In this document: positions 1-52,053 of the stretch, in pieces
How positions within the stretch are numbered: position 1 is the first letter of the stretch
Layout: each line of letters opens with the position of its first letter
IMG/VR virus record: IMGVR_UViG_3300033552_000012
Coordinates: 1 to 52,053 of that record
Direction: 5' to 3' (one strand)
From: a virus
Lineage: Duplodnaviria > Caudoviricetes
Length of the DNA: 52,053 nt
Position numbers and translations under genes: made by a program
The notes under the pieces: generated by a model
Told to the model about the DNA's origin: nothing
The model's database searches: none
Seen by the model: the letters and a program-made list of their open reading frames with translations, nothing else

Positions 1-144
1 TTTAATGGTTCTATTTCGTTTGTGAATTTATGACCTTGCTCTTGAAGGTATAATTCTAAAACTATAATTGATTTTTTTATATCGCTTATAAATTCTCCTT
101 TTTTTTCTGCTCTTTCTACACGTTTTACAATTTCAAAAAGATAG
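1..144. repeat. Terminal direct repeat, copy 1 (circular assembly overlap)
   Basis: Matches 51910..52053 except at positions 9 and 18. Confidence 0.95.
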
Positions 145-233
145 GAATTCCAACCTCTTTCGTTAGCTATTTTATACAAAGTACCTTTGGAATTGTCGTA
201 ATGTTTTGGGGTTTCTAGTTTAGATATTTCCAT
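1..233 (-). CDS. DUF3310-like small protein, 5' part; continues across the circular junction to a stop at 51900-51902
   Basis: Manual translation MEISKLETPKHYDNSKGTLYKIANERGWNSYLFEIVKRVERAEKKGEFISDIKKSIIVLELYLQEQGHKFTNEIEPLNNK; the PxHY ... VKR..RA.KKG....D..K pattern is typical of DUF3310. Confidence 0.65.
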   Translation of the reverse strand, partial: MEISKLETPKHYDNSKGTLYKIANERGWNSYLFEIVKRVERAEKKGEFISDIKKSIIVLELYLQEQGHKFTNEIEPL

Positions 234-237
234 AGTT

Positions 238-507
238 TTAAAAGTGAAGTCTGTTTCTTATTTTGTCTATTTCGTGTTGTTCTATAATTCCGCTTCCGCT
301 TAGTAAAAATCCAAGCCTAAAATTGCTGATGTAAGTAGATTTTGCCAATTTTTCCAAGTCAATGTTGTAGTATTCCATTTCGTGCTTTACTTGTTTCAAA
401 AATAAATCATCCGGAAACGTTGCAGAACTTTCTATAATCTCATAAAGCGATGTATCTTCTTTATTGATCTTACTCGAAATAGTATAGTAATCATTGTTTG
501 TATGCAT
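238..507 (-). CDS. Hypothetical protein, possible C-terminal HTH
   Basis: 89 aa ORF tightly packed in the - strand operon; LEKLAKSTYISNFRLGFLLSG is HTH-like. Confidence 0.6.
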   Translation of the reverse strand: MHTNNDYYTISSKINKEDTSLYEIIESSATFPDDLFLKQVKHEMEYYNIDLEKLAKSTYISNFRLGFLLSGSGIIEQHEIDKIRNRLHF

Positions 508-525
508 ATTTATCAGGTTTTAGTT

Positions 526-717
526 TTAAAAAGGGCAATATGGCTTTTTAGGTTTGGGCAGTAATGATGAATACTCACTTTTTATCTTTTCTGAAATTGC
601 CTCACGAATAAATTGAGCCACATTAATTTGATAGCTATCTAGTTTCTTTAAAGTCTGGTGTTGAACTTCGGTTATTTTAATTACCTTGACTTTAGTATAT
701 TTTAAAGGTGTTGCCAT
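526..717 (-). CDS. Small ribbon-helix-helix-like DNA-binding protein at the cassette-array boundary
   Basis: Beta-like KVKVIKI followed by two helices (QHQTLKKL; NVAQFIREAISEKI). Confidence 0.6.
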   Translation of the reverse strand: MATPLKYTKVKVIKITEVQHQTLKKLDSYQINVAQFIREAISEKIKSEYSSLLPKPKKPYCPF

Positions 718-737
718 AATAAAGTAATACTTTTATA

Positions 738-766
738 GGTTATAGCCAATAGTTATATTCCAGCTT
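738..766 (+). other. Left terminal half-site of the array (attI/secondary-site-like ATAG^TT)
   Basis: GTTATATTCCAGCTT at 752 pairs with the right arm of cassette 1 (1010-1025) but has no upstream AAC hairpin. Confidence 0.6.
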
Positions 767-800
767 CGAGCAACTTTCTGGCGAAAGGTACTATTGCTTT

Positions 801-986
801 TTATTTACGCTTCTTTTTCTTTGAAATAAGGTGTGTCATTTTGTTTCTAATTTTCTTGTATTCAATATTTATTTCTGCTTTATACATCATAATATCATTT
901 GCATTACTTATACCCATAGGAACTATTACGGTAGAATAACTTGAAATAGTAATTCCTCTTTCTTTTCTTTCGTCGATTGGTTGCAT
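801..986 (-). CDS. Cassette 1 protein (contains ERKERGITISS)
   Basis: 61 aa ORF between arms 752 and 1025. Confidence 0.7.
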   Translation of the reverse strand: MQPIDERKERGITISSYSTVIVPMGISNANDIMMYKAEINIEYKKIRNKMTHLISKKKKRK

Positions 987-1021
987 AATATTTTATTTTA
1001 TCAGTCAAAAAGCCGAGAATA

Positions 1022-1152
1022 TAACATATGATACAATAGATTTTCGGCATTTTTGATTATTGATTTATCTGTCTGTACTTGTTATTATTTGTAATGGCCA
1101 GAAAGTATAGTTCTTGGCCATTCCGAAAAACCTCCCGTATCATAAGCCGTTA
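1022..1152 (+). repeat. attC-like hairpin site S1 (131 bp)
   Basis: TAAC-a-tatgatac...ttttcgg / ccgaaaa...gtatcata-agcc-GTTA. Confidence 0.85.
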
Positions 1153-1161
1153 CAAGCAAGT

Positions 1162-1530
1162 TTAAACGAAAGTGCATTCAATCTCTTTTAGAATTAAAGT
1201 TGCATAATATTTACTATTCTCAATAGCATTTTTACCAGTAAGATTAAATTTTTTATAACTCTCAACCACTTCTTTTATAGTCTCGGTTGTTATCGTTGAA
1301 AATAAATTGGTGTCAAGTGCTTTTTCTTGCTCTTCTATAGCATCAATAATCTTTTGGCATTCCTCATAATTTTCATCAAATTCAAAATATTCTAAAACGT
1401 ATAGAACAGATAATATTCCATACATAAACATATACTTCCTATAAATTTTAGTGGAAGTCAAAAAACCTGCTTGTAACAGTGGTTTTGATAAAGCGGGTAT
1501 TGTTTTTGTGTTTAAATTATTTTTACTCAT
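1162..1530 (-). CDS. Cassette 2 hypothetical protein; starts inside the S2 loop
   Basis: 122 aa; the N-terminus IPALSKPLLQAGF is encoded by the hairpin arm. Confidence 0.75.
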   Translation of the reverse strand: MSKNNLNTKTIPALSKPLLQAGFLTSTKIYRKYMFMYGILSVLYVLEYFEFDENYEECQKIIDAIEEQEKALDTNLFSTITTETIKEVVESYKKFNLTGKNAIENSKYYATLILKEIECTFV

Positions 1531-1598
1531 TTTATTATTTAGTTTACTTGTTATTATTTGTCTTAAATTTCCCGCCTTCTCAAAGCCACGAAACGTTA
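1474..1598 (+). repeat. attC-like hairpin site S2 (125 bp)
   Basis: TAAC-a-gtggttttgataaagcggg / cccgccttctcaaagccac-gaaac-GTTA. Confidence 0.9.
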
Positions 1599-1607
1599 GC
1601 AGGAATA

Positions 1608-1856
1608 CTATAATTCGTGCATTGAAGAAATATCGTTTCGAAAATCTTTTTCGCTTAGTATTTTATTTCTACATATAAAATCAAACAAATCTTTTACGTT
1701 TTTTAAATATTCCGTGTCTTTTCCCCGATGTTTAAATAATAACCAGTTCATTGTTGGGTGTTTTTCTAGCCTAAAATTTAAAATTTTAAAAGACCTTGGT
1801 TTTGCAATAAATCCTAATTGCAACATTATTTCTGTTGTTATTTTAGTGTTTTCCAT
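1608..1856 (-). CDS. Cassette 3 hypothetical protein
   Basis: 82 aa ORF filling the cassette. Confidence 0.75.
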   Translation of the reverse strand: MENTKITTEIMLQLGFIAKPRSFKILNFRLEKHPTMNWLLFKHRGKDTEYLKNVKDLFDFICRNKILSEKDFRNDISSMHEL

Positions 1857-1890
1857 AATAATATTTTGTTGTTAAAATCCGTACTCCTGC

Positions 1891-2018
1891 TAACACACGT
1901 CTGTAGCTATTGTGGAATTAGTGATTAATTTTTAATTGGTTTTGTTTCAGTATTATTTTAGCAACTCCGAAATATTACGCATTTTTGCCCCACAACAGCA
2001 ACAGGCGTGGGAACGTTA
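1891..2018 (+). repeat. attC-like hairpin site S3 (128 bp)
   Basis: TAAC-a-cacgtctgtagctattgtgg / ccacaacagcaacaggcgtg-ggaac-GTTA. Confidence 0.9.
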
Positions 2019-2255
2019 GCGGTCATTGCAATTCGTTACATCTCCACATTTACTACAATAAGTACCTGTTCCGTTTTTATTACACATAGGCATATTCGCA
2101 TAAAGCAACGAACCGCTAACACATGATTGTAGTAATTGCATTTCTTGTGCTTGTTTAAATCCTTCCTTAAAGCCGTCTCTTTGCCCGCCAAAACTATTCG
2201 GGTTAGTACCATATCTTTTTTCCGATAACTCCTTTATTTCTTCAACTGTTTTCAT
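2016..2255 (-). CDS. Cassette 4 protein; N-terminal half encoded within S4, Cys-rich C-terminal half
   Basis: 79 aa; QLLQSCVSGSL crosses the site; the stop is the TAA of the S3 TAAC on the - strand. Confidence 0.7.
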   Translation of the reverse strand: MKTVEEIKELSEKRYGTNPNSFGGQRDGFKEGFKQAQEMQLLQSCVSGSLLYANMPMCNKNGTGTYCSKCGDVTNCNDR

Positions 2256-2313
2256 TCTTGTTTTTATTTGTGATTAATTTAATTATGCAACTACGACAAT
2301 CATGCGTCCGTTA
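2117..2313 (+). repeat. attC-like hairpin site S4 (197 bp, coding loop)
   Basis: TAAC-a-catgattgtagtaattgcat / atgcaactacgacaatcatg-cgtcc-GTTA. Confidence 0.85.
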
Positions 2314-2335
2314 GGGTGCATAGCTACATTTTTCG

Positions 2336-2575
2336 CTACGAAAACTCTTTACCGCAAATATTACACCTCAATAAGTTACTCCCAATATAACTACTTTTTT
2401 CTCTTGGATGCGTACATTCTAATATCCCCAGTTCGTAAGCTTCTGATAAAGTTAATTCTCTACCATAGGTCATTCCTTTAAATTTATATTCTAAACTTAT
2501 TGATTCTCCAATAATAAAAACTTTTGCGGTAATATTAGTTTTTCCATCTACATGCTTTATAATAATTGTTTTCAT
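2336..2575 (-). CDS. Cassette 5 gene c, zinc-ribbon-like C-terminus
   Basis: 79 aa; CTH...CNICGKEF. Confidence 0.7.
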   Translation of the reverse strand: MKTIIIKHVDGKTNITAKVFIIGESISLEYKFKGMTYGRELTLSEAYELGILECTHPREKSSYIGSNLLRCNICGKEFS

Positions 2576-2580
2576 ATATT

Positions 2581-2760
2581 TTATTTGTAAATTGTAAATT
2601 CTATTGGATGTAATTTATATGTTTTATTGTAAAACCCTTTTTTTATTTCCCATTTATCCCATTTTTTAGTATTCCAAAAAAGTATAACTATTGAGATTTT
2701 TTTTATTTTTATCTCCACAAGAGGGAAATCCATGTATCTTTCTATAACTTCTATTTTCAT
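2581..2760 (-). CDS. Cassette 5 gene b (59 aa, below the ORF-track cutoff)
   Basis: Manual translation MKIEVIERYMDFPLVEIKIKKISIVILFWNTKKWDKWEIKKGFYNKTYKLHPIEFTIYK. Confidence 0.6.
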   Translation of the reverse strand: MKIEVIERYMDFPLVEIKIKKISIVILFWNTKKWDKWEIKKGFYNKTYKLHPIEFTIYK

Positions 2761-2762
2761 AA

Positions 2763-2918
2763 CTATATTTTTTTATTATTGTCTAAATATATTTTCATAG
2801 CTGTTGTTGTAACTTTATTAATTGCGGAATGATTATTCATTGTTAACCTCATAAATTCCTCCCAATCATAATATCCGTGCTTTTCAGCCGATAAATTCTT
2901 TGTTTTATTTATTGTCAT
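2763..2918 (-). CDS. Cassette 5 gene a (51 aa)
   Basis: Manual translation MTINKTKNLSAEKHGYYDWEEFMRLTMNNHSAINKVTTTAMKIYLDNNKKI; abuts the next ATG. Confidence 0.6.
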   Translation of the reverse strand: MTINKTKNLSAEKHGYYDWEEFMRLTMNNHSAINKVTTTAMKIYLDNNKKI

Positions 2919-2953
2919 AATTATATTTATTTTTAATTACCCACTACGCACCC

Positions 2954-3080
2954 TAACACAGGTTTTGCCCCATTGCTTTTATTTGTACTTTTTTGGATTT
3001 ACGGTGTCGTATTTAAAGTTTAGTAATTTCTGATTTAACGGTGATTATCACCGCAACGATGGCAAAGCCTGATAACGTTA
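2954..3080 (+). repeat. attC-like hairpin site S5 (127 bp)
   Basis: TAAC-a-caggttttgcc...attgc / gcaac...ggcaaagcctg-ataac-GTTA. Confidence 0.9.
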
Positions 3081-3099
3081 TGCGTTATTTAACAGAACG

Positions 3100-3525
3100 T
3101 TATCGATTAACAATTCTATTTAATTGCCGTTTGCACCATTCTTCAACTTCTTGAACATTTTTAGCGGGTGAAACTCTGCTTTTATCGTTTACTTCTTTTC
3201 GATACTCGTATTGTTCTTCGTAATTTTTAGAATAAATACTTTCTAGTAATTTTTCTACTTCTGGATATTTCTTGTTGTCAAACTCTTTCCAGAACTCTTT
3301 TAAAGTCCAATACGAAACTTTCAAAGCATCTTGATTGGTTTGGCAGTAGAAGCCCTTTTTATGATTAATACAAGAAGTCGGAGAGCAACATCCAGTTTCA
3401 CCACAACTTGAACAATAAGGACAGTAAACATCGTATTTTCTATTTCTAAAAATATGTTTGAATTTAGAAAAACAACGCATAACAGCGGTTTTGAGCAAGC
3501 GGGCTTTAGTCTTTAATTCACTCAT
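3100..3525 (-). CDS. Cassette 6 Cys-rich protein; starts inside the S6 loop
   Basis: 141 aa; LLKTAVMRCF crosses the site; CPYCSSCGETGCCSPTSC. Confidence 0.75.
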   Translation of the reverse strand: MSELKTKARLLKTAVMRCFSKFKHIFRNRKYDVYCPYCSSCGETGCCSPTSCINHKKGFYCQTNQDALKVSYWTLKEFWKEFDNKKYPEVEKLLESIYSKNYEEQYEYRKEVNDKSRVSPAKNVQEVEEWCKRQLNRIVNR

Positions 3526-3603
3526 TTGGTGTGTTTTTATTATTAGTGATTAATTCAATTATTCGGTTTTATTTTTCCGCCTGCACAAAGCCACGAAACG
3601 TTA
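3480..3603 (+). repeat. attC-like hairpin site S6 (124 bp)
   Basis: TAAC-a-gcggttttgagcaagcgg / ccgcctgcacaaagccac-gaaac-GTTA. Confidence 0.9.
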
Positions 3604-3616
3604 TAGCTTATGGCTA

Positions 3617-3850
3617 TTATTGGTTAATTAAGAAGTTTTCAATATCACCCAACAATGTGTCAATTTCTCCTTTTCTTTTTAGAATTTCATCGTATTCTTT
3701 TTTAGCAAGTTCATAATCTTCACTTTCTGGTTGGTCGGCATCTTCTTGCCATTGCATTGCCTCGTCATCAACTTCATCTGAATACTCTTGTCTTTTATCT
3801 TCTAAAAACTGTTTAAATTCGTTTAATGCTTCGTCTTTTGTTGTCATCAC
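3617..3850 (-). CDS. Cassette 7 acidic helical protein
   Basis: 77 aa, D/E-rich. Confidence 0.75.
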   Translation of the reverse strand: MMTTKDEALNEFKQFLEDKRQEYSDEVDDEAMQWQEDADQPESEDYELAKKEYDEILKRKGEIDTLLGDIENFLINQ

Positions 3851-3879
3851 GTTTTGTTTTAGTTACCCACCACAAGCTA

Positions 3880-4008
3880 TAACAGCAATTTGTGGTAATT
3901 TGGGTATTAGTTATTAATTTTTTTTTTGGTCTTGTATTTGTAAAATCTGTCTTGAATCGGTACTTTAGGATTTATTTATCCCAAACTACCACAAGTTGCA
4001 GGGCGTTA
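3880..4008 (+). repeat. attC-like hairpin site S7 (129 bp)
   Basis: TAAC-a-gcaatttgtggtaatttggg / cccaaactaccacaagttgc-agggc-GTTA. Confidence 0.9.
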
Positions 4009-4275
4009 TGCAACAGTTTCAGAACGTTCTCGTTTAAAAATTTCTAAAAGTTCTGAATCTGTCTTATTTGAATATTTACCGCTTGAATCAAAACGAGTGC
4101 TTAAAAACCAATTTGCAAAATCAATAGTCTGTTTATCTACTAATTCTTCTATTTTACAAATACATTCTTCGTGATTGTAAATTCTTTTTTCTAATAAACT
4201 CTTTAATTCATTTGATAAAACCGATTGCATAACAGCCGTTTTGCTCAATGTCGGTATTGTTTTATCTTTGTCCAT
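4006..4275 (-). CDS. Cassette 8 protein; starts inside the S8 loop
   Basis: 89 aa; IPTLSKTAVMQSV crosses the site; stop lies in the S7 TAAC. Confidence 0.75.
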   Translation of the reverse strand: MDKDKTIPTLSKTAVMQSVLSNELKSLLEKRIYNHEECICKIEELVDKQTIDFANWFLSTRFDSSGKYSNKTDSELLEIFKRERSETVA

Positions 4276-4357
4276 ATTGTTTTTAATTTAATTATTAGTC
4301 TATTTTTGTTATTATCCGTGTTGAATTTTCCGCCACTAAGCAAAGCAGCGAACGTTA
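4230..4357 (+). repeat. attC-like hairpin site S8 (128 bp)
   Basis: TAAC-a-gccgttttgctcaatgtcgg / ccgccactaagcaaagcagc-gaac-GTTA. Confidence 0.9.
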
Positions 4358-4603
4358 GGGAACATCTTCCTCAACTTTGTCGCCAAAAGTTTCGTTAAAA
4401 TAATCTTCTCTTTTATCGGATACCATTTTATCCCAGCTCATGGTCATAAATCCGTCGTTCCAAGTTTCTTTTAGTTGTTGTTTTTCTTTTTCTAAAAGTT
4501 TCTCCGCTTCAATTTGACAAAATCTTAAAAGTGTATTTGAAATATCACTTTCTTTTCGTTTGTCTTTAATAATTTCTATTAATTCTTGCAATGCTGTTTT
4601 CAT
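4355..4603 (-). CDS. Cassette 9 hypothetical protein (MKTALQELIE...EKEKQQ...DYFNETF type)
   Basis: 82 aa; stop lies in the S8 TAAC. Confidence 0.75.
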   Translation of the reverse strand: MKTALQELIEIIKDKRKESDISNTLLRFCQIEAEKLLEKEKQQLKETWNDGFMTMSWDKMVSDKREDYFNETFGDKVEEDVP

Positions 4604-4642
4604 AATTTTATTTTTAATTTATTAGTCAAAAAGCCGAGAATA

Positions 4643-4697
4643 TAACATATGCTTGTAAAAATGGCTTTATCGCCACTATTACAAGCGTCCACCGTTA
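4643..4697 (+). repeat. attC-like hairpin site S9 (55 bp, minimal, apparently chimeric)
   Basis: TAAC-at-atgcttgtaaaaatggc / gccactattacaagcgt-ccacc-GTTA. Confidence 0.85.
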
Positions 4698-4919
4698 TAC
4701 GTCAGCTTCTTTGGAATCGTCAGAAACATAATCTACATAAGGATATGTTTTATTTATAAAAGTTACAGTATAACTACAAGTTATACTGTTGCATTTATGT
4801 GGATATTGGGGTGGATGAGTTGTAAAACATTGTCCAGTTGGTCTTAAATAACCATCTTCACATTCAGGGCATTTAAAGTCTATTTTTACTGTTTTTACTT
4901 GTTTAATTTCTTGTGGCAT
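4695..4919 (-). CDS. Cassette 10 zinc-ribbon protein
   Basis: 74 aa; CPEC...HKC...C; stop lies in the S9 TAAC. Confidence 0.75.
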   Translation of the reverse strand: MPQEIKQVKTVKIDFKCPECEDGYLRPTGQCFTTHPPQYPHKCNSITCSYTVTFINKTYPYVDYVSDDSKEADV

Positions 4920-4966
4920 AATTTTTTATTTTTTGATTAATATTTATTTTAACAAAGCCGAACGCA

Positions 4967-5037
4967 TAACAGCAGTTTTGACTTACCGCCAAAATCTCGC
5001 TGGTACAGAGGTGGCATTTCAAGGCTGCGAAACGTTA
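4967..5037 (+). repeat. attC-like hairpin site S10 (71 bp)
   Basis: TAAC-a-gcagttttgacttaccgcc / ggtggcatttcaaggctgc-gaaac-GTTA. Confidence 0.85.
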
Positions 5038-5049
5038 GTGATAATACAC

Positions 5050-5298
5050 CTATCGCAATTGCATTTTGTTGTAAAACTCAAATTTATTATCCGTAAGACA
5101 TTCGTATTTTATGAGTTTCCATCCGTCTTTATTTGCAATTAATAACATTTCATTATCAATGTACTTCATATCTTTTTCATCCCAACTATTTGAGAATTTA
5201 CCATCATTAATATTTAGCCAGCAATAGCGAAAAGTACTATCACTAACAGCAGTCTTGAGAGATTGTGGTATCGGTGTGTTTTTGTCTATATTTTCCAT
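5050..5298 (-). CDS. Cassette 11 protein; starts inside the S11 loop
   Basis: 82 aa; IPQSLKTAVSDST crosses the site. Confidence 0.75.
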   Translation of the reverse strand: MENIDKNTPIPQSLKTAVSDSTFRYCWLNINDGKFSNSWDEKDMKYIDNEMLLIANKDGWKLIKYECLTDNKFEFYNKMQLR

Positions 5299-5372
5299 AA
5301 TTTAATTATTAATGTTTATTTGTTGTTATTTGTCTTGAATAATCCACAACCTTGCAAGGTTGCGAAACGTTA
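5244..5372 (+). repeat. attC-like hairpin site S11 (129 bp)
   Basis: TAAC-a-gcagtcttgagagattgtgg / ccacaaccttgcaaggttgc-gaaac-GTTA. Confidence 0.9.
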
Positions 5373-5384
5373 TAAGTAATACTA

Positions 5385-5534
5385 TTATCTCTTTTCCATA
5401 ATTCCATATATCTCATTGTAAGCGTAATTTTCGCTAAAATCATTCAATGCATCTACAATGTCTTCCGCATCTACTGTTATGGTGTAATAACCATATTCTG
5501 TGTGTTCATAAAACACGATAAATTCTTTTTCCAT
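5385..5534 (-). CDS. Cassette 12 small acidic protein (49 aa)
   Basis: Manual translation MEKEFIVFYEHTEYGYYTITVDAEDIVDALNDFSENYAYNEIYGIMEKR. Confidence 0.65.
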   Translation of the reverse strand: MEKEFIVFYEHTEYGYYTITVDAEDIVDALNDFSENYAYNEIYGIMEKR

Positions 5535-5559
5535 AATTACTTTTATTTTAAATTACCCA

Positions 5560-5592
5560 TTTCGAAAAACCACGCATAGTTGCGAGACGTTA
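5560..5592 (+). repeat. Degenerate terminal site S12 (right half only)
   Basis: ...gttgc-gagac-GTTA resembles the S11 end gttgc-gaaac-GTTA; no AAC arm upstream. Confidence 0.55.
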
Positions 5593-6063
5593 CTCTTTTT
5601 TGTATTTTTCAAATGCCAAAATAGCCTTTTCTTTTGCGTAATAACTAACGTTTCCGGAAAGTCTTTTCTTCTCTAATTTTTCCTTATCAGCGATATAAAA
5701 AGCCTTGAATGTATTGAAACCAAACATCGTCATTAATTCCTGGTTGCTGATATACATACTCATATCAACAGACTCTTTTTTACAGCTTAACAGCTCTTTT
5801 ATGTGTTCTAGGTTTTTAAGCGAATAATATGTGCTACTTCGGTTAAACTTTGGGGTATCGCCTAAAGTAGCAAACAGCCTTTTTAGTTTTACCGCCCCTA
5901 TATTATATTCTTCTCGCAAATAAACCGCACTGACATGATTTTCTACTTCGCTGTCTTTTATCCAACTGCCTTTTACTCTACATTGCCCTCGTTTTTCACT
6001 GTAAGGAACTGCTGTGGTGAACATCGTTATCGGGTTCAAGTTTTTCTTCCAAAATTCTACCAT
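5590..6063 (-). CDS. Hypothetical protein, possible DNA-binding
   Basis: 157 aa downstream of the exonuclease; stop lies in the S12 TAAC. Confidence 0.7.
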   Translation of the reverse strand: MVEFWKKNLNPITMFTTAVPYSEKRGQCRVKGSWIKDSEVENHVSAVYLREEYNIGAVKLKRLFATLGDTPKFNRSSTYYSLKNLEHIKELLSCKKESVDMSMYISNQELMTMFGFNTFKAFYIADKEKLEKKRLSGNVSYYAKEKAILAFEKYKKE

Positions 6064-6067
6064 AATT

Positions 6068-6838
6068 TTATTTGTTGATTAGTTCAATTGCGGCTAAAAC
6101 TCTTTCGGTCAGAAAATCCTTGTCTGCCTGTGGGACTTCAAAACGGATGATATTTACACTATCTATTCCGCTTTCTTTATAAACATAAGGAAGTTCGCCT
6201 TCTTTGGCATATTCTACTTTCCAATATGGATTGTCAAGAGTAGTGTTATATGCTTTTATTTCAGCTAATTCTTCTAGGTAAGGCATAAAAATGATCAACT
6301 CGGCATATTTAGAGTTTAAAATAATAGAGTTGGAAACTAATTGCCAATAATATTTTTCGCCTTCTTTGGATTGTTTTCTAATTTGCTGAATTACTTCATC
6401 CCCGTTAAAACTTTCTTTTTTAGTAACAGTTAAACCATCAAAATCATAAATAAATTTAATCAAATTATAAAAGGCTTTCCTGGTTAAAGGACATTTTATA
6501 TCAGTGATTGTATCACAACAATCATTTATAATTACCTGACCGTCAGGAGTACCGCACCATTCTTGAATTTCAGGATGTGGATAGGTTATTTCAGACTGCA
6601 TAATGTAAGAAAGAGGTAATTTATCGTGTACAATAATCTCACACAGTTTACCCCAGCTAAAAGCCTTTACATCACTTTCCAATTCCAATTTATGCTTAAA
6701 AAAACGCTCCATTATACATTCGTCTACATAAGTGTAAAAAGGCGCACCAAAACTATCCTTTGTCCTTCCGTTGGAAACTAAAGAAACGATTTCAGATGAG
6801 GTGATATTTCCGATTCTAATATTTGATAATTCACTCAT
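6068..6838 (-). CDS. YqaJ/lambda-exonuclease-like 5'-3' exonuclease
   Basis: RIGNITSSE, WGK.CE, GTPDG, DIKCP, YYWQL motifs; adjacent to an annealase. Confidence 0.8.
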   Translation of the reverse strand: MSELSNIRIGNITSSEIVSLVSNGRTKDSFGAPFYTYVDECIMERFFKHKLELESDVKAFSWGKLCEIIVHDKLPLSYIMQSEITYPHPEIQEWCGTPDGQVIINDCCDTITDIKCPLTRKAFYNLIKFIYDFDGLTVTKKESFNGDEVIQQIRKQSKEGEKYYWQLVSNSIILNSKYAELIIFMPYLEELAEIKAYNTTLDNPYWKVEYAKEGELPYVYKESGIDSVNIIRFEVPQADKDFLTERVLAAIELINK

Positions 6839-7493
6839 GGTTCACATTTTTTAATAATTTAATTGCTTTTTCGTAACTTAATTTTTCTTTAGTGTCTATA
6901 ATTCTTTCGTAGTGCAATTGCTCCTCAGGACTGATGAATTCTTTTTTGATTTCGTAAATTTGTTTGAGTTCCGGCAAAGTATTTTCCAGTGCCACTTTCA
7001 CTTCTTTAAAATCTTCTTTATTATAAATATCATTAGCAATACCGATTTCGGCAGCACATTTTTTTAATGCGTCAGTAGATGCAGCTTTTAAATCATTTCC
7101 TATGGATAAAGGAATCTTATCAATTCCTTTTTGTATTTCATCTTGATTCTGCTTGCGATACATAATATCCTTGTTACCAAATTGCATTTTTATAATTGTT
7201 TTTCCTGCACTACGACACGTTAAACGCCCTTTTACAATTGCTTCACCGTGCAATATTTTTTCGTCTATAATTTCAAAATCCCAATCCCAACCAAACATTA
7301 AGTTCAGGCATTTTTTAACATAACCTCCCGTAACATATTCCCAAGTACCTCCGCCCTTCGCTGGACGTTGTTTTACGTACTGTTTTGGCGTTCTTTTCAG
7401 TATTAAAGCTAATTGGTTCGCATTTAAATTATTGTCCTCTACAAGGCTTAAATCACTAGCTTCAATTAAAGCTAATTCGTTATTGTTTTCCAT
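6831..7493 (-). CDS. Rad52/Sak-like single-strand annealing recombinase
   Basis: RPAKGGGTWEYV...LNLMFGWDW...LKAASTDALKKCAAEIGIANDIY is a Rad52/22-type pattern. Confidence 0.85.
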   Translation of the reverse strand: MENNNELALIEASDLSLVEDNNLNANQLALILKRTPKQYVKQRPAKGGGTWEYVTGGYVKKCLNLMFGWDWDFEIIDEKILHGEAIVKGRLTCRSAGKTIIKMQFGNKDIMYRKQNQDEIQKGIDKIPLSIGNDLKAASTDALKKCAAEIGIANDIYNKEDFKEVKVALENTLPELKQIYEIKKEFISPEEQLHYERIIDTKEKLSYEKAIKLLKNVNHE

Positions 7494-7496
7494 AAT

Positions 7497-7715
7497 TTAA
7501 GAATTTAAGTATCTTTTAATCTCGGTTAATAATATTTTAGGTGATTTTCCTTGCATTACTTTAGCAATCAAACCACTATCCATATAAACATATAAGGTGC
7601 TGCGGCTAATGCCTAAAATTTCGCATGCTTCACTTAGAGAAACCGCTTCATTTTCTTCTTTTTTCTTTCTAATTTCTTCCAATATTTTTTTGGAAGATTC
7701 GCTATTCGTTTTCAT
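7497..7715 (-). CDS. Excisionase-like HTH (HTH_17) protein
   Basis: VSLSEACEILGISRSTLYVYMDSG. Confidence 0.8.
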   Translation of the reverse strand: MKTNSESSKKILEEIRKKKEENEAVSLSEACEILGISRSTLYVYMDSGLIAKVMQGKSPKILLTEIKRYLNS

Positions 7716-7726
7716 TTTCTTTTTTT

Positions 7727-8011
7727 TTAGTTTTTCAATTCGTAATTGATTTCTAACTCCGCTAATTTTTTATCAAAATTTTCATCGTAAATCGGTCTGT
7801 TTTTATTCAGGGTAAAGATTAAACTATTTTCTTTTTCGTTCTGCTTTCGCCTTAATTCCATTTCGTAAATAAAATTAGCGTTTACTTTTTTGTATAATCC
7901 TAAGGCTTGTTCGGTAGAATTTCCGACGGTTAATAGTTCCGTTATTAAATCCAATTTACTTTTTTGCTCTATGCTATTGAAAATAGCCGATATTATTTTT
8001 TTTACACTCAT
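7727..8011 (-). CDS. Hypothetical protein
   Basis: 94 aa ORF in the early operon. Confidence 0.65.
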   Translation of the reverse strand: MSVKKIISAIFNSIEQKSKLDLITELLTVGNSTEQALGLYKKVNANFIYEMELRRKQNEKENSLIFTLNKNRPIYDENFDKKLAELEINYELKN

Positions 8012-8024
8012 ATTCTTGATTTTA

Positions 8025-8384
8025 TTATTCGGTTGCTTTTTTGATTAGTAATTCAAAATAATTTACTTTTTTTCTGTAATTTTCTAGCACTTCAAATTCG
8101 GTAGTGCCATATAGCAATGTTATTGCTTCTTGTAAAGCAAATAACATTTCCGGGGCGCATGCTATTAGTTTTGCATTTGAAAGTTGTTCTAATTCGCAAT
8201 TATCCCTTATATACTTACTTCTTTCTCTCATTGATAACCAACTTTCGTTTTTCAGTCTTTCTTCATGCGTATCAGAATCATAAACACTCCATGCGGTAGC
8301 TAATAATCCTTTTACATTTATATTTTTAATTCCTTTCGTGTTTTCATCATAAAACCAATTCCCTTTTGTTCCTTTAAATTCCAT
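8025..8384 (-). CDS. Hypothetical phage protein (NAKLIACAPEML motif)
   Basis: Common phage NAxLIAxAPELL-type motif. Confidence 0.7.
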   Translation of the reverse strand: MEFKGTKGNWFYDENTKGIKNINVKGLLATAWSVYDSDTHEERLKNESWLSMRERSKYIRDNCELEQLSNAKLIACAPEMLFALQEAITLLYGTTEFEVLENYRKKVNYFELLIKKATE

Positions 8385-8592
8385 AATTTCTATTTTTTTA
8401 AATAAATAATATTACTCCAGTGATTACCCATAATACAACAATTGTGATTCCAATTTTGTAATGGTATTTTGTAATGTAATTTTCAATTTTTTTCATTTTA
8501 TTTATAGGGATTTGGGGTTATATGATGAACTATTATAATTAAAATAAAGGCTACTGCCCAAAATAAAATAACGGGTCTTAAAATCAATTTTT

Positions 8593-8811
8593 TCATGGGG
8601 TTTGGTTTTGGTAGGTTTCAAATAATTCTAAAGTAGCAAATTTATTGGCGGGGGACAATCCATCTTTTATTTTGCCGGTATTGATTAAAACATTAAATGC
8701 GTTTTGCACTTTTTCAACGTTGGCGGGTTTTAGAAAAAACAATTTTTGCACAAAAGTAAGTTCTGTGAAAATTCCGCATTTTTTTAAATCTTCTTTGTAT
8801 ATTAATTTCAT
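8593..8811 (-). CDS. Hypothetical protein
   Basis: 72 aa ORF in the early operon. Confidence 0.55.
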   Translation of the reverse strand: MKLIYKEDLKKCGIFTELTFVQKLFFLKPANVEKVQNAFNVLINTGKIKDGLSPANKFATLELFETYQNQTP

Positions 8812-8992
8812 GGTTTTGGTAGGTTTTTGGTTTATTTTTTGATTTTTTTGGCTTCCATTTCTTTGGCACGCATTAAAACGGTTTTGGCTTCTTCTTTTAG
8901 GCGGTGGTTAAACTCCCAAATTGTTTCTCTTTTGTCCGTAGGTGGATTTTTTCGCATTTCGTGGGTTTTGTATTTTAGTTTTTTTAAATGGG

Positions 8993-9412
8993 TTAAATAT
9001 TCAGTTTAATTTCAAATTCCGTTAAGAGATTCTCTAATAAAATTTGACTTTCTTTTTCCATAATTTTAGAAAATCGGGTCAGAAATTGTTCCGAAATAAT
9101 AGAATTGTAATTTCCTAAAAGTTTTCGGTTTCTAATTTCTTCCATAATTTCATCGTCTTGAAAATCTTCGATTTGCTTTTCTTCGATATCATCTTCTTTG
9201 GTAAGGTCAAATTCATTACAGGCATACTCTTCTAAATTATCAGCACAAAGATTTGGAATTATTTCATCGTCCATCTTTAAAAACTGCCTATCATAATCCC
9301 TTCTTTTTTTATTATTCCCTTTTGGATCGCCTGAGATATATACTTCTAATGGTTTTATTGGTGGCAATTCAAAAAAACTTTCGTCGCTATAAATTATTTT
9401 TACAATTTTCAT
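8993..9412 (-). CDS. Hypothetical acidic protein
   Basis: 139 aa ORF. Confidence 0.65.
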   Translation of the reverse strand: MKIVKIIYSDESFFELPPIKPLEVYISGDPKGNNKKRRDYDRQFLKMDDEIIPNLCADNLEEYACNEFDLTKEDDIEEKQIEDFQDDEIMEEIRNRKLLGNYNSIISEQFLTRFSKIMEKESQILLENLLTEFEIKLNI

Positions 9413-9599
9413 GGTTTAATTTTTTAAAAATTCTTTACATAATTTTATAAATTTTATTTCGCTGGCGTGTAAGAGCTGCTCTTTTTCATTGGAATTGAAC
9501 CATAAAGAGGTGTTATTTCCATTTTTTATAACGTACATTTTTTGAAGGGGTTCGTAAATTAATTCGAATTTTCCTATTTTGCGAATAATTTCCATTTTT

Positions 9600-9857
9600 T
9601 TATAAAATTTTAGCGATTTGCGTACTTACTTTATTGTATTGTTCTTCAAATTTTTCACGGGAACAGTCTTTTACATTATCCGTTGTCCATGCTAACCCCG
9701 CATGAGATTGGCTGATACTTAAACCTCCATTAAAATTGCAAACTTGGATACATTTCTCTTCGCTATACACTTTGTATGCGTGGCAACCGCCTATTCTATA
9801 AATTGGTAATTCAATTTTTACTTTTTCTTCGATAACTTTTCTTACTGTAATTTCCAT
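9600..9857 (-). CDS. Hypothetical protein
   Basis: 85 aa ORF. Confidence 0.65.
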   Translation of the reverse strand: MEITVRKVIEEKVKIELPIYRIGGCHAYKVYSEEKCIQVCNFNGGLSISQSHAGLAWTTDNVKDCSREKFEEQYNKVSTQIAKIL

Positions 9858-9869
9858 AATTTTGATTTT

Positions 9870-10106
9870 TTAATTTAGATTTTTAAAGGGATTGGTTAAA
9901 TTGTAAAGCATTAATTTAGTCAAACTATTGTCGTCCAATAATTCAAATTTGAAAGGGATTCTTATATGACTTGAAAAATACTTTTCGTGTATTTCTGCTT
10001 TGGCACTTTCAAGGCTGATAGATTCGATGTCGAAAATTTCAAAATCTTTCTCTATTTCTCCATCGATTACAAAACGATACCAAACTTGGATTTTATATTT
10101 TTTCAT
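9870..10106 (-). CDS. Hypothetical protein
   Basis: 78 aa ORF. Confidence 0.65.
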   Translation of the reverse strand: MKKYKIQVWYRFVIDGEIEKDFEIFDIESISLESAKAEIHEKYFSSHIRIPFKFELLDDNSLTKLMLYNLTNPFKNLN

Positions 10107-10111
10107 AATTT

Positions 10112-10363
10112 CTAGTTATTATAATTTTTTAATTCTTTTTTGGTACAAGTTTTAAATCCGTAATAATTTAAAAAAGCGTTTATATGAGATGCAGTGGTTT
10201 GAGAATAATAACCGTTAACCTTCATTGTATTTTTTTCATCGTTATAATACGCAACTAGTAAATCATAGGAATAAAGGTAGCTTATGCGGTTTTCTTCGAT
10301 GACTTTGCATTTCCCGTAAAACGATTTTTTACCGTTTATGGGGTCTAATTCAAATGTTTTCAT
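10112..10363 (-). CDS. Conserved-looking phage early protein (KSFYGK...LYSY...YSQTTASHI)
   Basis: 83 aa; motif pattern familiar from phage early regions. Confidence 0.7.
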   Translation of the reverse strand: MKTFELDPINGKKSFYGKCKVIEENRISYLYSYDLLVAYYNDEKNTMKVNGYYSQTTASHINAFLNYYGFKTCTKKELKNYNN

Positions 10364-10375
10364 AATTTGTATTTT

Positions 10376-10585
10376 TTAAAGTGTAAAAGTTGCTTTTGAT
10401 TTTCTTATTTTTTCGCCTATCATAATACTATTGTCTTTTTGTATCACGGAAACCGTATAAATATCGTTTTCCTGCTTTAAAAGGTAATTGGTAGTATTTA
10501 CTTTGCCCGAATATAATTTAGCTTTTAAAAGGGCTTTAATATGCGTTTTATTGGTAGAGGTTAAATGCCCCGTTAATGTTTTCAT
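10376..10585 (-). CDS. Hypothetical protein
   Basis: 69 aa ORF. Confidence 0.65.
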   Translation of the reverse strand: MKTLTGHLTSTNKTHIKALLKAKLYSGKVNTTNYLLKQENDIYTVSVIQKDNSIMIGEKIRKSKATFTL

Positions 10586-10981
10586 TTAGCTTTTTAGTTT
10601 AGAGGTTAGAAAATCATAAATTTCACATGTATCAACATCATTAACGTGTTGTGCTATAATTACGGTTATTGCATCCAATAGTGTAAAAGGAATACTTTCA
10701 TCATAATCAGGATATTGCATGAAGTCCGCTTTCATCATTTCCTTTGCTTTTTCAATAATCAGATTTTCTATTTCCGGACCTTCGTTCATTTCGCTTTGTT
10801 CTTCCGCAATTTCTCGGAGTTCGTCGCTTAGTTGGTAAAAATCGCCTTCGACGTTATTTATAAGAATTTGCAATGCTTCCGCTTTACTCATGCTTTTTGT
10901 AAAACTATTGTATTGAATTTCTTCAAACGTATCCAAAAATGCTAATTCAAATTTTTCTAATTTTTGTTTTATAGTTTTCAT
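10586..10981 (-). CDS. Hypothetical acidic protein
   Basis: 131 aa, E/D-rich. Confidence 0.65.
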   Translation of the reverse strand: MKTIKQKLEKFELAFLDTFEEIQYNSFTKSMSKAEALQILINNVEGDFYQLSDELREIAEEQSEMNEGPEIENLIIEKAKEMMKADFMQYPDYDESIPFTLLDAITVIIAQHVNDVDTCEIYDFLTSKLKS

Positions 10982-11087
10982 AATCGTAAAATTTAAAGGT
11001 TAAAAATAAGTGATGCAGCTATTCTAATTAAAAAATAGGAACCGATTAAGATTACTATTATGTATTGGGTTTTTATGGTTTTCATGG

Positions 11088-11417
11088 TTATTTAGTTTTA
11101 TTTAATCGTTTTTTCTTCAATAATTGTTTTCCGTGAATTGATAATTTATATTTACCATCAATGTTTATGGTAAACTTTCCATACATTCCGCCGACTCTAT
11201 TAGTATTAAAAGAATTGCGTATATTTTTTAAATTCATACCATTCCATTTACTATTATAAACAGTAAAATAATGTTTATACTTACCTTTGAAGTTTTTTGG
11301 TAGTTGTATTGAGATAGGTAATTTTATTTTTACTTCTTCGGGCTTGCTATCTTGTCTTTTACATTGCTTTTCAAAACCTTTGTGTAGTTTAGATTTATGT
11401 TTGTCATTCATTTCCAT
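11088..11417 (-). CDS. Hypothetical basic protein
   Basis: 109 aa, K-rich. Confidence 0.6.
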   Translation of the reverse strand: MEMNDKHKSKLHKGFEKQCKRQDSKPEEVKIKLPISIQLPKNFKGKYKHYFTVYNSKWNGMNLKNIRNSFNTNRVGGMYGKFTINIDGKYKLSIHGKQLLKKKRLNKTK

Positions 11418-11549
11418 GATTTTTGAGTTTTAAAATTGAGTAAAAGTGTTAAATTAAATTTGAAACAAAACAGTAAGAACAACAAAGGCGAAAACCGATA
11501 AAATTACTTTACAGCTGTTTTGCGTGGGGTTTGGTTTTTGTCGCATGGT

Positions 11550-11900
11550 TTAAAGTTCGTTAGTATAAATAATATTTTTACCTTTTGAAGTTAATATTTT
11601 TATAATACAATCCGTTAGAATTGAACCACCACCAAAAGAACGGGAATTGTAAACTAAAATAGGGTATTTTAAATCGTACGTACCATTAGAAAGTCCAATA
11701 GTGCCAGTAATGTCATAAACTTCATTCCAACTTTCATTATTTTTAATGTCCCCATAATCTAAAATAATTCTTTCATTATTTTCGATAAGATAAACAATTT
11801 TAGCAGCTAGTTTTTTAGGGGTATCATTACTGAAAACTATTTCGCCTCTATTGGATGAAATAGTATATTTGTTTTCTAAAATTTCGTTTTTAGTTTTCAT
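11550..11900 (-). CDS. Hypothetical protein
   Basis: 116 aa ORF. Confidence 0.7.
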   Translation of the reverse strand: MKTKNEILENKYTISSNRGEIVFSNDTPKKLAAKIVYLIENNERIILDYGDIKNNESWNEVYDITGTIGLSNGTYDLKYPILVYNSRSFGGGSILTDCIIKILTSKGKNIIYTNEL

Positions 11901-11995
11901 AATAAATAGATTTAGATTATTAATTTAGGTTAAAATTTGTGCCTTAATTCAATCAAATGAACACGTTTTAAACGTTTAAGGCTTTTTAATGGTTA

Positions 11996-12325
11996 TTATT
12001 TACATTTGTTTGCAAAATCAGTAAGTAATTTATTTACTTTTTTTTCTTTTATTTTATAATCTAAATTATAATCAGTTACAATTTTTTGGGCTTTTAATTC
12101 ATACTTTTTAATTAGATTATAATCTACATTTGTACCAATTGGGGAATATCCAGTTGACAAACAAACGTTTTCTATTTCGTAATAATCACATGACCAACCG
12201 TTAATACCACGAGAATAAGCAAACGGGCTTTTATAGGATGTTAAGTATTGTATATCACAATATCCAATTGATATAATATTTATAAAATTGTCTTTTACTT
12301 GGGATTTTGTTACTTTAGTTTTCAT
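11996..12325 (-). CDS. Hypothetical early protein
   Basis: 109 aa; IGYCDIQYL...GWSCDYY...LSTGYSP. Confidence 0.7.
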   Translation of the reverse strand: MKTKVTKSQVKDNFINIISIGYCDIQYLTSYKSPFAYSRGINGWSCDYYEIENVCLSTGYSPIGTNVDYNLIKKYELKAQKIVTDYNLDYKIKEKKVNKLLTDFANKCK

Positions 12326-12509
12326 AATATATTTATTTAAGGGATTGAATTAATAAGATTGAAATTTAACGGTAACAACTTAGAGTATTAAAGTAAACTA
12401 AAACAACTGATACAACTACTATTAAAACAAATATTGATGCTTTAAAGTTTTGAGATAAGATAAGATTTTTCATGGTATGGGGTTTTATTTGTTTTGCATT
12501 ATTGCAATT

Positions 12510-12563
12510 TGGTAACAGTTAAGGATTCGAACCTTATAAAATCTACCATTTAGATAACTGTTA
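12510..12563 (-). ncRNA. tRNA-like element lacking an anticodon arm
   Basis: - strand TAACAGT-TA-TCTAAATGGTAGA-TTTTA-TAAGG-TTCGAAT-CCTTA-ACTGTTA-CCA: 7-bp acceptor stem, D-arm with GG, canonical T-arm. Confidence 0.65.
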
Positions 12564-12837
12564 AGTGTTATTTTTCGCATCGGCAAAATAACAAAACGGG
12601 TCTATGATTAACTTTTATAAACCAAAAAATTAGTATTGTTAAAATCTTACATGTGCGTTTTAACGGGTACACCACCAAAAACAATAACAGTGGGCCAACT
12701 TTACTTGGTGCGTTAATATCATTACAGGAATTGATAAGCTATATAAATGCGTATTGAATTTATAATAATGTATTTTTTACGTCAGCACCTTTTTTCGCAC
12801 CCAATTTATTAAATCTGATACTTGTGACTCAACGTTT

Positions 12838-12865
12838 CAATATGTCAATGAACTTGTAAAGAGCT
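12838..12865 (-). promoter_or_regulatory. Tandem boxA-like antitermination motifs
   Basis: - strand GCTCTTTACAA-GTTCATTGACATATTG just downstream of a promoter. Confidence 0.5.
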
Positions 12866-12891
12866 AAAGGCTAATTCCCTTTTTGCTTACT

Positions 12892-12899
12892 CAAAGATA
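12892..12899 (-). promoter_or_regulatory. Bacteroidota-type -7 promoter element for the early operon
   Basis: TATCTTTG matches TAnnTTTG at the head of the leftward gene block. Confidence 0.6.
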
Positions 12900-13128
12900 C
12901 GTTACATTGTTTTAAATTGTGTACGATTGTATTGACTTTAACACTTATTTAACATAAAACAGCATAAAGAAAACTAAAAGTCTTACAAGAAATGATATAA
13001 AATGTAAGTAAAAGGCAAGAAGTGAACCAATGTAAAAAGACTATTAAAGTATACCGTTTTAAATAATGATTATTTATATAACTTTGTAAGGAATTAAACC
13101 GATAACCAATAACATCAAATAAAGACTT

Positions 13129-13656
13129 ATGAGCAATGAACAAACGAAAGAGATAGTAATAATTGAAAGAACAACTATAAGCAAGAATAGGCGAAGGAAT
13201 CAAGTAACTGGAGAGCTAATGACTATTGAAGACACGGACAAACAACTAATTAAGTCCTTTAATGAAGTATTAAACCTAATAGAGTCTAAAGGGTACGGAA
13301 TAGCCAAATCTTGCAGCCTAATTAATAACATCGATACTAAAACGTTTTACGATATAGTAAATTTTAACACCGCTTTTCTAAAACAATACGTGCAAAGTCA
13401 GGAGGTTAGAGCCGAAGTTATACTAGATAGAATGGATAAATACGTACATTCAACCACTAAAGATACCTATATCAATGAAAAGGGTATTGAGCTACCTAAT
13501 GCGGTTAAGGTTCAGCGTAATAGGCTCATGTATGACATGGATAAGTGGCACTTAAGTAAGCTTAACCCCAAGAAGTACGGCGATAACATAACTATTAAAG
13601 GTGATGCTGATAACCCTCTTCAAATAGTCGCCATTAAAGGAATGATAATTCAATAA
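13129..13656 (+). CDS. terS: Terminase small subunit
   Basis: C-terminal RNRLMYDMDKWHLSKLNPKKYGD, Sf6-type TerS-like pattern; upstream of TerL. Confidence 0.75.
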   Translation: MSNEQTKEIVIIERTTISKNRRRNQVTGELMTIEDTDKQLIKSFNEVLNLIESKGYGIAKSCSLINNIDTKTFYDIVNFNTAFLKQYVQSQEVRAEVILDRMDKYVHSTTKDTYINEKGIELPNAVKVQRNRLMYDMDKWHLSKLNPKKYGDNITIKGDADNPLQIVAIKGMIIQ

Positions 13657-14309
13657 TGCACGAACGTATTACGATACAAATGATACATATTGATTAAAAG
13701 TAACGCTAGAAGGACTCTTTGTGGACTTAACAAGGGTTAATGTGTAGTTAGTATGCATAACATAATACTCGTATCCATTGGCTTAAGACAAGAATAGCAC
13801 CGAGTGGAGACAAAACAGTATTCCGGGAACGTTAAGCGTTACTTTCCGGATGCAATAAAACAGTATTGATCTAATTCGATGGAGTAGGGGAGGGGTTCAA
13901 GTCAATAGTAGCAAAAGACAACGAGGGGTAAACAAAACGTATTTTACATAATGAAAGTTATATTGCATTTTATTGTAATACAATAACTATATTCTTATTT
14001 AGACTAATTAAAAATAGCACCCTACCCCCCAAGCAATAAAATAGCGAAATAGGGTAATGACCCTCCTCAATAATATTCCCCACTACGTGTTAAAAAAAAG
14101 TATCTATGGCATGTAGCACCACTGATAAGGGGGACGAATGGCTTGATTTTGAGGGTATATTAGCAACGTTAATATAAAAGTGGTAGATTTGTATTGTTAA
14201 AAGAGGATTAGGGCTGATTTGCTACGATGGGAAAGTGTAAAAAAATTTTCACTGTGTGGTTGTCAAAAAAAAAGTCCCTTCGGGAATGTATAACTTAAAC
14301 TAGGCGGAT

Positions 14310-14672
14310 ATGGATATTAAAGAACTAAGGATTGGGAGTTTGATAAAATGGAAATCTACGGGTGATCTTGATTATGTAGTAAAAATAGATATTACTATTA
14401 AGAATGTTTGCGTGAATAATGTCAATATAGAAGATTGTGAAGCTGTTCCATTAGCAGAAGAATGGTTATTGAAGTTAGGGTTTAAAAAATATATAGGTTG
14501 GGATGATATGGATTTTTGGTGTTTACCAGATGAAGGCGGTAAATCTGACAGATTTGAATTATATGTTACTAATCAAGGTTTCGAGTCTCCAAGTGGTAAA
14601 ATTATAGAGTATGTTCATACTTTACAGAATTGTTATTTTTTTCATGAACTTTCCGGAAAGGAATTGTTGTAA
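14310..14672 (+). CDS. Hypothetical Bacteroidota-phage protein
   Basis: ELRIG...PLAEEWLLKLGF...YVHTLQN motif set. Confidence 0.75.
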   Translation: MDIKELRIGSLIKWKSTGDLDYVVKIDITIKNVCVNNVNIEDCEAVPLAEEWLLKLGFKKYIGWDDMDFWCLPDEGGKSDRFELYVTNQGFESPSGKIIEYVHTLQNCYFFHELSGKELL

Positions 14673-14727
14673 AAACATATTTACAAAAAAAACTCACTAA
14701 ACCAATTAATGATTTAAACTGTGGGAT

Positions 14728-14946
14728 ATGCATAGAATTCGGAAGGTTACCGGTGGTAAGTTTGTTGTAGAGGTTTTAGTGTCTCGTTGGTCTTTATTTG
14801 GGCTTAGAAAGAAATGGATACCTTATGTCAAGAGTGCGGGTTTGGATTGCGCTTGGAAACATTCTTCTTACGATATGGCTTTGATGAATTACAAAAAAGA
14901 GATGCTTGATGAGATTTACGAACAAGATGATATTTTATGGATATAG
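14728..14946 (+). CDS. Hypothetical protein
   Basis: 72 aa, overlaps the TerL start. Confidence 0.6.
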   Translation: MHRIRKVTGGKFVVEVLVSRWSLFGLRKKWIPYVKSAGLDCAWKHSSYDMALMNYKKEMLDEIYEQDDILWI

Positions 14947-16286
14947 TACTCAATACGAATGGGAATGAAAAACAGAAGGATTGCGCCAGGGCTTGGCTTG
15001 ATGATAGCATTAGTGATATTGCGTATGGTGGTGGAAAAGGTGGTGGAAAGAGTTACATCGGTTGTTCGCTTATTGCGGGGGATGCCCTGATGTACCCCGA
15101 TACGTTTTATTTTGTGGCGAGAAAGAAGTTAGCGGATTTACGTAAGTTTACCCTACCCTCTTTTCAGGAAGTTTTTTCTGCGTTTGGGATCACAGAGAAG
15201 TACTACAAATTTAACGGACAGGATAATTATATTCAATTTTACAATAAAAGCCGGATTTACTTCTTAGATGCTAAGTTTCTGCCAAGCGACCCTCAGTATA
15301 TGCGCTTTGGTTCGATGCAGATGACACGGGGTTGGATTGAGGAAGCTGGGGAGTTTGAGTTGGAATGTAAGAATAACCTCCAAGCAAGTATCGGAAGGTA
15401 CAACAATATAAAATACAAACTATCTCCTAAACTATTGATGACGTGTAACCCTGCCAAGAATTTTTTATATCCGGATTATTATAAACCTCATTTCGAGAAC
15501 AAGATCGAAGACCACCGGAAATTCATTCAAGCATTGCCAAGTGACAATAAAATGTTACCCGAAAATTACGTGGCGGGATTGTTAAAGATTTTGAGTCCCA
15601 ATGAGATTCAGCGTTTGATTTATGGGAATTGGGAGTTTGACGATAACCCGTATTCGTTATTTGACTATACGGATATTTTAGGAATATTTACTAATGAGTT
15701 TGTATTGCCTACTGAGCAACGGTATATGACTTGTGATATTGCTTACACCGGAAGTGACAAGTTTGTGATTATTCTTTGGGCTGGATTTGTGGTAAAAAAA
15801 GTAATTGCTATTGATAAGATTGACGACACGATGGTCTCTAATAAAATACATGAACTTAGAATTCAGTATGGTATTCCTTTAAAAAACGTGATTTATGATG
15901 CTGATGGACTACAGACTTTTACCAGACATTCTACAAAATCAGGAAACCTATTAGGGGCAACTCCTTTTAATAACGGGGGAACTCCTGTAAAAGTATCGGG
16001 TAAGACGGAAAGTTTTAAGAACTTAAAGGCGCAATGTTACTATTTGTTTGCCGATGCCGTAAAAAACAACGAGCTTTTTATTGAGGACAAGACTTACAGA
16101 AAGCAGATTATCGAGGAATTGGAGCAGATTAACCGACAACCACTTCTCGACGATGGAAAGATTGCGATGGAGAAGAAAGATGATGTGAGAAAACGATTTG
16201 GACGTAGCCCCGATTTTGCCGATGCTTTGATGATGCGCTACTTCTTTGAGATAAAAGGCGTTAAGAAAGTTTCAATTGTATGGTAA
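14937..16286 (+). CDS. terL: Terminase large subunit
   Basis: Walker A YGGGKGGGKS, Walker B GWIEEAGE, TCNP, nuclease CDIA and SPDFADALMM. Confidence 0.95.
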   Translation: MDIVLNTNGNEKQKDCARAWLDDSISDIAYGGGKGGGKSYIGCSLIAGDALMYPDTFYFVARKKLADLRKFTLPSFQEVFSAFGITEKYYKFNGQDNYIQFYNKSRIYFLDAKFLPSDPQYMRFGSMQMTRGWIEEAGEFELECKNNLQASIGRYNNIKYKLSPKLLMTCNPAKNFLYPDYYKPHFENKIEDHRKFIQALPSDNKMLPENYVAGLLKILSPNEIQRLIYGNWEFDDNPYSLFDYTDILGIFTNEFVLPTEQRYMTCDIAYTGSDKFVIILWAGFVVKKVIAIDKIDDTMVSNKIHELRIQYGIPLKNVIYDADGLQTFTRHSTKSGNLLGATPFNNGGTPVKVSGKTESFKNLKAQCYYLFADAVKNNELFIEDKTYRKQIIEELEQINRQPLLDDGKIAMEKKDDVRKRFGRSPDFADALMMRYFFEIKGVKKVSIVW

Positions 16287-16495
16287 AACCAAAAAGGAAA
16301 CCGCTAACCGAAGCCCAAAAAAAGTATATTCCGGATTTATTAGCCCCCGACACCATAGTTGAGGTGGTTAAAATAGACCGAGAAGGTGGAGCCATCAAGA
16401 AAGAGATGGAATACGGAAAGTGGAAGTTGTTAAAAAAACAAAAAGGGTTTACCTATAGGGCATATCAGAAAGGATTTTCGCAATTTATAACATAA
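16280..16495 (+). CDS. Hypothetical basic protein
   Basis: 71 aa overlapping the TerL end. Confidence 0.6.
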   Translation: MVKPKRKPLTEAQKKYIPDLLAPDTIVEVVKIDREGGAIKKEMEYGKWKLLKKQKGFTYRAYQKGFSQFIT

Positions 16496-16553
16496 AAATC
16501 ACAAGAAAATACTTGCAAAGTAATAATTTTATTAGTATTAATATTATTATTTA

Positions 16554-16561
16554 TATATTTG
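16554..16561 (+). promoter_or_regulatory. Putative -7 promoter element
   Basis: TATATTTG in an AT-rich gap upstream of the portal operon. Confidence 0.5.
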
Positions 16562-16592
16562 TAGTGAAATTAAGGTGAAAAAAAACTAAACT

Positions 16593-16850
16593 ATGTTCAA
16601 ACTCAAACTACCGATACTGTTGCACACCGAGCAGACAGAAAGAATGAAAGAATGGGATATAGAGGCGGATTATAACAACTGCCCTATCGAAACCATGACA
16701 TTTTACAGTATCAACGTGACGGGAACTTTCACGCAAAATGGCAGAGATTGGACTGAAATCCACAGCAACGGGGATATGTTCATTAGCCCTATGCTCGAAA
16801 AAGAAATAGAAAAACAAATCAGCACACAACATAATTTCACGCCCAACTAA
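16593..16850 (+). CDS. Hypothetical protein
   Basis: 85 aa. Confidence 0.65.
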   Translation: MFKLKLPILLHTEQTERMKEWDIEADYNNCPIETMTFYSINVTGTFTQNGRDWTEIHSNGDMFISPMLEKEIEKQISTQHNFTPN

Positions 16851-16852
16851 AG

Positions 16853-18496
16853 ATGATTATAAAAACGGATGCGGAAGCGGCAGTAATCCTTAAACTGCGA
16901 CAACAAATTACACCCGAATGGACGGCTAACCGGGAGTATTCAAGCGAACTAAAAGCCCTAGTCAACGGAGAAGGATTCATCGACGAATTGATTGATAAAA
17001 TCGATAACCTGGAGAGTGTCAATAAAGCAAATGCCCGTAAAAAATATTCCAGAAGCGTTCAAGATACCTTTACCCGACTTTTTCAACCGATTGAAAATAT
17101 TGGATTTGCCACAGGAGGAATGAAAGACTATGCCGTGGAAAACATGGAGGTAAAGAAAGAAATTCTTAAAAAAGTATCTAACATCAAGGACAACAAGCCT
17201 TTGAGCGAATGGATTCTAAGAAATGCGATTGACCTTATCAATACTGACCCGAATGGATTGATATTCCTAGAATACAAGACCAAGCCGGAAAAAGATATTT
17301 ACCCTACCTACAAATCAAGCAATAGCATACGCTACTACGAGCCTAATGGTCAGTTAGTTGAATATGTAATATTTGAGCCGTATACCGCAAACGAGAAAGA
17401 GCATTTCCGAATTGTGTGTGATAGCTTTGACCGAACCTTCAAAAGAGATGGGAATGAATTTCTAAAGGTTGAAGGACTTTCTTTTCAACATCCTTTTGGG
17501 CAATGCCCGGCAATTATCTGTTCTAATATTTCCTTTGCAGGGCAAAAGAATAAACTATCCGCCATTCATCCGGTTATTGGATTAGCAAAGGAATATGCCC
17601 GTGACCAATCATTTCTTACTTTATACAAGATTTATAAGGGTAATCCTATATTTTGGAGGTATGTTTCGTATTGTGGCGACTGTTCCGGATCGGGAAAAGT
17701 AAGCGATACTATTTGCACGAGTTGTGAAGGCAAAGGGAAGCACGTTTCTAAAAACGATGTGACCGATGTGGTAGAATTACCGATACCGGACGACAGGGAC
17801 GCTCCTATTATCGCTCCCAATATCGCAGGGTTTATTTCCCCTGATTTAGATGTTTGGGTGCAATACAATAAAGAACTAAATGGATTAGAGCAAAAATTAT
17901 ACAAGTCGCATTGGGGTACGATGTTTGGGATGCAGATTGAGTCGAGCAAAAACGCCAAAACAGCCACAGAGATTGTAGCGGATAAACAACCCTTGGAAAA
18001 CCAATTGAATAAGTATGCCGATTATATCGAGTATATCGAATGGAAATTATCGGAGTGGATTGTTAATTTCTACCACCGCAATAAAAAAAGAAATGATAAT
18101 GTAGTCACCATTAATTTAGGGCGTAGGTACATTATCGAGAGTTACGATATACTATTGGAACGCTACGAGAATAGTGTAAAAGCAGAAGATAATTCAGTGG
18201 TATTAGACAAGTTGTTCGTGGAATATTTGAACTCTAAATACCGAAGCAATGTTATTGACTTGCAGATTAACCTTACAAAAGCAAAGGTAGAACCGTACCT
18301 GCATATTACCCTTCAAAACGTAATTAAGGTATTGGGATTAGAAGAAGCACAACGTAAAATATTGTTCCCTAAATTTTGGCAAGGCGTAACGGAATTTAAC
18401 GACATTATTAAAATACAGAGCGATTTCGACACCTGGTTTGAGGCAAATAAAAAAGCACCGCCAGTAATTGAAGCAGTAAACCCTATAATTAAATAA
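16853..18496 (+). CDS. Portal protein (with CxxCxGxG zinc-finger insert)
   Basis: 547 aa after TerL; KTATEI motif; position in the head module. Confidence 0.75.
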   Translation: MIIKTDAEAAVILKLRQQITPEWTANREYSSELKALVNGEGFIDELIDKIDNLESVNKANARKKYSRSVQDTFTRLFQPIENIGFATGGMKDYAVENMEVKKEILKKVSNIKDNKPLSEWILRNAIDLINTDPNGLIFLEYKTKPEKDIYPTYKSSNSIRYYEPNGQLVEYVIFEPYTANEKEHFRIVCDSFDRTFKRDGNEFLKVEGLSFQHPFGQCPAIICSNISFAGQKNKLSAIHPVIGLAKEYARDQSFLTLYKIYKGNPIFWRYVSYCGDCSGSGKVSDTICTSCEGKGKHVSKNDVTDVVELPIPDDRDAPIIAPNIAGFISPDLDVWVQYNKELNGLEQKLYKSHWGTMFGMQIESSKNAKTATEIVADKQPLENQLNKYADYIEYIEWKLSEWIVNFYHRNKKRNDNVVTINLGRRYIIESYDILLERYENSVKAEDNSVVLDKLFVEYLNSKYRSNVIDLQINLTKAKVEPYLHITLQNVIKVLGLEEAQRKILFPKFWQGVTEFNDIIKIQSDFDTWFEANKKAPPVIEAVNPIIK

Positions 18497-18500
18497 AAGT

Positions 18501-18602
18501 ATGAGCGAATACAATACAATTGCAAACTTACTAATACTATCCCTGCTTAGTGGTTTTATAGGATTTACAACAGCAAAATTCTTTGATAAAAAAGAAAAAT
18601 AA
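18501..18602 (+). CDS. Small membrane peptide (33 aa)
   Basis: Manual translation MSEYNTIANLLILSLLSGFIGFTTAKFFDKKEK. Confidence 0.45.
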   Translation: MSEYNTIANLLILSLLSGFIGFTTAKFFDKKEK

Positions 18603-18640
18603 GACCAAAAAATAAATACAAACCAAATAAACAATTTAAA

Positions 18641-19165
18641 ATGAGCAATCAACATCAAATCATGGGCGTGTATACGCTGTACAAATTAGGAAGGGCATCA
18701 CAGAATCAGTTTGACGTAAAGGTCAAGTACTTGGAACGTGAGTTGCATATTATTCCAAATAGTTTTGCTGACGACACCAATGCTTTTTCGAATATTAACG
18801 GATTATTATACATAAAAGACGAAACTGCTACGGATAAGTATTTTCGTGGAGAAGAGTTCCAAAAACAGACCGAGTACACTGCTTTCGAGGAAGTAAAATC
18901 CCCTGTTATAGAAGTGGCAGCGGTAAAAAAAGCAGATGAAAAATGGGCTGATGCTGTAGAGGAAACGGTAGCAGAACCGGTAAAAGCAGCCTCAGATATT
19001 ATCGTAAACAAACCATCGGTATTAAAACCACTTAAAAAAGAGGATATTACGGAGAGCATCGAAGAGTTAAGAGCCTTGTTTACTGCGGAATCAGGTAAGA
19101 AACCACAGCCAATGTGGGGAAAAGTGCAATTAGTAAAAGAAATCAGTAAACTAAACAAAGACTAA
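18641..19165 (+). CDS. Hypothetical head-module protein
   Basis: 174 aa; C-terminal helix-extension-helix-like segment. Confidence 0.7.
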   Translation: MSNQHQIMGVYTLYKLGRASQNQFDVKVKYLERELHIIPNSFADDTNAFSNINGLLYIKDETATDKYFRGEEFQKQTEYTAFEEVKSPVIEVAAVKKADEKWADAVEETVAEPVKAASDIIVNKPSVLKPLKKEDITESIEELRALFTAESGKKPQPMWGKVQLVKEISKLNKD

Positions 19166-19166
19166 G

Positions 19167-19970
19167 ATGGCGATAGCAAATTTAACCGCAATAGAGGAAT
19201 CTTTAGGGATTGAGTCTGGGAAACTGACCGAAATGTTGTCGAGCGAAGAAGAGCATACGGTAGATTTAACCAAAAAAGTAATCTTGGACAAATCTGTTTA
19301 CGACGAGCGTATCTCCAATATCAAAAAAGACAGTTCGATTATGTCTAATGATATTTTTATCAAAGAACTCCGAAACGCTTTTGAATTGGAATTTGAGGGA
19401 AAGACCAAAGAGAATCTAATCGATGCTTTCAAGACTAAAATTGAGAAAGAGAAAGCCGAAGGAATTAAAGACCCGGAACAACGCTACACGACCTTAAAAA
19501 CAGACTTTGAAAAACTTCAAGCCAACTTCACGGCTAAGGATAAGGAAATTGAGGACATCAAGACTAGAAATAGCGAGAAGGAAAAAAGAAGCGTTATCGT
19601 AAATGAGGTATTCAAGTTCATACCGGACAACGCACTGGTTTCAAAAAACACTATTTTGATTGAAGCCGAGCAAAAAGGCTATAAATTTGACATCGATGAT
19701 GGAAAGACAGTAGTCCGTGATGAGTCAGGTGAAATCCTTAAAAACGAAACTACCTTATCTCCTAAATCCGTAAAAGAATTTATGGAAAGTTTTATTACGC
19801 CATTCTTACCTGCTGTAGAAGGCGGTGGAGGCGGAAAAGACGAAACAGGAGGCGGTAAAGCGGGAAGTTTTGATGCTTTTATGAAAGAGGCTGAAAAAAA
19901 CGGATGGGACAACGCCAAGGTGAATGAGGAAATAATGAAAAGGACTAAGGATGGAACTTTAAAATTGTAA
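19167..19970 (+). CDS. Capsid scaffolding protein (putative)
   Basis: Charged coiled coil with a Gly-rich C-terminal linker, upstream of the capsid gene. Confidence 0.7.
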   Translation: MAIANLTAIEESLGIESGKLTEMLSSEEEHTVDLTKKVILDKSVYDERISNIKKDSSIMSNDIFIKELRNAFELEFEGKTKENLIDAFKTKIEKEKAEGIKDPEQRYTTLKTDFEKLQANFTAKDKEIEDIKTRNSEKEKRSVIVNEVFKFIPDNALVSKNTILIEAEQKGYKFDIDDGKTVVRDESGEILKNETTLSPKSVKEFMESFITPFLPAVEGGGGGKDETGGGKAGSFDAFMKEAEKNGWDNAKVNEEIMKRTKDGTLKL

Positions 19971-19972
19971 CC

Positions 19973-20152
19973 ATGAGAGCCTTTCTGTACCAAACCTTAG
20001 AGTCTGTGCTAAAACTATTCTCTAACAAGAAAAAAGTTTCCAAGATAAAGCACGATATTCTCTATCAGAGAAAAATAGCCATCGAGACGTTTGAGAAAGA
20101 AAAGAAACACCTGCAATTCTACAGCGTCAAGAAACGATACAAAAAAGCATAG
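19973..20152 (+). CDS. Small basic protein (59 aa)
   Basis: Manual translation MRAFLYQTLESVLKLFSNKKK...KRYKKA; ends at a terminator. Confidence 0.5.
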   Translation: MRAFLYQTLESVLKLFSNKKKVSKIKHDILYQRKIAIETFEKEKKHLQFYSVKKRYKKA

Positions 20153-20188
20153 AAAAAAACCCATTCATTAATTTGAGTGGGTTTTTTT
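20153..20188. terminator. Bidirectional intrinsic terminator
   Basis: AAAAAAACCCATTCA-loop-TGAGTGGGTTTTTTT. Confidence 0.75.
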
Positions 20189-20205
20189 ATTCAGCAACTT
20201 ATTTG

Positions 20206-20275
20206 TATATTTGACATTCGCTACAGTAAAAAACATTAAACCCCTTTCATTTGTAGCGAGTGATAGGGGTTTTTA
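20206..20275 (+). promoter_or_regulatory. Moron promoter plus structured leader
   Basis: TATATTTG; TCGCTACA complementary to TGTAGCGA in the loop of the AAACCCCT/AGGGGTTT hairpin. Confidence 0.55.
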
Positions 20276-20290
20276 TTTAAATTATTCATT

Positions 20291-20494
20291 ATGACATTAG
20301 AGTTTAAAAAATTAATCGTACTAGAAGTAGTAAAAACTGCATTACAATTGTTAGTTACTTACATATTATTACGATTAGTAGAACATTACTACAAACCTTT
20401 AGATTATGTTTTAATAGGAACAGGTTTTTTAATGTTCGCACTTTATCAAGGTATAGATTTCACTTCAAAAAACATAAAAGATAGAATTAAATAA
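20291..20494 (+). CDS. Moron-encoded small membrane protein
   Basis: 67 aa, two hydrophobic segments, own promoter and downstream hairpin. Confidence 0.65.
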   Translation: MTLEFKKLIVLEVVKTALQLLVTYILLRLVEHYYKPLDYVLIGTGFLMFALYQGIDFTSKNIKDRIK

Positions 20495-20552
20495 AATATT
20501 TCCATATTAGTTACTAATTTTCACTGCAACACAAAGATAGTATCTCGTATTA

Positions 20553-20595
20553 AAAACCCACAACTCTTACTTGTAAAGTTGTGGGTTTCTCTATT
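20553..20595. terminator. Hairpin terminator
   Basis: AAACCCACAACT / AGTTGTGGGTTT. Confidence 0.6.
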
Positions 20596-20653
20596 TTTAG
20601 AAATAAATATTAATAAAAAGATTACAAATAATGCGTAGTATGGAATAATTTAA

Positions 20654-20661
20654 TACATTTG
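20654..20661 (+). promoter_or_regulatory. Putative -7 promoter element for the capsid operon
   Basis: TACATTTG ~160 nt upstream of the major capsid ATG. Confidence 0.5.
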
Positions 20662-20823
20662 TAAGATAATTGACGGTAAAGTCGATAAGCATCGGGCGGT
20701 AATGTCCAAAACTAATAAAACACATTACACTTTTGCTATCCTTTTTGCCGTTAATTTTTGCGTTTAATTGGATAAGTGAATTGTAGACATAAAAACAACA
20801 ATTAATCTTAAACTAAAAACGCA

Positions 20824-21861
20824 ATGCCGAATCGCACCACTGCAAATTTATTGAAGGCACAAGCAAAGCTTGTCGCAGCCTTCCAATCTTCTGAACTTAG
20901 ATTCAGATACCCAGCAACTTATTTAGCTTTAAAGGCTAACTCCCCAATTATGTTTCCGAACTACGAATCACTTCGTACAAGAGAGGACAGAACATTGGAA
21001 ACATTGTTCAATACTAGAGCTAAACGTTCTTTAGGAACAGGCGGAAGAACCCACAACCATACAGGTGTAAAAGTAGACACAGCGACCTTGACTCCTACTT
21101 GGGCGCAATACAATGACAATTTCAATATGTCATTGAAACAAGCTGATAACTCGCACTACAACGAGCAAGAGCAAATGAACTCGGAGTTAATGAATATCAT
21201 GTCTAACTTCATGGAAGGATATGAGACATTATCTACAAATTACATTTTTGCTAACCGTTCAGGAGTAAATATCGCTACAGCAGAAGGAACTTTTAATGCA
21301 ACTAATAATGTATTTAAAATTGCGGTAGCTAATGAAGCTAGAGCGATTCAAATCACTAAAATTGCCGTAGACGCAAACAAGTACCCAGCAGGAGCGACTA
21401 TTTTCTGTGACAGTATTGCGTATGCTAAATTCCAATTTCAAGCAGCACAAGGAGCAGCTAACAACACTAATTTATCATTCCAATTCCAAGGCACTACTTT
21501 TGTTCACTCGGTTGAATTGGGCGCATTGGCGGGTGCTTTGTTAGAATCAACAGTTGCAGTGTACACTAAAGGATTTTGGCTTGTAATTCCTACAGGAACA
21601 GTAGCTACTTTACCTTGGATTCCGATTCAAAACAGAAGAGGTGTTGTGACTAAAGAGAATGAATATTCTAGTATTATCAACCCAGTAGATGGCGAAACTT
21701 ATGCGGTACACTCTTATGAGACTAGAGCAGACGATTCGGCAAACAACGGATATACTCAGGATGTGGTTACACAATATCAAATTTCTCAGGATTTAGCCTT
21801 TGCTAAAGCCCCACTAACAGTAGCCAATGAGACTACAATTTTAGCGTTCGCAATAGCATAA
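20824..21861 (+). CDS. Major capsid protein (putative)
   Basis: 345 aa after the scaffold; A/T/N-rich; position. Confidence 0.75.
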   Translation: MPNRTTANLLKAQAKLVAAFQSSELRFRYPATYLALKANSPIMFPNYESLRTREDRTLETLFNTRAKRSLGTGGRTHNHTGVKVDTATLTPTWAQYNDNFNMSLKQADNSHYNEQEQMNSELMNIMSNFMEGYETLSTNYIFANRSGVNIATAEGTFNATNNVFKIAVANEARAIQITKIAVDANKYPAGATIFCDSIAYAKFQFQAAQGAANNTNLSFQFQGTTFVHSVELGALAGALLESTVAVYTKGFWLVIPTGTVATLPWIPIQNRRGVVTKENEYSSIINPVDGETYAVHSYETRADDSANNGYTQDVVTQYQISQDLAFAKAPLTVANETTILAFAIA

Positions 21862-22934
21862 TGATAAACATCAATAAAATACAAACAGCTATGTCAGGGC
21901 TTGTGGGGTTTAATCAACCGTACAACCCTGCCTATGCTATTGTAGATGTTGATAATCTTGCCAGCGAATCCGGTTACTTTGCTACCGACAACCCGTATGC
22001 CAAAATTGAATTTATAAAAGACAATCAGGATTACACTAACATTTCCAATACGAGCTTTAATTTGTTGCTAAAAAGCATCAAAAGAGCTTCGATAGCCAAT
22101 GTAGTCAATCAAGTATTTTCAGAATATGACTTCGTAGACAGGGCGGTTATGTATGCCAACGCTTCCAATAAAACGGAAATAGAGACATTGCCAATTGGTT
22201 TTGTGGGGTATAAAATAGAAGTGGGGAAAGAAAAAAATATAGCCTTTAAGATTAACCGAGTATTGCTTGATTTTCAAGGAACGGGAACTCTGACTATACT
22301 TCTTTGGAACACGGCTAAGAAAGACCCGATACAAACTAAAGCGGTCAACATCACCAGCGACCATCAGGTAGTAGAATTAAATTGGACAGTGGACAATTCG
22401 GACACCACTTACAAAGGGGATTATTACATTGGGTACAATACTCAAAACATCACCGTGAGTCCTTACAAAAGACAATTTAATAATGCCAATATAATGAGCC
22501 GATTCAGAGGGCTTTGTGTCGATAAAGTGGCGGTAAAAAACCACAGCACCAACCAATTATTTGATTTGCACGCTATTGTCGGGATGACAGAGGACTGCGG
22601 ATTGAATTTTGACATTAGCCTCTTTGAAGATTTCACTGATTTTGCCATCAACAACAAAATCCTTTTTTCACGTGCCATGCAACTTTCTATAATTATCAGT
22701 TGTATACAGATTTATATGGCATCGCTGCGAAGCAACGCCAATCAACAGCACGCCAATCAAGTCTACGAGAAGATTATGATTGAATTAGAAGGCACACGAG
22801 CAGAAAGCGTTATAAACATCAAGGGCTTAAAAAACCAATTGTTGAGCGAGATCAGTTCGGTAAAGATGGAGATAGCAAAACTCAAAATGGGATTTTCTAA
22901 AAAAGGGCAGATAATGGTTTCAACACTCAACTAA
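21861..22934 (+). CDS. Virion structural protein (head completion/adaptor-like)
   Basis: TAATG-coupled to the capsid gene. Confidence 0.6.
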   Translation: MININKIQTAMSGLVGFNQPYNPAYAIVDVDNLASESGYFATDNPYAKIEFIKDNQDYTNISNTSFNLLLKSIKRASIANVVNQVFSEYDFVDRAVMYANASNKTEIETLPIGFVGYKIEVGKEKNIAFKINRVLLDFQGTGTLTILLWNTAKKDPIQTKAVNITSDHQVVELNWTVDNSDTTYKGDYYIGYNTQNITVSPYKRQFNNANIMSRFRGLCVDKVAVKNHSTNQLFDLHAIVGMTEDCGLNFDISLFEDFTDFAINNKILFSRAMQLSIIISCIQIYMASLRSNANQQHANQVYEKIMIELEGTRAESVINIKGLKNQLLSEISSVKMEIAKLKMGFSKKGQIMVSTLN

Positions 22935-23467
22935 TGAATCACTTAAAAATAAACCCGATAGGACTCGATGCTGTTATCCATAACGTACAGGTGAAACTGT
23001 ATGATAAGTTAACTGCATTGTGGGCTACGGATTTAGAGGGGTATCCTAGGTGTTACTCTATTAAGAGAAACGGGAAGAAAACCATCGAACATTACATAGG
23101 GAACGGAGAATACAAAAACCTCTTTTATGCCGAGGATAACAAATTTTTCACCACTGCGGAGGACAGTGAAGTTTTAGTCAAGAATGGAAATTACAAGACC
23201 AAAATCGAAATCTTTTTCATTTTAAATTTACAAGGCATAAAAGGGGATATTTTGCACCGTCCCGATAATGAAGCAAGAACCGATGTAGTGAACGTATTGG
23301 ACACTATTGACGAGATTGAGGTCAACCGTATTGATTACGGGCTAGACTCGATATTCAGTTACCTCGATTGGAATGTACCGGACGATATGCAACCGTACCA
23401 TTGTTTCAGAATAGATTGTAACGTATTAGATTACGAATTAAACAAAACATATTGTGATTTTAACTAA
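22934..23467 (+). CDS. Putative tail completion/terminator protein
   Basis: 177 aa just before the major tail gene. Confidence 0.5.
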   Translation: MNHLKINPIGLDAVIHNVQVKLYDKLTALWATDLEGYPRCYSIKRNGKKTIEHYIGNGEYKNLFYAEDNKFFTTAEDSEVLVKNGNYKTKIEIFFILNLQGIKGDILHRPDNEARTDVVNVLDTIDEIEVNRIDYGLDSIFSYLDWNVPDDMQPYHCFRIDCNVLDYELNKTYCDFN

Positions 23468-23482
23468 AAAATAATAAAAGAA

Positions 23483-24403
23483 ATGGCTATACAATTAGGG
23501 CTTAATTGCCAAGCAGACAGAAGAAACATAGGGGTTGAAGCCTGTGTGGTAAAAGCAGGACAAAAGAAAGGACACATCCAAGTGCCACTTGACTGGTCGA
23601 TGAATGTTGCAACGGAAACGTTCAATAAACAGTATATCAATTCGCAAGTGCAAAAAGGTATTTTTAAGGTAATTGGTAATACTTATGCGGTGACTACCGA
23701 AACAGCAGAAGATACGACTCAAGAGAGTACTTCGGGTCAGTTATCAGTAGTACGTAAAGGACTTCCAATTGTAACAACTACCGTTAAAAAAGGGTATGAA
23801 GGACACGCTGGAATGTTTGATATGTCAGCCGATGGTATCTATGCCGTATTGGAAATATTTGAAACAGGCGTAATTGGCGCTGTGGTTTCTAAAGATGGAT
23901 TGACTATCTCAGGATTTGCCTGTGGTATGTACGAGGTTGCTACATTCATGGACAACAACGGTTCAGAATCATCTTCAACAATGATTAAATACCAATTAAC
24001 TGATGTAGATCAGTACAACAAACAAAGGGTATATTTAACCAATATGGACTTTAATCCAAATACCGAAATCTACAACATTGTGGATGTTACTTTATCCGGT
24101 AGAGCAGTAGTTACTGGAAACAAAATATTTGTCAAAGCATCTTGGTCAAGAAACTTAGGAGTATCTATCTTAGGATTAGCAGCAGCTAACTTTAAGGTGA
24201 GTATTAATGGGGTGGATTCTGTTATTACAGGTTCCGTTACCTATGATACCACAACAAAAGAGTATGCAATCACGCCAACGGCTACTTTAGCAGCTTCCAA
24301 TGTAGTAGTAGCGAAACTTTACGATGCAACGGCACTTGTTGATGTAGCAAAAGTGGGAACTAAATTCTACACGGGGTACACGCCAAGTATTGTGGCTGCG
24401 TAA
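23483..24403 (+). CDS. Major tail (tube) protein, putative, with C-terminal Ig-like segment
   Basis: 306 aa followed by a terminator, upstream of the tape measure. Confidence 0.65.
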   Translation: MAIQLGLNCQADRRNIGVEACVVKAGQKKGHIQVPLDWSMNVATETFNKQYINSQVQKGIFKVIGNTYAVTTETAEDTTQESTSGQLSVVRKGLPIVTTTVKKGYEGHAGMFDMSADGIYAVLEIFETGVIGAVVSKDGLTISGFACGMYEVATFMDNNGSESSSTMIKYQLTDVDQYNKQRVYLTNMDFNPNTEIYNIVDVTLSGRAVVTGNKIFVKASWSRNLGVSILGLAAANFKVSINGVDSVITGSVTYDTTTKEYAITPTATLAASNVVVAKLYDATALVDVAKVGTKFYTGYTPSIVAA

Positions 24404-24424
24404 GTAAAAGAGTATTAGATTCAT

Positions 24425-24457
24425 AAGGCGTAATATTAAGTTGTTACGCCTTTTTTT
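24425..24457 (+). terminator. Intrinsic terminator
   Basis: AAGGCGTAAT-loop-GTTACGCC-TTTTTTT. Confidence 0.75.
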
Positions 24458-24478
24458 AAACCAAATAAAAACACCAAG

Positions 24479-24664
24479 ATGATTACAATATTCAACATAC
24501 AAATATTCGGGGACGATGCGCTTTATTTTTGTTCGCTATCCAAAAAAGACCAAACGATTTGGATTAAGGAATACACCAACCAAAAGTCGTCAGTTCTTAT
24601 CAAAGAATTTGTCGATGCTTTTGCTTTATTGGAAGTACCTTGTTTAGACTGCAACTGTCAGTAA
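24479..24664 (+). CDS. Hypothetical protein
   Basis: 61 aa. Confidence 0.6.
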   Translation: MITIFNIQIFGDDALYFCSLSKKDQTIWIKEYTNQKSSVLIKEFVDAFALLEVPCLDCNCQ

Positions 24665-24665
24665 G

Positions 24666-25118
24666 ATGGGAATTTCCGCTGCCGAAATGGGACGCAGGAT
24701 ACAGGCACTTGCTAAGATAACAGTACTTCGGGAAATGGTCAACGAGGAGCTGATAAAAGAAGAGGATACCTTGCGGATGTTAAAAGAGCAGGATTTCTTA
24801 GAAGGAGATATTTACGGCAACGGGGCAAAAGACACTTATGCGTCAAGTCTTTACTCCGGGTTTAAGAAAAAACAAAACCCGATAGCAGGAGGTAATGTCG
24901 ATTTAATCCTAACAGGCGCATTTATCGATAGTTTCAAGCTGAACAAACCCAAAGAAAACCGCTATTTATTCGGGGCGACAGACCCGAAGAAATCAATATT
25001 AGTAGGAAAATACGGAATTGACATTATGGGATTAAACCAAGAGGTATTTAATAAATTCCAGAAAGAGATTATTGCACCGAGATTTGTGCAAAAAATAAAA
25101 GACCAATTAAACCGATAA
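24666..25118 (+). CDS. Putative neck/tail morphogenesis protein
   Basis: NVDLILTGAFIDSF resembles the virion morphogenesis LxxTG motif. Confidence 0.5.
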   Translation: MGISAAEMGRRIQALAKITVLREMVNEELIKEEDTLRMLKEQDFLEGDIYGNGAKDTYASSLYSGFKKKQNPIAGGNVDLILTGAFIDSFKLNKPKENRYLFGATDPKKSILVGKYGIDIMGLNQEVFNKFQKEIIAPRFVQKIKDQLNR

Positions 25119-25121
25119 CTG

Positions 25122-25730
25122 ATGCCAAAGTACCATTCGATACATAACATATCAGCCAAACTGTTTTTTGACATATTGGATAGCAAAGACTTTGAATTAT
25201 TGGAACGAAATACAGAATCCGAAGATTTAGAGCAGGTGTTTACGGCTATTTATGACGATTGGTTTGTGAAAAGCGAAAACGAGAAGTCAAAAGAATACCT
25301 TACGCTTCGAGAAAATATCGCTTTTATCACTTTTAAAATTGAAAGCGTGCGTCAGGTGATTGGATTTTTGTTTTTCAATAAAACCACAAAGGAAATGAGA
25401 ACAACGCTGTTAGAAGCTCTTATTTCTATTGGTATCAATATCAGTTTAGACAATGATTTTACCGAAGAAGTAACTAATATTTTACAGGTGGAGTTAGGCT
25501 GTATCGAAAACGACCTGAATATGATGAAGATGGAGGTGGAAACGATTCAGGATTCGCAAAATGACAGTGTGTTTAGTTTCTACGAGCATTTAATATCCTT
25601 GGAAAGCGCACACGAAAGAAGTTTGGATGACGCTATGGTTTTGGCTAAATTCATTGAATACGAAAAAATGGCTATAAAAAAAGCCAAAATTCAACAACAA
25701 AAGAACGCAAAATTTAATAACCAAAACTAA
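25122..25730 (+). CDS. Hypothetical protein, possible tail assembly chaperone
   Basis: Immediately upstream of, and TAATG-coupled to, the tape measure gene. Confidence 0.55.
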   Translation: MPKYHSIHNISAKLFFDILDSKDFELLERNTESEDLEQVFTAIYDDWFVKSENEKSKEYLTLRENIAFITFKIESVRQVIGFLFFNKTTKEMRTTLLEALISIGINISLDNDFTEEVTNILQVELGCIENDLNMMKMEVETIQDSQNDSVFSFYEHLISLESAHERSLDDAMVLAKFIEYEKMAIKKAKIQQQKNAKFNNQN

Positions 25731-28700
25731 TGAGCGAATTTATAGAATTTATATCCCCCGAAGGCTTTGATAAACTATCGAAAGCAAAAGGGATGGTGGA
25801 TGAAATCGCTGCTTCGATAAAAAGCATAAATGATTTCAAAACATCAACCACTCCTAGCGGAGCTGACAAAACGATAAAAGAAATAAACTTAGCGTATAAA
25901 GAACGTGCTAACGCCTTAAAACTTGTTAAACAGGAGTTAGATAACGTTAATAATGCCGAGAAAAAAGCGGAACAGTTAAAGCAACAGCAACTCGCAACAA
26001 ATATAAAAATAGCCAGCGCAAAAAAAGCAGATATTGCCTTATCAGAGGCACAGAGAAAAGCGATGGAGGCCAGTTTAAATGCGGAGAAAAAAGCTTCGCA
26101 AAACGCTATAAGCGAGATAAAAAAACGATTATCCACTATATCTTCTTTAAATAAGCAACGTTTTACAGAAGAAGAAAAATTACGTAACGATGCGGACAAG
26201 GCTGCTTTATACAAGCACGAACAAGAATTAAAAAGGGTACGTGAAGTAATAGCAATGCGGGCATCTCTTAATGCGCAACAGCAGAAAGAGGCAAAGCAAA
26301 GTTTTAACAACTCCCAGTACGGAGCTTCATCGGTAATTCCTGGAATGTCAGGAAAAATAGCCAACGAAAAAGAAGCACAAAGAGCGACATTAGCGAACGA
26401 AAAGCTATCACGAGCCTACAATATATTAGCAGCACAACATACTAAAGCCAAGCAGACCTTACAGGATTTAGTAGCTGAGGGACGCAAAGCAGATCAAAGC
26501 CAATCGCAGTATAACGCCACGTTGAGAACTGCCCAAAAGGAATTTACCGTATTGGACGCACGTATTAAAAAAGCGGATGTGGCGGTAGGTAATTTCTCCC
26601 GTAACGTAGGGAATTACAAGAGTGCCTTATCCGGTGCTACGCAATTAATGGGAGCGTTTGGCATCGCAACCGGATTGTATTTAGCAGTAGATATTGTCAA
26701 GAACATTTACGAGACAACTAAGCAACTCCAATCGATGGATTTGGCATTGAAAATGGTTTCGGGTACACAAGCTGAATTTGCCGTTAATCAAGCGTTCGTA
26801 AAGAATTTAGCGGAGCAGTATGGTATTGAAATCAAAGGACTTACTAAGAATTTCACCGAGTTTTGGGTAGCTTCCAAAGGAAAGTTAGAAGCCGAACAGA
26901 TAAAAGGAATATTCACCAGCATATCTAAATCAGTTGCGGTAATGGGATTGTCCATCGAGCAACAAGATAGTGCGTTCCTTGCCTTGCAACAAATGATGTC
27001 TAAAGGAACCGTGCAAGCAGAGGAATTGAAAAAACAATTGGGTAATGCACTTCCTGGAGCTATGAAAGCCGCTACCATGGCATATCAAGCCTTGCATCCG
27101 GAGATGAAAGTTACCGAGGCGTTATTTATGGCTCAAATGAAAGCAGGAAAAATACTTTCCTCTGAGTTACTACCGGAATTGGCAAAACAATTTGAGAAGT
27201 TATACGGTATTGAAAACGTAAAACGTGCGGAGACCTTACAAGCAGCACAAGAGCGTTTGTCCAATACTTGGGTAGAGATGGTTCGTTCAATGAACTCTAG
27301 TGAGACAGGAGGAATAAGTGCGTTTTTTAGCCTTATAGTGAGTGGAGCTACCGAGGCAATGAAATTTTTAGTTAGATTAAACTCTACTAAAGAAGATTTA
27401 ACAAAATCAGCAAGAGATAAAGGGAATTCAAGAGGTGCTGAATCGTATAAAAAACAATTGGACGAATTAGTTGGCGATAAGCTATCGGATAAACAAAGAA
27501 TAGAAATTAGAAAGCAAATAAAAAATGTTGAAGAACAAATTAAATTAGGATACGATTTAGATGAAGCAGGAGAGAAAAACCAAGAAAAATTAAGAAGGTT
27601 AAATCAAGCAATGGGTACAGGAAGTGCAGAAGACGCTAACCTAACACTACGAACAAATGCCTACCGAAACATAGTTATACAGCAGAAAAAACTAAATGAA
27701 TTAAAAGCAGAAACAGATAATTATTCTTTATTGACTGGAGGTAAAGGTGGTAGAGGAATGACTGCTATAGATAAGGATAGGGAAAAAGCCAATGAGTTAC
27801 TAGGTTATTACGAAGCAATTACTAGGTCTGCTATTAATTATAAAGAAGAGGTAAGAAAAACACCTCCACCAGTAGGTGAAACAGAAACAGAACGCAGGAA
27901 AAGAGAAGCTGCTGAAAAGAAAGAAGCTAAAGATATGGAGCAAATCCGTAAAGAAGCGTTTGAAGCAGAATTGTCCAATTTTAATAAAAGGAAGGAATTA
28001 TTATCCGACCATTTAAGCAACGCTCAAAACTTCAATTCAGAAGAATTATCTGACTTTAAATTAGGGGTGGATAAAAAAATACGCTACGCCAATCAACTTG
28101 CCATTGCTGAGATTGCGATTGCGGAATTAGTACACAAGGAAAAAACGAGAATTGCAAATAAAGATATCAAAGACCGTGGTTTAAACCAAGAGCAAGGGCG
28201 AAACTTACTAATACCTATTGACAACGAACTTCAAAGAACAAAAGGAGATGTAGAACAAGCAAGGCTAAAACAAGCCTCAGGAGCTTTTAAAGATTATTTC
28301 AATGCTATTGAAAATGCCATCCCTAAAGATTGGGAATCAAGAACTCCAGCGATGTGGACAAAGGAGCAGATGAAACAAGCGGAGGAGGATTTAGAAAAAG
28401 CAGAGAAATTACGCCAAAAAGCAATTGAAGATGTTAAAAACTACATTAGCTCTTTTCAAATAGAATTAGGACATAATTTAGGATTTGATGAGACTGCTGA
28501 TTTCTTTCTTAAAATGGATGAGGACGGTAAGACGATGTTTGATAAACTAGATGCTATGGCTGATGGTTCCAAAGAGAAGCAGATAGCTACTTTTCAAGCC
28601 ATAGCGGAAAGCGCACAAGAAATGTTTAATTTTATAGCCAATGCCTCACAAGCCAATTTCCAAGGGGAGTATGAACGATTAGAGAAACAGAAAAACATTG

Positions 28701-29374
28701 CCATCGGATTTGCCGGTGATAGTGACGCTGCCAAAAAGAAAATTGAGGAGGACTACGAGAAAAGAAGAAAAGAAATAGCGGTACGAGAATTTAAGGCAAA
28801 ACAAAAGATTGCTATGGTGAATATTGCCATTGATACGGCACAGGCTATAGCAGCAACGATAGGAAAAACAGGTTTTGCAGGAATACCATTAGCGGTAATT
28901 GTAGGGGCTTTAGGGGCAGTTCAATTAGCTATTGTAGCCTCGCAGAAAGTACCGCAATACTGGACAGGAACCGATAATGCAGAGGCGGGAGCCGCATGGA
29001 CGCAAGAGCGTGGTAGAGAGATTATCACCGACAACAAAGGAAACATCAAGGATTTCGGTTCTAATAAAGGGGCAAGGTTGACGATGATGGAGAAAGGAGA
29101 TAAGGTATTTAATGCCGAAGATACCCGCAGGATGATGTTTGACAGTGATTTGAACGGATTGATGATGGATAACGGGATTGCAAGTCCAAAAGTAATTGTT
29201 AATGCTGGGGTTACTCCGGCTCAGATGCGAGAAATAATGCAGGACACTTTGGGAGGGCAAACTAAACAGAACATTAGTTTTGATAAAAATGGATTTGGAA
29301 CTTATGTTTCCAAAAATGGAAACATTACCAGAAGAAGCGAAGATCGTGGAAATGGAATTGGATTAACACTGTAA
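25730..29374 (+). CDS. Tail tape measure protein
   Basis: 1214 aa helical; LQQMMSKGTVQAEELKKQLGNALPGA tape-measure domain. Confidence 0.92.
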   Translation: MSEFIEFISPEGFDKLSKAKGMVDEIAASIKSINDFKTSTTPSGADKTIKEINLAYKERANALKLVKQELDNVNNAEKKAEQLKQQQLATNIKIASAKKADIALSEAQRKAMEASLNAEKKASQNAISEIKKRLSTISSLNKQRFTEEEKLRNDADKAALYKHEQELKRVREVIAMRASLNAQQQKEAKQSFNNSQYGASSVIPGMSGKIANEKEAQRATLANEKLSRAYNILAAQHTKAKQTLQDLVAEGRKADQSQSQYNATLRTAQKEFTVLDARIKKADVAVGNFSRNVGNYKSALSGATQLMGAFGIATGLYLAVDIVKNIYETTKQLQSMDLALKMVSGTQAEFAVNQAFVKNLAEQYGIEIKGLTKNFTEFWVASKGKLEAEQIKGIFTSISKSVAVMGLSIEQQDSAFLALQQMMSKGTVQAEELKKQLGNALPGAMKAATMAYQALHPEMKVTEALFMAQMKAGKILSSELLPELAKQFEKLYGIENVKRAETLQAAQERLSNTWVEMVRSMNSSETGGISAFFSLIVSGATEAMKFLVRLNSTKEDLTKSARDKGNSRGAESYKKQLDELVGDKLSDKQRIEIRKQIKNVEEQIKLGYDLDEAGEKNQEKLRRLNQAMGTGSAEDANLTLRTNAYRNIVIQQKKLNELKAETDNYSLLTGGKGGRGMTAIDKDREKANELLGYYEAITRSAINYKEEVRKTPPPVGETETERRKREAAEKKEAKDMEQIRKEAFEAELSNFNKRKELLSDHLSNAQNFNSEELSDFKLGVDKKIRYANQLAIAEIAIAELVHKEKTRIANKDIKDRGLNQEQGRNLLIPIDNELQRTKGDVEQARLKQASGAFKDYFNAIENAIPKDWESRTPAMWTKEQMKQAEEDLEKAEKLRQKAIEDVKNYISSFQIELGHNLGFDETADFFLKMDEDGKTMFDKLDAMADGSKEKQIATFQAIAESAQEMFNFIANASQANFQGEYERLEKQKNIAIGFAGDSDAAKKKIEEDYEKRRKEIAVREFKAKQKIAMVNIAIDTAQAIAATIGKTGFAGIPLAVIVGALGAVQLAIVASQKVPQYWTGTDNAEAGAAWTQERGREIITDNKGNIKDFGSNKGARLTMMEKGDKVFNAEDTRRMMFDSDLNGLMMDNGIASPKVIVNAGVTPAQMREIMQDTLGGQTKQNISFDKNGFGTYVSKNGNITRRSEDRGNGIGLTL

Positions 29375-29377
29375 TCA

Positions 29378-31978
29378 ATGGCTAACGAAAAGTTTTATTT
29401 AGATTTTATTTCTGACGGATTCGGAAAAGTATATATAGACGAACCATTCGGTTTTAATTCTGTTTCTTTTGACCTAAACCAAAAAGAAAAAGGAATGAGT
29501 CGTGATGTGCAGTTCAACGGTGGTGAATCTCAGTTTGAGTTTACCCATATGCGTAATCACTACTTAGATAAAATATTGTATTACCATCAAAAATACGGGT
29601 TTGAGTCCAAAGTAATTCTCGGTATTGAAATTAAGGGTTTTCCTACTATATTAGGCGACTTGGATTTTGCTAAATGTATCACTGATGGAATAGAATATTT
29701 CAAGTGTAAAGTGATACAACAAAGTGATTTACAAATAATCAAGCGCAGAAAATCGGTTAAAGTTGACGTTTTCTCTGATAAGGATTTGGATGGTAATCCG
29801 ATTACCCCTCTTGTAACGGAGAATATGTTATTTAAGGCAAAGCCTGTTTTTCAAACCAGTAAATGGGAACAGTCAGGTGATTTTAATGAACGATTAGTGA
29901 GTTTTGGTATTGATTATTATTATTTTAACCCCGCCATTAACCAAACGCAATCAGAGATAGAAGACACGTTGGGTTTCTTTGAAGTTTTGGTTAAAAACAA
30001 CACTGCCGATACTTTTTCTGTTTTGAAAGCAAAAAATCCGCTTAAAAAAATACAAATAGACATCAGCGATGTTTTGATTCATTTTGATACCGATGTAGCG
30101 AATGGAGGAAACGGATATGCTGAACTTAGCCTTGTGATTAAAAAAGGAAAAGAATTTGCTACAGCAGAAAAAACAACTTTATTTTCAGCTATTAGATATG
30201 AAAACGAAAGCTATGATTTTAGCGGTGGATTCCTACAGACCATAGAAAGCGTAGACAGAGGCGAGAGCGTGTGGGTATATTTTGAATTAAAAGTTCGGGA
30301 AAGCACTACATTAGGAACTGGTTTTGAACGTTTTGAGTGCCGTATTTCATTGGCTAATATCAAGATGAAGATCACAGCAGAAAGCACCGCCTACAATTCG
30401 ATTGTTCCTTCTTTTCGATTAGTAGATGTGATGCGACAAGTAATCAAATCCATATCCGGTAACGCTATTTCCGCACCCCGTTTCGATGTTGCAGGGCAGT
30501 TTTATGACAACCGTTTATTTAACGGTAATTTCCTCCGAAATGTACTCACGGTTAATGACAACGGAGTGACTAAGACCAAACCATTCCTTATTTCGTTAGA
30601 GGACATCGAGCAATCTATGGTAGAGATGAAAGGGGATTATGAGGTAAATGACCCTGTATTTTTCGGAATCGAGAAAGACTACTATACCAATATCGAAAGC
30701 GGTTTTTTTGACGATACGCAGTTTAGTAAAATGAACAAGGTTTTCAATGATGAGTACTGTGTTATTTCGATGAAATACGGCTATAAGAATTACCAGGCAT
30801 TAAAAGAGATTTCAGAACCCAACTCGGCTGATGTAGTGCATGGCATGGCAGATATGCTCTTGGCGAACAAAATGGTGGAGAACAAAAAAGAGGTTGTAGT
30901 GGAATGGAATCGAGATTCGTTCTTAGGCGAATCGAGCCGTAGAAAAGGTTTTGAGATTGCGTCGAACACTTCAGCTCAGGAAGATGACAGTTTGTTTTGT
31001 TGGGATACCGTAAAGACCGTTGGTGACCAATCTTTTGAGGAAGTATCGGAGTTTAAGCACGAATATAATGCAGCCACTAGTAAATTATCACTCAGGATAT
31101 TAGATGTTAACCTTATTATTTTAGGGATAGAAGTGGGTACTCCTTTGGTGATATATAATGATTTGAACCAAGGCAGCTATATCGTATTTAGTATTACGCC
31201 AAATGAATTGATGCTGACGAAAACAACCGGTACAATCAGTGCGTCAAATGACGGGGTGCGGGTGACAAAATACGCCTACACTTTATTAGAGTCTAAAATA
31301 CCATTTACGAATTACACGAACCAGGGATTCACCGAGATATCGAACTTGAATGGGAAAGACAGTTATAGTAACTTACGGTATTCGGTAAAAAGAAACGTCG
31401 AAAATTACTACAACAGTTATTTAGCTACTTGTAACCTTTACCATAAAGAAAAAGCAATTACCGTTACCGATTACAAAAACAATGGGCTGTGTTCTACTAC
31501 TTATTTAGGAAAAAAAATCGTGGAGAACGCTCCGTTTGTACCTAGCAACCCAATACTTAGCCCGATGCTGTTTAATGATGTGGTATTTGCCAATGTGGAA
31601 TTTGCGGATTTCATTGCCTTACAGAATAATATCCGAAGCCAAAGAGGGTATATCCGAAGCATCGACAATACTGGAAACGTGATAAAATTGTACCCAAAGA
31701 AAATGAGTTATGAGAATCTAAGCAAGGAACTGACTATTGTGGGTGAAGAAAAATTTGAACCTATCGGAATCACTATCGTTAAAAAAGACGGACTTATCGA
31801 AATTAATTCAGAGACAATTCTTACAAAATTAATTTACAAAATAACAGGAGAAATGCTGTATTTATACGACCTCAACAACTACCGATTGTACAATTCAGTC
31901 TATATAAACAAAGTAAGTATCAATGGGTCACTGTATGAGACCGAAAAACAATTGGACGATTCGTTAAAATTATTATAA
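29378..31978 (+). CDS. Tail tip/hub structural protein
   Basis: 866 aa directly after the tape measure. Confidence 0.65.
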   Translation: MANEKFYLDFISDGFGKVYIDEPFGFNSVSFDLNQKEKGMSRDVQFNGGESQFEFTHMRNHYLDKILYYHQKYGFESKVILGIEIKGFPTILGDLDFAKCITDGIEYFKCKVIQQSDLQIIKRRKSVKVDVFSDKDLDGNPITPLVTENMLFKAKPVFQTSKWEQSGDFNERLVSFGIDYYYFNPAINQTQSEIEDTLGFFEVLVKNNTADTFSVLKAKNPLKKIQIDISDVLIHFDTDVANGGNGYAELSLVIKKGKEFATAEKTTLFSAIRYENESYDFSGGFLQTIESVDRGESVWVYFELKVRESTTLGTGFERFECRISLANIKMKITAESTAYNSIVPSFRLVDVMRQVIKSISGNAISAPRFDVAGQFYDNRLFNGNFLRNVLTVNDNGVTKTKPFLISLEDIEQSMVEMKGDYEVNDPVFFGIEKDYYTNIESGFFDDTQFSKMNKVFNDEYCVISMKYGYKNYQALKEISEPNSADVVHGMADMLLANKMVENKKEVVVEWNRDSFLGESSRRKGFEIASNTSAQEDDSLFCWDTVKTVGDQSFEEVSEFKHEYNAATSKLSLRILDVNLIILGIEVGTPLVIYNDLNQGSYIVFSITPNELMLTKTTGTISASNDGVRVTKYAYTLLESKIPFTNYTNQGFTEISNLNGKDSYSNLRYSVKRNVENYYNSYLATCNLYHKEKAITVTDYKNNGLCSTTYLGKKIVENAPFVPSNPILSPMLFNDVVFANVEFADFIALQNNIRSQRGYIRSIDNTGNVIKLYPKKMSYENLSKELTIVGEEKFEPIGITIVKKDGLIEINSETILTKLIYKITGEMLYLYDLNNYRLYNSVYINKVSINGSLYETEKQLDDSLKLL

Positions 31979-32027
31979 ATAAGTAGTACTTTTACGACTG
32001 TTATTGTTGTGAAACAAAAATATAAAA

Positions 32028-32936
32028 ATGACGAAACCAGTAATAAACATCTTCCGCACGCTGCCCGAAGCCCTTTCTGTTAAAAACAGTCAGGTAAATC
32101 GGTTTTACAAAAACTTTGGCGTTCAGTTGCTTCCCAATAATCCTTACCCTTACATTCAGGTTACAGACACCCCTTTAGGACTACACTTAGAAGATTGGAC
32201 GGTTATGGCTGTGTCTTTATGCAAGGGTACTCAGATAAACCTTACCAGTTACTTTATGGTGGAAAGTCGCACAAATTCAGACAACGGCAACCCACAAATC
32301 ATATGGAGTTTGACTAACGTACCCATTGATTTAGGTATTAATCCTATCTATCTAAAAATCACTCAGGCAGTAGGAGAGACGTTTTACACCCAACCTTTTT
32401 TACTTACGGCTTATGCAAAGGAAAAAACTACGCAATATCATTATAAGGCTAAAAGAGACGATGCTTATCAGTCTATTGGTTTTAAAAGTTGGTTTCGCCA
32501 GGATGATGAGAAAATAGAACTGACTACCTATTATGAGACTTCTACACAAAAAACAGTGACTCAGGCAGTGAAAGTGAACGAATTGGAATTGCACCGTACC
32601 GAACCAATGAGTATAAATAACCTGAAACATCTTACGAAAGTATTGAGAAGTCCGTACTTATATGCGGATTTAATCCGATGCAGTTTGTTTGATGCCACAG
32701 AAATTCCAAAAATGACCGCAGAGGAAAATTTTGGTAAAATGGATTTTAGTTTATCATTTAAGGAAGACGTTATCTATCCAAAATTAGAAGTGGTTTCTAC
32801 ACAGGGCGATTTTCTTTCTACGGACTTTTTAGCTACCGATTTTAAAATATATACACAACAAATTGTTGTAAATACAACGCCACAAGTGCCTATCGGCAAA
32901 AAACACAGTAGTAAATTTAACTTGAAATTCAACTAA
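32028..32936 (+). CDS. Tail structural protein
   Basis: 302 aa in the tail module. Confidence 0.6.
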   Translation: MTKPVINIFRTLPEALSVKNSQVNRFYKNFGVQLLPNNPYPYIQVTDTPLGLHLEDWTVMAVSLCKGTQINLTSYFMVESRTNSDNGNPQIIWSLTNVPIDLGINPIYLKITQAVGETFYTQPFLLTAYAKEKTTQYHYKAKRDDAYQSIGFKSWFRQDDEKIELTTYYETSTQKTVTQAVKVNELELHRTEPMSINNLKHLTKVLRSPYLYADLIRCSLFDATEIPKMTAEENFGKMDFSLSFKEDVIYPKLEVVSTQGDFLSTDFLATDFKIYTQQIVVNTTPQVPIGKKHSSKFNLKFN

Positions 32937-32937
32937 A

Positions 32938-33654
32938 ATGACACGACCAGAATTAAATACTTCTATCGATACTGTTTTCAGTGATTCTATCGCTGATGCG
33001 AGTTTGACCCCCTCAATGGAAGGAATACAATTAAAAAAAGTAGCTGATTATACTGACCAAGAAGTAGCGGTTATAAGTAGTTCTTTGGGAAATAAAGTAG
33101 ACAAGGTAACAGGCAAGAGTCTTATCCTAGATACAGAGATAACAAGACTATCTACTGTTACTACGGTTGATGTTTCAGGTAAAGAAAATACCTCAAACAA
33201 GTCTATTAATATAACTACTGATGCAACAAGTGATGTAAAGTACCCCAGTGTTAAAGCAGTAAAGACCTATGTAGATGCACATCCTACACCTTTATATTAC
33301 AATTCAAGATATGCCCAATCAGGTACAAATGCTCCTTCGGCACAAGTGACTTATTCTAATACCCTGTTGGTTGGTAACTACACAATGGGAGACAACTACA
33401 GAGATATAAAAATATCAAGAATAGATGTAGGAACTTATTATTTTGATATCGTCTATAAATCAATAGCTACTAATCCGCAAAAAGCAATGTTAATGTGTGG
33501 TTCTGGTCAATGCCAAGTTTCAGGAACTCTAACAGGAATAGTAAGTGGGGAGAGCTATATTAGATGGGTAGTTGAAACAAGAAACTCTACAGGAACGTTG
33601 GCAGATGGACAGATGAATGGAAATATACCTATAACAATAACATTATACCCTTAA
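32938..33654 (+). CDS. Tail fibre-like protein
   Basis: KVDKVTGK and KENTSNKS...KYPSVKAVKTYVD fibre repeats. Confidence 0.65.
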   Translation: MTRPELNTSIDTVFSDSIADASLTPSMEGIQLKKVADYTDQEVAVISSSLGNKVDKVTGKSLILDTEITRLSTVTTVDVSGKENTSNKSINITTDATSDVKYPSVKAVKTYVDAHPTPLYYNSRYAQSGTNAPSAQVTYSNTLLVGNYTMGDNYRDIKISRIDVGTYYFDIVYKSIATNPQKAMLMCGSGQCQVSGTLTGIVSGESYIRWVVETRNSTGTLADGQMNGNIPITITLYP

Positions 33655-33660
33655 AAAATA

Positions 33661-34176
33661 ATGGCAACAAGAGCAGAGAAAATAGCAATGATTGCAGCAA
33701 TAGGAACAGGAGAGCCGAATACCGCCTTAGAGTTTAGAAACTTACTCACTGCCTTATTAGACCCAAATGCAGGAACTATTATAACCAAAGATGTTTCCAA
33801 TGCGTACATCACGGCTAATTTTGATGGTACAGGATTGGGTATTAATGAGGAATTAGGGTATGCGATATGCAACGGGGCAAACGGGACAAGAGAACATAAT
33901 GGTAAAGTTATGGTGGCTTACGGGACTTTATTTCCTGTTATGGGAGCTAGTGGTGGTTCGCCACACACAGTTGTAGTAGCACATACTCATACCACTAGAA
34001 TATCAAACGTTACAGGAACAAACAACAATACTATGACTGCTGTAAATGGAGGAAGCGGTGGTGGAACAAGTGCTAATAACGGTAGCGGTATTGTAAACGT
34101 ATCGGAAACCGGAGAATTGGGAACGAACAAAAATATGCAACCTTACACGGTTGTATTAGTAACGATGAAACTTTAA
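33661..34176 (+). CDS. Tail collar/short-fibre-like protein
   Basis: GYAICNGANGT...HTHT...NMQPYTV. Confidence 0.7.
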   Translation: MATRAEKIAMIAAIGTGEPNTALEFRNLLTALLDPNAGTIITKDVSNAYITANFDGTGLGINEELGYAICNGANGTREHNGKVMVAYGTLFPVMGASGGSPHTVVVAHTHTTRISNVTGTNNNTMTAVNGGSGGGTSANNGSGIVNVSETGELGTNKNMQPYTVVLVTMKL

Positions 34177-34180
34177 ATAC

Positions 34181-36958
34181 ATGGCGACACTTTTAATAAC
34201 TAAAAAACCATCTAACGAATATTCCTTTATTGTAAACGGGAATACTTCGGATGAGATATTGAATCTAAGAAATGACCTTACGGTGGTGGGGAACAAATGC
34301 CATTTTAAGACTTCCAACGGAGCGAATTTAATTAAGGAACAGAATATTACCTTTAGTGATGTGACGCTAGTGGCGACAGGTACATTCACCTTTGTATCGG
34401 TTTATGCGTTGTTTTCTAAATTAAAAGAAGTTGGTTTTTTCGATTGGATAAGCGGTAGCGGGACTATTGGTGGCGCTACTAAATTCTCAGCTCTTGACGA
34501 CACTTTTGCGTATTTCGGTAAAGCTGGAAAAGCAGTGGTGGTTTCCAATGATGAATTACGCCTTGAAACAATAACCATTCATAATTACAGGAAATTTGTT
34601 GACTTGGAAGATACTTTTGATGTGATTGTACCCAATAAGATGCTTGTCACAGACAGCGCTGGGACGGGCATTATTCTACGGGATATTCCGCAAAGCCAAG
34701 TTGACAACCTTCCGTTTAACAATAGGATAAAGACCAAGACAGGATTTACTTTAGTGGGTCGTGATTTAACGGTTAATCCATCATGGGAGTGGGCATTGCA
34801 AGGAATAGATTACATAAATCTAGAATCACAAGTTGTTACCTTTCCCTATTCAGCAACCGGACTTTCAAGAATTGATTATGTAGTTCCCAATAATACTAAT
34901 GGTTTCAACAGGATAATAGGTCAGGAAAGCACAACTCCTGTAGCTCCGCAAATACCATACGAGGGGATGTATGTCACTTTTGTATTAGTAACTGATGCTA
35001 GTGTGGATTCAAATGGAGAGCCTGATTTAAGTGCTTACGCTACTACGCAATATGTGGATGGAAAAGATGCGCAGAAAGTAGATAAAGTAACAGGGAAAAG
35101 TTTACTTTTAGATACCGAAATCACACGTCTTGCTACATTGGCGAACTACACGCATCCTGCCAACCATCCGCCAAGTATCATTACCCAAGACGCAAGTAAT
35201 AGATTTGTGACAGATGCGGAGAAATCAACATGGAACGCTAAACAATCAGCATTAGGGTTTACACCTGAAAATGTAGCCAATAAAAACATAGCGAGTGGAT
35301 ATGCAGGATTAGGGGTTGATGGAAAACTTCTCTCTGCACAACTCCCCAGTATCACTATTTCAGACACTTTTGTAACAGCTTCGCAAGCTGCTATGCTTGC
35401 TGTTATAGCGCAGACAGGAGATGTAGCAGTACGAACCGATTTAAACAAAACATTTATATTAAAGGGTATAGACCCTACATTACTATCAGATTGGCAGGAA
35501 TTACTAACACCGACAAGTGCAGTAACGACTGTTTTTGGACGTAATGGAGTAGTTACCTCACAACTTGGAGACTACACAGCAGACCAAATAAATGAAACTG
35601 CTACTAGGGTGTTTCAAACAGTTGATCAAAGAACGAACAACGATGCAACAAGTCCGATACAGGCTCAAATAAATTTAAAAGCACCTTTAGCATCACCGGT
35701 ATTAACAGGAACACCAACAGCACCGACAGCCACAGCTGGAACAAACACCACGCAATTAGCAACAACAGCTTTTGTAACAGGTGCGGTAAGTAGCGCTAAT
35801 GGGAGTTTTGTTACATTAACTGGTAACGAAACGATAACTGGTCAAAAAACTTTTACTAACGCAAGTCCTATTTTATTAACTCAAAATGCGGTAGCTAAAG
35901 CTATTAGAGAGGTAAATGGGCAGGCTGGATTTAGCGTACAGGGTGGGAATGCCTCTCTCGCTAATGGAATGTTTAATACCTCCATGGATAGGGGCATATC
36001 TTTTTCTGCTTACGGAAACCCAAGTAGCTCAGGTAGGGCGTTTTATGCACAACTAGACCCAAGTAGTACGGTCATACCTTTTCAAGTTAATTTTAATGCG
36101 GCTACAACTTTTACACTTACAAAAGAAGGAGCAACAACAGCTTCATCATTTATAAAATCAGGTGCAACAACTACAGATGCATTATTAGCGGGCGGGACTA
36201 CCTTGGCTAATCCGATAAGTGGCACAGGAACAAACGGCAATATCGTAAAGTGGACAGCAGCAGGAACGCAAGGTAATAGTATAATGCAAGAAGTGGGCGC
36301 TGAAATACAAGTTAACGGAAATATTAAAGGAGGTTCAGCTACCTTCTCATCAAGTGTAACGGCAAATGGGGATGGTAGTTTTAACATCAAAAGGGCAAGC
36401 GACGATTTAACAGTAGCTTCTTTAAGCATTAATACAATTACTTCTGTAGCAAAATTAAATACTGCGTATTCTTTTCTTTCTTTTGAAACAGACAATATTG
36501 AAAGGGCGAGATTTTTCAATGGGAATTTATTAATAGGAAGTTCCACCAATGACGGATTTAATAAACTACAAGTGACTGGTAGTGCAAAAATAACATCACT
36601 AGGAGGCACAGGCTCACGAGTAGTTACAGCGGATGCAAGTGGGAATTTAAGTGCTACTAATACGTTAGATAATTTGACCATTATTCCAATAGAACTTGGA
36701 ACAGCCACAACCTTATCATCTACCCATAACGGATTGCCTTTGATTATAACAGCAAGTTGTACTATAACAATCCCAAATGGATTAGCAGCTGGGTTTAATA
36801 CTTCTATAATTACTTTAGCGGGCGTTACTGTTACTATTGCTTTGGGTAGTTCAGTTGTATTATTTAACAATACGGGTTTGACAATGCCTGAAAAATTAAG
36901 TTTCACTTTACAAGCAAGAACGACAACAAATAATTATATCACAACGGGTAACCTTTAA
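34181..36958 (+). CDS. Long tail fibre protein
   Basis: YTHPANHPPSII, VTTVFGRNG, APLASPVLTGTPTAPTA, ETITGQKTF fibre motifs. Confidence 0.85.
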   Translation: MATLLITKKPSNEYSFIVNGNTSDEILNLRNDLTVVGNKCHFKTSNGANLIKEQNITFSDVTLVATGTFTFVSVYALFSKLKEVGFFDWISGSGTIGGATKFSALDDTFAYFGKAGKAVVVSNDELRLETITIHNYRKFVDLEDTFDVIVPNKMLVTDSAGTGIILRDIPQSQVDNLPFNNRIKTKTGFTLVGRDLTVNPSWEWALQGIDYINLESQVVTFPYSATGLSRIDYVVPNNTNGFNRIIGQESTTPVAPQIPYEGMYVTFVLVTDASVDSNGEPDLSAYATTQYVDGKDAQKVDKVTGKSLLLDTEITRLATLANYTHPANHPPSIITQDASNRFVTDAEKSTWNAKQSALGFTPENVANKNIASGYAGLGVDGKLLSAQLPSITISDTFVTASQAAMLAVIAQTGDVAVRTDLNKTFILKGIDPTLLSDWQELLTPTSAVTTVFGRNGVVTSQLGDYTADQINETATRVFQTVDQRTNNDATSPIQAQINLKAPLASPVLTGTPTAPTATAGTNTTQLATTAFVTGAVSSANGSFVTLTGNETITGQKTFTNASPILLTQNAVAKAIREVNGQAGFSVQGGNASLANGMFNTSMDRGISFSAYGNPSSSGRAFYAQLDPSSTVIPFQVNFNAATTFTLTKEGATTASSFIKSGATTTDALLAGGTTLANPISGTGTNGNIVKWTAAGTQGNSIMQEVGAEIQVNGNIKGGSATFSSSVTANGDGSFNIKRASDDLTVASLSINTITSVAKLNTAYSFLSFETDNIERARFFNGNLLIGSSTNDGFNKLQVTGSAKITSLGGTGSRVVTADASGNLSATNTLDNLTIIPIELGTATTLSSTHNGLPLIITASCTITIPNGLAAGFNTSIITLAGVTVTIALGSSVVLFNNTGLTMPEKLSFTLQARTTTNNYITTGNL

Positions 36959-36968
36959 CTTTTAAATT

Positions 36969-37334
36969 ATGATACAGACTAAAGCAGCATTTTTCTACGA
37001 GGACAGAGGGGACAAGATCGCAAAGATAAAAATTGAAATAGAATCCTTTATTATGGACTTCAACGGGGCAACCTATAAGGTAAATGATTGGGCAATTGCA
37101 GAAAATGGCACTAAAACACTTTATAAAACAAAAGAGGTACGCTACACCAATGAAACCATCAATAATTTAGACGCTCATATTGTATCGACTAATGATTTTA
37201 CGGGAATGAGCAAGACTCAAATTGAATGGAAGAAAATGCAACTTGCACTGATGATGGACACGAAAACGAATTTACTCGCAAGCGGAACGACTATTTACAG
37301 ATTAAACCCTACGGATTGGGAGTTTATGGTCTAA
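36969..37334 (+). CDS. Hypothetical protein (fibre-associated)
   Basis: 121 aa. Confidence 0.65.
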   Translation: MIQTKAAFFYEDRGDKIAKIKIEIESFIMDFNGATYKVNDWAIAENGTKTLYKTKEVRYTNETINNLDAHIVSTNDFTGMSKTQIEWKKMQLALMMDTKTNLLASGTTIYRLNPTDWEFMV

Positions 37335-37657
37335 TGGGTTTTGTATTGTTTTTAATTGCATACAGTTTTTTTTTACCATTAACCATTATCAATTATTGCG
37401 TGGTAAAAAACAAAAAAGGGTATTTTAAATCATCTGCTATCAATTTGGATAAGTTTGGAAATAGAGAATTTAGGACATTGTTAAATCTGACTTTAAGAAC
37501 GCAAAAAGGCTATGAGTTTGGTAATATGAACGAAACCATATCAGGCGTTTTAGGAAAAAATGAAAGGGATAACACCTTGACAAAAACAGGTAAAACAGTA
37601 GTTTGGATTTTAGATAAATTAGACAATAACCACGCGCAAAAAAGCATTGACAAATGA
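37334..37657 (+). CDS. Membrane-associated hypothetical protein
   Basis: Start re-assigned to the TAATG overlap at 37334; LDKFGN...ETISGVLGK...LDNNH. Confidence 0.65.
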   Translation: MGFVLFLIAYSFFLPLTIINYCVVKNKKGYFKSSAINLDKFGNREFRTLLNLTLRTQKGYEFGNMNETISGVLGKNERDNTLTKTGKTVVWILDKLDNNHAQKSIDK

Positions 37658-39168
37658 ACTTAGTAACACGGCAGATTTACGGACTAAAAAAAATAAGCTC
37701 ACCCAACACCTTTATAGGCGGGGTTTCTCCAACTATTGGAACGGCTCAATTGTTAGCTACTGCCTTGGCTATTAACGTAAGTATGATTACAAATTTCTCA
37801 GTTGTAGGGAGTGATATTAAATGCCGTATTACGGGCAGTTATGTGATTCCTGGGAATTGTTTTTTAAACAGTACCTCTATTACTTCTTTTATAGATAAAG
37901 ATAATTTAGTTACTAATATTGGTGAAAGTTCTTTCCGTAATACAACACTTATTTCAGAGCTTAATTTTGAGGGAGTCATTACTCACTCAGCACCCTTTTC
38001 TAATCGAAACTCTAACGTAAAGAGAGTAATATTAAAAAATTGCACCGCTATCACCGCAGGTACTTTTTATACGGACTCCTCTATAATGGAGTTTTATTAC
38101 ATCGCAAGGGCAACAACTCTTGGAAACACAGTTGGGGACGAAGGTATTTTTTATAATGCAAGCACCTATCCTGCTACGATTATCTATACCAACCCTTTTT
38201 TACAGACGAATAATGCGGGGAGTGAAGATGGAGATATTGCTTATGCACGTTCTAAAGGTTGTGTTATAAGGTATGTAACAAGCTTCACTGCTCCAAATCC
38301 AGTGACTACATTAACAACGGGAACGATTTATAACACGGCAATACAGTTGAATTTCACCCCGCCAAGCAGTGCCAATGCCATTGATTATTATGAATGTTAT
38401 GCTAATGGTGTTTTTTACAAAATAGGTGCAAGCGGAGATTACGTGACAAAATTAACAGCTTCAACTTCTTATGTTTTTACGATTTATGCAAGAGATATTT
38501 TTTATAATTTATCTTTAGTTTCAAATTCAATTACTCAATCGACAAATACAACTAATCCATCAGTTCCTACAACGGGTTTAGTTTCTTACTTCAAATTTGA
38601 TTCAAACTCAAACGACAGCTACGGTTTAAATAATGGGGTTGATACCTCCGTTACTTATGGTGTTGGAAAAATAGGAAACGCAGTGGTCTACAACGGTAGC
38701 ACGTCTAAAACCGTTATCGGAAATCCAGCTAATTTACAATTATCACAAGGTACTGTTTGTGCGTGGATAAAGACAAGCGGTGCGGGGAGTAGTTATAGAT
38801 GTATATTTTCAAAAGAAAATGCGTATGCCTTATTTTTAGTTGATGGGGTATTAATGTTTTACAACTGGGGGACTTTCGGGGCTGTTGGAAATAAATCGAC
38901 AGGAATAAACCTAAACGATGGCTTATGGCATCACGTAGCGTTAGTTTTTGAAAACGGAACGGCAAACAATTACATTTATATTGACGGGGTTTTGAAATTG
39001 ACTTTTTCAATGGGGGTCTTAAATCAGACCTCCCCATTTCAAATAGGGCAAAATTCAGGAACGCAATTTATAAACGCAACAATTGACGAAATGCCTATTT
39101 ATAGCACGAAATTAAAGCAGTTCCAAATAGATTTGATTTACAACGCAGGTACAGGAACAACATTATAA
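37654..39168 (+). CDS. Multi-domain adhesin/receptor-binding-like protein (LRR-like, FN3, LamG/concanavalin-like)
   Basis: VTNIGESSFRN, FN3-type LNFTPP...YVFTIYARD, LamG-type NDGLWHHVALV...IYIDG. Confidence 0.75.
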   Translation: MNLVTRQIYGLKKISSPNTFIGGVSPTIGTAQLLATALAINVSMITNFSVVGSDIKCRITGSYVIPGNCFLNSTSITSFIDKDNLVTNIGESSFRNTTLISELNFEGVITHSAPFSNRNSNVKRVILKNCTAITAGTFYTDSSIMEFYYIARATTLGNTVGDEGIFYNASTYPATIIYTNPFLQTNNAGSEDGDIAYARSKGCVIRYVTSFTAPNPVTTLTTGTIYNTAIQLNFTPPSSANAIDYYECYANGVFYKIGASGDYVTKLTASTSYVFTIYARDIFYNLSLVSNSITQSTNTTNPSVPTTGLVSYFKFDSNSNDSYGLNNGVDTSVTYGVGKIGNAVVYNGSTSKTVIGNPANLQLSQGTVCAWIKTSGAGSSYRCIFSKENAYALFLVDGVLMFYNWGTFGAVGNKSTGINLNDGLWHHVALVFENGTANNYIYIDGVLKLTFSMGVLNQTSPFQIGQNSGTQFINATIDEMPIYSTKLKQFQIDLIYNAGTGTTL

Positions 39169-39236
39169 TGAAAACTTTAACAATAGCAACACTAATAGCA
39201 ATAATAATAGTAACAATTTTAATTTATATTTTATGA
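39168..39236 (+). CDS. 22-aa hydrophobic micro-ORF
   Basis: MKTLTIATLIAIIIVTILIYIL; TAATG overlap upstream, ATGA overlap downstream. Confidence 0.5.
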   Translation: MKTLTIATLIAIIIVTILIYIL

Positions 39237-39460
39237 CAAAATTTTCAACAAAGGCAATCGTTTTAGAAACTCCAAGATGGGCTAAAATAATGTTTAGGAT
39301 TGTATTTCTAATCACCACCGCTTTGACTTTGTTTATTATGGGGACTACCTTGATGGAAGAAAATGCAAAGTATGAATTAATGCTTGCCGTTAAGTCTTTA
39401 GATGTTTTGATTTATGGAATTAGTAAAATGTTTGGTATTGAGAAAGAAGAAATAGCCTGA
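39233..39460 (+). CDS. Putative holin
   Basis: 75 aa, two hydrophobic segments, lysis region. Confidence 0.55.
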   Translation: MTKFSTKAIVLETPRWAKIMFRIVFLITTALTLFIMGTTLMEENAKYELMLAVKSLDVLIYGISKMFGIEKEEIA

Positions 39461-39519
39461 CAAATCTGATTGACATAAACCCCATAATTAAGTTATAACC
39501 TACAAATACCATATTACGC

Positions 39520-39819
39520 ATGAGTTCAATAATAGAAGATAAAATAGACAAATTAGAAAGTCATTTTAAGGAGTTTCGTAAGGATGCAAATGAAGATCGG
39601 GTTTTATTACAGAATATGAGTTATTCTTTGTTAGGCAGTGCTTTTAATGGAAATAAAGGGGTTATTTCCTTTTTAGAAGATTTTGAGAAGCGGATACAAG
39701 TATTAGAGGACAAGCAAATATTAGCAGACGAGAAAGCAAGTAACATGAAGTGGTTTGAGCGAGGTGTAATAGGTGTCATCTTCACTTATTTAGCCTATTT
39801 AATAACACATATAAAATAA
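39520..39819 (+). CDS. Membrane-anchored coiled-coil lysis-region protein
   Basis: Coiled coil plus C-terminal TM, just upstream of the endolysin. Confidence 0.55.
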   Translation: MSSIIEDKIDKLESHFKEFRKDANEDRVLLQNMSYSLLGSAFNGNKGVISFLEDFEKRIQVLEDKQILADEKASNMKWFERGVIGVIFTYLAYLITHIK

Positions 39820-39825
39820 AATACT

Positions 39826-40371
39826 ATGGGCTTGCAGGAAAAATATAAGACATTACTCGAATCATATTCTGTCAATACACCTTTAAGACAGGCACATTTT
39901 TTTAGCCAAATGGAACATGAGTCTGGTTTAAAACCTATTGGTGAAAATCTTAATTATGGAATAGGGGGATTATTAAGTACCTTCTCTAAATATTTTACAG
40001 AAGATACGGCTAAAATTTACGCTAGAAAACCGGAAAAGATTGCTAATAAAGTGTATGCTAATAGAATGGGTAACGGAAACGAGGCAAGCGGTGATGGTTG
40101 GAAATACAGAGGAAGAGGATTTATTCAGATAACAGGTAAAAATAATTACATCATATTATCTAAAGATACTAAAATTGACTTTGTAAACAATCCTGATTTA
40201 CTCTTAACGGAAGTCAATTCCATGATTTCTGCTTTGTGGTATTGGAATAAAAACGCATTAAATGCTTTGGCGGATGAAAATGATGTCAAAGGCATCACAA
40301 GAAGAATAAACGGAGGGTATAACGGATTAGAACACCGTAAAGAGTTACTTGCTAAATACCTTAACAAATAA
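39826..40371 (+). CDS. Endolysin, glycoside hydrolase family 19
   Basis: AHFFSQMEHES, ENLNY, GDGWKYRGRGFIQITGKNNY, ITRRINGGYNGL. Confidence 0.92.
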   Translation: MGLQEKYKTLLESYSVNTPLRQAHFFSQMEHESGLKPIGENLNYGIGGLLSTFSKYFTEDTAKIYARKPEKIANKVYANRMGNGNEASGDGWKYRGRGFIQITGKNNYIILSKDTKIDFVNNPDLLLTEVNSMISALWYWNKNALNALADENDVKGITRRINGGYNGLEHRKELLAKYLNK

Positions 40372-40441
40372 AAAAACAAAACCTAACACACCTGTCAATT
40401 TGGCTTTTTGCCTTGGCGATGGGTATTTTAAACCAATAATT

Positions 40442-41173
40442 ATGAAACCGATAAACTTTGAATTAATACAGAAAACGGTCTTTAAATTACTGCCGTACAT
40501 TGGGATTTTGATACTTTCGACGATGATTTACTTTAAGATGAATGAAAACTCTAAGTTGAAAGTGGAAGTAAAAACACACAAAGAGCAAGCTAAAGTATAC
40601 GTAGAAACCGCCAAAGGATATGTGAAAGAATCAGACGAGTTAAAAAAACAAGTGCCAAAGCTGAAATCAGACGTTACTGCCCTTGAAAAAAATAGCCGTT
40701 TGAAAGACTCAGAGATTGACTTACTAAAAAAAAAGGTTAAAGCTAAATTAGACATTGTAAGCACGTATAATTCAAACGACATTGCTTTATACTACCAAAG
40801 CCGATACAACGATAAAAAAGGGGTTGTTTTGACCCAATACGGGGTGGCTTTAGTAGATACGATAGCTAAGAGAAATATTTCGGAGCTTACCTTATTTGAC
40901 GGGGCAAAAAAGGAATTGGTTTTAACTAACGAAAAACTAAGCACCACAGAAAAAATAGTAGTCTTGAAAGATACGATTATCGCCAATGTAGAAAAACAGA
41001 ATGACAAATTATCACTTGCTATAGCTGAAAACAATAAGGCTTTATACAAAAAAGAGGAGGTTATCAAAGACACCGAGAAAATGTTCAGGCGGGAACGCAA
41101 TAAAAAGAATTTTTGGAAAGTGGCGACCACCACAGTAATAGCCGGAGCAAGTTATTTATTATTAATACAATAA
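40442..41173 (+). CDS. Spanin-like membrane coiled-coil protein
   Basis: N-terminal TM, long coiled coil, C-terminal hydrophobic tail; ATG 40442 preferred. Confidence 0.5.
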   Translation: MKPINFELIQKTVFKLLPYIGILILSTMIYFKMNENSKLKVEVKTHKEQAKVYVETAKGYVKESDELKKQVPKLKSDVTALEKNSRLKDSEIDLLKKKVKAKLDIVSTYNSNDIALYYQSRYNDKKGVVLTQYGVALVDTIAKRNISELTLFDGAKKELVLTNEKLSTTEKIVVLKDTIIANVEKQNDKLSLAIAENNKALYKKEEVIKDTEKMFRRERNKKNFWKVATTTVIAGASYLLLIQ

Positions 41174-41179
41174 TCTAAA

Positions 41180-41518
41180 ATGGACAAACTGATAGCAGAT
41201 CACAAAAGAGGCACGACATGGGACGGGATTAGTTTTCTATTTGAAGAACCACAGCCAAACGGTACGTATTTACCTACTAATTTAACAGGGGTAAAAATTA
41301 TAATTGATTTCCTATGGGTTAAAAATGGAGAACCGGTGTTTTCGTTTAGCACATTGAATGGTACTATAACTATTCCTAATCCGTTGAACGGAGTTGTATT
41401 TATGCAAAGTAGATTAATAACAGTTCCTGAAAACAGATACATGTTTGACGTGAAATTAACCTTAGCAAACGGGGATATAAAAGAGCCTATTTCTGACTAT
41501 TGGACAATTATCTCATGA
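41180..41518 (+). CDS. BppU-N-like structural protein
   Basis: KRGTTW...NLTG...YMFDVKLT pattern. Confidence 0.55.
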   Translation: MDKLIADHKRGTTWDGISFLFEEPQPNGTYLPTNLTGVKIIIDFLWVKNGEPVFSFSTLNGTITIPNPLNGVVFMQSRLITVPENRYMFDVKLTLANGDIKEPISDYWTIIS

Positions 41519-42081
41519 GAATAACAGCGATACAAAATATAAAACAATATACCGTTACTGCAAATCAAACTATTAAACAAGTTCGTGTGGTGGTTAATCC
41601 TGCGGTGCAAAAAGTTACTAAAATTACCGTTGCCCAATTAGGAGAAAGAGGCTATACAGGAATTTCTGCTTATGAAATAGCGGTAAAAAATGGTTTTGTA
41701 GGAACAGAGGCGCAATGGTTGGACAGTTTGAAAAATAAACCTACTGTTAAGATAGCAGGGGAATCAATTCCAAGTCATACCGCAATCGCCTTATTTGACA
41801 ATAAAGCCTATAAACTAGACCCGTCAAATGTAGCGCATCAATTTGCTTTTATTGGATTTAGTTTGAATGGGGCTTTAATAGGACAAGAATGTATAATTAA
41901 AGAAGTTGGCGAGGTTTATTTAGCAGGTTGGGGCTTAGTGCCAAATCAACATTATCTAGCGGGAATCAACGGTACTTTAATAACGAACAATAGTAGCACT
42001 ACTAATTTCACCAAGGTTATAGGATATGCAACAACAGCAGACTCCTTAAAAATAGTAACATCACAAACAACTAATAAATAA
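41515..42081 (+). CDS. Fibre/decoration-like protein
   Basis: GERGYTGISAYEIAVKNGFVGTEAQWLDSLK; ATGA overlap with the previous gene. Confidence 0.6.
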   Translation: MRITAIQNIKQYTVTANQTIKQVRVVVNPAVQKVTKITVAQLGERGYTGISAYEIAVKNGFVGTEAQWLDSLKNKPTVKIAGESIPSHTAIALFDNKAYKLDPSNVAHQFAFIGFSLNGALIGQECIIKEVGEVYLAGWGLVPNQHYLAGINGTLITNNSSTTNFTKVIGYATTADSLKIVTSQTTNK

Positions 42082-42087
42082 AAACAA

Positions 42088-42594
42088 ATGGCAGTACACA
42101 AGGTTATCCAAATCAGCTCTACAGGAGCGCACTCAGAGTATTCAGGAAAAGCAACATCAGCAGGGGCAGGTGACGCAGGGGAATTTATTATTTTAGCCGC
42201 AGATGGTAAACTAGACGCAACGGTACTCCCTAACGGAGTAGGCGCAGATGCAAATACACTTGTCGCAGGGGAAGCATTAGCAGCGGGTGATTTTGTATAT
42301 GTTTTAGCGGGCGGTACGGTGATGAAAGCAGATGCTACAGCCTTTGCCAAAAGAGCAATGGGTTACGTTATTACTTCGGTATTAAACGCAGGAAATGCAA
42401 CGGTTTTTTACGATGACAGCAACTCCGCACTATCAGCCCTTACGCCTGGAACAAACTACTATCTTAGTGCAACACCTGGATTAGCTACAGCAACAGCTCC
42501 AACCACAGCAGGTCAATTTGTACAAGAGCTAGGATTTGCTTCGAGTGCCACAAGTTTACACGTAAGTATTAAAACGACTGTATTAAGAGCGTAA
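42088..42594 (+). CDS. Capsid decoration/head-fibre-like protein
   Basis: AGEALAAGDFVYV...LTPGTNYYLS..PG; A/G/T-rich. Confidence 0.6.
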   Translation: MAVHKVIQISSTGAHSEYSGKATSAGAGDAGEFIILAADGKLDATVLPNGVGADANTLVAGEALAAGDFVYVLAGGTVMKADATAFAKRAMGYVITSVLNAGNATVFYDDSNSALSALTPGTNYYLSATPGLATATAPTTAGQFVQELGFASSATSLHVSIKTTVLRA

Positions 42595-42597
42595 AAA

Positions 42598-42921
42598 ATG
42601 GCAAAAGTACTAACTATAAGTGTACTTGGTAGAACTGAAGCAGTAGACGATAGAATTGTCGCTGCTTTAAGTACTCAAAGTATTACAGCGGGTAATTCGT
42701 CTAGCACGGACTATGTTTTCTTATGTACGGGAATATGTACTGTAACTTTACCTACAGCAGTAGATAATTTTAATAAGTACACCGTAAAACGACTAACAGC
42801 CACAATCACTATAAACACAACCTTATCGCAAACAATTGATGGATCGACTTCGGCTCAATTGTTAGTAGACAATCAAAGTGTAGATATAATATCCAACGGG
42901 ACTAACTGGCTAATAATTTAA
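42598..42921 (+). CDS. Fibre-tip-like structural protein
   Basis: TVTLPTA...QTIDG...SNGTNW. Confidence 0.6.
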   Translation: MAKVLTISVLGRTEAVDDRIVAALSTQSITAGNSSSTDYVFLCTGICTVTLPTAVDNFNKYTVKRLTATITINTTLSQTIDGSTSAQLLVDNQSVDIISNGTNWLII

Positions 42922-42924
42922 AAT

Positions 42925-44013
42925 ATGGCATACAACCCAACAAACCCGAACGGTCAGGCACTAATGGCAAATAGTGCGCCTGTAGTTATAGCAAGTAATC
43001 AATCTGCTATACCTGTTTCATTAGCAACAAATACACCCGATGTTACAGATAGAGCCGCAAGATTATTAGGAGTTACTTCAATACGAGGATTAGCAATTGC
43101 TAATCAATCAACTCCTTTTGCGGCAGCAGCGGTAGGTTCAACAGTAGGGCTTGATGTATCAGCAGCGGCAAATATTACTTTTATAGTAAAAAATACGGTA
43201 GCTGCAACCGCTTGGACAGGAACTCCTGTAATTGTTTTTGAACAATCAGACGATAACGTTTCGTGGGCAGTGCTTGTAGTAGTAAGAAATGACACATCAT
43301 TAGCAGCATCGACACATACTTTACCAGCCAATACTGCAAATACATCATATATGTTTGATGCGGCAATGGAAGGGGCAACTTTTACTAGAGCAAGAGTAAC
43401 TACAGGTACAACAGCAAATGGAATGACCATAGTTGTTCAACCGGGAAGCCTTTCTTTTTCTCCGACAGTTACCGCAATGCTAAATACTGAAACAACAAAA
43501 GTAATAGGAACTGTAAATTTACCATCCCCTGCAATCACCTATTCAGCGGTGGCAAACGGAATAGTACCTGCGACAGCAGCTACGGATTTAGTAACGATAT
43601 ACGGATCAGCGACTAAAACCATAAACATATTGAATGTGTGGGTCACAGGGGTACAAACCACGGCAGGACAAGCTCAGGTTTTATTAATTAAACGTTCCAC
43701 AGCTAACTCAGCAGGAACATCGACAGCACCCGTAAAAATCCCTTATGACTCTAACGATGTAGCAGCTACCGCTACTTTTCTAGCCTACACAGCGAACCCA
43801 ACACTAGGAACCGCAATAGGAAACGTAAGGGGTGATAGGGCATTTTTACCGGGTGCGGCAAGTGCCTCGGATGCACAAGGATTGACTTGGAGTTTTATTA
43901 ACGGTAAAAATATGATATTAAGGGGAGTCGCTCAGGGTATAGCAATCAACTTAAACGCTGCAACATTAGCGGGAGGTTCAATAAATGTGACTATAGAATG
44001 GACAGAAGTGTAA
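42925..44013 (+). CDS. Structural/fibre-like protein
   Basis: GQALMANSAPVVIASNQSAIPV repeat motif; A/T-rich. Confidence 0.6.
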   Translation: MAYNPTNPNGQALMANSAPVVIASNQSAIPVSLATNTPDVTDRAARLLGVTSIRGLAIANQSTPFAAAAVGSTVGLDVSAAANITFIVKNTVAATAWTGTPVIVFEQSDDNVSWAVLVVVRNDTSLAASTHTLPANTANTSYMFDAAMEGATFTRARVTTGTTANGMTIVVQPGSLSFSPTVTAMLNTETTKVIGTVNLPSPAITYSAVANGIVPATAATDLVTIYGSATKTINILNVWVTGVQTTAGQAQVLLIKRSTANSAGTSTAPVKIPYDSNDVAATATFLAYTANPTLGTAIGNVRGDRAFLPGAASASDAQGLTWSFINGKNMILRGVAQGIAINLNAATLAGGSINVTIEWTEV

Positions 44014-44066
44014 ATATAGACATAAAGATTAAATAGTTTTGGTTTCTATTTATTTGGTTAGTAGGG

Positions 44067-44100
44067 AAAAAGGCGGTGCGAAAGTGCTGCCTTTTCTTTT
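44067..44100 (+). terminator. Intrinsic terminator
   Basis: AAAAAGGCGGTGC-GAAA-GTGCTGCC-TTTTCTTTT. Confidence 0.75.
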
Positions 44101-44212
44101 GTTATGGGGCAAAATAGTATTTAAAACGGTTTGTTTATCAATAGTGTACAAAAAATGTAGTACTTTTATCGTCATAAAATTCTTGTTATTATAAACTTAA
44201 CCCCAAATAAGT

Positions 44213-45409
44213 ATGAGTAAATGGAGAATCTATGACGATGTCATTAAAACTATATTGCTGAATAATGAGGAATTATCAGACTGGAAGGTTTCTCAGATTG
44301 TCCTTAAAGCAGAAAGACCAACAACAGAATCAGACTTACTTCGGACTTATATCAAAAGGAATCGAAAAAGGCTATTAGATAAATTTGAAGGCAATTACAC
44401 CGCTACAGACGCGCTCGACATCGACAATACCACGGTAAAACACATGTGGGTAAAGAATAAAGAAGCTTCTTTATTTGTCAAAAACCCAAATTTTATTCCT
44501 CAGACAGAATCTGAAACCGACAACTTCAAGACTTTAAGCGATGCTTTAATTTATGACTTGAAGAACTACTCCCCCATTTTTAAAAAAATAGAATATGTAG
44601 AAAGTACTGATTCCTATTTATTAGTAGTTGACCCCGCAGATGTTCATGTAGGTAAATTATGTAGTGATTTTGAAGTTGGACAATCTTACAATAATCAAAT
44701 AGCGGTACAAAGAGCATTAGAAGGGGTTCGTGGATTATTGCAAAAAGCAAAAGGGTTTCATATAGACCAAATACTCTTTATAGGAGGAAACGATATTTTA
44801 CATATTGACAGCCCTGCCAGAAAAACAGCAAATGGAACACCACAAGACACGGACGGTATGTGGCACTCTAATTTTCTGATAGCCAAACAACTTTATGTTG
44901 ATATTTTAGAAATCCTTCTTGCCGTGGCTCCGGTTCATTTTGATTTTAATCCAAGCAATCACGACTATACCAACGGTTTCTTTTTATCTCAGGTTATAGA
45001 GGCTTATTTTAGACATTGCAAAGAACTTACTTTCAATACTTCAATCGCTCACCGAAAATACTACAAATACCATAAAAATCTTATCGGAACTACCCACGGA
45101 GACGGTGCAAAAATGACTGACTTACCGATGCTTATGGCTACTGATAAACCTGTTGAATGGGCTGAAACAACACACCGATATGTTTATGTACATCATTTAC
45201 ACCACAAATGGAGTAAAGATATTTTTAGTGTTTGTGTAGAGGGATTAAGAAGTCCAAGCGGTACGGATTCCTGGCATCACCAAAAAGGATTTGAACACGC
45301 ACCGAAAGCGGTTGAAGGATTTTTGCACAGTAAAAATAACGGACAAATCGCCCGTTTAACCCATATTTTTAGCTTATTATTCATTGTTTTTTCGTATATT
45401 ACAGTATGA
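44213..45409 (+). CDS. Calcineurin-like metallophosphoesterase
   Basis: DVHVG, GNDILH, SNHD, HGD, HHLHH metal-binding motifs. Confidence 0.8.
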   Translation: MSKWRIYDDVIKTILLNNEELSDWKVSQIVLKAERPTTESDLLRTYIKRNRKRLLDKFEGNYTATDALDIDNTTVKHMWVKNKEASLFVKNPNFIPQTESETDNFKTLSDALIYDLKNYSPIFKKIEYVESTDSYLLVVDPADVHVGKLCSDFEVGQSYNNQIAVQRALEGVRGLLQKAKGFHIDQILFIGGNDILHIDSPARKTANGTPQDTDGMWHSNFLIAKQLYVDILEILLAVAPVHFDFNPSNHDYTNGFFLSQVIEAYFRHCKELTFNTSIAHRKYYKYHKNLIGTTHGDGAKMTDLPMLMATDKPVEWAETTHRYVYVHHLHHKWSKDIFSVCVEGLRSPSGTDSWHHQKGFEHAPKAVEGFLHSKNNGQIARLTHIFSLLFIVFSYITV

Positions 45410-46044
45410 TAGGAATATATAAAATTACAAATCCAAACGGAAGAGTTTACATAGGGCAAAGTATCAATATAGAAAGACGTTTTGATTCTTATTCAAGATG
45501 TGATTGCAAAGGACAAACCAAAATATACAACTCGATAAAGAAACATGGGTTTTTAAAGCATAAGGTAGAAGTTCTTGTTTATTGTGATATATCTGAATTA
45601 AATGAAAAAGAGGCTTATTATATAGAATTATATAATTCAAATAGCAGTTCTGATTTAAATTGCGGAGTTCCTAGATATTTAAATAAATCAGGATATTTAT
45701 CAGAAGAGACAAAAGCTAAAATGACATTAGCACAAACAGGCAATAAAAAATGGCTAGGTAAAAAACATAAAGAATCTACTAAGATTAAAATGTCAATAGC
45801 TCAGATGGGAAAAAAAGTAAGTAAAGAAACTTGTCTTAAAATATCTGAATCTAAAAAAGGTATTAATCCAAAGCATTTTGTAGAAATTCATCCAAACGCT
45901 AAAATAGTTTTAAATTTATCAAATGGAGTTTTTTATAAAAGTTTAAAAGAAGCTTCTTTAGATTATAATATTAATTACAATACATTAAAAAGTTATCTAA
46001 GTGGTAACATAAAAAAAAATAAAAGTGATTTAATTTACGCGTAA
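45406..46044 (+). CDS. GIY-YIG homing endonuclease with NUMOD3-like repeats
   Basis: GIYKITN..GRVYIGQS; repeated SEETKAKM/KESTKIKMS/SKETCLKIS. Confidence 0.9.
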   Translation: MIGIYKITNPNGRVYIGQSINIERRFDSYSRCDCKGQTKIYNSIKKHGFLKHKVEVLVYCDISELNEKEAYYIELYNSNSSSDLNCGVPRYLNKSGYLSEETKAKMTLAQTGNKKWLGKKHKESTKIKMSIAQMGKKVSKETCLKISESKKGINPKHFVEIHPNAKIVLNLSNGVFYKSLKEASLDYNINYNTLKSYLSGNIKKNKSDLIYA

Positions 46045-46337
46045 TTGCATCCGTTTATTTTTTAGTCACAAATTGTGTGTTAATTTGTGACAAAATAAAA
46101 ATGTAAAATTCATATATTAACAAACAAAAATAACTTAGCTATGACTTTAGAAGAAGAATTGCAGAAGAATTATACAAAAAGAGAACGGTTGTACAACAAA
46201 GGTTGCAATGATGAGAAGTTGAACGATAAAATACGGGAATTGCAAAAATTAATACGTGACCGCTAATACCTACTTAAAATAATCGCCAATTAAGTTTGGC
46301 GAGGCGAATACCGAAGCATTGTTTGGGGATTTCTAAC

Positions 46338-46377
46338 AAAAAAAGCCCCGAACTCCCTAATAAAAGGGGTCGGGGCT
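46338..46377 (-). terminator. Intrinsic terminator at the convergence of the two gene blocks
   Basis: AGCCCCGA...TCGGGGCT hairpin with a T-run on the - strand. Confidence 0.7.
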
Positions 46378-46542
46378 ATGGGTTTATTTTTGAATAATAA
46401 CGATTTCAGCGTCAATAACTTTTATATCGTGCAGGGCAAAAAATGCGTTCTGCAACTTGAATTGTCGTTTTTGGTGTTTTCTGTGCTTGGATTTATCTAA
46501 TCCTTTAATGTAGGCTTTTTGCTCCGGATTTAATTTCATATT

Positions 46543-46731
46543 TTATTCTTTAAAGGTTATGTTTTGTATGAATTCCTCGGATAATTCGACAGGAACGGTA
46601 CTGATGTCAATTTGGTAGCCAATGGCTAGTTTTTTATAGGATATTTGGGGATTTGATTTTAACCAAACACCTACTTTTTTGTAATGCTCTTTCTTAGCTT
46701 CCGATGGTTTGTAAACTCCTAATGACTTCAT
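46543..46731 (-). CDS. Hypothetical protein
   Basis: 62 aa. Confidence 0.6.
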   Translation of the reverse strand: MKSLGVYKPSEAKKEHYKKVGVWLKSNPQISYKKLAIGYQIDISTVPVELSEEFIQNITFKE

Positions 46732-46988
46732 ATTGTGTTAATTAATCGTTCATAAAAAGTAGCAGGACATTCATACTCGCTACACGGTGCGGGTTTTCCA
46801 AAGTTGTTGTCAAATATATAATGTTCAATGTGACTGAAATTATTTTCATCTTTGGGAAAATGTATGTGCAACAAGGCTAGAATCCCTCGGATGTGTTTGT
46901 GGGTTTTGTTATCCTCCACTAAAACCAGTAAGAACTCGATATAGTGAAGGTATTGAACAAACTTTTCTTTTTCTATCATTAATCGCAC
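46728..46988 (-). CDS. Hypothetical protein
   Basis: 86 aa. Confidence 0.6.
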   Translation of the reverse strand: MRLMIEKEKFVQYLHYIEFLLVLVEDNKTHKHIRGILALLHIHFPKDENNFSHIEHYIFDNNFGKPAPCSEYECPATFYERLINTI

Positions 46989-47173
46989 CTTTCGTTTAAT
47001 TCACCGAGCTTAAATTGATATTCTGCGTGAAGTTTAAGAACCGCAGCAGTATTGCCTCCTGAACGAAAGATAGCGTCTTGGTATTTCTTGGTTAACTCGG
47101 TAATTTCCTCATCGCAGTTCTTGTCGCAGGACAAAATAAAAAATAAAACGGGTAATAACAATAATTTTTTCAT
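46979..47173 (-). CDS. Small lipoprotein
   Basis: MKKLLLLPVLFFILS-C lipoprotein signal. Confidence 0.65.
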   Translation of the reverse strand: MKKLLLLPVLFFILSCDKNCDEEITELTKKYQDAIFRSGGNTAAVLKLHAEYQFKLGELNERCD

Positions 47174-47193
47174 AATAAATATATTTAGGTTAA

Positions 47194-47826
47194 TTAATAA
47201 ATTCCTATTTGATGATTAAATTGTTTTCGTAGATCGAGTCTTTCGGGGGCGTTGTATATCCGGTCTTGCAGTTGCAACCACTTTACAATTCCGTTAGCGA
47301 TACTTATTTTTTCTTGATATTCATCTTTAGCCATTTTAAGCAACGGATATTTCGCAACGATGTCAAACTTTACATATTCCCAATAATCCTTGCTGTATCG
47401 CTTTATTAGCCCTAGATCGTATTGCTGTATATTACCTCCTTTGGCACAATTGCAATTATAATCTTGCAGGTGCAAATTATCTAGATTGAACCGGATGGAA
47501 GGATTTGATTTTACAGTATGAAAATGTCCTGCTTGTGGCGTAGTGTTTCCGTTACAGGAAATACAACCCGATTTTAGGTCGATAAGACAGCAAATCTTAT
47601 TAATTGGTTTTTCAAGGTCTTTTTGCCAATCAGTGAGTGTTTTTAACTTGTCCTTAATAAGGACTTTTTCTTTGTTCCAATCCTGTTTTACTTTCTTTTC
47701 CTTATCGACTTTTTGCTTGGCTACAACTCCCATGGAATAGGAAACTTTGCATTCAATTTTATCACAATGTTTTTGCAAAAAATATTTGGGTTCAAACTTA
47801 TCAGAACATATTTTACACCTCGGCAT
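47194..47826 (-). CDS. ninG: NinG/Rap-like recombination endonuclease
   Basis: N-terminal CxxC...C....C, CISC...QAGHF...RFNLDNLHLQ...CN. Confidence 0.8.
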   Translation of the reverse strand: MPRCKICSDKFEPKYFLQKHCDKIECKVSYSMGVVAKQKVDKEKKVKQDWNKEKVLIKDKLKTLTDWQKDLEKPINKICCLIDLKSGCISCNGNTTPQAGHFHTVKSNPSIRFNLDNLHLQDYNCNCAKGGNIQQYDLGLIKRYSKDYWEYVKFDIVAKYPLLKMAKDEYQEKISIANGIVKWLQLQDRIYNAPERLDLRKQFNHQIGIY

Positions 47827-47830
47827 AGGC

Positions 47831-48274
47831 TTAGTTTTTTATGAAGGTTCCATCAACTGTTTTTCCTTTTCGGTCTTTTATCTCGTTCCAGGCTAAATTA
47901 GCACATTCTAACAGGTTGTATCCTAATTTATCACAAATATCTGACAAATACGAAATACTAAAATAATAATTATTCCCTTGTAAAATATATCCAAATAAAA
48001 CATGGTATTCTAATGCGCCACTATTTACGAAAACACTTTTGTCATCGATAGCTATATCTTCTTTTAACTGCTCGGCTAAAATAATTAACACCACGAAAAT
48101 ATCCCCTAATCCGTCCTTTATTTCATCGGGTTTATTCTTTAGTATTGCTCCGGAAGTTTCGCCTATTTCCTCTAAAAGTTTTAATCGTTGCTTGGGTGCG
48201 TTTTCTAAGTTTAGTAAATTCTTTTCATCCGCCCATGCTAAAATTAGGGATTGTAACTCTTGTAATGTTTTCAT
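47831..48274 (-). CDS. MazG-like nucleotide pyrophosphohydrolase
   Basis: WADEKNL...QRLKLLEEIGE...IKDGLGD...AWNEIKDRKG; ATG 48274 preferred. Confidence 0.8.
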   Translation of the reverse strand: MKTLQELQSLILAWADEKNLLNLENAPKQRLKLLEEIGETSGAILKNKPDEIKDGLGDIFVVLIILAEQLKEDIAIDDKSVFVNSGALEYHVLFGYILQGNNYYFSISYLSDICDKLGYNLLECANLAWNEIKDRKGKTVDGTFIKN

Positions 48275-48352
48275 TTTTGGTTTGGTTTTAAAATTTAATT
48301 GTAATTCTGTGGTATTCAATTGTTTGCATAATTTAGTAGCGACAGTTAGATA

Positions 48353-48771
48353 GTTGTAGGTAAGTTTGCCCAACTTTGTAGCCAAAGTTACGCTCACAGT
48401 TTTTTTACGTCTGATTGTAGTCTTTCAAAATAATCGATTCTTGAACCAGCATAGCCATCTTGGTTATCAAATTCTTTAAGTTCAATTATTGTTTTATGGA
48501 TGTGAATTAAAACACATTGTCTAGCAGTATCAAAACACATAGGGTATTTATGTAATCCATCAATCGGGTGCATAAATTCTAAAATTAATGCTCTTGCTTC
48601 TATTTCGGTATCTCTCATAATTCGTGATTTAAAAAACCTACCTACAACAATATATTGTAGCAATTAAGGCTTTGGTTATTAATTTATTTATTGGGTATGT
48701 ACTTGTTTTAATTAGGGCGAATTCGCCACAATTAGAATTCTTAGCCTTAACTGCAACAATAATGAACGTTA
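48353..48771. mobile_element. Solo gene cassette of the same family as the 752-5592 array
   Basis: Arms GTTGTAGGTAAGTTT (48353) / AAACCTACCTACAAC (48634-48648) and a 127-bp hairpin at 48645-48771. Confidence 0.8.
48394..48618 (-). CDS. Solo-cassette hypothetical protein
   Basis: MRDTEIEARALILEF...ARQCVLIHI...YFERLQSDVKKL (74 aa). Confidence 0.7.
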   Translation of the reverse strand: MRDTEIEARALILEFMHPIDGLHKYPMCFDTARQCVLIHIHKTIIELKEFDNQDGYAGSRIDYFERLQSDVKKL

Positions 48772-48772
48772 G

Positions 48773-49486
48773 TTAAAATTTATAATCTCCTTTTATCTGT
48801 AGTCTTTTTTCTTTAAGCAATTGAATGTATTCTTTTTTTATAGGATCGTGACTCCATTCTGTAATTAGTTTCTCTAAGGCAACCCTGTCAATTCCATTCG
48901 TTATCTTATCGATGTAGATGACTACTTTTTCCCTTTGAATGTTTTTTTCTTTCCGGAGCTTCCGTAATTCGTAAAAGCTCGTAGCGTTCTCTAGCGTGTC
49001 GATTTTCTTTTTAGAGAGTAAATGTTCGTTTTCTCTAAATTCAGCCTTTAGATTCAAATAATCGGGTATCCACTTATGGAAAACGGTCTGAGAATCGAGT
49101 TTAAAATCTTTTCCGTCGCCAATTTTGCCTTGACGAGCCAATTTAAACATCAAAACCACATCCTCTAAAGTTTCGTAACTGAATACTTCAATCAAGTCAA
49201 ACGCCATTACTATTGCTTGCTCCTCGGTGAATTTTTTACCCACGTTAAAGTTATCAGAAAGTCTAGTAGTCAAGAATACTAAGGCTTTAACTGTGTTTTT
49301 TTGGTCAATTAATTTAGTGAGTTTGCGAAGTGATGTTCCCTCTGATGCCGAAGCTAACGTCAGCTCGTTTTCAAGATAGGCTAATTCCCCTTCGTTTTTT
49401 CTAACTAAAATACTTATCAACTTTTGCGTTAATACTTTCCCAACGCTCATCGATTGGCTTTGGCTGATTATTATTTCCGTTTCCAT
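48773..49486 (-). CDS. Replication-module protein of unknown function
   Basis: 237 aa overlapping the initiator 3' end; helicase-loader position. Confidence 0.6.
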   Translation of the reverse strand: METEIIISQSQSMSVGKVLTQKLISILVRKNEGELAYLENELTLASASEGTSLRKLTKLIDQKNTVKALVFLTTRLSDNFNVGKKFTEEQAIVMAFDLIEVFSYETLEDVVLMFKLARQGKIGDGKDFKLDSQTVFHKWIPDYLNLKAEFRENEHLLSKKKIDTLENATSFYELRKLRKEKNIQREKVVIYIDKITNGIDRVALEKLITEWSHDPIKKEYIQLLKEKRLQIKGDYKF

Positions 49487-50273
49487 TTGTGTTGTTTTTA
49501 TTTAGGTTATCTATCCAAACGTGTTTGAAGCCCGACCAACTGTTTTTAACGCATTCTGCGAGCATTTCGTTGTAATTACATTCCTTACTCTCAATTTCAG
49601 AAATAAATGCCTTAAAAGCCGTCTCTGTGTTTGATGCTTTTTTGTTTTTACGAACCGTCAACCAATCATCGGTTAGATTTTGTTCAAATCCGTAATCTAA
49701 AAGACTTTTCCTGAAATTGAATTTTTTGTTTTCGGGCGAAGCCCCAATACATACTTCTTTTGTTTTATCTTCTATTATTTCATTTACTTTACTATACTCT
49801 ACTTTACTTTGTGTATTATTGGGGTTGTTTTGAGCACTGAAACTAAGTTTAGGGGTACTTTTTAAGGGTTTCCGTACCCCTAAACCCTCTAATAGTTGGA
49901 GTAATGAATTTCGGTCAATGCATTTATTTTTTCTTTTTAAGTATGCATCTTGAATACTGTCTATAAAATCTTGACACCAAATAATCCTATTTTCATCCCA
50001 TAATTGCAGGTCGAATTTATCTAAGTCAACTAAGTCATTTATTATTAAAATTAAGGTTTCTTTTGAAACTTTACATTTAGCACTTAAAAACATGATTGTT
50101 GTGTTTTTAGAAAGGTCTAAATAATGATTGTCGGTTCTAGCTAACTCTTGAAGTAATTTTATAAAAGTAGCATAACCATCATTTCCGTAAGTTTCCTCAA
50201 TATAGTACATTTTTTTCCCTTGTTCACAATCTAACGGGAAGTAGGTTACGGTGTTTTTTTGAGGTCTTGCCAT
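49401..50273 (-). CDS. Replication initiator-like protein (DUF4373/Lin1244 N-terminal domain)
   Basis: MARPQK..V.YFPLD...IEETYGNDGYA; TQSKVEYSKV linker; C-terminal WLTVRK...NSWSGF. Confidence 0.75.
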   Translation of the reverse strand: MARPQKNTVTYFPLDCEQGKKMYYIEETYGNDGYATFIKLLQELARTDNHYLDLSKNTTIMFLSAKCKVSKETLILIINDLVDLDKFDLQLWDENRIIWCQDFIDSIQDAYLKRKNKCIDRNSLLQLLEGLGVRKPLKSTPKLSFSAQNNPNNTQSKVEYSKVNEIIEDKTKEVCIGASPENKKFNFRKSLLDYGFEQNLTDDWLTVRKNKKASNTETAFKAFISEIESKECNYNEMLAECVKNSWSGFKHVWIDNLNKNNTNGNGNNNQPKPIDERWESINAKVDKYFS

Positions 50274-50464
50274 TATCGTACGCTTTTAAGTTTAGCCTGG
50301 ATAGTCAGTAAAACTCCGATAAGGTCGAAAAGGTTTTCTTTAGACAAAGAAATGTCGCAAGTTCCTGTGGTAGGGTTTGAGGTTTGAAAAGTGATTAGGT
50401 GCTTTTCTTGAAAAACTTGCAATAGGTAGTTTGGGTCGGTAACATCAGTAAATTTTAAAATCAT
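50273..50464 (-). CDS. Hypothetical protein
   Basis: 63 aa, coupled to the initiator. Confidence 0.6.
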   Translation of the reverse strand: MILKFTDVTDPNYLLQVFQEKHLITFQTSNPTTGTCDISLSKENLFDLIGVLLTIQAKLKSVR

Positions 50465-50530
50465 AGGTTAAGGTATTTAGTTAAAAAGTAAAATTTCAAT
50501 AAGTAGGCGATAAAATGTATATAAGTTTAG

Positions 50531-51169
50531 TTATTTAATTTTTGATTGTTTTATTTCTATTCCTTTTAATTTAGAATCATGTCTTATTATTTTATAACAT
50601 TTATTAATAAAATCTTTAATATCTAAAGATCCTTTCATTTGGTTGCATGTTTTGCATGACGAAGTAATATTTACGGGAGTGTTTAAACCCCCTTTTGATA
50701 TTGGTATTAGGTGCTCTAAATGCCATATTTTACTACTGATAGGTTCCGAACAATAGTAACATCTAAAAGAACTTCTTTTTAAACAATTCAAAACATCATC
50801 AGATGTTATTGTTTCGATATAATTAACTCTTCTATTATTTGAGTTTGCTTTTTCGCTGCATTTATATTTAAACATATTAATAACGTCTAATTCTTCATCT
50901 TTAGAAACGTACCTTATTTTTATATTTTTAATAGGAATTCTATCATTTTCAATTTTAAATGATGTTTTATAAATAGGCGTTTTTAAGTCAACAAAGTATT
51001 CAATCATTAATAAAACTAAATTTAATTTTAAATCTTCTATTTTAACTCTAGGAACTCCGCTAATTATTTTTAATGGAATAATTTCTTCTTTAAGTCCAGA
51101 AGTTCTAAAACAATACCCTTCTGATGAAATGAAATAACGTGATGTGTTTTTTAGCTGTTTAACCATCAA
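50531..51169 (-). CDS. HNH endonuclease
   Basis: CYYC...HLEHLIPISKGGLNTPVNITSSCKTCNQMK. Confidence 0.88.
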   Translation of the reverse strand: MMVKQLKNTSRYFISSEGYCFRTSGLKEEIIPLKIISGVPRVKIEDLKLNLVLLMIEYFVDLKTPIYKTSFKIENDRIPIKNIKIRYVSKDEELDVINMFKYKCSEKANSNNRRVNYIETITSDDVLNCLKRSSFRCYYCSEPISSKIWHLEHLIPISKGGLNTPVNITSSCKTCNQMKGSLDIKDFINKCYKIIRHDSKLKGIEIKQSKIK

Positions 51170-51364
51170 ATAAAGTGTTAAATAAAATAAGCCCTCAATT
51201 TCCCCGATGCAGCAGGTACTTTTGAAGGCTATTTAATAATGTCTTGTAAATATAGTGAAACCTGCATGAATAACTATTCTGTAAAATTAACAATTTTAGT
51301 AATATAATAACATACTAATTCTTATTAATTATAAAATAATTGTAAGTTGTTGTTTGTTAATAAG

Positions 51365-51895
51365 TTAAGAATGCTTCTTAATGATTCTGGAGCATGTGGC
51401 TATTATAGTTTCTTTATCGAGGTTGTAGGCACAAATAATTTGGGATAGAATTACTTTTGCAGGAACTCTAAAAGTAGCAATATTGCGGATAAGGTGTTCA
51501 AATTCCTTGATTATTTCGTTTGTTTCATTGATTTCTCTATCGCCTTTGTTTCCGTTATCATAAACGACCTTAAAATCTTTTTCAATAGGTTTGGAAAGTG
51601 TTTTCTTGACCACTGAAATAGCGGTTTTTATAGGAGTCAAATTACCATAATAATTTTTATCCATTTGGTCGATATTTTCTAAAATCATTTGACTAAGAAT
51701 AATATGCTCTAAAACCAATAACAATTCATCTTCGTATTCTAAATCTAAAATCTTTCTATGAGTCGGTGTTATTTCTAAAAACTCCTCGTCTCCTATAAAA
51801 ATAATTCCGTTTTTAAGTATAGCTCTTTTTGTTTTTACGAGGAACATTATTAATCCTTTCTCTTTTTCAATATCGTGTACTTCTTCGGTTGTCAT
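51365..51895 (-). CDS. Hypothetical protein
   Basis: 176 aa. Confidence 0.7.
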   Translation of the reverse strand: MTTEEVHDIEKEKGLIMFLVKTKRAILKNGIIFIGDEEFLEITPTHRKILDLEYEDELLLVLEHIILSQMILENIDQMDKNYYGNLTPIKTAISVVKKTLSKPIEKDFKVVYDNGNKGDREINETNEIIKEFEHLIRNIATFRVPAKVILSQIICAYNLDKETIIATCSRIIKKHS

Positions 51896-51909
51896 AATTT
51901 TATTTGTTA

Positions 51910-52053
51910 TTTAATGGCTCTATTTCATTTGTGAATTTATGACCTTGCTCTTGAAGGTATAATTCTAAAACTATAATTGATTTTTTTATATCGCTTATAA
52001 ATTCTCCTTTTTTTTCTGCTCTTTCTACACGTTTTACAATTTCAAAAAGATAG
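51910..52053. repeat. Terminal direct repeat, copy 2
   Basis: Matches 1..144 with 2 mismatches. Confidence 0.95.

What the first reader, a model, noticed from the sequence alone, without database searches (positions are those of the whole stretch)
752..5592. Phage-borne integron-like array of 12 gene cassettes with no recombinase in the genome
Seen: eleven TAAC...GTTA imperfect hairpins (131, 125, 128, 197, 127, 124, 129, 128, 55, 71, 129 bp) alternate with small unrelated ORFs. The bases after each GTT are not complementary to those before the AAC of the same hairpin. They complement those before the NEXT AAC: GTTACAAGCAAGTTT/AAACCTGCTTGTAAC, GTTAGCAGGAATAC/GTACTCCTGCTAAC, GTTAGGGTGCATAG/CTACGCACCCTAAC, GTTATGCGTTATTT/AAACAACGCATAAC, GTTATAGCTTATGG/CCACAAGCTATAAC, GTTAGTGATAATAC/GTACTATCACTAAC, and so on (10 of 12 cassettes). 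Known: this offset complementarity is the footprint of integron cassettes, where a circular cassette with a complete attC is opened at G^TT. Inference: this is a phage accessory-gene acquisition and shuffling platform. No tyrosine or serine recombinase is recognisable among the ORFs, so it would be mobilised in trans, probably by a host enzyme.
Basis: partly seen in the sequence, partly recalled or inferred. Interest (0 to 1): 0.95.

Follow-up and report, generated by a model that had tools for sequence, protein, structure and literature searches.

The report
Mirror-image integron-like cassette array in phage
This phage keeps about a dozen small early genes as swappable cassettes, each headed by a folding DNA hairpin of the kind that Flavobacterium bacteria use in their own gene-capture arrays, but the genes face the opposite way and the phage has no recombinase of its own.

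Summary
Window 752-5592 holds 11 TAAC...GTTA hairpins of exactly the stated lengths. In 10 of 11 testable cassettes the bases after one GTTA complement those before the next TAAC (permutation p <= 5e-5).

The hairpins are attC-like sites of an integron-like system of Bacteroidota.
- In Flavobacterium chromosomes the same site family follows each gene in arrays headed by a 347-aa Xer/IntI-like tyrosine recombinase that misses the curated IntI cut-off.
- In many IMG/VR phage contigs a related recombinase sits at the end of arrays like this one.

This phage has no tyrosine, serine or Y1 recombinase. A 63-aa RHH-like gene sits at the fixed end of the array.

In six nearly identical cultured Flavobacterium phages, all 55 block ends inside the arrays fall at the hairpin boundaries, mostly at G|TTA, and one extra cassette sits exactly at the junction beside the RHH-like gene. 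The cassette is therefore hairpin plus downstream gene, the reverse of the classical layout.

The better-folding strand follows site polarity, not transcription, which points to a DNA role. Circles and enzyme activity were not shown.

The closest published work is rAID-1 arrays (Ross 2019) and phage CALINs (Qi 2023). This scan has found the same system before on other DNA.

The parts
526..717 (-). 63-aa RHH-like gene (phrog_25647) that marks the fixed end of the array
   Evidence: It is the only protein shared by the window, phage 6H and L009. In 12 of 14 IMG/VR loci with at least 600 nt of upstream sequence, hairpins lie directly upstream of it. PHROG hit 4e-28; weak DUF6290 hit.
718..755 (-). 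attI-like fixed junction: conserved backbone up to G|TTA at 752-755 (TAA|C on the gene strand)
   Evidence: In 15 phages, sequence on the RHH side of TAAC is conserved and sequence on the cassette side is variable. In 46 Mumin/Lillamyvirus records, backbone identity ends 1-8 nt past GTTA. Metagenome contigs join other cassettes at 755/756.
752..1152 (-). cassette C1: arm, ORF 801-986, arm', hairpin H1 1022-1152
   Evidence: Arms match 10 of 12. Hairpin found, but missed by model R1 at E <= 0.01.
1150..1598 (-). cassette C2: ORF 1162-1530 (starts in the hairpin loop), hairpin H2 1474-1598
   Evidence: Arms 10 of 12. R1 36.6 bits.
1596..2018 (-). cassette C3: ORF 1608-1856, hairpin H3 1891-2018
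   Evidence: Arms 9 of 12. R1 31.6 bits.
2016..2313 (-). cassette C4: ORF 2016-2255, mostly inside the 197-nt hairpin H4 2117-2313
   Evidence: Arms 10 of 12 with bulge. Hairpin; missed by R1.
2311..3080 (-). cassette C5: three ORFs (2336-2575, 2581-2760, 2763-2918), hairpin H5 2954-3080
   Evidence: Arms 9 of 12. R1 44.3 bits.
3078..3603 (-). cassette C6: ORF 3100-3525 (starts in the loop; an alternative ATG sits right after GTT), hairpin H6 3480-3603
   Evidence: Arms 9 of 12. R1 45.0 bits. Protein relatives in L009 and L144.
3601..4008 (-). cassette C7: ORF 3617-3850, hairpin H7 3880-4008
   Evidence: Arms 9 of 12. R1 30.8 bits.
4006..4357 (-). cassette C8: ORF 4006-4275 (starts in the loop), hairpin H8 4230-4357
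   Evidence: Arms 10 of 12 with bulge. R1 41.7 bits. H8 is 85% identical to a site in phage 6H.
4355..4697 (-). cassette C9: ORF 4355-4603, 55-nt hairpin H9 4643-4697; the arms do not match
   Evidence: Arms 4 of 12. Its hairpin-side arm copies that of C1. The ORF has a 38% identical relative in a cassette of L027.
4695..5037 (-). cassette C10: ORF 4695-4919, 71-nt hairpin H10 4967-5037
   Evidence: Arms 9 of 12 with bulge. H10 is a training sequence of R1.
5035..5372 (-). cassette C11: ORF 5050-5298 (starts in the loop), hairpin H11 5244-5372
   Evidence: Arms 9 of 12. R1 23.0 bits.
5370..5592 (-). damaged first cassette C12: ORF 5385-5534 and a half hairpin ending with GTTA at 5589-5592
   Evidence: The 3' arm resembles those of H10 and H11, but there is no TAAC partner. 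The stop codon of ORF 5590-6063 overlaps it.
6068..7493 (-). neighbouring recombination genes: exonuclease 6068-6838 and Rad52-like annealing protein 6831-7493 (context, and candidate for the rival mechanism)
   Evidence: phrog_4763/phrog_149 and PF04098 at 7e-10.

Best explanation
Window 752-5592 is a recombinase-less array of gene cassettes. It belongs to an integron-like system of Bacteroidota and their phages.

Each hairpin is an attC-like site. Its folding strand, the 'bottom' strand by integron convention, is here the strand that carries the genes.

A Xer/IntI-like tyrosine recombinase supplied in trans, by the Flavobacterium-type host or a co-infecting phage, would cut at TAA|C at the 5' foot of the folded hairpin (G|TTA on the window's + strand). 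It would excise circles made of one hairpin plus the gene downstream of it. It would insert circles at the fixed junction 35 nt upstream of the RHH-like gene.

In the circle the two cassette arms pair and lengthen the hairpin stem by 11-13 bp. That is why, in the array, the bases after one GTTA complement those before the next TAAC.

Shown here: the site architecture, the arm rule, the strand bias, the position of natural breakpoints, the variable cassette at the fixed junction, and the same sites beside recombinases elsewhere.

Inferred: which enzyme acts, the single-stranded substrate, and the circles.

Relative to site polarity both the genes and (where present) the recombinase gene are inverted compared with the bacterial arrays. 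The hairpin therefore precedes its gene and often supplies its start codon.
For: (1) Site and arm rule in the window.

(2) The same architecture and arm rule, with the same A/G asymmetry, occur in:
- phage 6H and IMG/VR contigs;
- 6 cultured Mumin/Lillamyvirus phages with 11-15 sites each;
- Flavobacterium chromosomes (40 cassettes, 9.2 of 12 against 5.2 of 12 for the same-site control).

(3) Natural breakpoints.
- filifjonk9-1 against mumin6-1, with flanks 99.6-100% identical, has one extra cassette exactly at the RHH-side junction and three extra internal cassettes. The crossovers lie inside ACG|TTA.
- Among the 6 isolates there are 55 clustered block ends inside the arrays. 32 lie at G of GTTA (+-6 nt). 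6 lie at the terminal G|TTA. 10 lie 12-27 nt inside the adjoining 3' arm, where the arms are alike. 7 lie at TAAC. None lies in a gene body or loop.
- These ends are shared among genomes and are not independent events.

(4) Fixed junction.

(5) Strand bias.
- In phages the gene-sense strand folds better in 44 of 53 hairpins and worse in 8 (p = 6e-8).
- In bacteria the strand antisense to the genes folds better in 30 of 45 and worse in 13 (p = 0.001).
- The bias therefore follows site polarity.

(6) Enzyme candidates.
- 34 of 61 Flavobacterium genomes have model hits.
- At least 13 of these have a hit within 6 kb of the 3' end of a tyrosine recombinase gene listed.
- 8 of 10 fetched loci show recombinase followed by [gene, hairpin] repeats by my scan.
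- Of the best 80 of 197 viral stretches that encode a relative of this recombinase, 55 hold at least 2 strong hairpins in the phage orientation. In the 15 phage-orientation loci I printed, these lay upstream of the recombinase match.

(7) mumin6-1 has recent cassette turnover yet no PF00589 match in its whole genome.
Against: - No circle, excision junction or enzyme activity was observed. The public runs are held only as contigs.
- The host of this phage is unknown, so a recombinase in its host is not shown.
- The recombinase beside the bacterial arrays misses the curated IntI cut-off (202-214 bits against 265). It also lacks the model region around positions 180-238. The chemistry may therefore differ from IntI.
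- 7 of 55 block ends lie at the TAAC side.
- Hairpins and gene modules can be shared separately between distant phages. The hairpins flanking two shared gene modules are no more alike than background (0.67-0.69 against a median of 0.65). Part of the shuffling may therefore be homologous, or may occur on the other strand.
- The closest relatives by the neighbouring exonuclease (L006, L008, L011, L012) show no array within 10 kb, and L002 shows one model hit.
- L028 and L029 have the RHH-like gene but no hairpins.
- C9 and C12 break the arm rule.
Confidence: 0.75

Rival explanations
1. The hairpins are only repeated regulatory spacers. Cassette shuffling is by homologous or short-homology recombination between them, driven by the phage's own exonuclease and Rad52-like annealing protein, as with the promoter-stem-loop (PeSL) cassettes of T4-type phages.
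For: - The exonuclease and Rad52-like genes lie directly upstream of the array here and in L009.
- Hairpin arms share sequence.
- Hairpin-only and gene-only similarity blocks exist.
- 10 of 55 block ends run 12-27 nt into similar arms, and 7 lie at TAAC.
- PeSL shuffling and mini-circles are documented (PMC2839356; abstract seen in the listing).
Against: - Homologous exchange does not create arms that pair across each gene. The arm rule holds in 10 of 11 cassettes here, and arm matches average 9.2 of 12 over 40 bacterial cassettes.
- The single-cassette difference at the backbone junction has no hairpin on one side and only GTTATAAG in common.
- In the three-cassette difference, the surviving hairpin is wholly of one parent up to GTTA.
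- Phage 6H and the Muminviruses have arrays but gave no tblastn match (6H) or no annotated homologue of this exonuclease/Rad52 pair.
- The same sites sit beside tyrosine recombinases in bacteria and phages.
Confidence: 0.12
2. The hairpins act only in RNA, as processing, stability or translation-start structures in the early transcript, and have no role in gene mobility.
For: - In phages the better-folding strand is the mRNA strand.
- 31 of 71 unique phage hairpins hold an ATG in the loop that opens the downstream gene.
- The conserved G.T positions would be G.U pairs in RNA.
Against: - In bacterial arrays of the same site family the better-folding strand is antisense to the genes (30 against 13 of 45). 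The bias is therefore not tied to the transcript.
- An RNA role does not explain breakpoints at G|TTA, the variable cassette at a fixed junction, or the linkage to tyrosine recombinases.
- An added RNA role in phages is not excluded.
Confidence: 0.05
3. The hairpins are independently inserted MITE/REP-like elements, or simple terminators, that landed between pre-existing genes.
For: They are about 125-nt palindromic units with conserved 4-nt ends and occur many times per genome.
Against: - There are no target-site duplications.
- The flanks of one hairpin are unrelated, while the flanks of each gene pair.
- Differences between near-identical phages are whole units of gene plus hairpin, not hairpins alone.
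- Covariation keeps the stems while the sequence drifts.
Confidence: 0.03

Closest known systems
Integrons and CALINs (IntI, attI, attC cassettes; IntegronFinder definitions, Cury et al. 2016, PMC4889954, passages read)
   Same: - Arrays of mostly single-gene cassettes, each with an imperfect hairpin site with AAC/GTT outer boxes, an unpaired spacer and a variable loop of 55-197 nt.
- Crossover at G|TT.
- Outer-box complementarity offset by one cassette.
- One strand folds better.
- A fixed entry site.
- No integrase nearby, which is the CALIN condition.
   Different: - The genes lie on the folding (bottom) strand, so the site precedes its gene and often holds its start codon.
- The arm complementarity runs 11-13 bp beyond GTTA, with a fixed G.T or a bulge.
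- The spacer is asymmetric (1 against 4-5 nt).
- The associated recombinase elsewhere misses the IntI cut-off and lacks the IntI-specific region.
- No Rfam model matches.
rAID-1 arrays of Bacteroidales (Ross et al. 2019; preprint 10.1101/471110, passages read)
   Same: [quoted passage not shown]
   Different: - rAID-1 was described in gut Bacteroidales chromosomes with immunity-gene cargo. No hairpin polarity, crossover point or phage arrays were reported in the passages I read.
- Homology of the recombinases (their criterion is at least 44% identity to the B. fragilis protein) was not tested here.
- The window's array is in a phage, mirror-oriented, and has no recombinase.
Phage-borne CALINs (Qi et al. 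2023, PMC9892861; section 3.4 and methods passages read)
   Same: - Clusters of attC sites without an integrase in virulent phages, including Polaribacter phage P12002L with methyltransferase cargo.
- Model R1 hits P12002L at 30000-30064, between two methyltransferase genes.
   Different: - They report 17 CALINs in 10,705 phage genomes, each with at least 2 predicted sites.
- 'Flavobacterium' does not occur in their text (term count), although 46 Mumin/Lillamyvirus records alone carry these arrays' backbone junction.
- The standard attC models therefore seem to miss most of this family.
PeSL regulatory cassettes of T4-type phages (PMC2839356, PMC4122927; abstracts seen in the listing)
   Same: Repeated stem-loop units between small non-essential early phage genes that go with modular gain, loss and shuffling.
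   Different: - PeSLs are promoter-plus-terminator units exchanged by homologous recombination.
- Here the breakpoints sit in a 4-nt core, the arms pair across each gene, and the sites are linked to tyrosine recombinases.

Membership tests
Integron (complete) | intI: a tyrosine recombinase with the IntI-specific extra domain, next to the array | tested here: not met
   No PF00589 match in the window. The recombinases beside the bacterial arrays score 202-214 bits against the TIGR02249 cut-off of 265, in two stretches that skip model positions of about 180-238. 0 of 151 Flavobacterium genomes pass the cut-off.
Integron / CALIN | attC sites: imperfect hairpins with AAC...GTT outer boxes, inner boxes, an unpaired spacer and a variable loop, recognised by the curated attC model | tested here: inconclusive
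   The general architecture and size range are met. The spacer is asymmetric, and extrahelical bases were not identified. IntegronFinder/HattCI were not available, and Rfam gave no hit.
Integron / CALIN | Cassette boundaries at G|TT, and outer-box complementarity offset by one cassette (footprint of a circular intermediate) | tested here: met
   Arm rule. Natural indel and shuffle breakpoints at G|TTA in cultured phages. Circles themselves were not observed.
Integron / CALIN | One preferred folding (bottom) strand | tested here: met
   44 against 8 of 53 phage hairpins and 30 against 13 of 45 bacterial hairpins favour the same site strand.
Integron | Gene lies upstream of its attC on the top strand and is expressed from a promoter at the attI end | tested here: not met
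   All window genes are on the bottom strand and run towards the fixed junction. Bacterial arrays do have the classical gene-then-site order.
CALIN | At least two attC sites clustered, with no integron integrase nearby | tested here: met
   11 sites in 4.4 kb and no recombinase in the record. This is conditional on accepting the hairpins as attC-type sites.
rAID-1 (host-side relative) | XerD-like recombinase at the 5' end, at least 2 co-directional downstream genes, repetitive intergenic sequences | tested here: met
   This holds for the Flavobacterium loci L059-L065 and L068, not for the window itself, which has no recombinase.
rAID-1 (host-side relative) | Recombinase at least 44% identical to the B. 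fragilis rAID-1 recombinase; immunity-gene cargo | not tested
   The reference protein was not available from any tool. The cargo of the window cassettes has no known function.
PeSL cassettes | Sigma-70 early promoter plus terminator stem-loop; exchange by homologous recombination | tested here: not met
   By my reading of the loop sequences, no Bacteroidota-type promoter motif (consensus recalled) is seen on the gene strand; no promoter scan was run. Breakpoints are confined to the 4-nt core.

The most novel reading that the evidence does not exclude
Bacteroidota phages run their own mirror-image version of an IntI-less integron. Cassettes consist of a hairpin followed by a gene. The hairpin doubles as the gene's translation-start module. 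New cassettes enter at a fixed site at the 3' end of an early operon, beside either a Xer-like recombinase gene or, as here, a small RHH-like gene that may act as the site's accessory factor. Recombinase-less phages such as this one borrow the enzyme from the host chromosome array or from co-infecting phages. Phages would then trade anti-restriction and other early genes on the timescale of single blooms, in a cassette pool kept apart from the host's by gene orientation.
Probability: 0.5. Interest if true: 0.88.

Novelty: new variant of a known kind. Interest (0 to 1): 0.8.

Why it matters
Integrons are the textbook gene-capture system, but they are defined by IntI and are seen mainly in Proteobacteria. 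This array shows the same cassette grammar in phages of Flavobacterium-type bacteria. It is linked to a different, Xer-like recombinase, and the genes are flipped relative to the sites.

In cultured Baltic Sea phages that are otherwise nearly identical, whole cassettes have been gained, lost and reordered. Many of these cassettes are DNA methyltransferases, and the original authors linked methyltransferase content to plating efficiency (PMC7077304, passages read). That makes a fast route for phage host-range and counter-defence evolution directly testable in a laboratory phage-host pair.

It also suggests that standard integron finders miss a phylum-wide system, and that many 'hypothetical' early phage genes are mobile cassettes.

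Tried and rejected
- Rfam at gathering and at E <= 10: no attC, Flavo-1 or other credible match.
- First hairpin scan: its structure filter was too strict and found only 5 of the 11 sites. A two-strand duplex scan replaced it.
A model from 12 short hairpins replaced it.
- Megablast of the structural region against cultured phages: no match.
- Distant blastn of the array: it matched only hairpin H8 (query 3617-3758 = window 4216-4357). I first misread this as a hit to the C7 gene and corrected it.
- Testing whether a gene travels with its upstream or downstream hairpin in distant phages: inconclusive. The near-identical Muminviruses settled it.
- mumin6-2 and mumin9-3: by the annotated gene coordinates, their size differences lie outside the array.
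- Candidate phage enzymes considered as the recombinase: NinG/Rap 47194-47826, GIY-YIG 45406-46044, HNH 50531-51169, HTH_17 protein 7497-7715. None is shared by all array-bearing phages, so they were set aside.
- IS200/IS605-type (Y1) and serine recombinase readings: no such genes.
- pdif/XerCD-module reading: rejected because the arms differ between cassettes instead of being conserved protein-binding sites.
- Public reads: only Logan contigs are held, so circle junctions could not be sought. Parts of the array without cover in X2-X4 say nothing.
- Cargo: 8 of 10 cassette proteins have no PHROG family, and 2 hit families of unknown function.
- The RHH-like gene is absent from the 80 recombinase-bearing viral loci and the 10 host loci.
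- Supplementary tables of Qi 2023 and Nilsson 2020 were closed. They may list some of these phages or the methyltransferase sets.

Full report
**What is in the window.**

The record is a 52,053-bp IMG/VR virus that CheckV rates 100% complete. It has siphovirus-type terminase, portal and tape-measure genes. Its left 12 kb is a leftward early operon.

Between 752 and 5592 I find the 11 TAAC...GTTA hairpins at the stated places and lengths. On the + strand they share one architecture:
- TAAC
- one base
- a stem of about 20 bp with two fixed mismatch positions
- a loop
- the return stem
- 4-5 unpaired bases
- GTTA.

The stems covary: 9 of 16 predicted pairs show double changes. My scan gives 8 weaker hits elsewhere in the window, and these lack the architecture. 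A covariance model built mostly from other phages' sites finds 9 of the 11, only in the array and only on the minus strand.

**The arm rule.**

The bases after each GTTA pair with those before the next TAAC. Scores are 9-10 of 12 in 10 of 11 cassettes, against a mean of 4.2 for non-cognate pairs (permutation p <= 5e-5). The flanks of one and the same hairpin do not pair.

The arms have a fixed asymmetry. On the gene strand it reads as a G.T pair at position 7, or as a one-base bulge followed by G.T. C9 breaks the rule, and C12 has lost half its hairpin.

**It is a family, not a curiosity of one phage.**

The same sites and arm rule occur in:
- Flavobacterium phage 6H and its relatives;
- IMG/VR contigs;
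- the cultured Baltic Sea Muminvirus and Lillamyvirus phages, with 11-15 sites each and several DNA methyltransferase cassettes.

The only protein shared by the window, 6H and L009 is the 63-aa RHH-like ORF 526-717. In 12 of 14 IMG/VR loci that encode it and have upstream sequence, hairpins lie directly upstream in the same orientation.

Across 15 phages the sequence is conserved on the gene side of one TAAC and cassette-specific on the other side. In 46 Mumin/Lillamyvirus records, backbone identity of 99.4% or more stops 1-8 nt past that GTTA. This is a fixed junction of the attI kind.

**Where the crossovers fall.**

mumin6-1 and filifjonk9-1 have flanks 99.6-100% identical.
- filifjonk has one extra unit (arm, gene, arm', TAAC-hairpin-G) inserted exactly at the fixed junction.
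- It also has a run of three extra units inside the array. There the surviving mumin hairpin is wholly one parent up to GTTA, and the next arm is wholly the other parent.

Among six isolates there are 55 clustered block ends inside the arrays:

| Position of block end | Count |
|---|---|
| G of GTTA (+-6 nt) | 32 |
| Terminal G\|TTA | 6 |
| 12-27 nt inside the adjoining arm, where two arms are alike | 10 |
| TAAC | 7 |
| Gene body or loop | 0 |

These ends are shared between genomes, so they are not 55 independent events. I count roughly eight or more separate events by eye. They include a single-cassette difference between snork and sniff and a change of cassette order between mumin and snork.

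The mobile unit is therefore, on the gene strand, the hairpin plus the gene downstream of it. The crossover is at the 5' foot of the hairpin.

For the window itself, metagenome contigs show related phages. In these:
- other sequence follows the backbone at 755/756;
- an H8-like hairpin is joined to C12's arm or to C1.

The joints are at GTTA or TAAC. Contigs can show presence only, and several joints have short sides.

**Which strand, and DNA or RNA.**

| Source | Hairpins (scans of both strands) | Strand that folds better | Better / worse | P | G.T pairs |
|---|---|---|---|---|---|
| Phages | 53 | gene-sense | 44 / 8 | 6e-8 | 104 vs 50 |
| Bacterial arrays | 45 | antisense to the genes | 30 / 13 | 0.001 | 80 vs 51 |

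The arm asymmetry has the same site polarity in both. The bias thus follows the site, not the transcript. That argues for a DNA role on one strand, as for integron attC bottom strands.

An added RNA role in phages remains possible. 31 of 71 unique phage hairpins carry an ATG in the loop that opens the downstream gene. In the window this holds for C2, C4, C6, C8 and C11.

**The enzyme.**

The window has no tyrosine recombinase, serine recombinase or Y1 transposase. The whole mumin6-1 genome has no PF00589 match.

In bacteria:
- The model hits 34 of 61 sampled Flavobacterium genomes.
- At least 13 of these have a hit within 6 kb of the 3' end of a tyrosine recombinase gene listed.
- I fetched 10 such loci. 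8 show, by my scan, a 345-350-aa recombinase followed by co-directional [gene, hairpin] units. Up to 16 hairpins passed the orientation filter in a single fetched stretch of 17-18 kb. In the other 2, only the model had found sites.

The recombinase scores 218-225 bits on NF040815 ('site-specific tyrosine recombinase/integron integrase', cut-off 220). It scores 202-214 bits on the IntI model TIGR02249 (cut-off 265), in two stretches that skip model positions of about 180-238. None of 151 Flavobacterium genomes passes the IntI cut-off. It is therefore IntI-like but not a canonical IntI.

In IMG/VR, 197 stretches encode relatives at 38-46% identity (identities seen for the 80 kept).
- Of the best 80 loci, 55 hold at least 2 strong hairpins in the phage orientation. 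In the 15 phage-orientation loci I printed, these lay upstream of the recombinase match.
- 4 loci have the bacterial orientation.

Some phages therefore carry the complete system, with the recombinase gene at the end of the array where this phage has the RHH-like gene. The RHH-like gene is absent from those loci.

**How it most likely works.**

A Xer/IntI-like recombinase from the host or a co-infecting phage acts on the folded gene-sense strand. It cuts at TAA|C, releases hairpin-plus-gene circles whose arms extend the stem, and inserts them at the junction beside the RHH-like gene.

- Shown: anatomy, polarity, breakpoints, linkage.
- Inferred: enzyme, substrate, circles.

The minority of TAAC-side ends could be recombination of the other strand or homologous exchange.

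The main rival is PeSL-like homologous shuffling by the adjacent exonuclease and Rad52-like pair. It explains neither the arm rule nor the junction event, and 6H gave no match to that pair.

**Comparison with what is known.**

- By layout and inferred mechanism, this is an integron-type cassette array without integrase (a CALIN; PMC4889954).
- By membership, it fails on IntI and on gene orientation, and the standard attC model could not be run.
- On the host side, the published rAID-1 arrays of Bacteroidales have the same layout: a XerD-like recombinase, co-directional genes, and intergenic repeats 'reminiscent of integrons' (10.1101/471110, passages read). Homology to them was not tested here.
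- On the phage side, Qi et al. 2023 reported 17 CALINs in 10,705 phages, including Polaribacter phage P12002L. My model hits that phage between two methyltransferase genes. Their text does not name Flavobacterium phages.
- The paper that described the Baltic phages has none of the words hairpin, palindrome, inverted repeat, stem-loop or integrase.
- Searches surfaced no paper, by title or abstract, on such arrays in Bacteroidota phages.
- Earlier agents of this scan reached the same reading on other genomes. I used their pointer to rAID-1 and checked the paper myself.

**Verdict.**

It is a new variant of a known kind. The cargo of this window's cassettes has no recognisable function.

Noticed in passing
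window 45406-46044, 47194-47826, 50531-51169: A free-standing GIY-YIG/NUMOD3 homing endonuclease, a NinG/Rap junction endonuclease and an HNH endonuclease lie in the same phage. None is shared by all array-bearing phages.
   Followed up: partly
window 4006-4275 (C8 protein residues 1-40): phrog_26174 matches only the first 40 residues, which are encoded by hairpin H8. Some phage protein families may therefore be held together partly by hairpin-encoded leader peptides.
   Followed up: no
L021 (phage 6H) 35343-36887: Inside the 6H array a hairpin is cut off just before its GAAAC-GTTA end. About 1.5 kb of other DNA follows, including an ORF annotated as a cytochrome c oxidase subunit I fragment. 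The cassette with arm GGGAAC occurs twice, at 34961-35342 and 37345-37726.
   Followed up: partly
L060 (Flavobacterium genome G036) 3725-11078: One 399-nt cassette with identical arms recurs four times in a chromosomal array, and two other cassettes (518 nt and 655 nt) recur twice. This points to cassette duplication within one array.
   Followed up: no
L028 and L029 (IMG/VR): These contigs have the RHH-like gene and the conserved junction sequence. The junction reads CAAC instead of TAAC, and no hairpins lie upstream. They may be empty or decayed entry sites.
   Followed up: no
L053 (Flavobacterium fluviatile contig) 8729-10186: A bacterial genome holds the RHH-like gene with three phage-orientation hairpins upstream, probably in a prophage. 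The same genome also has the chromosomal recombinase and hairpins at contig ends.
   Followed up: partly
L064 about 2420-2440 and L063 about 2395-2410 (host loci, recombinase-forward orientation): In two host arrays the first G|TTA junction lies 100-200 nt past the recombinase stop codon and reads ...GAG|TTA. The first cassette's arms pair across it (printout). Only the last two or three bases resemble the phage junctions.
   Followed up: no

Follow-up and report, generated by a model that had tools for sequence, protein, structure and literature searches.

The question raised by this locus is what a row of small genes with foldable DNA sites in between represents in a Flavobacterium phage, and whether these sites form a class of their own. 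The row lies at 752-5592 of the window, by which we mean the whole 52,053-nt stretch of DNA that was analysed. Reading and computation together gave 11 complete sites on the + strand, of the form TAAC-A-imperfect 20-bp stem-loop-5-nt bulge-GTTA, and the small ORFs between them are all on the minus strand (Table 1); no Pfam family was found in the 10 cassette ORFs tested. Our own site scanner, which needs exact TAAC and GTTA and from which the site sets used below derive, recovered 10 of these 11 + strand sites and one unrelated match, with no matches on the - strand of the window; 20 shuffled windows gave 0-2 matches each (mean ~0.65), and no site of the same grammar was found outside the array in the rest of the window. 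We consider that the array probably belongs to an integron-like but non-canonical cassette system of Flavobacterium phages and, having no recombinase of its own, corresponds to a CALIN, the name given to clusters of attC sites that have no integrase.

Table 1. Features of the array and its neighbours (window positions; ↓, junction)
Feature	Position	Strand	Description
Whole array	752..5592	-	~12 units: TTA-arm, minus-strand small ORF(s), arm-TAAC-hairpin-G; from ORF list, arms, ORF strand/start
Terminal hairpin-less site	744..768	+	..CCAATA↓GTTATATTCCAGC, GTTA at 752; array end; resembles attI-like site of related loci
S1	1022..1152	+	TAAC 1022 / GTTA 1149
S2	1474..1598	+	TAAC 1474 / GTTA 1595; bulge GAAAC
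S3	1891..2018	+	TAAC 1891 / GTTA 2015
S4	2117..2313	+	TAAC 2117 / GTTA 2310; loop 189 nt
S5	2954..3080	+	TAAC 2954 / GTTA 3077; short stem, right arm with 1-nt indel
S6	3480..3603	+	TAAC 3480 / GTTA 3600
S7	3880..4008	+	TAAC 3880 / GTTA 4005
S8	4230..4357	+	TAAC 4230 / GTTA 4354; bulge 4 nt
S9	4643..4697	+	TAAC 4643 / GTTA 4694; short, interior 47 nt, spacer 2 nt
S10	4967..5037	+	TAAC 4967 / GTTA 5034; interior 63 nt
S11	5244..5372	+	TAAC 5244 / GTTA 5369
Decayed last site	5535..5592	+	GTTA 5589 after GAGAC; without intact TAAC or stem; sequence reading
Array ORFs, first half	801..986, 1162..1530, 1608..1856, 2016..2255, 2336..2575 + 2581..2760 + 2763..2918	-	
Array ORFs, second half	3100..3525, 3617..3850, 4006..4275, 4355..4603, 4695..4919, 5050..5298, 5385..5534	-	
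Exonuclease	6068..6838		Adjoins array
Rad52-like annealing protein	6831..7493		Adjoins array

The non-canonical site grammar noticed in the first-pass annotation was confirmed in the window, with corrections to its counts. Position 11 of the GTT arm, counted from the G, is A in 12 of the 13 definable arms rather than in all 13, the arm at 5589 having T. Unit ends pair over ~14 bp: 10 of 11 consecutive arm pairs are complementary and A faces C in all 10, and the eleventh pair (flanking 4354..4646), also claimed as matched, is unmatched, since the 4643 site has as its left arm a copy of the 1022 arm. Six complementary pairs, and not seven as first given, are ungapped (10 bp, the A/C, then 3-4 bp), and four carry one extra base, the number first given. 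Inside the hairpin, the 15th base after AAC is invariably A facing C, in 11 complete sites instead of the 12 reported, the 2954 site needing a 1-nt indel; an A directly follows AAC in 11/11 sites, and the unpaired stretch before GTT is 4-5 nt long (4-6 nt had been claimed). In the S2 stem, for example, position 5 is T.G and position 11 is mismatched, and the A/C stands at position 14, which is the 15th base after AAC.

Both mismatches were also conserved in larger alignments. Among 207 unique arm pairs, 132 are complementary, against only 2.7% of shuffled partners, and within these position 11 is A in 132/132, facing C in 124 and A-T paired in none. An independent set anchored on the recombinase discussed below has A at position 11 in 241/245 arms, with A/C at the same position in 155/166 ungapped arm matches, and A as the 15th base in 278/284 sites (A/C in 220/284). 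The non-complementary arm pairs (75/207 and, in the independent set, 57/245) count against the integron-like reading, as does the L073 orthologue of cassette 1, in which the inner arm has been exchanged. As proposed earlier for the neighbouring pairs, pairing is maintained by covariation; most stem positions use 3-4 Watson-Crick pair types with 90-100% pairing, and the stem-half score is 16.2 for real sites versus 4.3 when the two halves come from different sites. Both A/C mismatches persist when 568 related sites are pooled into a consensus, which has a two-box design: the element GTT-W-N6-A forms the outer R box and recurs, inverted, as the inner L box, each time with its mismatch at position 11. 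The R box is GTTA-N6-A paired with C-N6-TAAC, and the L box is (G)nT-W-N6-A paired with C-N6-W-A(G)C, where AGC often stands in place of AAC and so produces a T.G wobble at the 6th base; one strand separates the boxes by 4 nt and the other by 8 nt (3 paired, 5 bulged). The twofold relation of the outer and inner mismatches, first described as lying around the bubble, is more extensive, the inner box inverting the outer box, and this geometry fits two protomers of one recombinase. The non-Watson-Crick pair at position 11 reads A/C on the + strand and G.T on the ORF-sense (-) strand. The sites may act as folded single-stranded DNA; the DNA folding energies are weak (z from +0.28 to -3.7 for 7 sites on both strands), which counts against the integron-like reading. 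The minimum-energy fold misses the stem for S11 and for the minus strand of S10, and the weakly folding hairpins have unstructured loops of 50-190 nt.

The limits of the mobile unit were obtained by comparison of related phages. Two clean natural indels define it as TTA-arm-gene-arm-TAAC-hairpin-G, inserted at G↓TT: one separates L082 from L089, and in the other the cultured filifjonk9-1 carries, relative to mumin6-1, a cassette exactly at a terminal-type site, with just 8 nt shared at the junction. The hairpin and the TAAC-side flank were inherited together 16 times versus 1, and the far flank was co-inherited 55-61 times versus 1. Because this evidence places the boundary on the GTTA side, analogy with integrons would make the ORF-sense (-) strand the one exchanged; both A/C mismatches read as G.T wobbles there. 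Repeats bound two further indels, the hairpin being repeated in L146/L158 and a 42-nt sequence in mumin/filifjonk, so that homologous recombination would account for these two equally well. No trustworthy excision joint was found among the contigs examined, which counts against the integron-like reading.

These repeat-bounded indels would be expected if modules were shuffled by homologous recombination, the hairpins, UTR, and arms being regulatory elements (translation starts, terminators, mRNA end-pairing) and the Rad52-like protein and exonuclease of the phage itself swapping genes between co-infecting phages. The model for such a process is the PeSL (promoter-early stem-loop) cassettes of T4-type phages, which are small accessory genes of the early region with repeated stem-loop modules between them; these modules shuffle between phages, but the exchange is thought to be homologous, and to our knowledge they have no AAC/GTT two-box design, complementary unit ends, or dedicated recombinase. 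Genes for both proteins adjoin the array here, and this counts against the integron-like reading. Moreover, the same hairpin modules are met again elsewhere, each as a discrete TAAC..GTTA unit between flanks that are unrelated (window positions: S2 alone in L074, 1474-1598; S6 in L083, 3478-3603, and L129, 3480-3607; S7 in L072, 3879-4009; S8 in L060, 4228-4357; S11 in L051, 5244-5372), and the S1 left arm with its 5'UTR module, AAAAGCCGAGAATATAAC, is common to S9 and 53 IMG/VR contigs, across which this 18-mer precedes many different genes. The longest ORF is on the opposite strand in 430/445 units, and 128 of these 430 begin inside the hairpin, as do the first 45 codons of minus-strand ORF 2016..2255, which are encoded in the S4 loop. 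Nevertheless, shuffling explains neither the unit-specific complementarity of the ends with its invariant non-paired A at position 11, nor the inverted two-box design around AAC/GTT, nor the clean mumin/filifjonk insertion, nor the strict linkage and polarity of arrays relative to a recombinase, described next, and we regard it as unlikely.

The window, a complete phage record, has no tyrosine recombinase by PF00589 or TIGR02249 match. The first-pass annotation had looked to a tyrosine recombinase for these sites, and a candidate family was indeed found in related phage contigs, where a gene for a 265-275-aa protein stands at one array end with constant polarity. This protein has PF00589 and PF13495 domains, conserved RKHRH-Y active-site residues, and XerA and IntI4 as nearest folds; it falls in the Xer/IntI clade but scores below every NCBIfam cut-off, and against IntI4 (2A3V) it shows two aligned stretches, with 34 aa in place of the 82 of IntI4, and is without the IntI-specific insert. 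In 62 loci fetched by the recombinase alone, each with at least 1500 nt upstream, the array is upstream and in one orientation in 59, with 340 sites upstream versus 9 downstream, and the downstream 2 kb of 57 loci fall into 38 unrelated clusters (backbones). A terminal hairpin-less, attI-like site lies 36-53 nt upstream of the recombinase ATG, with the motif ..ATATA..WA↓GTTA-N6-A in 37/50 distinct recombinase-proximal rows, and its conserved half could be the promoter of the recombinase gene. The recombinase is present in only 9/48 array-bearing records, which counts against the integron-like reading, and in only 1/14 of those at least 90% complete; the array-bearing cultured phages 6H, mumin, and filifjonk gave no recombinase match.

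We propose that a unit, which on the + strand consists of a TTA-arm, 1-3 opposite-strand small genes, arm-TAAC, an imperfect hairpin of 47-189 nt, and then G, forms a two-box site when its two ends are joined and combined with the hairpin. Two protomers of the small Xer/IntI-clade recombinase would read the box geometry and the position-11 irregularity, not the sequence, and the conserved AAC/GTT would be where they exchange strands. A unit would enter either between other units or next to the recombinase gene, at G↓TT of the terminal site that has no hairpin (..ATATAATA↓GTTA). For the window array the enzyme may be supplied in trans, from a phage or prophage in the same cell, or the host homologue, which is 40-48% identical, may do the work; alternatively, the array may be a recently inherited record of such events.

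The same recombinase might instead act on double-stranded junctions, the hairpin interior being only cargo or regulatory, as with the pdif sites of Acinetobacter plasmids, where host XerC/XerD bind a 28-bp duplex whose sequence is conserved. The pdif modules are likewise discrete gene modules bounded by Xer-type sites, with mutually inverted module ends, but they are not known to have a hairpin interior or unit-specific covarying arms. The TAAC-side junction does show the classical core geometry, in which two arms in inverted orientation flank 6 bp of central sequence; an example is arm-TAA↓C-ANNN-G↓TT-W-N6-A, the overlap being 6 bp. The Xer-like character of the recombinase, its missing insert, and the weak DNA folding would also suit such sites. 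However, the unit boundaries lie on the GTTA side, at which a duplex would have a spacing of ~11 bp, and covarying arm-arm and stem-stem complementarity would have no role, which makes duplex sites distinctly unlikely. It is also conceivable, though very unlikely in our view, that the recombinase is a mere lysogeny integrase of some phages and that the array is a stretch of accessory genes with paired ends that function in RNA, G.U-containing stems bracketing each cistron for processing or stability. Such a role would fit the absence of the recombinase from most complete array phages, the possible promoter in the terminal motif, and the ORF-sense strand, on which all ORFs lie and both conserved irregularities are G.U-compatible; but neither strand is clean, because the ORF-sense L box has a C/A mismatch where the + strand has T.G, no Rfam family matched, unit-precise indels at GTT are DNA events, and the one-sided, one-polarity arrays beside the recombinase on unrelated backbones are not accounted for.

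In the descriptions of Nivina 2016 and Escudero 2016, integrons resemble the phage system in their arrays of small-gene units, each with one foldable imperfect-palindrome site having R and L boxes, a variable terminal loop, and a conserved AAC/GTT crossover with the junction at G↓TT; in sequence-poor, structure-rich recognition, with unpaired features setting the two strands apart; in an Xer-related tyrosine recombinase at one array end beside a hairpin-less insertion site; and in the many arrays without an integrase. The two also differ. The phage sites have no extrahelical bases and instead one mismatch or wobble at position 11 per box, their outer arms are cassette-specific and ~14 bp long (the attC consensus being the 7-bp RYYYAAC), and their spacer is 4 versus 8 nt and partly paired, whereas that of canonical attC is 5-6 nt on each arm (Nivina 2016). 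Furthermore, the phage ORFs run opposite to the site and often begin within the loop, the recombinase gene is co-oriented with them, the recombinase lacks the I2 insert of IntI, and the carriers here are Flavobacterium phages. That a bacterial integron was the source of the array, as a plain CALIN on which canonical IntI acts, is extremely doubtful: its AAC...GTT triplets, variable loop, mutually complementary unit ends, and G↓TT junction are integron-like and CALINs have been reported from virulent phages, one of which infects Polaribacter (Qi et al. 2023, PMC9892861), but by the Nivina 2016 description the unpaired spacer (1 versus 5 nt) and the purine at arm position 5 (only 36% of sites) do not fit, the ORFs are reversed, the associated recombinase has no IntI insert, and neither the window nor any of five genomes from Flavobacterium or its relatives gave a TIGR02249 match over cut-off.

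The virulent-phage CALINs are, like this array, phage-borne and integrase-less with N6_N4 DNA methyltransferase cargo, and one of the phages that carry them, Polaribacter P12002L, has a host from the Flavobacteriaceae; they have 2-3 sites by canonical attC models, and IntI1 recombined 5/6 sites (Qi et al. 2023, PMC9892861). Here there are at least 10 sites, with a different grammar and their own recombinase family, and the main text of that paper does not mention Flavobacterium. A further phage precedent is CTX-phi, whose attP(+) folds as a single strand into a mimic of a two-arm Xer site, irregular in its central region, and is recombined by host XerCD (Escudero 2016). The enzyme is not encoded by that phage itself, as we propose for the window, but there the whole genome enters dif, whereas here many sites delimit single genes and related phages encode the enzyme.

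The suggestion of a folded, structure-read, and possibly distinct class of site is thus supported in part, by the non-attC grammar, the covariation, the dyad mismatches, and the recombinase family beside arrays. No published description of such a phage cassette system was found in the literature searched. If phages do carry a relative of the integron that has a site design of its own and, in related phages, a small recombinase, this would bear on the origin of integrons.

The window, one entire IMG/VR virus record of 52,053 bases, was rated 100% complete by CheckV and carries genes for the small and large terminase subunits, portal-like and tail proteins, NinG and MazG, as well as a Rad52-like annealing protein, an exonuclease, and HNH and GIY-YIG endonucleases. 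Its DNA matches among cultured phages were to Flavobacterium phages only, and a megablast comparison of the structural genes with cultured phages gave no match. Every ORF from 752 to 5592 lies on the minus strand, and these ORFs are parted by 11 complete sites, which read on the plus strand as arm-TAAC-A-stem-loop-stem-(4-5 nt)-GTTA-arm. The right arm of one site was the reverse complement of the next site's left arm in 10 of 11 consecutive pairs, six of them forming 10 bp, an A facing C and another 3-4 bp, and the other four having one extra base beside the same A/C; the remaining pair, 4354..4646, has no match, since the 4643 site has the same left arm as the 1022 site. The first-pass annotation had described A at arm position 11 (counted from the G of GTT) in all 13 arms and facing C in 11, together with an A facing C at the 15th base after AAC in 12 sites. 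The pattern is as described, and several of the counts differ from ours by one: 12 of 13 arms have A at position 11, the A/C occurs in 10 of 11 pairs, and the inner A/C is found in 11/11 complete stems. A T.G pair stands at the 6th base after AAC in 8 of the 11 sites. Our site scanner, which demands exact TAAC and GTTA, an interior of 28-260 nt and an ungapped stem score of at least 10 or 11, recovered 10 of the 11 sites plus one unrelated hit, and shuffled windows gave 0-2 hits each; no additional site of this grammar was found elsewhere in the window. A scan of the whole window with Rfam 15 returned no family at gathering thresholds, the AACGTTA motif by itself was not enriched in the window (17 vs 13 expected), and none of 10 cassette ORFs tested could be assigned to a Pfam family. 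The two free-standing endonuclease genes listed in the table are apparently unrelated to the array.

The same grammar was found in dozens of IMG/VR contigs and also in Flavobacterium genomes or MAGs. The first site set is not independent of the window, because its loci were fetched through the adjoining exonuclease or two window 18-mers; among its 207 unique consecutive arm pairs, 100 matched ungapped, 32 matched with an extra base and 75 were unmatched, compared with 2.7% matches for shuffled arm partners. Position 11 was A in 132 of 132 matched pairs, facing C in 124 and forming A-T in 0, and the 15th base was A/C in 180 of the 230 unique sites belonging to the five commonest spacer/bulge classes, the only classes tabulated. 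The second set was fetched only through the recombinase and is therefore free of ascertainment on site sequence. There, A directly follows AAC in 280 of 284 sites and the 7th base forms T-A in 274. An A stands at the 15th base of 278 sites, where its partner is C in 220 and T in 17; of 245 arms, 241 have A at position 11, and A/C was seen in 155 of 166 ungapped matches. The A/C mismatches are thus conserved in both larger alignments, and this part of the earlier proposal stands. Unmarked stem positions were 90-100% Watson-Crick with three or four pair types, and stem halves swapped between sites did not pair (mean score 4.3 vs 16.2 in real sites). Against the integron-like reading, between about a quarter and a third of the consecutive arm pairs had no match, depending on the set.

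Some further observations concern the arms. A third arm class, GTTA-N6-ACCGCC paired with GTTA-N6-T-ACCAC, has an extra T and then a G facing T rather than A/C; it was seen in eight related loci (L133, L020, L025, L032, L051, L054, L061 and L062) and is scored as unmatched by our arm classifier. The 18-mer arm AAAAGCCGAGAATATAAC occurs at 1008-1025 and 4629-4646 of the window and in 53 IMG/VR contigs (L020-L072), where it precedes many different genes, is joined to their ATG by a conserved leader of about 25 nt, and adjoins over 25 different hairpins. A 47-nt 3' module from the GTTA at 752 is the partner of this arm and is 91-96% conserved in at least 8 loci. In L073, positions 4547-4898 hold a 91% identical orthologue of the window cassette at 1139-1489, which keeps the right arm GTTACAAGCAAG and has ..TGCCACTAAC in place of ..TGCTTGTAAC on the left; because this left inner arm was exchanged, at a point 3-7 nt outside TAAC, the two arms no longer pair, which also counts against the integron-like reading.

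The pooled consensus of 568 sites reads G1 T2 T3 A4 t5 N4 a10 A11 t12 in the outer right arm and g n T W N5 a A t in the inner left strand from the 5th base after AAC. The L box inside the hairpin therefore repeats the outer R box in inverted orientation, and position 11 of each holds an unpaired A. The strand facing the inner GTT-like triplet usually reads AGC, not AAC, which accounts for the T.G wobble. Between the triplets there are 4 nt (A + NNN) on one strand and 8 nt (NNN + a 5-nt bulge) on the other; the last base of the bulge is C in 92% of sites, and AAC is a frequent ending. In many sites the junction on the GTTA side is thus the 6-bp palindrome AAC↓GTT (arrows mark junctions), and the crossover can be located no more precisely than C↓G↓TTA. 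Read on the ORF-sense strand, both A/C mismatches are G.T wobbles and the T.G is a C/A mismatch, so that the strands are not equivalent and neither is fully paired. Folding of the hairpins as free DNA was weak (z from +0.28 to -3.7 for 7 sites on both strands), and the minimum-energy fold missed the stem on at least one strand for two of the 7 sites. These sites are putative substrates that would recombine, probably as folded single strands; the earlier reading, a folded single-stranded substrate recognized through its structure by a dimeric recombinase, was right in substance, while the form of the symmetry and the probable reactive strand had to be corrected.

The limits of the mobile unit could be read from linkage. 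Hairpin modules recur alone, with limits at exactly TAAC and GTTA, and for hairpins at least 85% identical between loci the TAAC-side flank was co-conserved in 16 cases vs 1 for the GTTA side; this count leaves out sites carrying the ascertained 18-mer arm as well as four duplicate loci (L009, L048, L062 and L092). In the independent set, the near arm was co-conserved 108 times on the TAAC side vs 31 on the GTTA side, and the far flank 55-61 times vs 1. Two near-identical contigs, L082 and L089, differ by exactly TTA-arm...arm-TAAC-hairpin-G, a unit whose arms match with A/G at position 11, and in the cultured phage filifjonk9-1 one unit (gp004) sits inserted at the terminal GTTA of mumin6-1, with flanks 100% and 99.6% identical and 8 nt common at the junction. 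The junctions of both clean indels are at GTTA. A canonical ORF-then-attC unit, in which the hairpin would be part of the GTTA-side gene, was considered first and rejected on these linkage counts together with the two clean indels. Homologous recombination driven by the adjoining Rad52-like/exonuclease pair could also move modules, and it would explain equally well two other indels, which are bounded by repeats and uninformative on the unit. The public sequencing data for the window consist of contigs only, and the listed joints, with sides of 20-26 nt, were left unused; among the contig loose ends listed, 9 of 24 (there are 64 more) lay at most 3 nt from a TAAC/GTTA boundary, which is a hint only. 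One public run, perhaps from the sample of origin, held 97% of the window's words and five held 5-7%, and there were no RNA runs among the runs listed for the window.

With the unit defined as TTA...hairpin-G, every ORF falls inside one unit. Of 445 units, 430 have a longest ORF that runs opposite to the site, and 128 of these 430 ORFs start within the hairpin loop; the loop-starting ORFs run through the stem and GTTA into the unit (those of the window are listed in the table), and the stop codon of a cassette ORF is often the TAA of TAAC. The Bacteroidetes -7 box is TAnnTTTG, and inspection of the hairpin loops by eye gave no convincing match to it. Cassette ORFs are directed toward the recombinase end. 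A recombinase, a terminal site and units each ending in a hairpin thus amount to integron polarity with the genes reversed.

Loop-starting ORFs of the array and free-standing endonuclease genes in the window
Feature	Position	Part in hairpin	Strand	Basis or reading
ORF starting in hairpin loop	2016..2255	2121-2255	-	sequence
ORF starting in hairpin loop	3100..3525	3484-3525	-	sequence
ORF starting in hairpin loop	4006..4275	4234-4275	-	sequence
ORF starting in hairpin loop	5050..5298	5248-5298	-	sequence
ORF also read as loop-starting	1162..1530	1478-1530	-	own reading
GIY-YIG/NUMOD3 endonuclease gene, free-standing	45406-46044		+	probably homing endonuclease
HNH endonuclease gene, free-standing	50531-51169		-	probably homing endonuclease

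When the ORFs of 54 array-bearing loci were clustered into families, the third commonest family (8/54 loci) was a tyrosine recombinase of about 267 aa with PF00589 and PF13495, the latter an Xer/IntI-type N-terminal domain, and in 7 loci it directly adjoins the array. Its closest models were XerA, IntI, XerD and XerC, all scoring below the curated cut-offs: 116-157 bits in two stretches against TIGR02249, the integron-integrase model (cut-off 265), 158-180 against NF040815 (cut-off 220), 142-161 against XerC (cut-off 335) and 132-152 against XerD (cut-off 330). The alignment to V. cholerae IntI4 falls into two blocks and has 34 residues where IntI4 has 82; the phage recombinase is therefore without the IntI-specific insert. 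Six members share all of the catalytic residues R, K, H, R, H and Y, and a structure model (mean pLDDT 75.9, built on a 6-row alignment and used for fold search only) gave XerA (5HXY) and IntI4 (2A3V) as the nearest solved folds. In a reverse test, 184 relatives were found and 80 loci were fetched by the recombinase protein, 62 of which had at least 1500 nt upstream; at least one upstream site was present in 59 of the 62 and at least two in 55, all on the strand opposite to the gene. There were 340 upstream sites vs 9 downstream; another 62 were called upstream on the other strand, many of them as mirror detections. When the 2 kb following the recombinase gene were compared, 57 loci gave 38 unrelated clusters, and the array is therefore the gene's only constant neighbour. 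A hairpin-less site, ..ATATA(T/G)WWA↓GTTA-N6-A, was found 36-53 nt upstream of the recombinase start codon in 37 of 50 distinct rows; this terminal motif may instead be a promoter. Seven of the recombinase-array loci (L141, L151, L159, L166, L167, L190 and L200) are 'viral' contigs of 210-362 kb, which may be pieces of host chromosome with prophages or very large phages.

Many arrays lack this gene. It is present in 9 of 48 array-bearing records and in 1 of the 14 that are at least 90% complete, and tblastn did not find it in the cultured array phages 6H, mumin6-1 and filifjonk9-1; the best matches in cultured phages were 35-42% identical integrases of Polaribacter and Cellulophaga phages. In the window, no PF00589 tyrosine recombinase was found even at E <= 1 and the TIGR02249 model gave no match; its array end at 752 (..AATA↓GTTA) is of the terminal type, and the gene next to it is not a recombinase. 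The window itself would encode nothing that acts on its array. Flavobacterium carries a single-copy homologue of 345-348 aa, 40-48% identical, in 73 of 201 genomes (E <= 1e-50), which has a conserved N-terminal extension of about 75 aa (M.W.AK..KH...RIAV.FEK..., loci L214-L225) and passes NF040815 ('tyrosine recombinase/integron integrase') with 222-226 bits against the cut-off of 220. No array was found beside this host homologue, with at most one weak site within +/-1.5 kb. We infer that the window array may be served in trans by the host homologue or by a co-resident phage, for which CTX-phi, recombined by the host XerCD, is a precedent (Escudero 2016). A host chromosomal array was considered and rejected: the F. 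caseinilyticum array, the one examined (307.5-312 kb of the host contig G001:C12), is embedded in what looks like a prophage, containing YopX genes and large ORFs of tail type, and PF00589 had no match on that contig. Cultured phage-host pairs with such arrays are available, namely vB_FspS_mumin and filifjonk on Flavobacterium sp. LMO6/LMO9, and phage 6H. Isolates of one cultured Polaribacter phage, Freya_1, _8 and _10 (L226-L229), differ in having 0, 7 or 10 small co-oriented ORFs immediately upstream of an integrase 35% identical to the recombinase; they become homologous again 67 nt ahead of the integrase start codon, close to a TAAC. Our scanner found no TAAC/GTTA-type hairpin sites in that region, which may therefore be a diverged sister system.

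The sites share with attC the AAC/GTT crossover triplets, a two-box fold and a variable loop. In attC, the R box reads RYYYAAC/GTTRRRY, extrahelical bases lie near L'', each arm has a 5-6 nt spacer, and the terminal structure is variable (Nivina 2016). TAAC and GTTA are present at 11/11 window sites, and their invariance in the larger sets is by construction, because the scanner demands both. The R box here is unlike the 7-bp RYYYAAC/GTTRRRY of attC: in the 568 sites position 5 is T in 55% and G in 32% (purine 36%), and the A at position 4 in 100% is imposed by the scanner. R-box pairing extends over about 14 bp and is unit-specific, against 7 bp of consensus in attC. Whereas the L'' arm of attC has an extrahelical G and, six base pairs away, a T, the dominant classes of phage sites need none and have in their place the A/C at the 15th base (220/284) and the T.G at the 6th. 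The spacers are 1-2 nt after AAC and 4-6 nt before GTT, or 4 vs 8 nt (3 of them paired) when counted between the box triplets, compared with 5-6 nt in each attC arm. The sites thus depart from the published attC in consensus, extrahelical bases and spacer. Compared with a Xer-type (dif/IMEX) site, which has two inverted arms of about 11 bp around a 6-8-bp centre and is bound by Xer-family recombinases, the two-box layout and the 6-nt path on one strand fit, and the recombinase is of the Xer/IntI clade; the other strand has an 11-nt path, and the boxes here arise only by folding.

The platform as a whole is integron-like in having a recombinase gene at one array end, a hairpin-less insertion site beside it and a fixed polarity, from which the window array differs in that it has the terminal-type site at 752 and no recombinase. 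Integron cassettes have their ORF in the same direction as the attC top strand, with expression from Pc at the attI end, whereas the ORFs are reversed here; IntI has the additional I2 domain, while the array-linked phage recombinase lacks it and fails TIGR02249. We regard the system as one of the integron kind and place it outside the integron family itself. Full-text searches of the one library of papers covered found no published description of it. CALINs reported in virulent phages rest on canonical models, have 2-3 sites and no linked enzyme (Qi 2023, PMC9892861), and the words integron, cassette, hairpin, palindrom- and inverted do not occur in the available text of the mumin phage paper (Nilsson 2020). 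Standard integron finders rely on the IntI insert and on canonical attC models and would therefore probably miss such arrays. Many phage cassette arrays would in that case have gone uncounted, as IMG/VR alone holds the 184 recombinase relatives and the 53 contigs with one 18-mer arm.

We tentatively consider, as a serious possibility rather than the expected outcome, that this is a second, phage-borne integron, with an I2-less Xer-like recombinase and folded single-stranded sites. Strand and box identity would then be marked by the position-11 mismatches and the asymmetric bulge instead of extrahelical bases. The I2 domain of IntI and the extrahelical bases of attC each seem useless alone, a chicken-and-egg problem, and a viral origin of integrons has been speculated (Escudero 2016). 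A phage-borne integron of this type could represent the pre-I2 stage in living form or have been invented independently, and either way would give substance to that speculation; a phage platform of folded sites and an I2-less Xer-like enzyme would make the question of integron origin testable. Sites read by structure, with their sequence free, are also attractive as recombination tools.

The cargo consists mostly of small proteins of unassigned family and orphan methyltransferases. The commonest ORF family is an N6_N4 DNA methyltransferase, found in 19 of 54 array loci, with four copies in mumin6-1 (L231, 1649-6268) and five in filifjonk9-1 (L234); in another related locus, L078, a methyltransferase unit at 2218-2967 lies between the recombinase gene and the first hairpin site. 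The most economical role that we infer is that of a common, reshuffled supply of early genes, anti-restriction genes among them, which, if the phage-borne integron is real, would be a cassette market of anti-restriction methyltransferases and small genes common to Flavobacterium phages. In the mumin phages, methyltransferase presence tracks plating efficiency on a second host (Nilsson 2020), and the system may therefore drive fast host-range adaptation.

Follow-up and report, generated by a model that had tools for sequence, protein, structure and literature searches.

Positions 750-5600 of the window, the whole 52,053-nt stretch of viral DNA analysed here, probably hold an integrase-less array of the integron type, in which the cassettes are reversed and ATG codons in the hairpin loops are read through the stem. 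On the minus strand, twelve small-gene cassettes are separated by 11 TAAC...GTTA hairpins of 55-197 nt (Table 1). The host of this array is a lytic Bacteroidota phage that encodes a Rad52-like annealing protein, while a profile search (PF00589, TIGR02249) of the 52-kb genome found no encoded integrase or tyrosine recombinase. In the proposed mechanism, the hairpins would fold as single-stranded DNA on one ('bottom') strand. A bacterial cassette carries its ORF on the non-folding strand with the hairpin behind it; the phage ORF lies on the folding strand, so that the phage cassette reads hairpin, ORF body and then the TAA belonging to the conserved core. In about three-quarters of viral cassettes (5/12 here), an ATG and a putative initiation region lie in the large, A-rich terminal loop, and the ribosome would pass in frame via the 3' arm and the GTTA core to the body, so that the site would itself encode a leader of 8-25 residues (median 17).

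An earlier note on this DNA had described five ORFs beginning in the loops of the sites, and all five were found on the minus strand with their ATGs enclosed by TAAC...GTTA hairpins (S1, S3, S5, S7, and S10) and with the quoted N-terminal peptides present. Its counts also held: GTT is an in-frame valine codon in four of these five ORFs, the ORF starting at 1530 reading xxG TTA instead, and the 197-nt site S3 contains 46.3 of the 79 codons of its ORF, against about 45 proposed. The TAA of the TAAC core serves as stop codon for the five ORFs named (ending at 2016, 4006, 4355, 4695, and 5590) and for a sixth, ending at 3100 in a 13-nt mini-site that forms no hairpin. In the remaining seven cassettes of the window, the ORF starts 25-47 nt past its own hairpin.

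Table 1. Features of the cassette array and of a solitary related hairpin in the window (CM, covariance model).
Feature	Position	Strand	Details
Half-site, distal array border	5560..5592	-	Consists of TAACG core and bulged arm; backbone ORF 5590-6063 stops at its TAA
Cassette ORF, 49 aa	5385..5534	-	Start 25 nt past half-site
Hairpin S10, 129 nt	5244..5372	-	CM E 5.7e-15; fold
Cassette ORF, 82 aa	5050..5298	-	ATG in S10 loop, GTT in frame; start context at 95.9th percentile
Short hairpin S9, 71 nt	4967..5037	-	CM E 2.9e-4; flank complementary to S10 flank over 9 nt
Cassette ORF, 74 aa	4695..4919	-	Start 47 nt past S9, stop in S8 TAAC; matches phrog_9369
Short hairpin S8, 55 nt	4643..4697	-	CM E 4e-3; 3' end and following 24 nt identical in S0
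Cassette ORF, 82 aa	4355..4603	-	Start 39 nt past S8, stop in S7 TAAC
Hairpin S7, 128 nt	4230..4357	-	CM E 2.4e-15
Cassette ORF, 89 aa	4006..4275	-	ATG in S7 loop, stop in S6 TAAC; second ATG directly after GTT; homologues with and without leader
Hairpin S6, 129 nt	3880..4008	-	CM E 2.6e-16
Cassette ORF, 76 aa	3617..3847	-	Start 32 nt past S6
Hairpin S5, 124 nt	3480..3603	-	CM E 1.5e-16
Cassette ORF, 141 aa, Cys-rich	3100..3525	-	ATG in S5 loop
Mini-site, 13 nt	3090..3102	-	Two cores without stem or loop; carries stop of ORF 3100-3525
Hairpin S4, 127 nt	2954..3080	-	CM E 4.9e-11
Single cassette with three small ORFs	2336..2918	-	2763-2918, 2581-2760, 2336-2575
Long hairpin S3, 197 nt, 143-nt loop	2117..2313	-	23-nt arms 87% complementary; -13.6 kcal/mol; flank rule satisfied on both sides; not detected by CM
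Cassette ORF, 79 aa	2016..2255	-	ATG in S3 loop, 46 codons within S3; stop in S2 TAAC
Hairpin S2, 128 nt	1891..2018	-	CM E 2.1e-15
Cassette ORF, 82 aa	1608..1856	-	Start 34 nt past S2
Hairpin S1, 125 nt	1474..1598	-	CM E 4.8e-14
Cassette ORF, 122 aa	1162..1530	-	ATG in S1 loop, frame xxG TTA; no ATG near junction
Hairpin S0, 131 nt	1022..1152	-	CM E 1.6e-9
Last cassette ORF, 61 aa	801..986	-	Start 35 nt past S0
Array terminus	745..800	-	End where related arrays have the integrase; lone hairpin-less core GAATATAAC (coding strand, window 753-761), complementary to S0 flank; ~40 nt around this core conserved in locus L040
Solitary hairpin of the same family, outside array	48645..48771	-	CM E 1.2e-7, absent from training set; 3' core GTTG; next ORF begins beyond hairpin, at 48618

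The hairpins of the window are members of a large Bacteroidota family of integron-like (attC-like) sites of ~125 nt. Like attC sites, which are imperfect inverted repeats with AAC/GTT cores, they have invariant ends, TAAC and GTTA being present in 39/39 aligned sites. They also share with attC the complementarity of cassette start and end (core and inverse core), here extending over 9 nt. This was scored with a flank rule, under which the 5 nt following each GTTA should be reverse-complementary to the 5 nt that precede the TAAC of the next site. A 5/5 match was found in 37 of 58 consecutive pairs, against 2.35 expected under shuffled pairing, and likewise in 60/84 bacterial and 96/170 viral pairs, whereas the two flanks of one and the same site match 5/5 in just 2/105 sites. 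Within the stems, 89.1% of cells are paired, compared with 64.2% in shuffles and 36-46% in slid controls. Covariation amounts to 218 double-change cells against 68.5 (0/500 shuffles as high), a count that is partly circular because the sites used were selected partly for folding. Structure is thus conserved over sequence and, as in attC, a single strand folds, the more stable strand being the same in 202/206 bacterial and 47/50 phage sites. The two extrahelical bases that attC carries in the 3' half of the folded bottom strand are not found in this position; the bulges lie on the folding strand's 5' arm in 179/206 bacterial sites (the reverse in 21) and in 45/50 phage sites (the reverse in 3).

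The orientation of the cassettes relative to the folding strand is reversed between bacteria and phages. The longest ORF lies opposite the folding strand in 72/84 bacterial pairs, while phage ORFs lie on the folding strand itself in 20/22 phage pairs, 7/7 pairs of the window, and 164/170 independent viral pairs, and the hairpin therefore stands ahead of its own ORF. This arrangement departs from that of the classical gene cassette, which has its ORF on the top strand and attC at the 3' end.

In-frame loop ATGs exceed chance. In a viral test set of 120 loci, collected by site pattern alone, 141/192 sites (73%) have an in-frame loop ATG whose reading stays open as far as the junction, as opposed to 8/78 bacterial sites (10%). 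The frame of the long downstream ORF contains such an ATG at 127/172 sites, compared with 13/172 (8%) for the alternative open frame. That such ATGs and open frames arise fortuitously from A-rich loops and stop-free stems has in its favor that the consensus 3' arm is stop-free in every frame on inspection of the alignment; the differences between viral and same-family bacterial sites and between frames contradict this explanation, which is hardly credible.

Translation probably begins at these loop ATGs, as judged from their frame and context. Among 1499 ATGs ranked by start context, the five loop ATGs of the window fall at the 92nd-96th percentile, while the two junction ATGs, which lie inside the G+C-rich stem, have ordinary contexts (51st-58th percentile). 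The loop ATG at 1050, which is probably not used, reaches the 91.5th percentile. A-rich loops give high start-context scores in any case. No RNA run was found to contain this stretch. An unlikely alternative accepts the recombination hairpins as real and places the starts at or after the junction (an ATG after GTT, a TTG, or a later ATG), leaving the loop frame untranslated or as a short coupling ORF, like ORF-11 of attI1, fused in frame by chance. An ATG directly follows GTT in two of the five window cases and could be the real start; leaderless homologues begin near the junction, and the available text on class 1 integrons describes short attI1/attC ORFs that just aid downstream translation (PMC8876359). 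Against junction starts stand the preference of loop ATGs for the long-ORF frame, the ordinary contexts of the junction ATGs, and the absence of a further in-frame ATG within 10 codons past the junction in 117 of the 141 loop-start sites and within 20 codons in 87. Because in-frame loop ATGs are common in viral sites, often without a nearby alternative, the putative dual coding of the sites is well supported. As the earlier note proposed, these recombination-type hairpins would double as translation starts and encode an N-terminal peptide; the start codon would lie in an A-rich initiation context.

The look-alike leaders on unrelated proteins that the same note predicted are borne out at several loci. 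Loci L082 and L085 share a hairpin and leader (96% identical) ahead of two distinct bodies; in 115 cross-locus pairs the hairpins are at least 88% identical while both flanks differ; and a PHROG profile covers only residues 1-40 of the 4006-4275 protein. Identical bodies behind different leaders, which had been suggested as something to look for, occur in the family of ORF 3100-3525, where one body, shared with five other loci, carries five unrelated in-frame leaders. The earlier note had held that homologues consistently lacking loop-encoded leaders would speak against loop starts; non-cassette homologues do lack them (L087-L089, P0002-P0004) and start within a few residues of the junction, a sign that leaders are dispensable, whereas cassette-borne homologues, in two families, all retain an in-frame loop ATG, and do so behind different hairpins.

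A scan of bacterial genomes with the site pattern returned at least 120 stretches, nearly all from Bacteroidota, and the covariance model gave 207 and 110 hits on bacterial DNA, in long one-strand arrays. An IntI/XerA-like gene stands at the same end of the array in 17/17 bacterial and 5/5 viral loci. The recombinases adjoining bacterial arrays score 203 and 181 bits, below the curated cut-off of 265, and leave model positions 185-237 unmatched, and thus are without the IntI-specific insertion; a complete integron, with an intI carrying this insertion beside the array, was not found. Recombination would probably depend on an IntI/XerA-like tyrosine recombinase, supplied by the host or a co-infecting phage, with the hairpin's 5' end, as read on the coding strand, as the crossover point. 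Integrase polarity, array borders, and linkage place the usual crossover at the hairpin end opposite the ORF read-through, at TAAC|G on the coding strand (GTTA on the window's plus strand). Among cross-locus pairs, 11 keep the hairpin together with the downstream body, no pair keeps it with the upstream body alone, and the breakpoints fall exactly before TAAC in five pairs. Leader and ORF would therefore form one cassette and normally move together, contrary to the earlier expectation that exchange on the read-through side swaps leaders. The bulges sit on the arm beside this presumed crossover, the mirror image of canonical attC.

T4-type phages contain promoter-stem-loop repeats that have been proposed to shuffle by homologous recombination. 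By analogy, the hairpins could act in RNA only, in processing, stability, or translational control of a polycistronic early transcript, with homologous recombination between repeats accounting for the shuffling. The phage mRNA strand does form the more stable fold, and the phage of the window has an annealing protein and no integrase. However, bacterial sites fold the same strand (202/206) though their ORFs lie opposite (72/84), the 9-nt complementarity of cassette ends lacks an RNA rationale, and a tyrosine recombinase occupies a fixed array end. The hairpins have no match in Rfam and show no excess of promoter-like or terminator-like sites, leaving the RNA-only explanation very improbable.

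Lytic phages were known before to contain attachment-site clusters; what appears new is the reversed, loop-initiated form of the cassettes. It is tentatively suggested, at somewhat less than even confidence, that they belong to an undescribed integron-like system of Bacteroidota and their phages, with an opposite-handed phage cassette pool in which the hairpin, by co-option, came to serve as a portable expression head. Such a system would combine ~125-nt sites with mirror-image bulges and an IntI/XerA-like recombinase without the IntI insertion. The head would supply an initiation region, a start codon, and an N-terminal tag, and any ORF joined in frame behind it would then be expressed from the phage early transcript. 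If true, a recombination site would double as a translation-initiation module and as a coding part of the protein. This would account for N-terminal motifs common to unrelated small phage proteins, which can mislead protein clustering and start-site calling, and would indicate that a large cassette system of Bacteroidota and their phages has been overlooked. Since phage and host would share these sites but use them in opposite orientations, direct tests could address by what route the accessory early genes of lytic phages are renewed and whether a recombinase is borrowed from the host for this.

Among known systems, the closest are the CALINs, clusters of attC sites without an integrase, which the available text of Qi et al. 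(2023; PMC9892861) describes in virulent phages with two to four sites each; IntI1 recombined five of the six phage sites tested there, and neither start codons nor translation are mentioned in that text (0 occurrences of either term). Polaribacter phage P12002L, one of the phages reported in PMC9892861, is the nearest cultured relative of the window (Rad52-like protein, 49% identity), and short TAACG..TGTTA hairpins flank its methyltransferase gene on both sides. The present array likewise has attC-type sites between genes of an integrase-less lytic phage, and qualifies as a CALIN (at least two close attC sites with no integrase nearby), with 11 hairpins in 4.4 kb, provided its sites count as attC. 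It differs in that its 11 hairpins form a single array, its sites belong to a large family present in viruses and bacteria, its ORFs are reversed, and starts fall within loops. The available text of the IntegronFinder 2.0 paper gives for Bacteroidetes just cassette-less integrases and one complete integron.

In class 1 integrons, ORF-11, ORF-17, and ORF-18 of attI1 and short ORFs within attC similarly place a frame with its own initiation region in a recombination site, aiding expression of the adjacent cassette, and ORF-11 and ORF-18 also span the crossover point, as far as the text consulted describes them (PMC8876359). Those ORFs encode separate short peptides, act by translational coupling, and lie in a site upstream of a forward-oriented cassette; here, by contrast, the hairpin belongs to the cassette itself, and the frame within it is fused to the cassette protein. 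With canonical attC and IntI, as outlined in the accessible parts of PMC3053210 and PMC8138268, the sites share AAC/GTT cores, complementary cassette ends, an unpaired spacer, one-sided bulges, a variable loop, a single folding strand, and a tyrosine recombinase at one end. In canonical attC the extrahelical bases belong to the 3' half, the arm that does not adjoin the cleaved core (PMC3053210), whereas here the bulges lie on the folding strand's 5' arm, beside the presumed crossover. Unlike IntI, the neighboring recombinases are without the insertion that reads extrahelical bases.

Toxin-antitoxin cassettes are frequently in reverse orientation. They exemplify the chromosomal-integron cassettes with their own promoters, on the available text of PMC11023631, and the phage cassettes would resemble these in being expressed independently of a platform promoter. 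Own-promoter cassettes are a bacterial minority, whereas in viral arrays reversal is the rule (164/170 pairs) and the start codon lies in the hairpin.

The cassette array of the phage occupies positions 750-5600 on the minus strand and comprises 11 full hairpins, a half-site, a mini-site and a lone core, which delimit 12 cassettes. In five of these cassettes the ORF starts within the hairpin loop, and in the other seven it starts 25-47 nt past the hairpin. The earlier note proposed that the hairpins double as recombination sites and as translated leaders, and what it read from the window is confirmed: each of the five ORFs can be found with its ATG and its quoted peptide, all five ATGs lie in loops, and each loop belongs to a hairpin bounded by TAAC and GTTA (plus strand). 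GTT is an in-frame codon in four of the ORFs, while the ORF at 1530 uses the frame xxG TTA, and 46 of the 79 codons of the ORF in the 197-nt site lie inside that site (about 45 in the note). The TAA of TAAC is the stop codon of the five ORFs listed and of a sixth, ending at 3100 in the mini-site, which may be the scar of a lost hairpin or cassette. AACGTTA as such is not significantly enriched in the window as a whole, with 17 occurrences against 13 expected. The same ~24-nt stretch follows S0 and S8 (996-1027 and 4617-4648), although their ORFs differ. A ~40-nt stretch ending in the lone core is common to the array terminus and another phage locus (L040), and this conserved terminus may be a counterpart of attI.

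Features of the phage genome and of compared loci (window positions unless a locus is named)
Feature	Location	Strand	Remarks
Array hairpins S0, S1, S3, S5, S7, S8, S10	1022-1152, 1474-1598, 2117-2313, 3480-3603, 4230-4357, 4643-4697, 5244-5372	-	
ORFs starting in a loop	1162-1530, 2016-2255, 3100-3525, 4006-4275, 5050-5298	-	
Half-site	5560-5592		
Mini-site	3090-3102		13 nt; two cores without intervening stem or loop; gives ORF 3100-3525 its stop codon
Lone core	753-761		
Conserved array terminus	745-800; L040 5030-5090		
Mini-cassette type	2016-2313; L011 10303-10502; L019 180-379		
Solitary family hairpin	48645-48771	-	covariance model E 1.2e-7; 3' core GTTG, not GTTA
Rad52-like annealing protein	6831-7493		minus-strand gene block
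GIY-YIG/NUMOD3 endonuclease gene	45406-46044	+	homing endonuclease likely
HNH endonuclease gene	50531-51169	-	homing endonuclease likely
IntI-like recombinases of viral arrays	L001 1646-2419; L011 10806-11471; L232; L247; L264; L323; L331		just downstream of the array, on the cassette-ORF strand
Long bacterial arrays among L091-L225, examples	L221 7458-17838; L223 557-15267		
Short TAACG..TGTTA hairpins, ~55 nt	L090 (P12002L) 9735-9880, 10565-10685		flanking DNA methyltransferase gene; found by folding of intergenic regions

Read on the coding (minus) strand, a site consists of five variable bases, TAACG, a 4-nt bulge, a stem whose 5' arm carries single-base bulges, a loop of ~70 nt, the 3' arm, TGTTA and another five variable bases. 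The five bases past GTTA are the reverse complement of the five preceding the next TAAC, the ends of an ORF unit being complementary over 9 nt. This rule holds perfectly at 9 of the 11 junctions in the window and with a single mismatch at one more, and fails from S8 to S7. Across the window and 90 phage loci, all five positions match in 37 of 58 consecutive pairs (2.35 expected by shuffled pairing), and the two flanks of a single site match in full in only 2 of 105 sites. Complementary cassette ends are the hallmark of integron cassettes. Covariation in an alignment of 39 sites is strong (paired cells 89.1% versus 64.2% in shuffles and 36-46% in slid controls; 218 double-change cells versus 68.5, with 0 of 500 shuffles reaching 218), but this count is only partly independent because the sites were selected partly for foldability, whereas the flank rule is independent of the folding choice.

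A covariance model derived from this alignment, used for site searches together with nhmmer, recovered eight long sites (E 1.5e-16 to 1.6e-9) and two short sites in the window and found 69 sites in phage loci. The solitary hairpin outside the array sits between a 237-aa gene and the MazG gene. The hairpins had no match in Rfam, and promoter-like or terminator-like sites were not in excess. Hairpin transposition of the IS200/IS605 type and REP-like elements were both considered and rejected, as under neither would one expect the ends of a cassette to be complementary or a tyrosine recombinase to sit always at one end of the array.

The same site family is found in bacteria. When one genome from each prokaryote species was scanned for the exact pattern, at least 120 stretches emerged, nearly all from Bacteroidota, including Flavobacterium, Chryseobacterium, Pedobacter, Chitinophagaceae, Cytophagales and Bacteroidales, on which the covariance model found 207 and 110 sites, frequently in long single-strand arrays (more than 30 sites on a single Flavobacterium contig). 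The few sites outside Bacteroidota, on contigs L093, L110 (Saccharibacteria), L107, L192 (Ignavibacteriaceae), L161 (Melioribacteraceae), L122 (Pseudidiomarina) and L146 (Proteobacteria MAG), may stem from transfer, from an error of binning or from phage contigs. The tyrosine recombinase adjoining the arrays is best matched by the XerA/integron-integrase model at 214 and 208 bits (cut-off 220) and scores 203 and 181 bits against the integron-integrase model (cut-off 265), with the IntI-specific insertion (model positions 185-237) unmatched. The recombinase lies on the 3' side of the array in the TAACG..TGTTA orientation in 17 of 17 bacterial loci, in phage loci L001 and L011, and in all five recombinase-carrying loci among 120 viral loci found by site pattern alone. 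The Bacteroidota arrays with their insertion-less IntI/XerA-like recombinase look like a class of integron, one that standard tools may overlook.

The TAACG..TGTTA strand folds more stably than its complement in 202 of 206 bacterial and 47 of 50 phage sites, and carries 2.7 G.T pairs per site versus 1.1 (bacteria) and 0.5 (phage) on the opposite strand; two of the G.T pairs of the folding strand are nearly invariant. Since this folding strand is not the coding strand in bacteria, selection acts on the DNA rather than on the mRNA. When the array is read away from the recombinase, the folding strand is the bottom strand, as in integrons. By recombinase polarity, array borders and linkage, the crossover would fall between TAA and CG, where the hairpin begins (its 5' end) on the folding strand. 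At the borders of four loci (L072, L074-L076), a conserved gene terminates with TAAC, after which the hairpins differ, and the arrays of the window and L040 are closed by a lone TAAC. Linkage was seen in 11 cross-locus pairs that combine a near-identical hairpin and downstream body with different upstream sequence, and in the five pairs inspected the boundary of divergence lies exactly before TAAC (|TAAC). No cross-locus pair was found in which the hairpin is kept by the upstream body alone; the two such cases both come from comparisons within bacterial arrays, where linkage is uninformative because the hairpins are all alike and 1012 pairs have only the hairpin in common. The same body with a different hairpin was counted in 21 and 25 pairs in two counts, numbers that hinge on the chosen identity thresholds and of which the 3100-3525 family alone was checked by eye. 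A look-up of RNA runs containing the stretch returned none. Contigs from four DNA runs covered 700-6100 in short pieces only, with 94 loose ends; among 24 of these, several coincide with the end of a site (5037, twice; 3605; 5241; 1895; 750/751), which is a weak hint only, with joint sides of 20-58 letters at 88% likeness.

The arrangement of genes relative to this strand differs between bacteria and phages. In bacteria, 72 of 84 pairs have the longest intervening ORF on the strand that is not the folding one, and at 154 of 197 sites a frame of 40 or more codons comes to its stop; this is the classical arrangement, with the site behind the ORF. In phages the ORF shares the folding strand: it does so in 20 of 22 pairs of the loci found via the Rad52-like protein, in 7 of 7 pairs of the window, and in 164 of 170 pairs from the 120 pattern-found viral loci. 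The phage cassette is therefore ordered as hairpin, ORF and TAA of the core, and this order allows an ORF to start within its own hairpin and to stop at the TAA that closes the cassette.

Among sites whose best frame extends at least 40 codons beyond the GTTA junction, an in-frame loop ATG open to the junction is present in 141 of 192 viral versus 8 of 78 bacterial sites. Of 172 viral sites, 127 have such an ATG in the ORF frame and 13 have one in the alternative open frame; the loop ATG lies 8-25 codons ahead of GTTA (median 17), and the 12 nt upstream of it are 59% A. A further in-frame ATG is absent within 20 codons past the junction in 87 of the 141 sites and within 10 codons in 117. With a start-context matrix from 40 other genes of this phage, applied to all 1499 genomic ATGs, the five loop ATGs of the window rank in the 92nd-96th percentile range, as ordinary cassette starts do, and the two junction ATGs at the 51st-58th, although A-rich loops score high regardless (91.5th percentile for the ATG at 1050).

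The earlier note also advised a search for the same bodies behind different leaders, and such cases exist. Homologues of the 3100-3525 protein in five other loci carry four more unrelated leaders, all open from a loop ATG, with homology starting at the codon following GTT, and a cassette-borne homologue of the 1162-1530 protein (L086) has a different hairpin and leader in the same frame. The opposing reading, in which true starts lie downstream of the site and homologues consistently lack the leader, fits the non-cassette homologues (L087-L089, and P0002-P0004 for the 4006-4275 protein), whose first residue lies only a few positions from the junction; the protein can therefore do without the leader. 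It does not fit the cassette-borne homologues (the 3100-3525 family and L086), which all keep an in-frame loop ATG. Most loop ATGs are quite probably used as starts. A recurring mini-cassette type pairs a ~200-nt site, whose loop encodes most of a ~80-aa protein, with a body of only ~100 nt.

Leaders are also shared between unrelated proteins. Near-identical hairpins, and hence leaders, precede different bodies in L082 versus L085 and in 115 cross-locus pairs, and a PHROG profile matches the 4006-4275 protein at residues 1-40 only, bearing out the predicted spurious N-terminal motifs. This sharing may arise through occasional exchange at the other core, for example by top-strand recombination, which Qi et al. 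(PMC9892861) observed at lower frequency, or through lineage-wide homogeneity of sites, as in bacterial arrays.

The record is linear, 52,053 bases long and rated 100% complete. Its minus-strand gene blocks (1 to 12.3 kb and 46 to 52 kb) also encode NinG, MazG, a Lin1244-type replication protein and an HNH endonuclease, and its plus strand carries packaging and structural genes. No tyrosine recombinase was found among the proteins encoded by the whole 52-kb genome. Megablast of positions 1-12000 against the phage collection gave zero matches, and only 3 of the 17 window ORFs searched by tblastn had a match in the first 80 loci. None of the cassette ORFs matched Pfam, and in PHROGs they matched two families, both of unknown function. 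Among cultured phages, Polaribacter phages P12002L and P12002S come nearest, their Rad52-like protein being 49% identical.

Clusters of attC sites in virulent phages, P12002L included, have been published, and IntI1 recombined five of six phage sites tested (PMC9892861). The covariance model found no site in P12002L, but folding revealed two short hairpins there, with flanks complementary at 4 of 5 positions, that are probably those Qi et al. tested. The canonical attC differs from the present sites: on its folded bottom strand the two extrahelical bases fall within the 3' half, and the IntI-specific region reads them (PMC3053210); here, the bulges lie on the crossover-side arm, and that region is missing from the array-adjoining recombinases. 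For Bacteroidetes, the IntegronFinder 2.0 paper lists only cassette-less integrases plus one complete integron, and translation-aiding short ORFs in attI1 and attC sites are described in PMC8876359. The openly accessible literature yielded no description of a reversed viral cassette orientation, of systematic initiation within the attC loop, or of a Bacteroidota site family with mirror-image bulges and an insertion-less recombinase. By this search, phage attC clusters and short ORFs in attI1 and attC are already known, whereas the reversal, loop initiation and the Bacteroidota family appear to be new.

Follow-up and report, generated by a model that had tools for sequence, protein, structure and literature searches.

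Sedentary chromosomal integrons hold arrays, for example those of the Vibrio repeats, in which near-identical sites surround unrelated genes. Integron cassettes can also be isolated; the accessible part of Loot et al. (10.1101/2022.09.11.507474) calls such cases SALINs, attributes them to insertion at secondary genomic sites (attG), and gives GWT as the consensus of these secondary targets. Qi et al. 2023 (PMC9892861, in the part accessible) describe clusters of attC sites without an integrase, known as CALINs, in virulent phages, one of them Polaribacter phage P12002L. There, two P12002L sites are treated as classical attC sites, and one of them was recombined by IntI1 (PMC9892861). The same part of that paper mentions no Xer-like enzyme, extended arms or solo units, and neither “SALIN” nor “single attC” appears in its main text. 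A further precedent comes from T4-type phages, in which small accessory genes are flanked by conserved stem-loops (PeSLs) that border insertions, deletions and replacements (PMC2839356 and PMC4122927, in the parts accessible).

Here we consider a window of 52,053 nt, IMG/VR record IMGVR_UViG_3300033552_000012, from a Flavobacterium-type phage. An earlier note on this DNA had described an array of hairpin-bearing cassettes, and a solo cassette of the same architecture outside it. Direct reading confirms the latter: positions 48354–48768 form one unit, consisting of an arm, a 74-aa minus-strand gene, a complementary arm and an imperfect hairpin of ~120 nt, placed between two genes of the replication module. 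The element is probably a single mobile gene cassette belonging to an integron-like system of Bacteroidota and their phages.

A solo unit and its family

From the TT of one GTT to the G of the next, the unit reads as TT and arm, small hairpin, antisense ORF, 5′ untranslated stretch, arm ending in AAC, hairpin core, and G (Table 1).

Table 1. Positions of the parts of the solo unit, its neighboring genes and the main array, in window coordinates
Feature	Position	Strand	Remark
Main array of the same family	752..5592	+	genes on minus strand
Downstream flanking gene, MazG-type nucleotide pyrophosphohydrolase	47831..48274	-	Pfam PF03819, E 2.7e-8
Left GTT	48353..48355	+	crossover proposed at G 48353^T 48354
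GTT arm GTTGTAGGTAAGTTT, A at position 11 (48363)	48353..48367	+	same arm present in L178
Small hairpin right after the stop of the 74-aa gene (gene-strand view)	48368..48393	+	aligns with L178
Cargo ORF, 74 aa	48394..48618	-	small phage protein, predicted three-helix bundle
5′ untranslated stretch, AAC arm to start codon	48619..48633	-	L178 version nearly identical
AAC arm AAACCTACCTACAAC	48634..48648	+	complements GTT arm at 14/15 positions
Hairpin core, attC-like imperfect stem and loop	48649..48767	+	R1 match and likeness to L178
Right GTT	48768..48770	+	crossover proposed at G 48768^T 48769
Upstream flanking gene, 237 aa, without family match	48773..49486	-	stop (TTA, 48773–48775) 2 nt from right GTT

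The single arm mismatch, which the earlier note had also reported, places the A at 48363 opposite C; both reading and an inverted-repeat search bear it out, and the search extends the complementarity to 21 nt at 86%. One 14/15 inverted repeat occurs in 48200–48900; 60 dinucleotide shuffles averaged 0.05, and three of them had one. The hairpin runs from CAAC (48645–48648) through the right GTT, and this span, first C and final T included, is 126 nt; the stem arms lie at 48653–48684 and 48730–48761 (32 nt, 75%, by the same search). An internal loop, AATAT versus AATGAAC, sits beside the AAC/GTT stem.

Is the solo hairpin related to those of the main array? A covariance model, R1, was built from eight main-array hairpins with the solo hairpin left out. 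Run over the whole window with filters off, R1 matched 48637–48779 at 46.4 bits (E 5.3e-9), on the plus strand like every array site, and matched nothing else outside the array; with default filters it missed the solo hairpin. The inner A/C mismatch of the array core stems, unpaired in 8/8 array hairpins (columns 28/123), is kept in the solo hairpin, as had been claimed, and where the array has an invariant T/G pair (columns 19/133), the solo hairpin has A-T. By covariance-model match, arms and core stem alike, the solo unit is a member of the main-array family. The significance of the hairpin comes from this membership and not from its folding energy, which was not significant against shuffles on either strand (z = −1.49 for plus, with 13/200 shuffles folding as well; z = −1.38 for minus, with 17/200). 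A gathering search of the window against Rfam, which does not include IntegronFinder’s attC model, gave no matches. Two other approaches were dropped: a home-made scanner for AAC/GTT stems was unspecific (29 sites versus 9–17 in shuffles), and an automatic partner search by constrained folding chose wrong partners for most sites.

The main array has GTT sites at 1149, 1595, 2015, 2310, 3077, 3600, 4005, 4354, 4694, 5034, 5369 and 5589, and probably at 752, and some of its ORFs begin within the hairpin loop. Its stems covary, with 11/14 inner pairs altered on both sides. Of the cells, 86.8% are paired versus 67.4% in shuffles, a level reached by 0/500 shuffles. Across the family, adjacent arm pairs (n = 42) match at a mean of 8.98/12 positions, versus 4.61 in 2458 non-adjacent pairs, and at least 10 matches are seen in 22/42 adjacent but only 6/2458 non-adjacent pairs. 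This cassette-specific complementarity in the arm sequences indicates that arms belong to individual cassettes. In the GTT arm, position 11 is A in 49/50 sites, and the A/C mismatch at that position occurs in 32/42 cassettes from four arrays.

The record ends repeat ~47 codons, so the assembly closes on itself. The nearest other family hairpin (1014–1160) is ~4 kb from the solo unit around the circle, in agreement with the distance given previously. The proposal that only AAC/GTT is invariant is likewise supported, with CAAC and GTTG both occurring in another array too. The noted likeness between the right borders also stands: the solo’s right GTT abuts a stop codon, and the GTTA that ends the main array (5589–5592) overlaps the stop of ORF 5590–6063. 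In other arrays the last detected hairpin overlaps a stop codon in 3/16 cases, a count that is uninformative because the true ends of those arrays are unknown.

Distribution and the linked recombinase

The family is abundant. R1 gave 180 matches in 35/39 IMG/VR phage loci and, in bacterial genomes, 86 matches in 24/25 Bacteroidota loci, with none in any of five loci from other phyla. Host arrays are found in genomes of Flavobacterium, Pedobacter, Chryseobacterium and Sphingobacterium. The family thereby ties phage accessory genes to host arrays, a link that bears on how Bacteroidota phages acquire and swap small genes.

The phage studied here encodes no tyrosine, serine or Y1 recombinase and has no match to PF00589 or TIGR02249. 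PF00589 is present in 9/36 array-bearing phage records, and seven of these nine proteins are Xer/IntI-like and 265–275 aa long; six of the seven are encoded 350–1900 nt from an array, with constant polarity relative to the hairpins. Homologues with 37%–43% identity occur in 3/80 bacterial loci (L328, L369 and L360), the first two adjoining R1-confirmed arrays and the third lying outside the R1 scan. Thus, arrays are associated with a short Xer/IntI-like recombinase. The array-side enzymes score 140–165 bits, in two stretches, against the integron-integrase model TIGR02249 (cut-off 265) and 173–207 bits against XerA (cut-off 220). Among array-bearing records that are at least 90% complete, 11/15 have no recombinase.

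Comparison with integrons and phage CALINs

The system resembles integrons in several ways. First, the site is an imperfect hairpin closed by ...AAC and GTT... boxes, as in attC. Second, the unit extends from the TT of one GTT to the G of the next. Third, the start of a unit complements the box ahead of its own hairpin. Fourth, there are head-to-tail arrays together with single units far from any integrase. Fifth, the secondary target, like attG, is little more than GTT. Taking an attC to be an imperfect inverted repeat of ~55–140 nt with R″ (...AAC) and R′ (GTT...) boxes, the solo hairpin qualifies (CAAC...GTTA, 126 nt). If its site is indeed an attC, the solo unit fits the definition of a SALIN, having one attC-type site and a gene with no integrase or other site nearby.

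There are also differences. Unlike in attC, pairing continues for ~15 bp beyond the boxes, position 11 being the fixed A/C mismatch. Read by eye, the solo hairpin matches the strict RYYYAAC/GTTRRRY letters only in part. A second stem and spacer are present where attC has L″/L′, although the loop separating the two stems has 1 nt on one side and 5 nt on the other, the irregularities are fixed mismatches or wobbles and not bulges, and no canonical extrahelical bases are evident. The ORFs are antisense to the site polarity, whereas integron cassettes are co-directional; in the solo, the ORF is antisense under the polarity that yields a complete unit. No attI or Pc was identified. No IntI-type integrase is present in the element or the genome, and the linked enzyme of other records falls below the integron-integrase cut-off. 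The carriers, too, differ from those of integrons in being Bacteroidota and their phages.

P12002L offers a phage comparison. It is a distant relative of the present phage (71.6% over ~200 nt of a replication gene) and likewise carries attC-type sites without a recombinase. Between its methyltransferase genes lies a short hairpin of the form CTAAC-A-stem...stem-AGCC-GTTAG, which we do not equate with the published attC1 or attC2, and which has the same asymmetry (1 versus 4/5 nt). Unlike the sites described here, those of P12002L are scored weakly by R1 (18.4 and 12.6 bits). In sedentary arrays of the Vibrio type, as in this family, one site accompanies different ORFs, seen here between the window and phage contig L178; in contrast to those arrays, cores and arm-gene blocks also swap separately. 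No paper describing this Xer-linked variant was found in our literature search.

Mosaic exchange and breakpoints at GTT

The third unit of an array on L178 has the arms, small hairpin, untranslated stretch and core of the solo unit, and is preceded by the end of another hairpin (...GCAAAC|GTTGTAGG). Homology between the two begins at the G of 48353 and stops at the GTTA of 48768–48771. The solo hairpin is 78.5% identical to L178 13302–13460, with the left half nearly identical, and the small hairpin is AACTTTG/CAAAGTT in one and GGCTTTG/CAAAGCC in L178, meaning that both sides have changed together. The L178 ORF is unrelated to the 74-aa gene, and conservation of the site continues as far as the start and stop codons. 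A different exchange is seen in an array block shared with L175 (91.5% over 352 nt), which starts exactly at GTT and ends ~7 nt before AAC; the cores beside it are unrelated on both sides. Since this block loses homology near AAC too, exchange is not restricted to one crossover point.

The cargo gene is also found with other arms. L008 encodes a 74-aa homologue (51% identity) with a family hairpin (57.1 bits) immediately upstream, and the genes on either side are unrelated to those flanking the solo unit. The unit is not a fixed package of gene plus site: in L178 the site accompanies another ORF, and in L008 the ORF accompanies other arms. The GTTA of the hairpin in the L008 lineage overlaps the stop codon of the upstream gene. 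Among 41 loci with a full match to that gene, 20 have a gap of at most 30 nt at this junction, meaning no insert. Four relatives with 96%–100% identical downstream genes have inserts of 471, 632, 417 and 964 nt between common flanks, “...AATTATAAG TAA|C” and “|(A/G)GTNGTATA”. Family hairpins in L227 and L296 (44.7 and 51.8 bits) abut the same stop codon. The content of the junction ranges from one to several genes. R1 matched there in only 4/15 insert-bearing loci; read by eye, the L226 insert has no hairpin and the L225 insert only a degenerate one. Similarly, R1 with filters off found a clear hairpin only in L008 among 26 loci with 74-aa homologues, and a weak one (21.5 bits) in L019.

Breakpoints fall at both GTTs of the solo unit, and the same site occurs in an array elsewhere. 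Logan contigs, which report the presence of sequences and not their abundance, break at 48353–48355 in four metagenome runs (X1–X4); 2, 2, 2 and 3 contigs, respectively, have loose ends before 48353, where X3 and X4 contigs cover 46500–50500 only in part. The foreign sequence at these breaks ends in ...AAC and resembles the 3′ ends of other hairpins. In X2, three contigs keep the MazG-side flank through GTT (48355) and then differ, the new sequence starting with a family-like arm. In X3, one contig diverges after 48773. A joint in X2 that skips MazG (47829 to 48324) was rejected as a GTT event, its left end not being on a GTT. Arms, ends of L178 homology and contig breaks all agree with G^TT, the exact phosphodiester bond being one that cannot be read from sequence.

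The earlier note had inferred that cassettes insert at GTT sites near gene ends, and had predicted an empty site at this locus. The first claim gains from the L178 homology ends, the contig breaks and the habit of the L008 lineage. The predicted empty junction (left flank ...GATAG joined to TTAGTTAAAA) gave no match in IMG/VR as a 22-nt pattern, and no relative close enough to carry it was found in the collections searched, so at this very place insertion is something we infer and do not see. Relatives of the 237-aa protein in five loci (50%–61% identity) have neither an adjoining MazG gene nor a hairpin at the gene end. MazG relatives reach 66% identity at best, and eight loci scanned gave no R1 match better than E 0.29.

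Proposed mechanism and alternatives

How might the solo unit have arisen? The unit would be excised as a circle, bringing its two arms together in a junction of hairpin core-G followed by TTGTAGGTAAG. The joined arms would lengthen the hairpin by a ~15-bp stem, whose fixed A/C mismatch reads as a G/T wobble on the gene strand, and in this folded form the element would serve as recombination site, as attC does in integrons. Strand exchange at G^TT would be performed in trans by a short Xer/IntI-like tyrosine recombinase, from a co-infecting phage or a host array. The cassette may thus have moved from an array to a secondary target, the GTT that closely follows the stop codon of the 237-aa gene, an entry corresponding to the attC x attG insertion by which classical integrons yield a SALIN. 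Because the cassette lies between genes and is co-oriented with the operon, read-through would transcribe it and nothing would be disrupted. We infer the circular intermediate, the folding of single-stranded DNA, the strand used, the acting enzyme and the direction from array to solo.

A broader reading is possible, and we offer it tentatively: a second kind of integron, so far undescribed, may be common to Bacteroidota and their phages, with a long folded site, made of a 15-bp arm stem that has a fixed A/C (G/T) irregularity and of a core hairpin closed by AAC/GTT, and a minimal Xer-like recombinase without the IntI-specific domain. Its cassettes would move among host arrays, phage arrays and secondary GTT sites that follow stop codons; the last of these steps would be the one caught in the solo unit.

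It is unlikely that the exchanges reflect general or illegitimate recombination at conserved regulatory stem-loops with no dedicated enzyme, a mechanism already put forward for the PeSLs (promoter-terminator stem-loops) of T4-type phages, the hairpins being mainly transcription or RNA elements and mobility a by-product of their similarity. Each hairpin does stand in the 5′ leader of a co-oriented gene, where transcription would cover it, and every conserved arm “mismatch” is a G/U-compatible wobble on the gene strand. The units are mosaic and have extra breakpoints near AAC and where ORFs begin or end, a recombinase is missing from most array-bearing phages, and T4-type phages supply the precedent (PMC2839356 and PMC4122927, in the parts accessible). 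However, the solo hairpin is one-sided, so that the left border is a bare GTT without homology to recombine, and homologous recombination leaves unexplained the cassette-specific complementary arms that abut GTT/AAC. Borders at fixed GTT/AAC boxes and a linked tyrosine recombinase are further differences from PeSLs; the Xer/IntI-like enzyme is found beside six arrays with constant polarity. In 47700–49600, neither sigma-70-type promoter-like sites (7 versus 6.8 expected; Bacteroidota-type promoters lie outside the scan) nor intrinsic terminators (0) exceed chance.

Quite unlikely, too, is an origin by vertical inheritance, or by decay of a second array that once separated the 237-aa gene from MazG and of which only the solo unit survives, instead of an independent insertion of one cassette. 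No empty site is known for it, the X2 contigs suggest that the place may hold varying content, and the matching junction of the L008 lineage holds one to several genes. Against this, the unit is complete, with both arms, a core and GTT at each border, and the left flank is an ordinary upstream region of MazG. The flanks contain no degenerate hairpin: across 46000–52053, R1 with filters off gave a next-best score of 9.2 bits, and inspection of the intergenic regions also found none.

Elements of the IS200/IS605 type have subterminal hairpins and are moved as single-stranded DNA by a Y1 transposase beside a short target word. A non-autonomous transposon of this kind is very improbable here even though the solo element has subterminal hairpins and is inserted beside a short word (TAAC/GTTA), for this phage encodes no Y1 transposase, none was seen linked to arrays, the enzyme beside arrays is of the Xer/IntI type, and head-to-tail units sharing a junction are not the habit of such transposons.

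Implications and cargo

If the reading of the solo unit as a mobile cassette holds, phages without a recombinase are not dead ends for cassette traffic, and a lone cassette can take up residence away from arrays, at the ends of genes in essential modules, without harm to the phage. The solo unit also provides a clean natural substrate comprising a single site and a single gene, with both junctions defined and the empty site predicted. The origin of cassettes is an open question for integrons. Since the same site is welded to unrelated ORFs at start and stop codons in the window and L178, this system may, on the broader reading, show how cassettes arise.

The 74-aa protein has no match in Pfam or PHROG, a Foldseek search of the PDB returned nothing with E ≤ 0.001, and a protein atlas placed it with viral hypothetical clusters only. 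A metagenome scan gave 43 loci, none with >55% identity over >44 residues, and hence no near-identical copy. The protein has an invariant YPMCFDTA..C motif, and its predicted three-helix bundle has a pLDDT of 88.9.

Anatomy and genomic setting of the solo unit

The lone 74-aa cassette outside the main array is a real unit, is of the same family as the array and is bordered by two GTTs. Sequence reading and a repeat search recovered every feature that the earlier note had listed for it. The ORF is enclosed by arms GTTGTAGGTAAGTTT and AAACCTACCTACAAC, which, as claimed, pair at 14/15 positions, position 11 being an A/C mismatch. The region 48200-48900 contains one such 14/15 inverted repeat, compared with 0.05 per shuffle (present in 3/60 shuffles). 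A long imperfect hairpin runs from an AAC to the right GTT; 2 nt separate this GTT from the 237-aa gene's stop codon, in line with the reported proximity. The folding energy of this hairpin is unremarkable (z = −1.5 and −1.4), with 13/200 and 17/200 shuffles folding equally well, and hence provides no argument for it. The unit is complete in one polarity only, the site's “top” strand being the + strand and the gene being antisense. The 74-aa protein is confidently predicted to be a three-helix bundle (pLDDT 88.9), and its YPMCFDTA..C motif is invariant; Pfam, PHROG, a protein atlas and Foldseek against PDB gave no informative match. A small hairpin immediately follows the cassette gene's stop codon and is also found in L178, a phage locus with a related unit (~13051-13078). 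It is kept between the two despite two-sided change (AACTTTG/CAAAGTT to GGCTTTG/CAAAGCC), and is not followed by a run of T.

The unit sits in a replication and recombination module. The record is a complete IMG/VR virus record of 52,053 bases with a CheckV completeness of 100%. Both ends read the same ~47 codons of one minus-strand ORF (1-150 and 51900-52053), so the assembly closes into a circle; the “linear” record either represents a closed circle or carries a short terminal repeat. Weak blastn matches indicate phages of Polaribacter and Flavobacterium, and the phage collection contains no close relative. The window also has a GIY-YIG/NUMOD3 gene (45406-46044) that, like the HNH gene of the module, resembles homing endonucleases; thus, a second kind of mobile gene is present in the same genome.

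Features of the solo unit, its surroundings and the main array
Feature	Position	Strand	Remark
NinG	47194-47826	minus	replication/recombination module
MazG	47831-48274	minus	replication/recombination module
Left arm	48353-48367		begins at left GTT
Small hairpin	48368-48393		behind stop codon of 74-aa ORF
74-aa ORF	48394-48618	minus	solo cassette gene
Right arm	48634-48648		ends in AAC, 48646-48648
Right GTT	48768-48770		end of long hairpin
237-aa gene	48773-49486	minus	without family match
Lin1244_N-type replication gene	49401-50273	minus	replication/recombination module
HNH gene	50531-51169	minus	replication/recombination module; homing-endonuclease-like
Loop-starting array ORFs	1162-1530, 3100-3525, 4006-4275, 5050-5298	minus	start in loop of upstream hairpin

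A shared hairpin family

What ties the solo unit to the main array? A covariance model, R1, was built with a structure of 18 pairs written from an alignment of eight main-array hairpins, with the solo hairpin left out. Across these eight, the four AAC/GTT pairs are constant, and 11/14 inner pairs are changed on both sides; the observed values were reached in 0/500 shuffles. One inner position is an unpaired A/C in 8/8, and another is T/G in 8/8. With filters off, a scan of the whole window matched the solo hairpin at 48637-48779 on the + strand (46.4 bits, E 5.3e-9), bearing out the claim that it is of the array's family; under default filters the site was overlooked. The same scan recovered the eight training sites and, with weaker scores, array sites at 4635-4705 and 1014-1160; there was no further match in the window at E < 1. 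The solo hairpin retains the inner A/C mismatch and an asymmetric loop beside the AAC/GTT stem, and has A-T at the position where array hairpins have T/G. The two weaker sites have low R1 scores and arms mismatched with those of their neighbors. A single 27-nt stretch (ending ...GAATATAACATATG) occurs at both 1004-1030 and 4624-4650, forming the left side of these two different hairpins.

The arms were compared across the R1 matches in the window and the arrays of three phage contigs (L175, L212 and L203), with the 15 nt after each GTT set against the reverse complement of the 15 nt ending at the next AAC. Adjacent arm pairs (n = 42) agree on average at 8.98 of the 12 positions beyond GTT, with at least 10 agreeing in 22/42, whereas non-adjacent pairs (n = 2458) agree at 4.61, with at least 10 in six pairs. 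Position 11 of the GTT arm is A in 49/50 and its partner is C in 38/50; the resulting A/C mismatch, a G/T wobble on the gene strand, is found in 32/42 cassettes. The solo unit carries this exact signature. A fixed irregularity within arms that are otherwise cassette-specific suggests that selection acts on a folded form that would bring the arms together. They could do so in a circularized unit, where they would lengthen the core hairpin, or alternatively by folding of one strand spanning the gene.

Some array ORFs start in the loop of the upstream hairpin. They read across the GTT/AAC box and share similar N-termini (...IPxLSKTAV...), and a 129-aa ORF in another phage locus, L296 (~2033-2420), also starts in a hairpin loop (...QCVQTAVSK). 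Across the box the frame varies, with 1162-1530 off by one base, and some of these starts may therefore be artefacts.

Unit borders in another phage and in metagenomes

A blastn search with the solo region, covering all loci retrieved, singled out L178, which lies in a 37.5-kb phage record (96% complete) and has three consecutive R1 matches. The left arm is identical in L178 and the window; the 5′ untranslated stretch, the AAC arm and the left half of the core are almost identical, and the right half is similar. Homology begins at the G of the left GTT and ends at the right GTTA. Before the left GTT is the end of another hairpin (...GCAAAC) in L178 and the MazG upstream region in the window. 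Thus, the unit 48354-48768, which opens with the TT of one GTT and closes with the G of the following GTT, is an internal array unit elsewhere. The ORF that L178 encloses (73 aa) is unrelated, giving no alignment with the 74-aa ORF at E <= 100.

Evidence from reads comes from Logan contigs of four metagenome runs, the likely source sample (X1) and three other samples (X2-X4), each of which holds parts of the region. Contigs that match from 48353 rightwards with foreign sequence before it number two, two, two and three in X1-X4; the last letters of the foreign part are ...GAAC or ...AAAC, as at hairpin 3′ ends. Three X2 contigs follow the MazG-side flank to 48355 and then diverge; the continuation opens like a family arm (GTT ACCACTAAGTC...), with an agreement among the three of only 0.59. 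One X3 contig diverges after 48773. The breakpoints at 48353-48355 thus coincide with the GTT that the earlier note had named. Joints from 48391/48393 to 48615-48629 (X1, X2 and X4) and loose ends at 48393, 48615 and 48690 fit an L178-type unit, with the same site and another ORF; the 74-aa gene may be absent from contigs whose loose ends lie before 48353. The earlier note had also proposed a search of reads for an empty site or alternative cassettes. Other sequence after 48355 was found in X2; the predicted empty junction was not seen in the X1-X4 contigs, and its 22-nt pattern had no match in IMG/VR. One X2 contig connects 47829 with 48324 and omits all of MazG plus 49 nt upstream of it (47830-48323), with a left end that is not at a GTT; hence, MazG is variable among relatives.

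The 74-aa gene elsewhere and an occupied junction

The best IMG/VR relative of the 74-aa protein (51% identity) is in phage locus L008, directly downstream of an R1 hairpin (57.1 bits). The terminal GTTA of this hairpin shares bases with the stop codon of a 165-aa gene unrelated to the window's 237-aa gene (E 0.18), and the downstream neighbor is a 301-aa gene, not MazG. The window and L008 can be aligned from the hairpin TAAC, across the loop and into the ORF as far as about codon 35 (83% over 106 nt); their arms differ. Among 26 homologue loci scanned with filters off (11/43 IMG/VR and 15/43 metagenome loci), a hairpin is clear in L008 only and weak in L019. It follows that the 74-aa gene is an ordinary small gene of phages and takes cassette form only sometimes.

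The junction is occupied in some relatives and empty in others. Of 73 IMG/VR relatives of the 301-aa gene, 41 have the 165-aa gene upstream, matched over its full length; the two are <=30 nt apart in 20 loci, 31-200 nt in three and >200 nt in 18. The four closest loci, L224 (the same as L008) and L225-L227, have 96-100% identity in the 301-aa protein and common flanks (left “...AATTATAAG TAA C”, right starting “(A/G)GTNGTATA...”). Their inserts (471, 632, 417 and 964 nt) are unrelated, all with TAAC or TAAT at the end. Family hairpins abut the same stop codon in L227 (44.7 bits) and the more distant L296 (51.8 bits), whose insert has the full anatomy, with an ORF starting within the hairpin loop. 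R1 matched the junction in 4/15 insert-bearing loci searched (L224/L008, L227, L296 and L286); the L226 insert has no hairpin, and L225 has only a degenerate one, by eye. Hence, the junction is a general hot spot, with hairpin cassettes as one kind of occupant. In L225 (~1990-2420) the insert's product is a 143-aa protein bearing a methyltransferase motif of the NPPY type, and in L227 (~1610-2430) a 272-aa protein.

Cassette units are mosaics: L178 has the same site with a different ORF, and L008 the same ORF with different arms. Similarly, array block 1139-1489 has 91.5% identity to L175, begins exactly at CGTTAC and ends ~7 nt before AAC, with unrelated cores on both sides. These borders imply exchange on the AAC side and at ORF borders too. 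A single G^TT crossover does not account for everything.

Spread of the family and associated recombinases

An 18-letter motif from the right hairpin arm matched 39 IMG/VR contigs, a number near chance by a rough estimate; R1 found 180 sites (E <= 0.1) in 35/39 of them, in arrays of up to ~18. The motif occurs at >120 loci in species-representative genomes. Of 30 loci scanned with R1, 24/25 from Bacteroidota (Flavobacterium, Pedobacter, Chryseobacterium and Sphingobacterium) held 86 sites, often 8-10 per 8 kb, and 0/5 from other phyla held any. Dense arrays of the family, which may be chromosomal or lie in prophages, have up to 10 or more sites per 8 kb in bacterial genomes (L301/L325, Flavobacterium qiangtangense; L303, F. 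sedimenticola; L369 and L338, F. silvisoli; L335; L321, Pedobacter agri).

The window phage has no tyrosine recombinase (PF00589, TIGR02249), serine recombinase or Y1 transposase. PF00589 matches occur in 9/36 array-bearing phage records, and in 4/15 of those at least 90% complete. Seven of these proteins (265-275 aa) combine PF13495 and PF00589. In NCBIfam they match XerA/integron integrase NF040815 best, at 173-207 bits against a cut-off of 220; the integron-integrase model, with a cut-off of 265, gives them 140-165 bits, split over two stretches. Six of these seven are located 350-1900 nt from an array, at its “left” end, always on the strand opposite the hairpin polarity, the placement that intI has relative to attC polarity in integrons. 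Homologues (37-43% identity) occur in 3/80 bacterial loci (L328, L369 and L360); in L328 and L369, where R1 confirms the array, the gene is at one end, on the same strand as the hairpins.

Comparison with integron cassettes

The solo and array units have the anatomy and junction logic of integron cassettes, and the solo state corresponds to SALINs and attG insertions as described by Loot et al. (10.1101/2022.09.11.507474). Unlike classical integrons, the window family has long arms with a fixed mismatch, antisense ORFs, a minimal Xer-like enzyme and a Bacteroidota/phage range. The literature searched contained no description of this variant. Quite probably, a Xer/IntI-like recombinase acting in trans excised the unit from an array and inserted it behind a stop codon, at a secondary GTT. 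Insertion at this particular site, the identity of the enzyme and the folded-strand chemistry are all inferred.

Qi et al. 2023 (PMC9892861) report clusters of attC sites in virulent phages, P12002L among them, and recombination dependent on IntI1 at one P12002L site, which we do not equate with either hairpin described here. In Polaribacter phage P12002L (L051), a short hairpin (30007-30057, CTAAC...GTTAG) between two methyltransferase genes has the same asymmetric loop as the window family. P12002L scores weakly with R1; a longer AAC...GTT hairpin (39114-39253) between two small genes reaches 18.4 bits. Both hairpins are probably distant members of the same site family.
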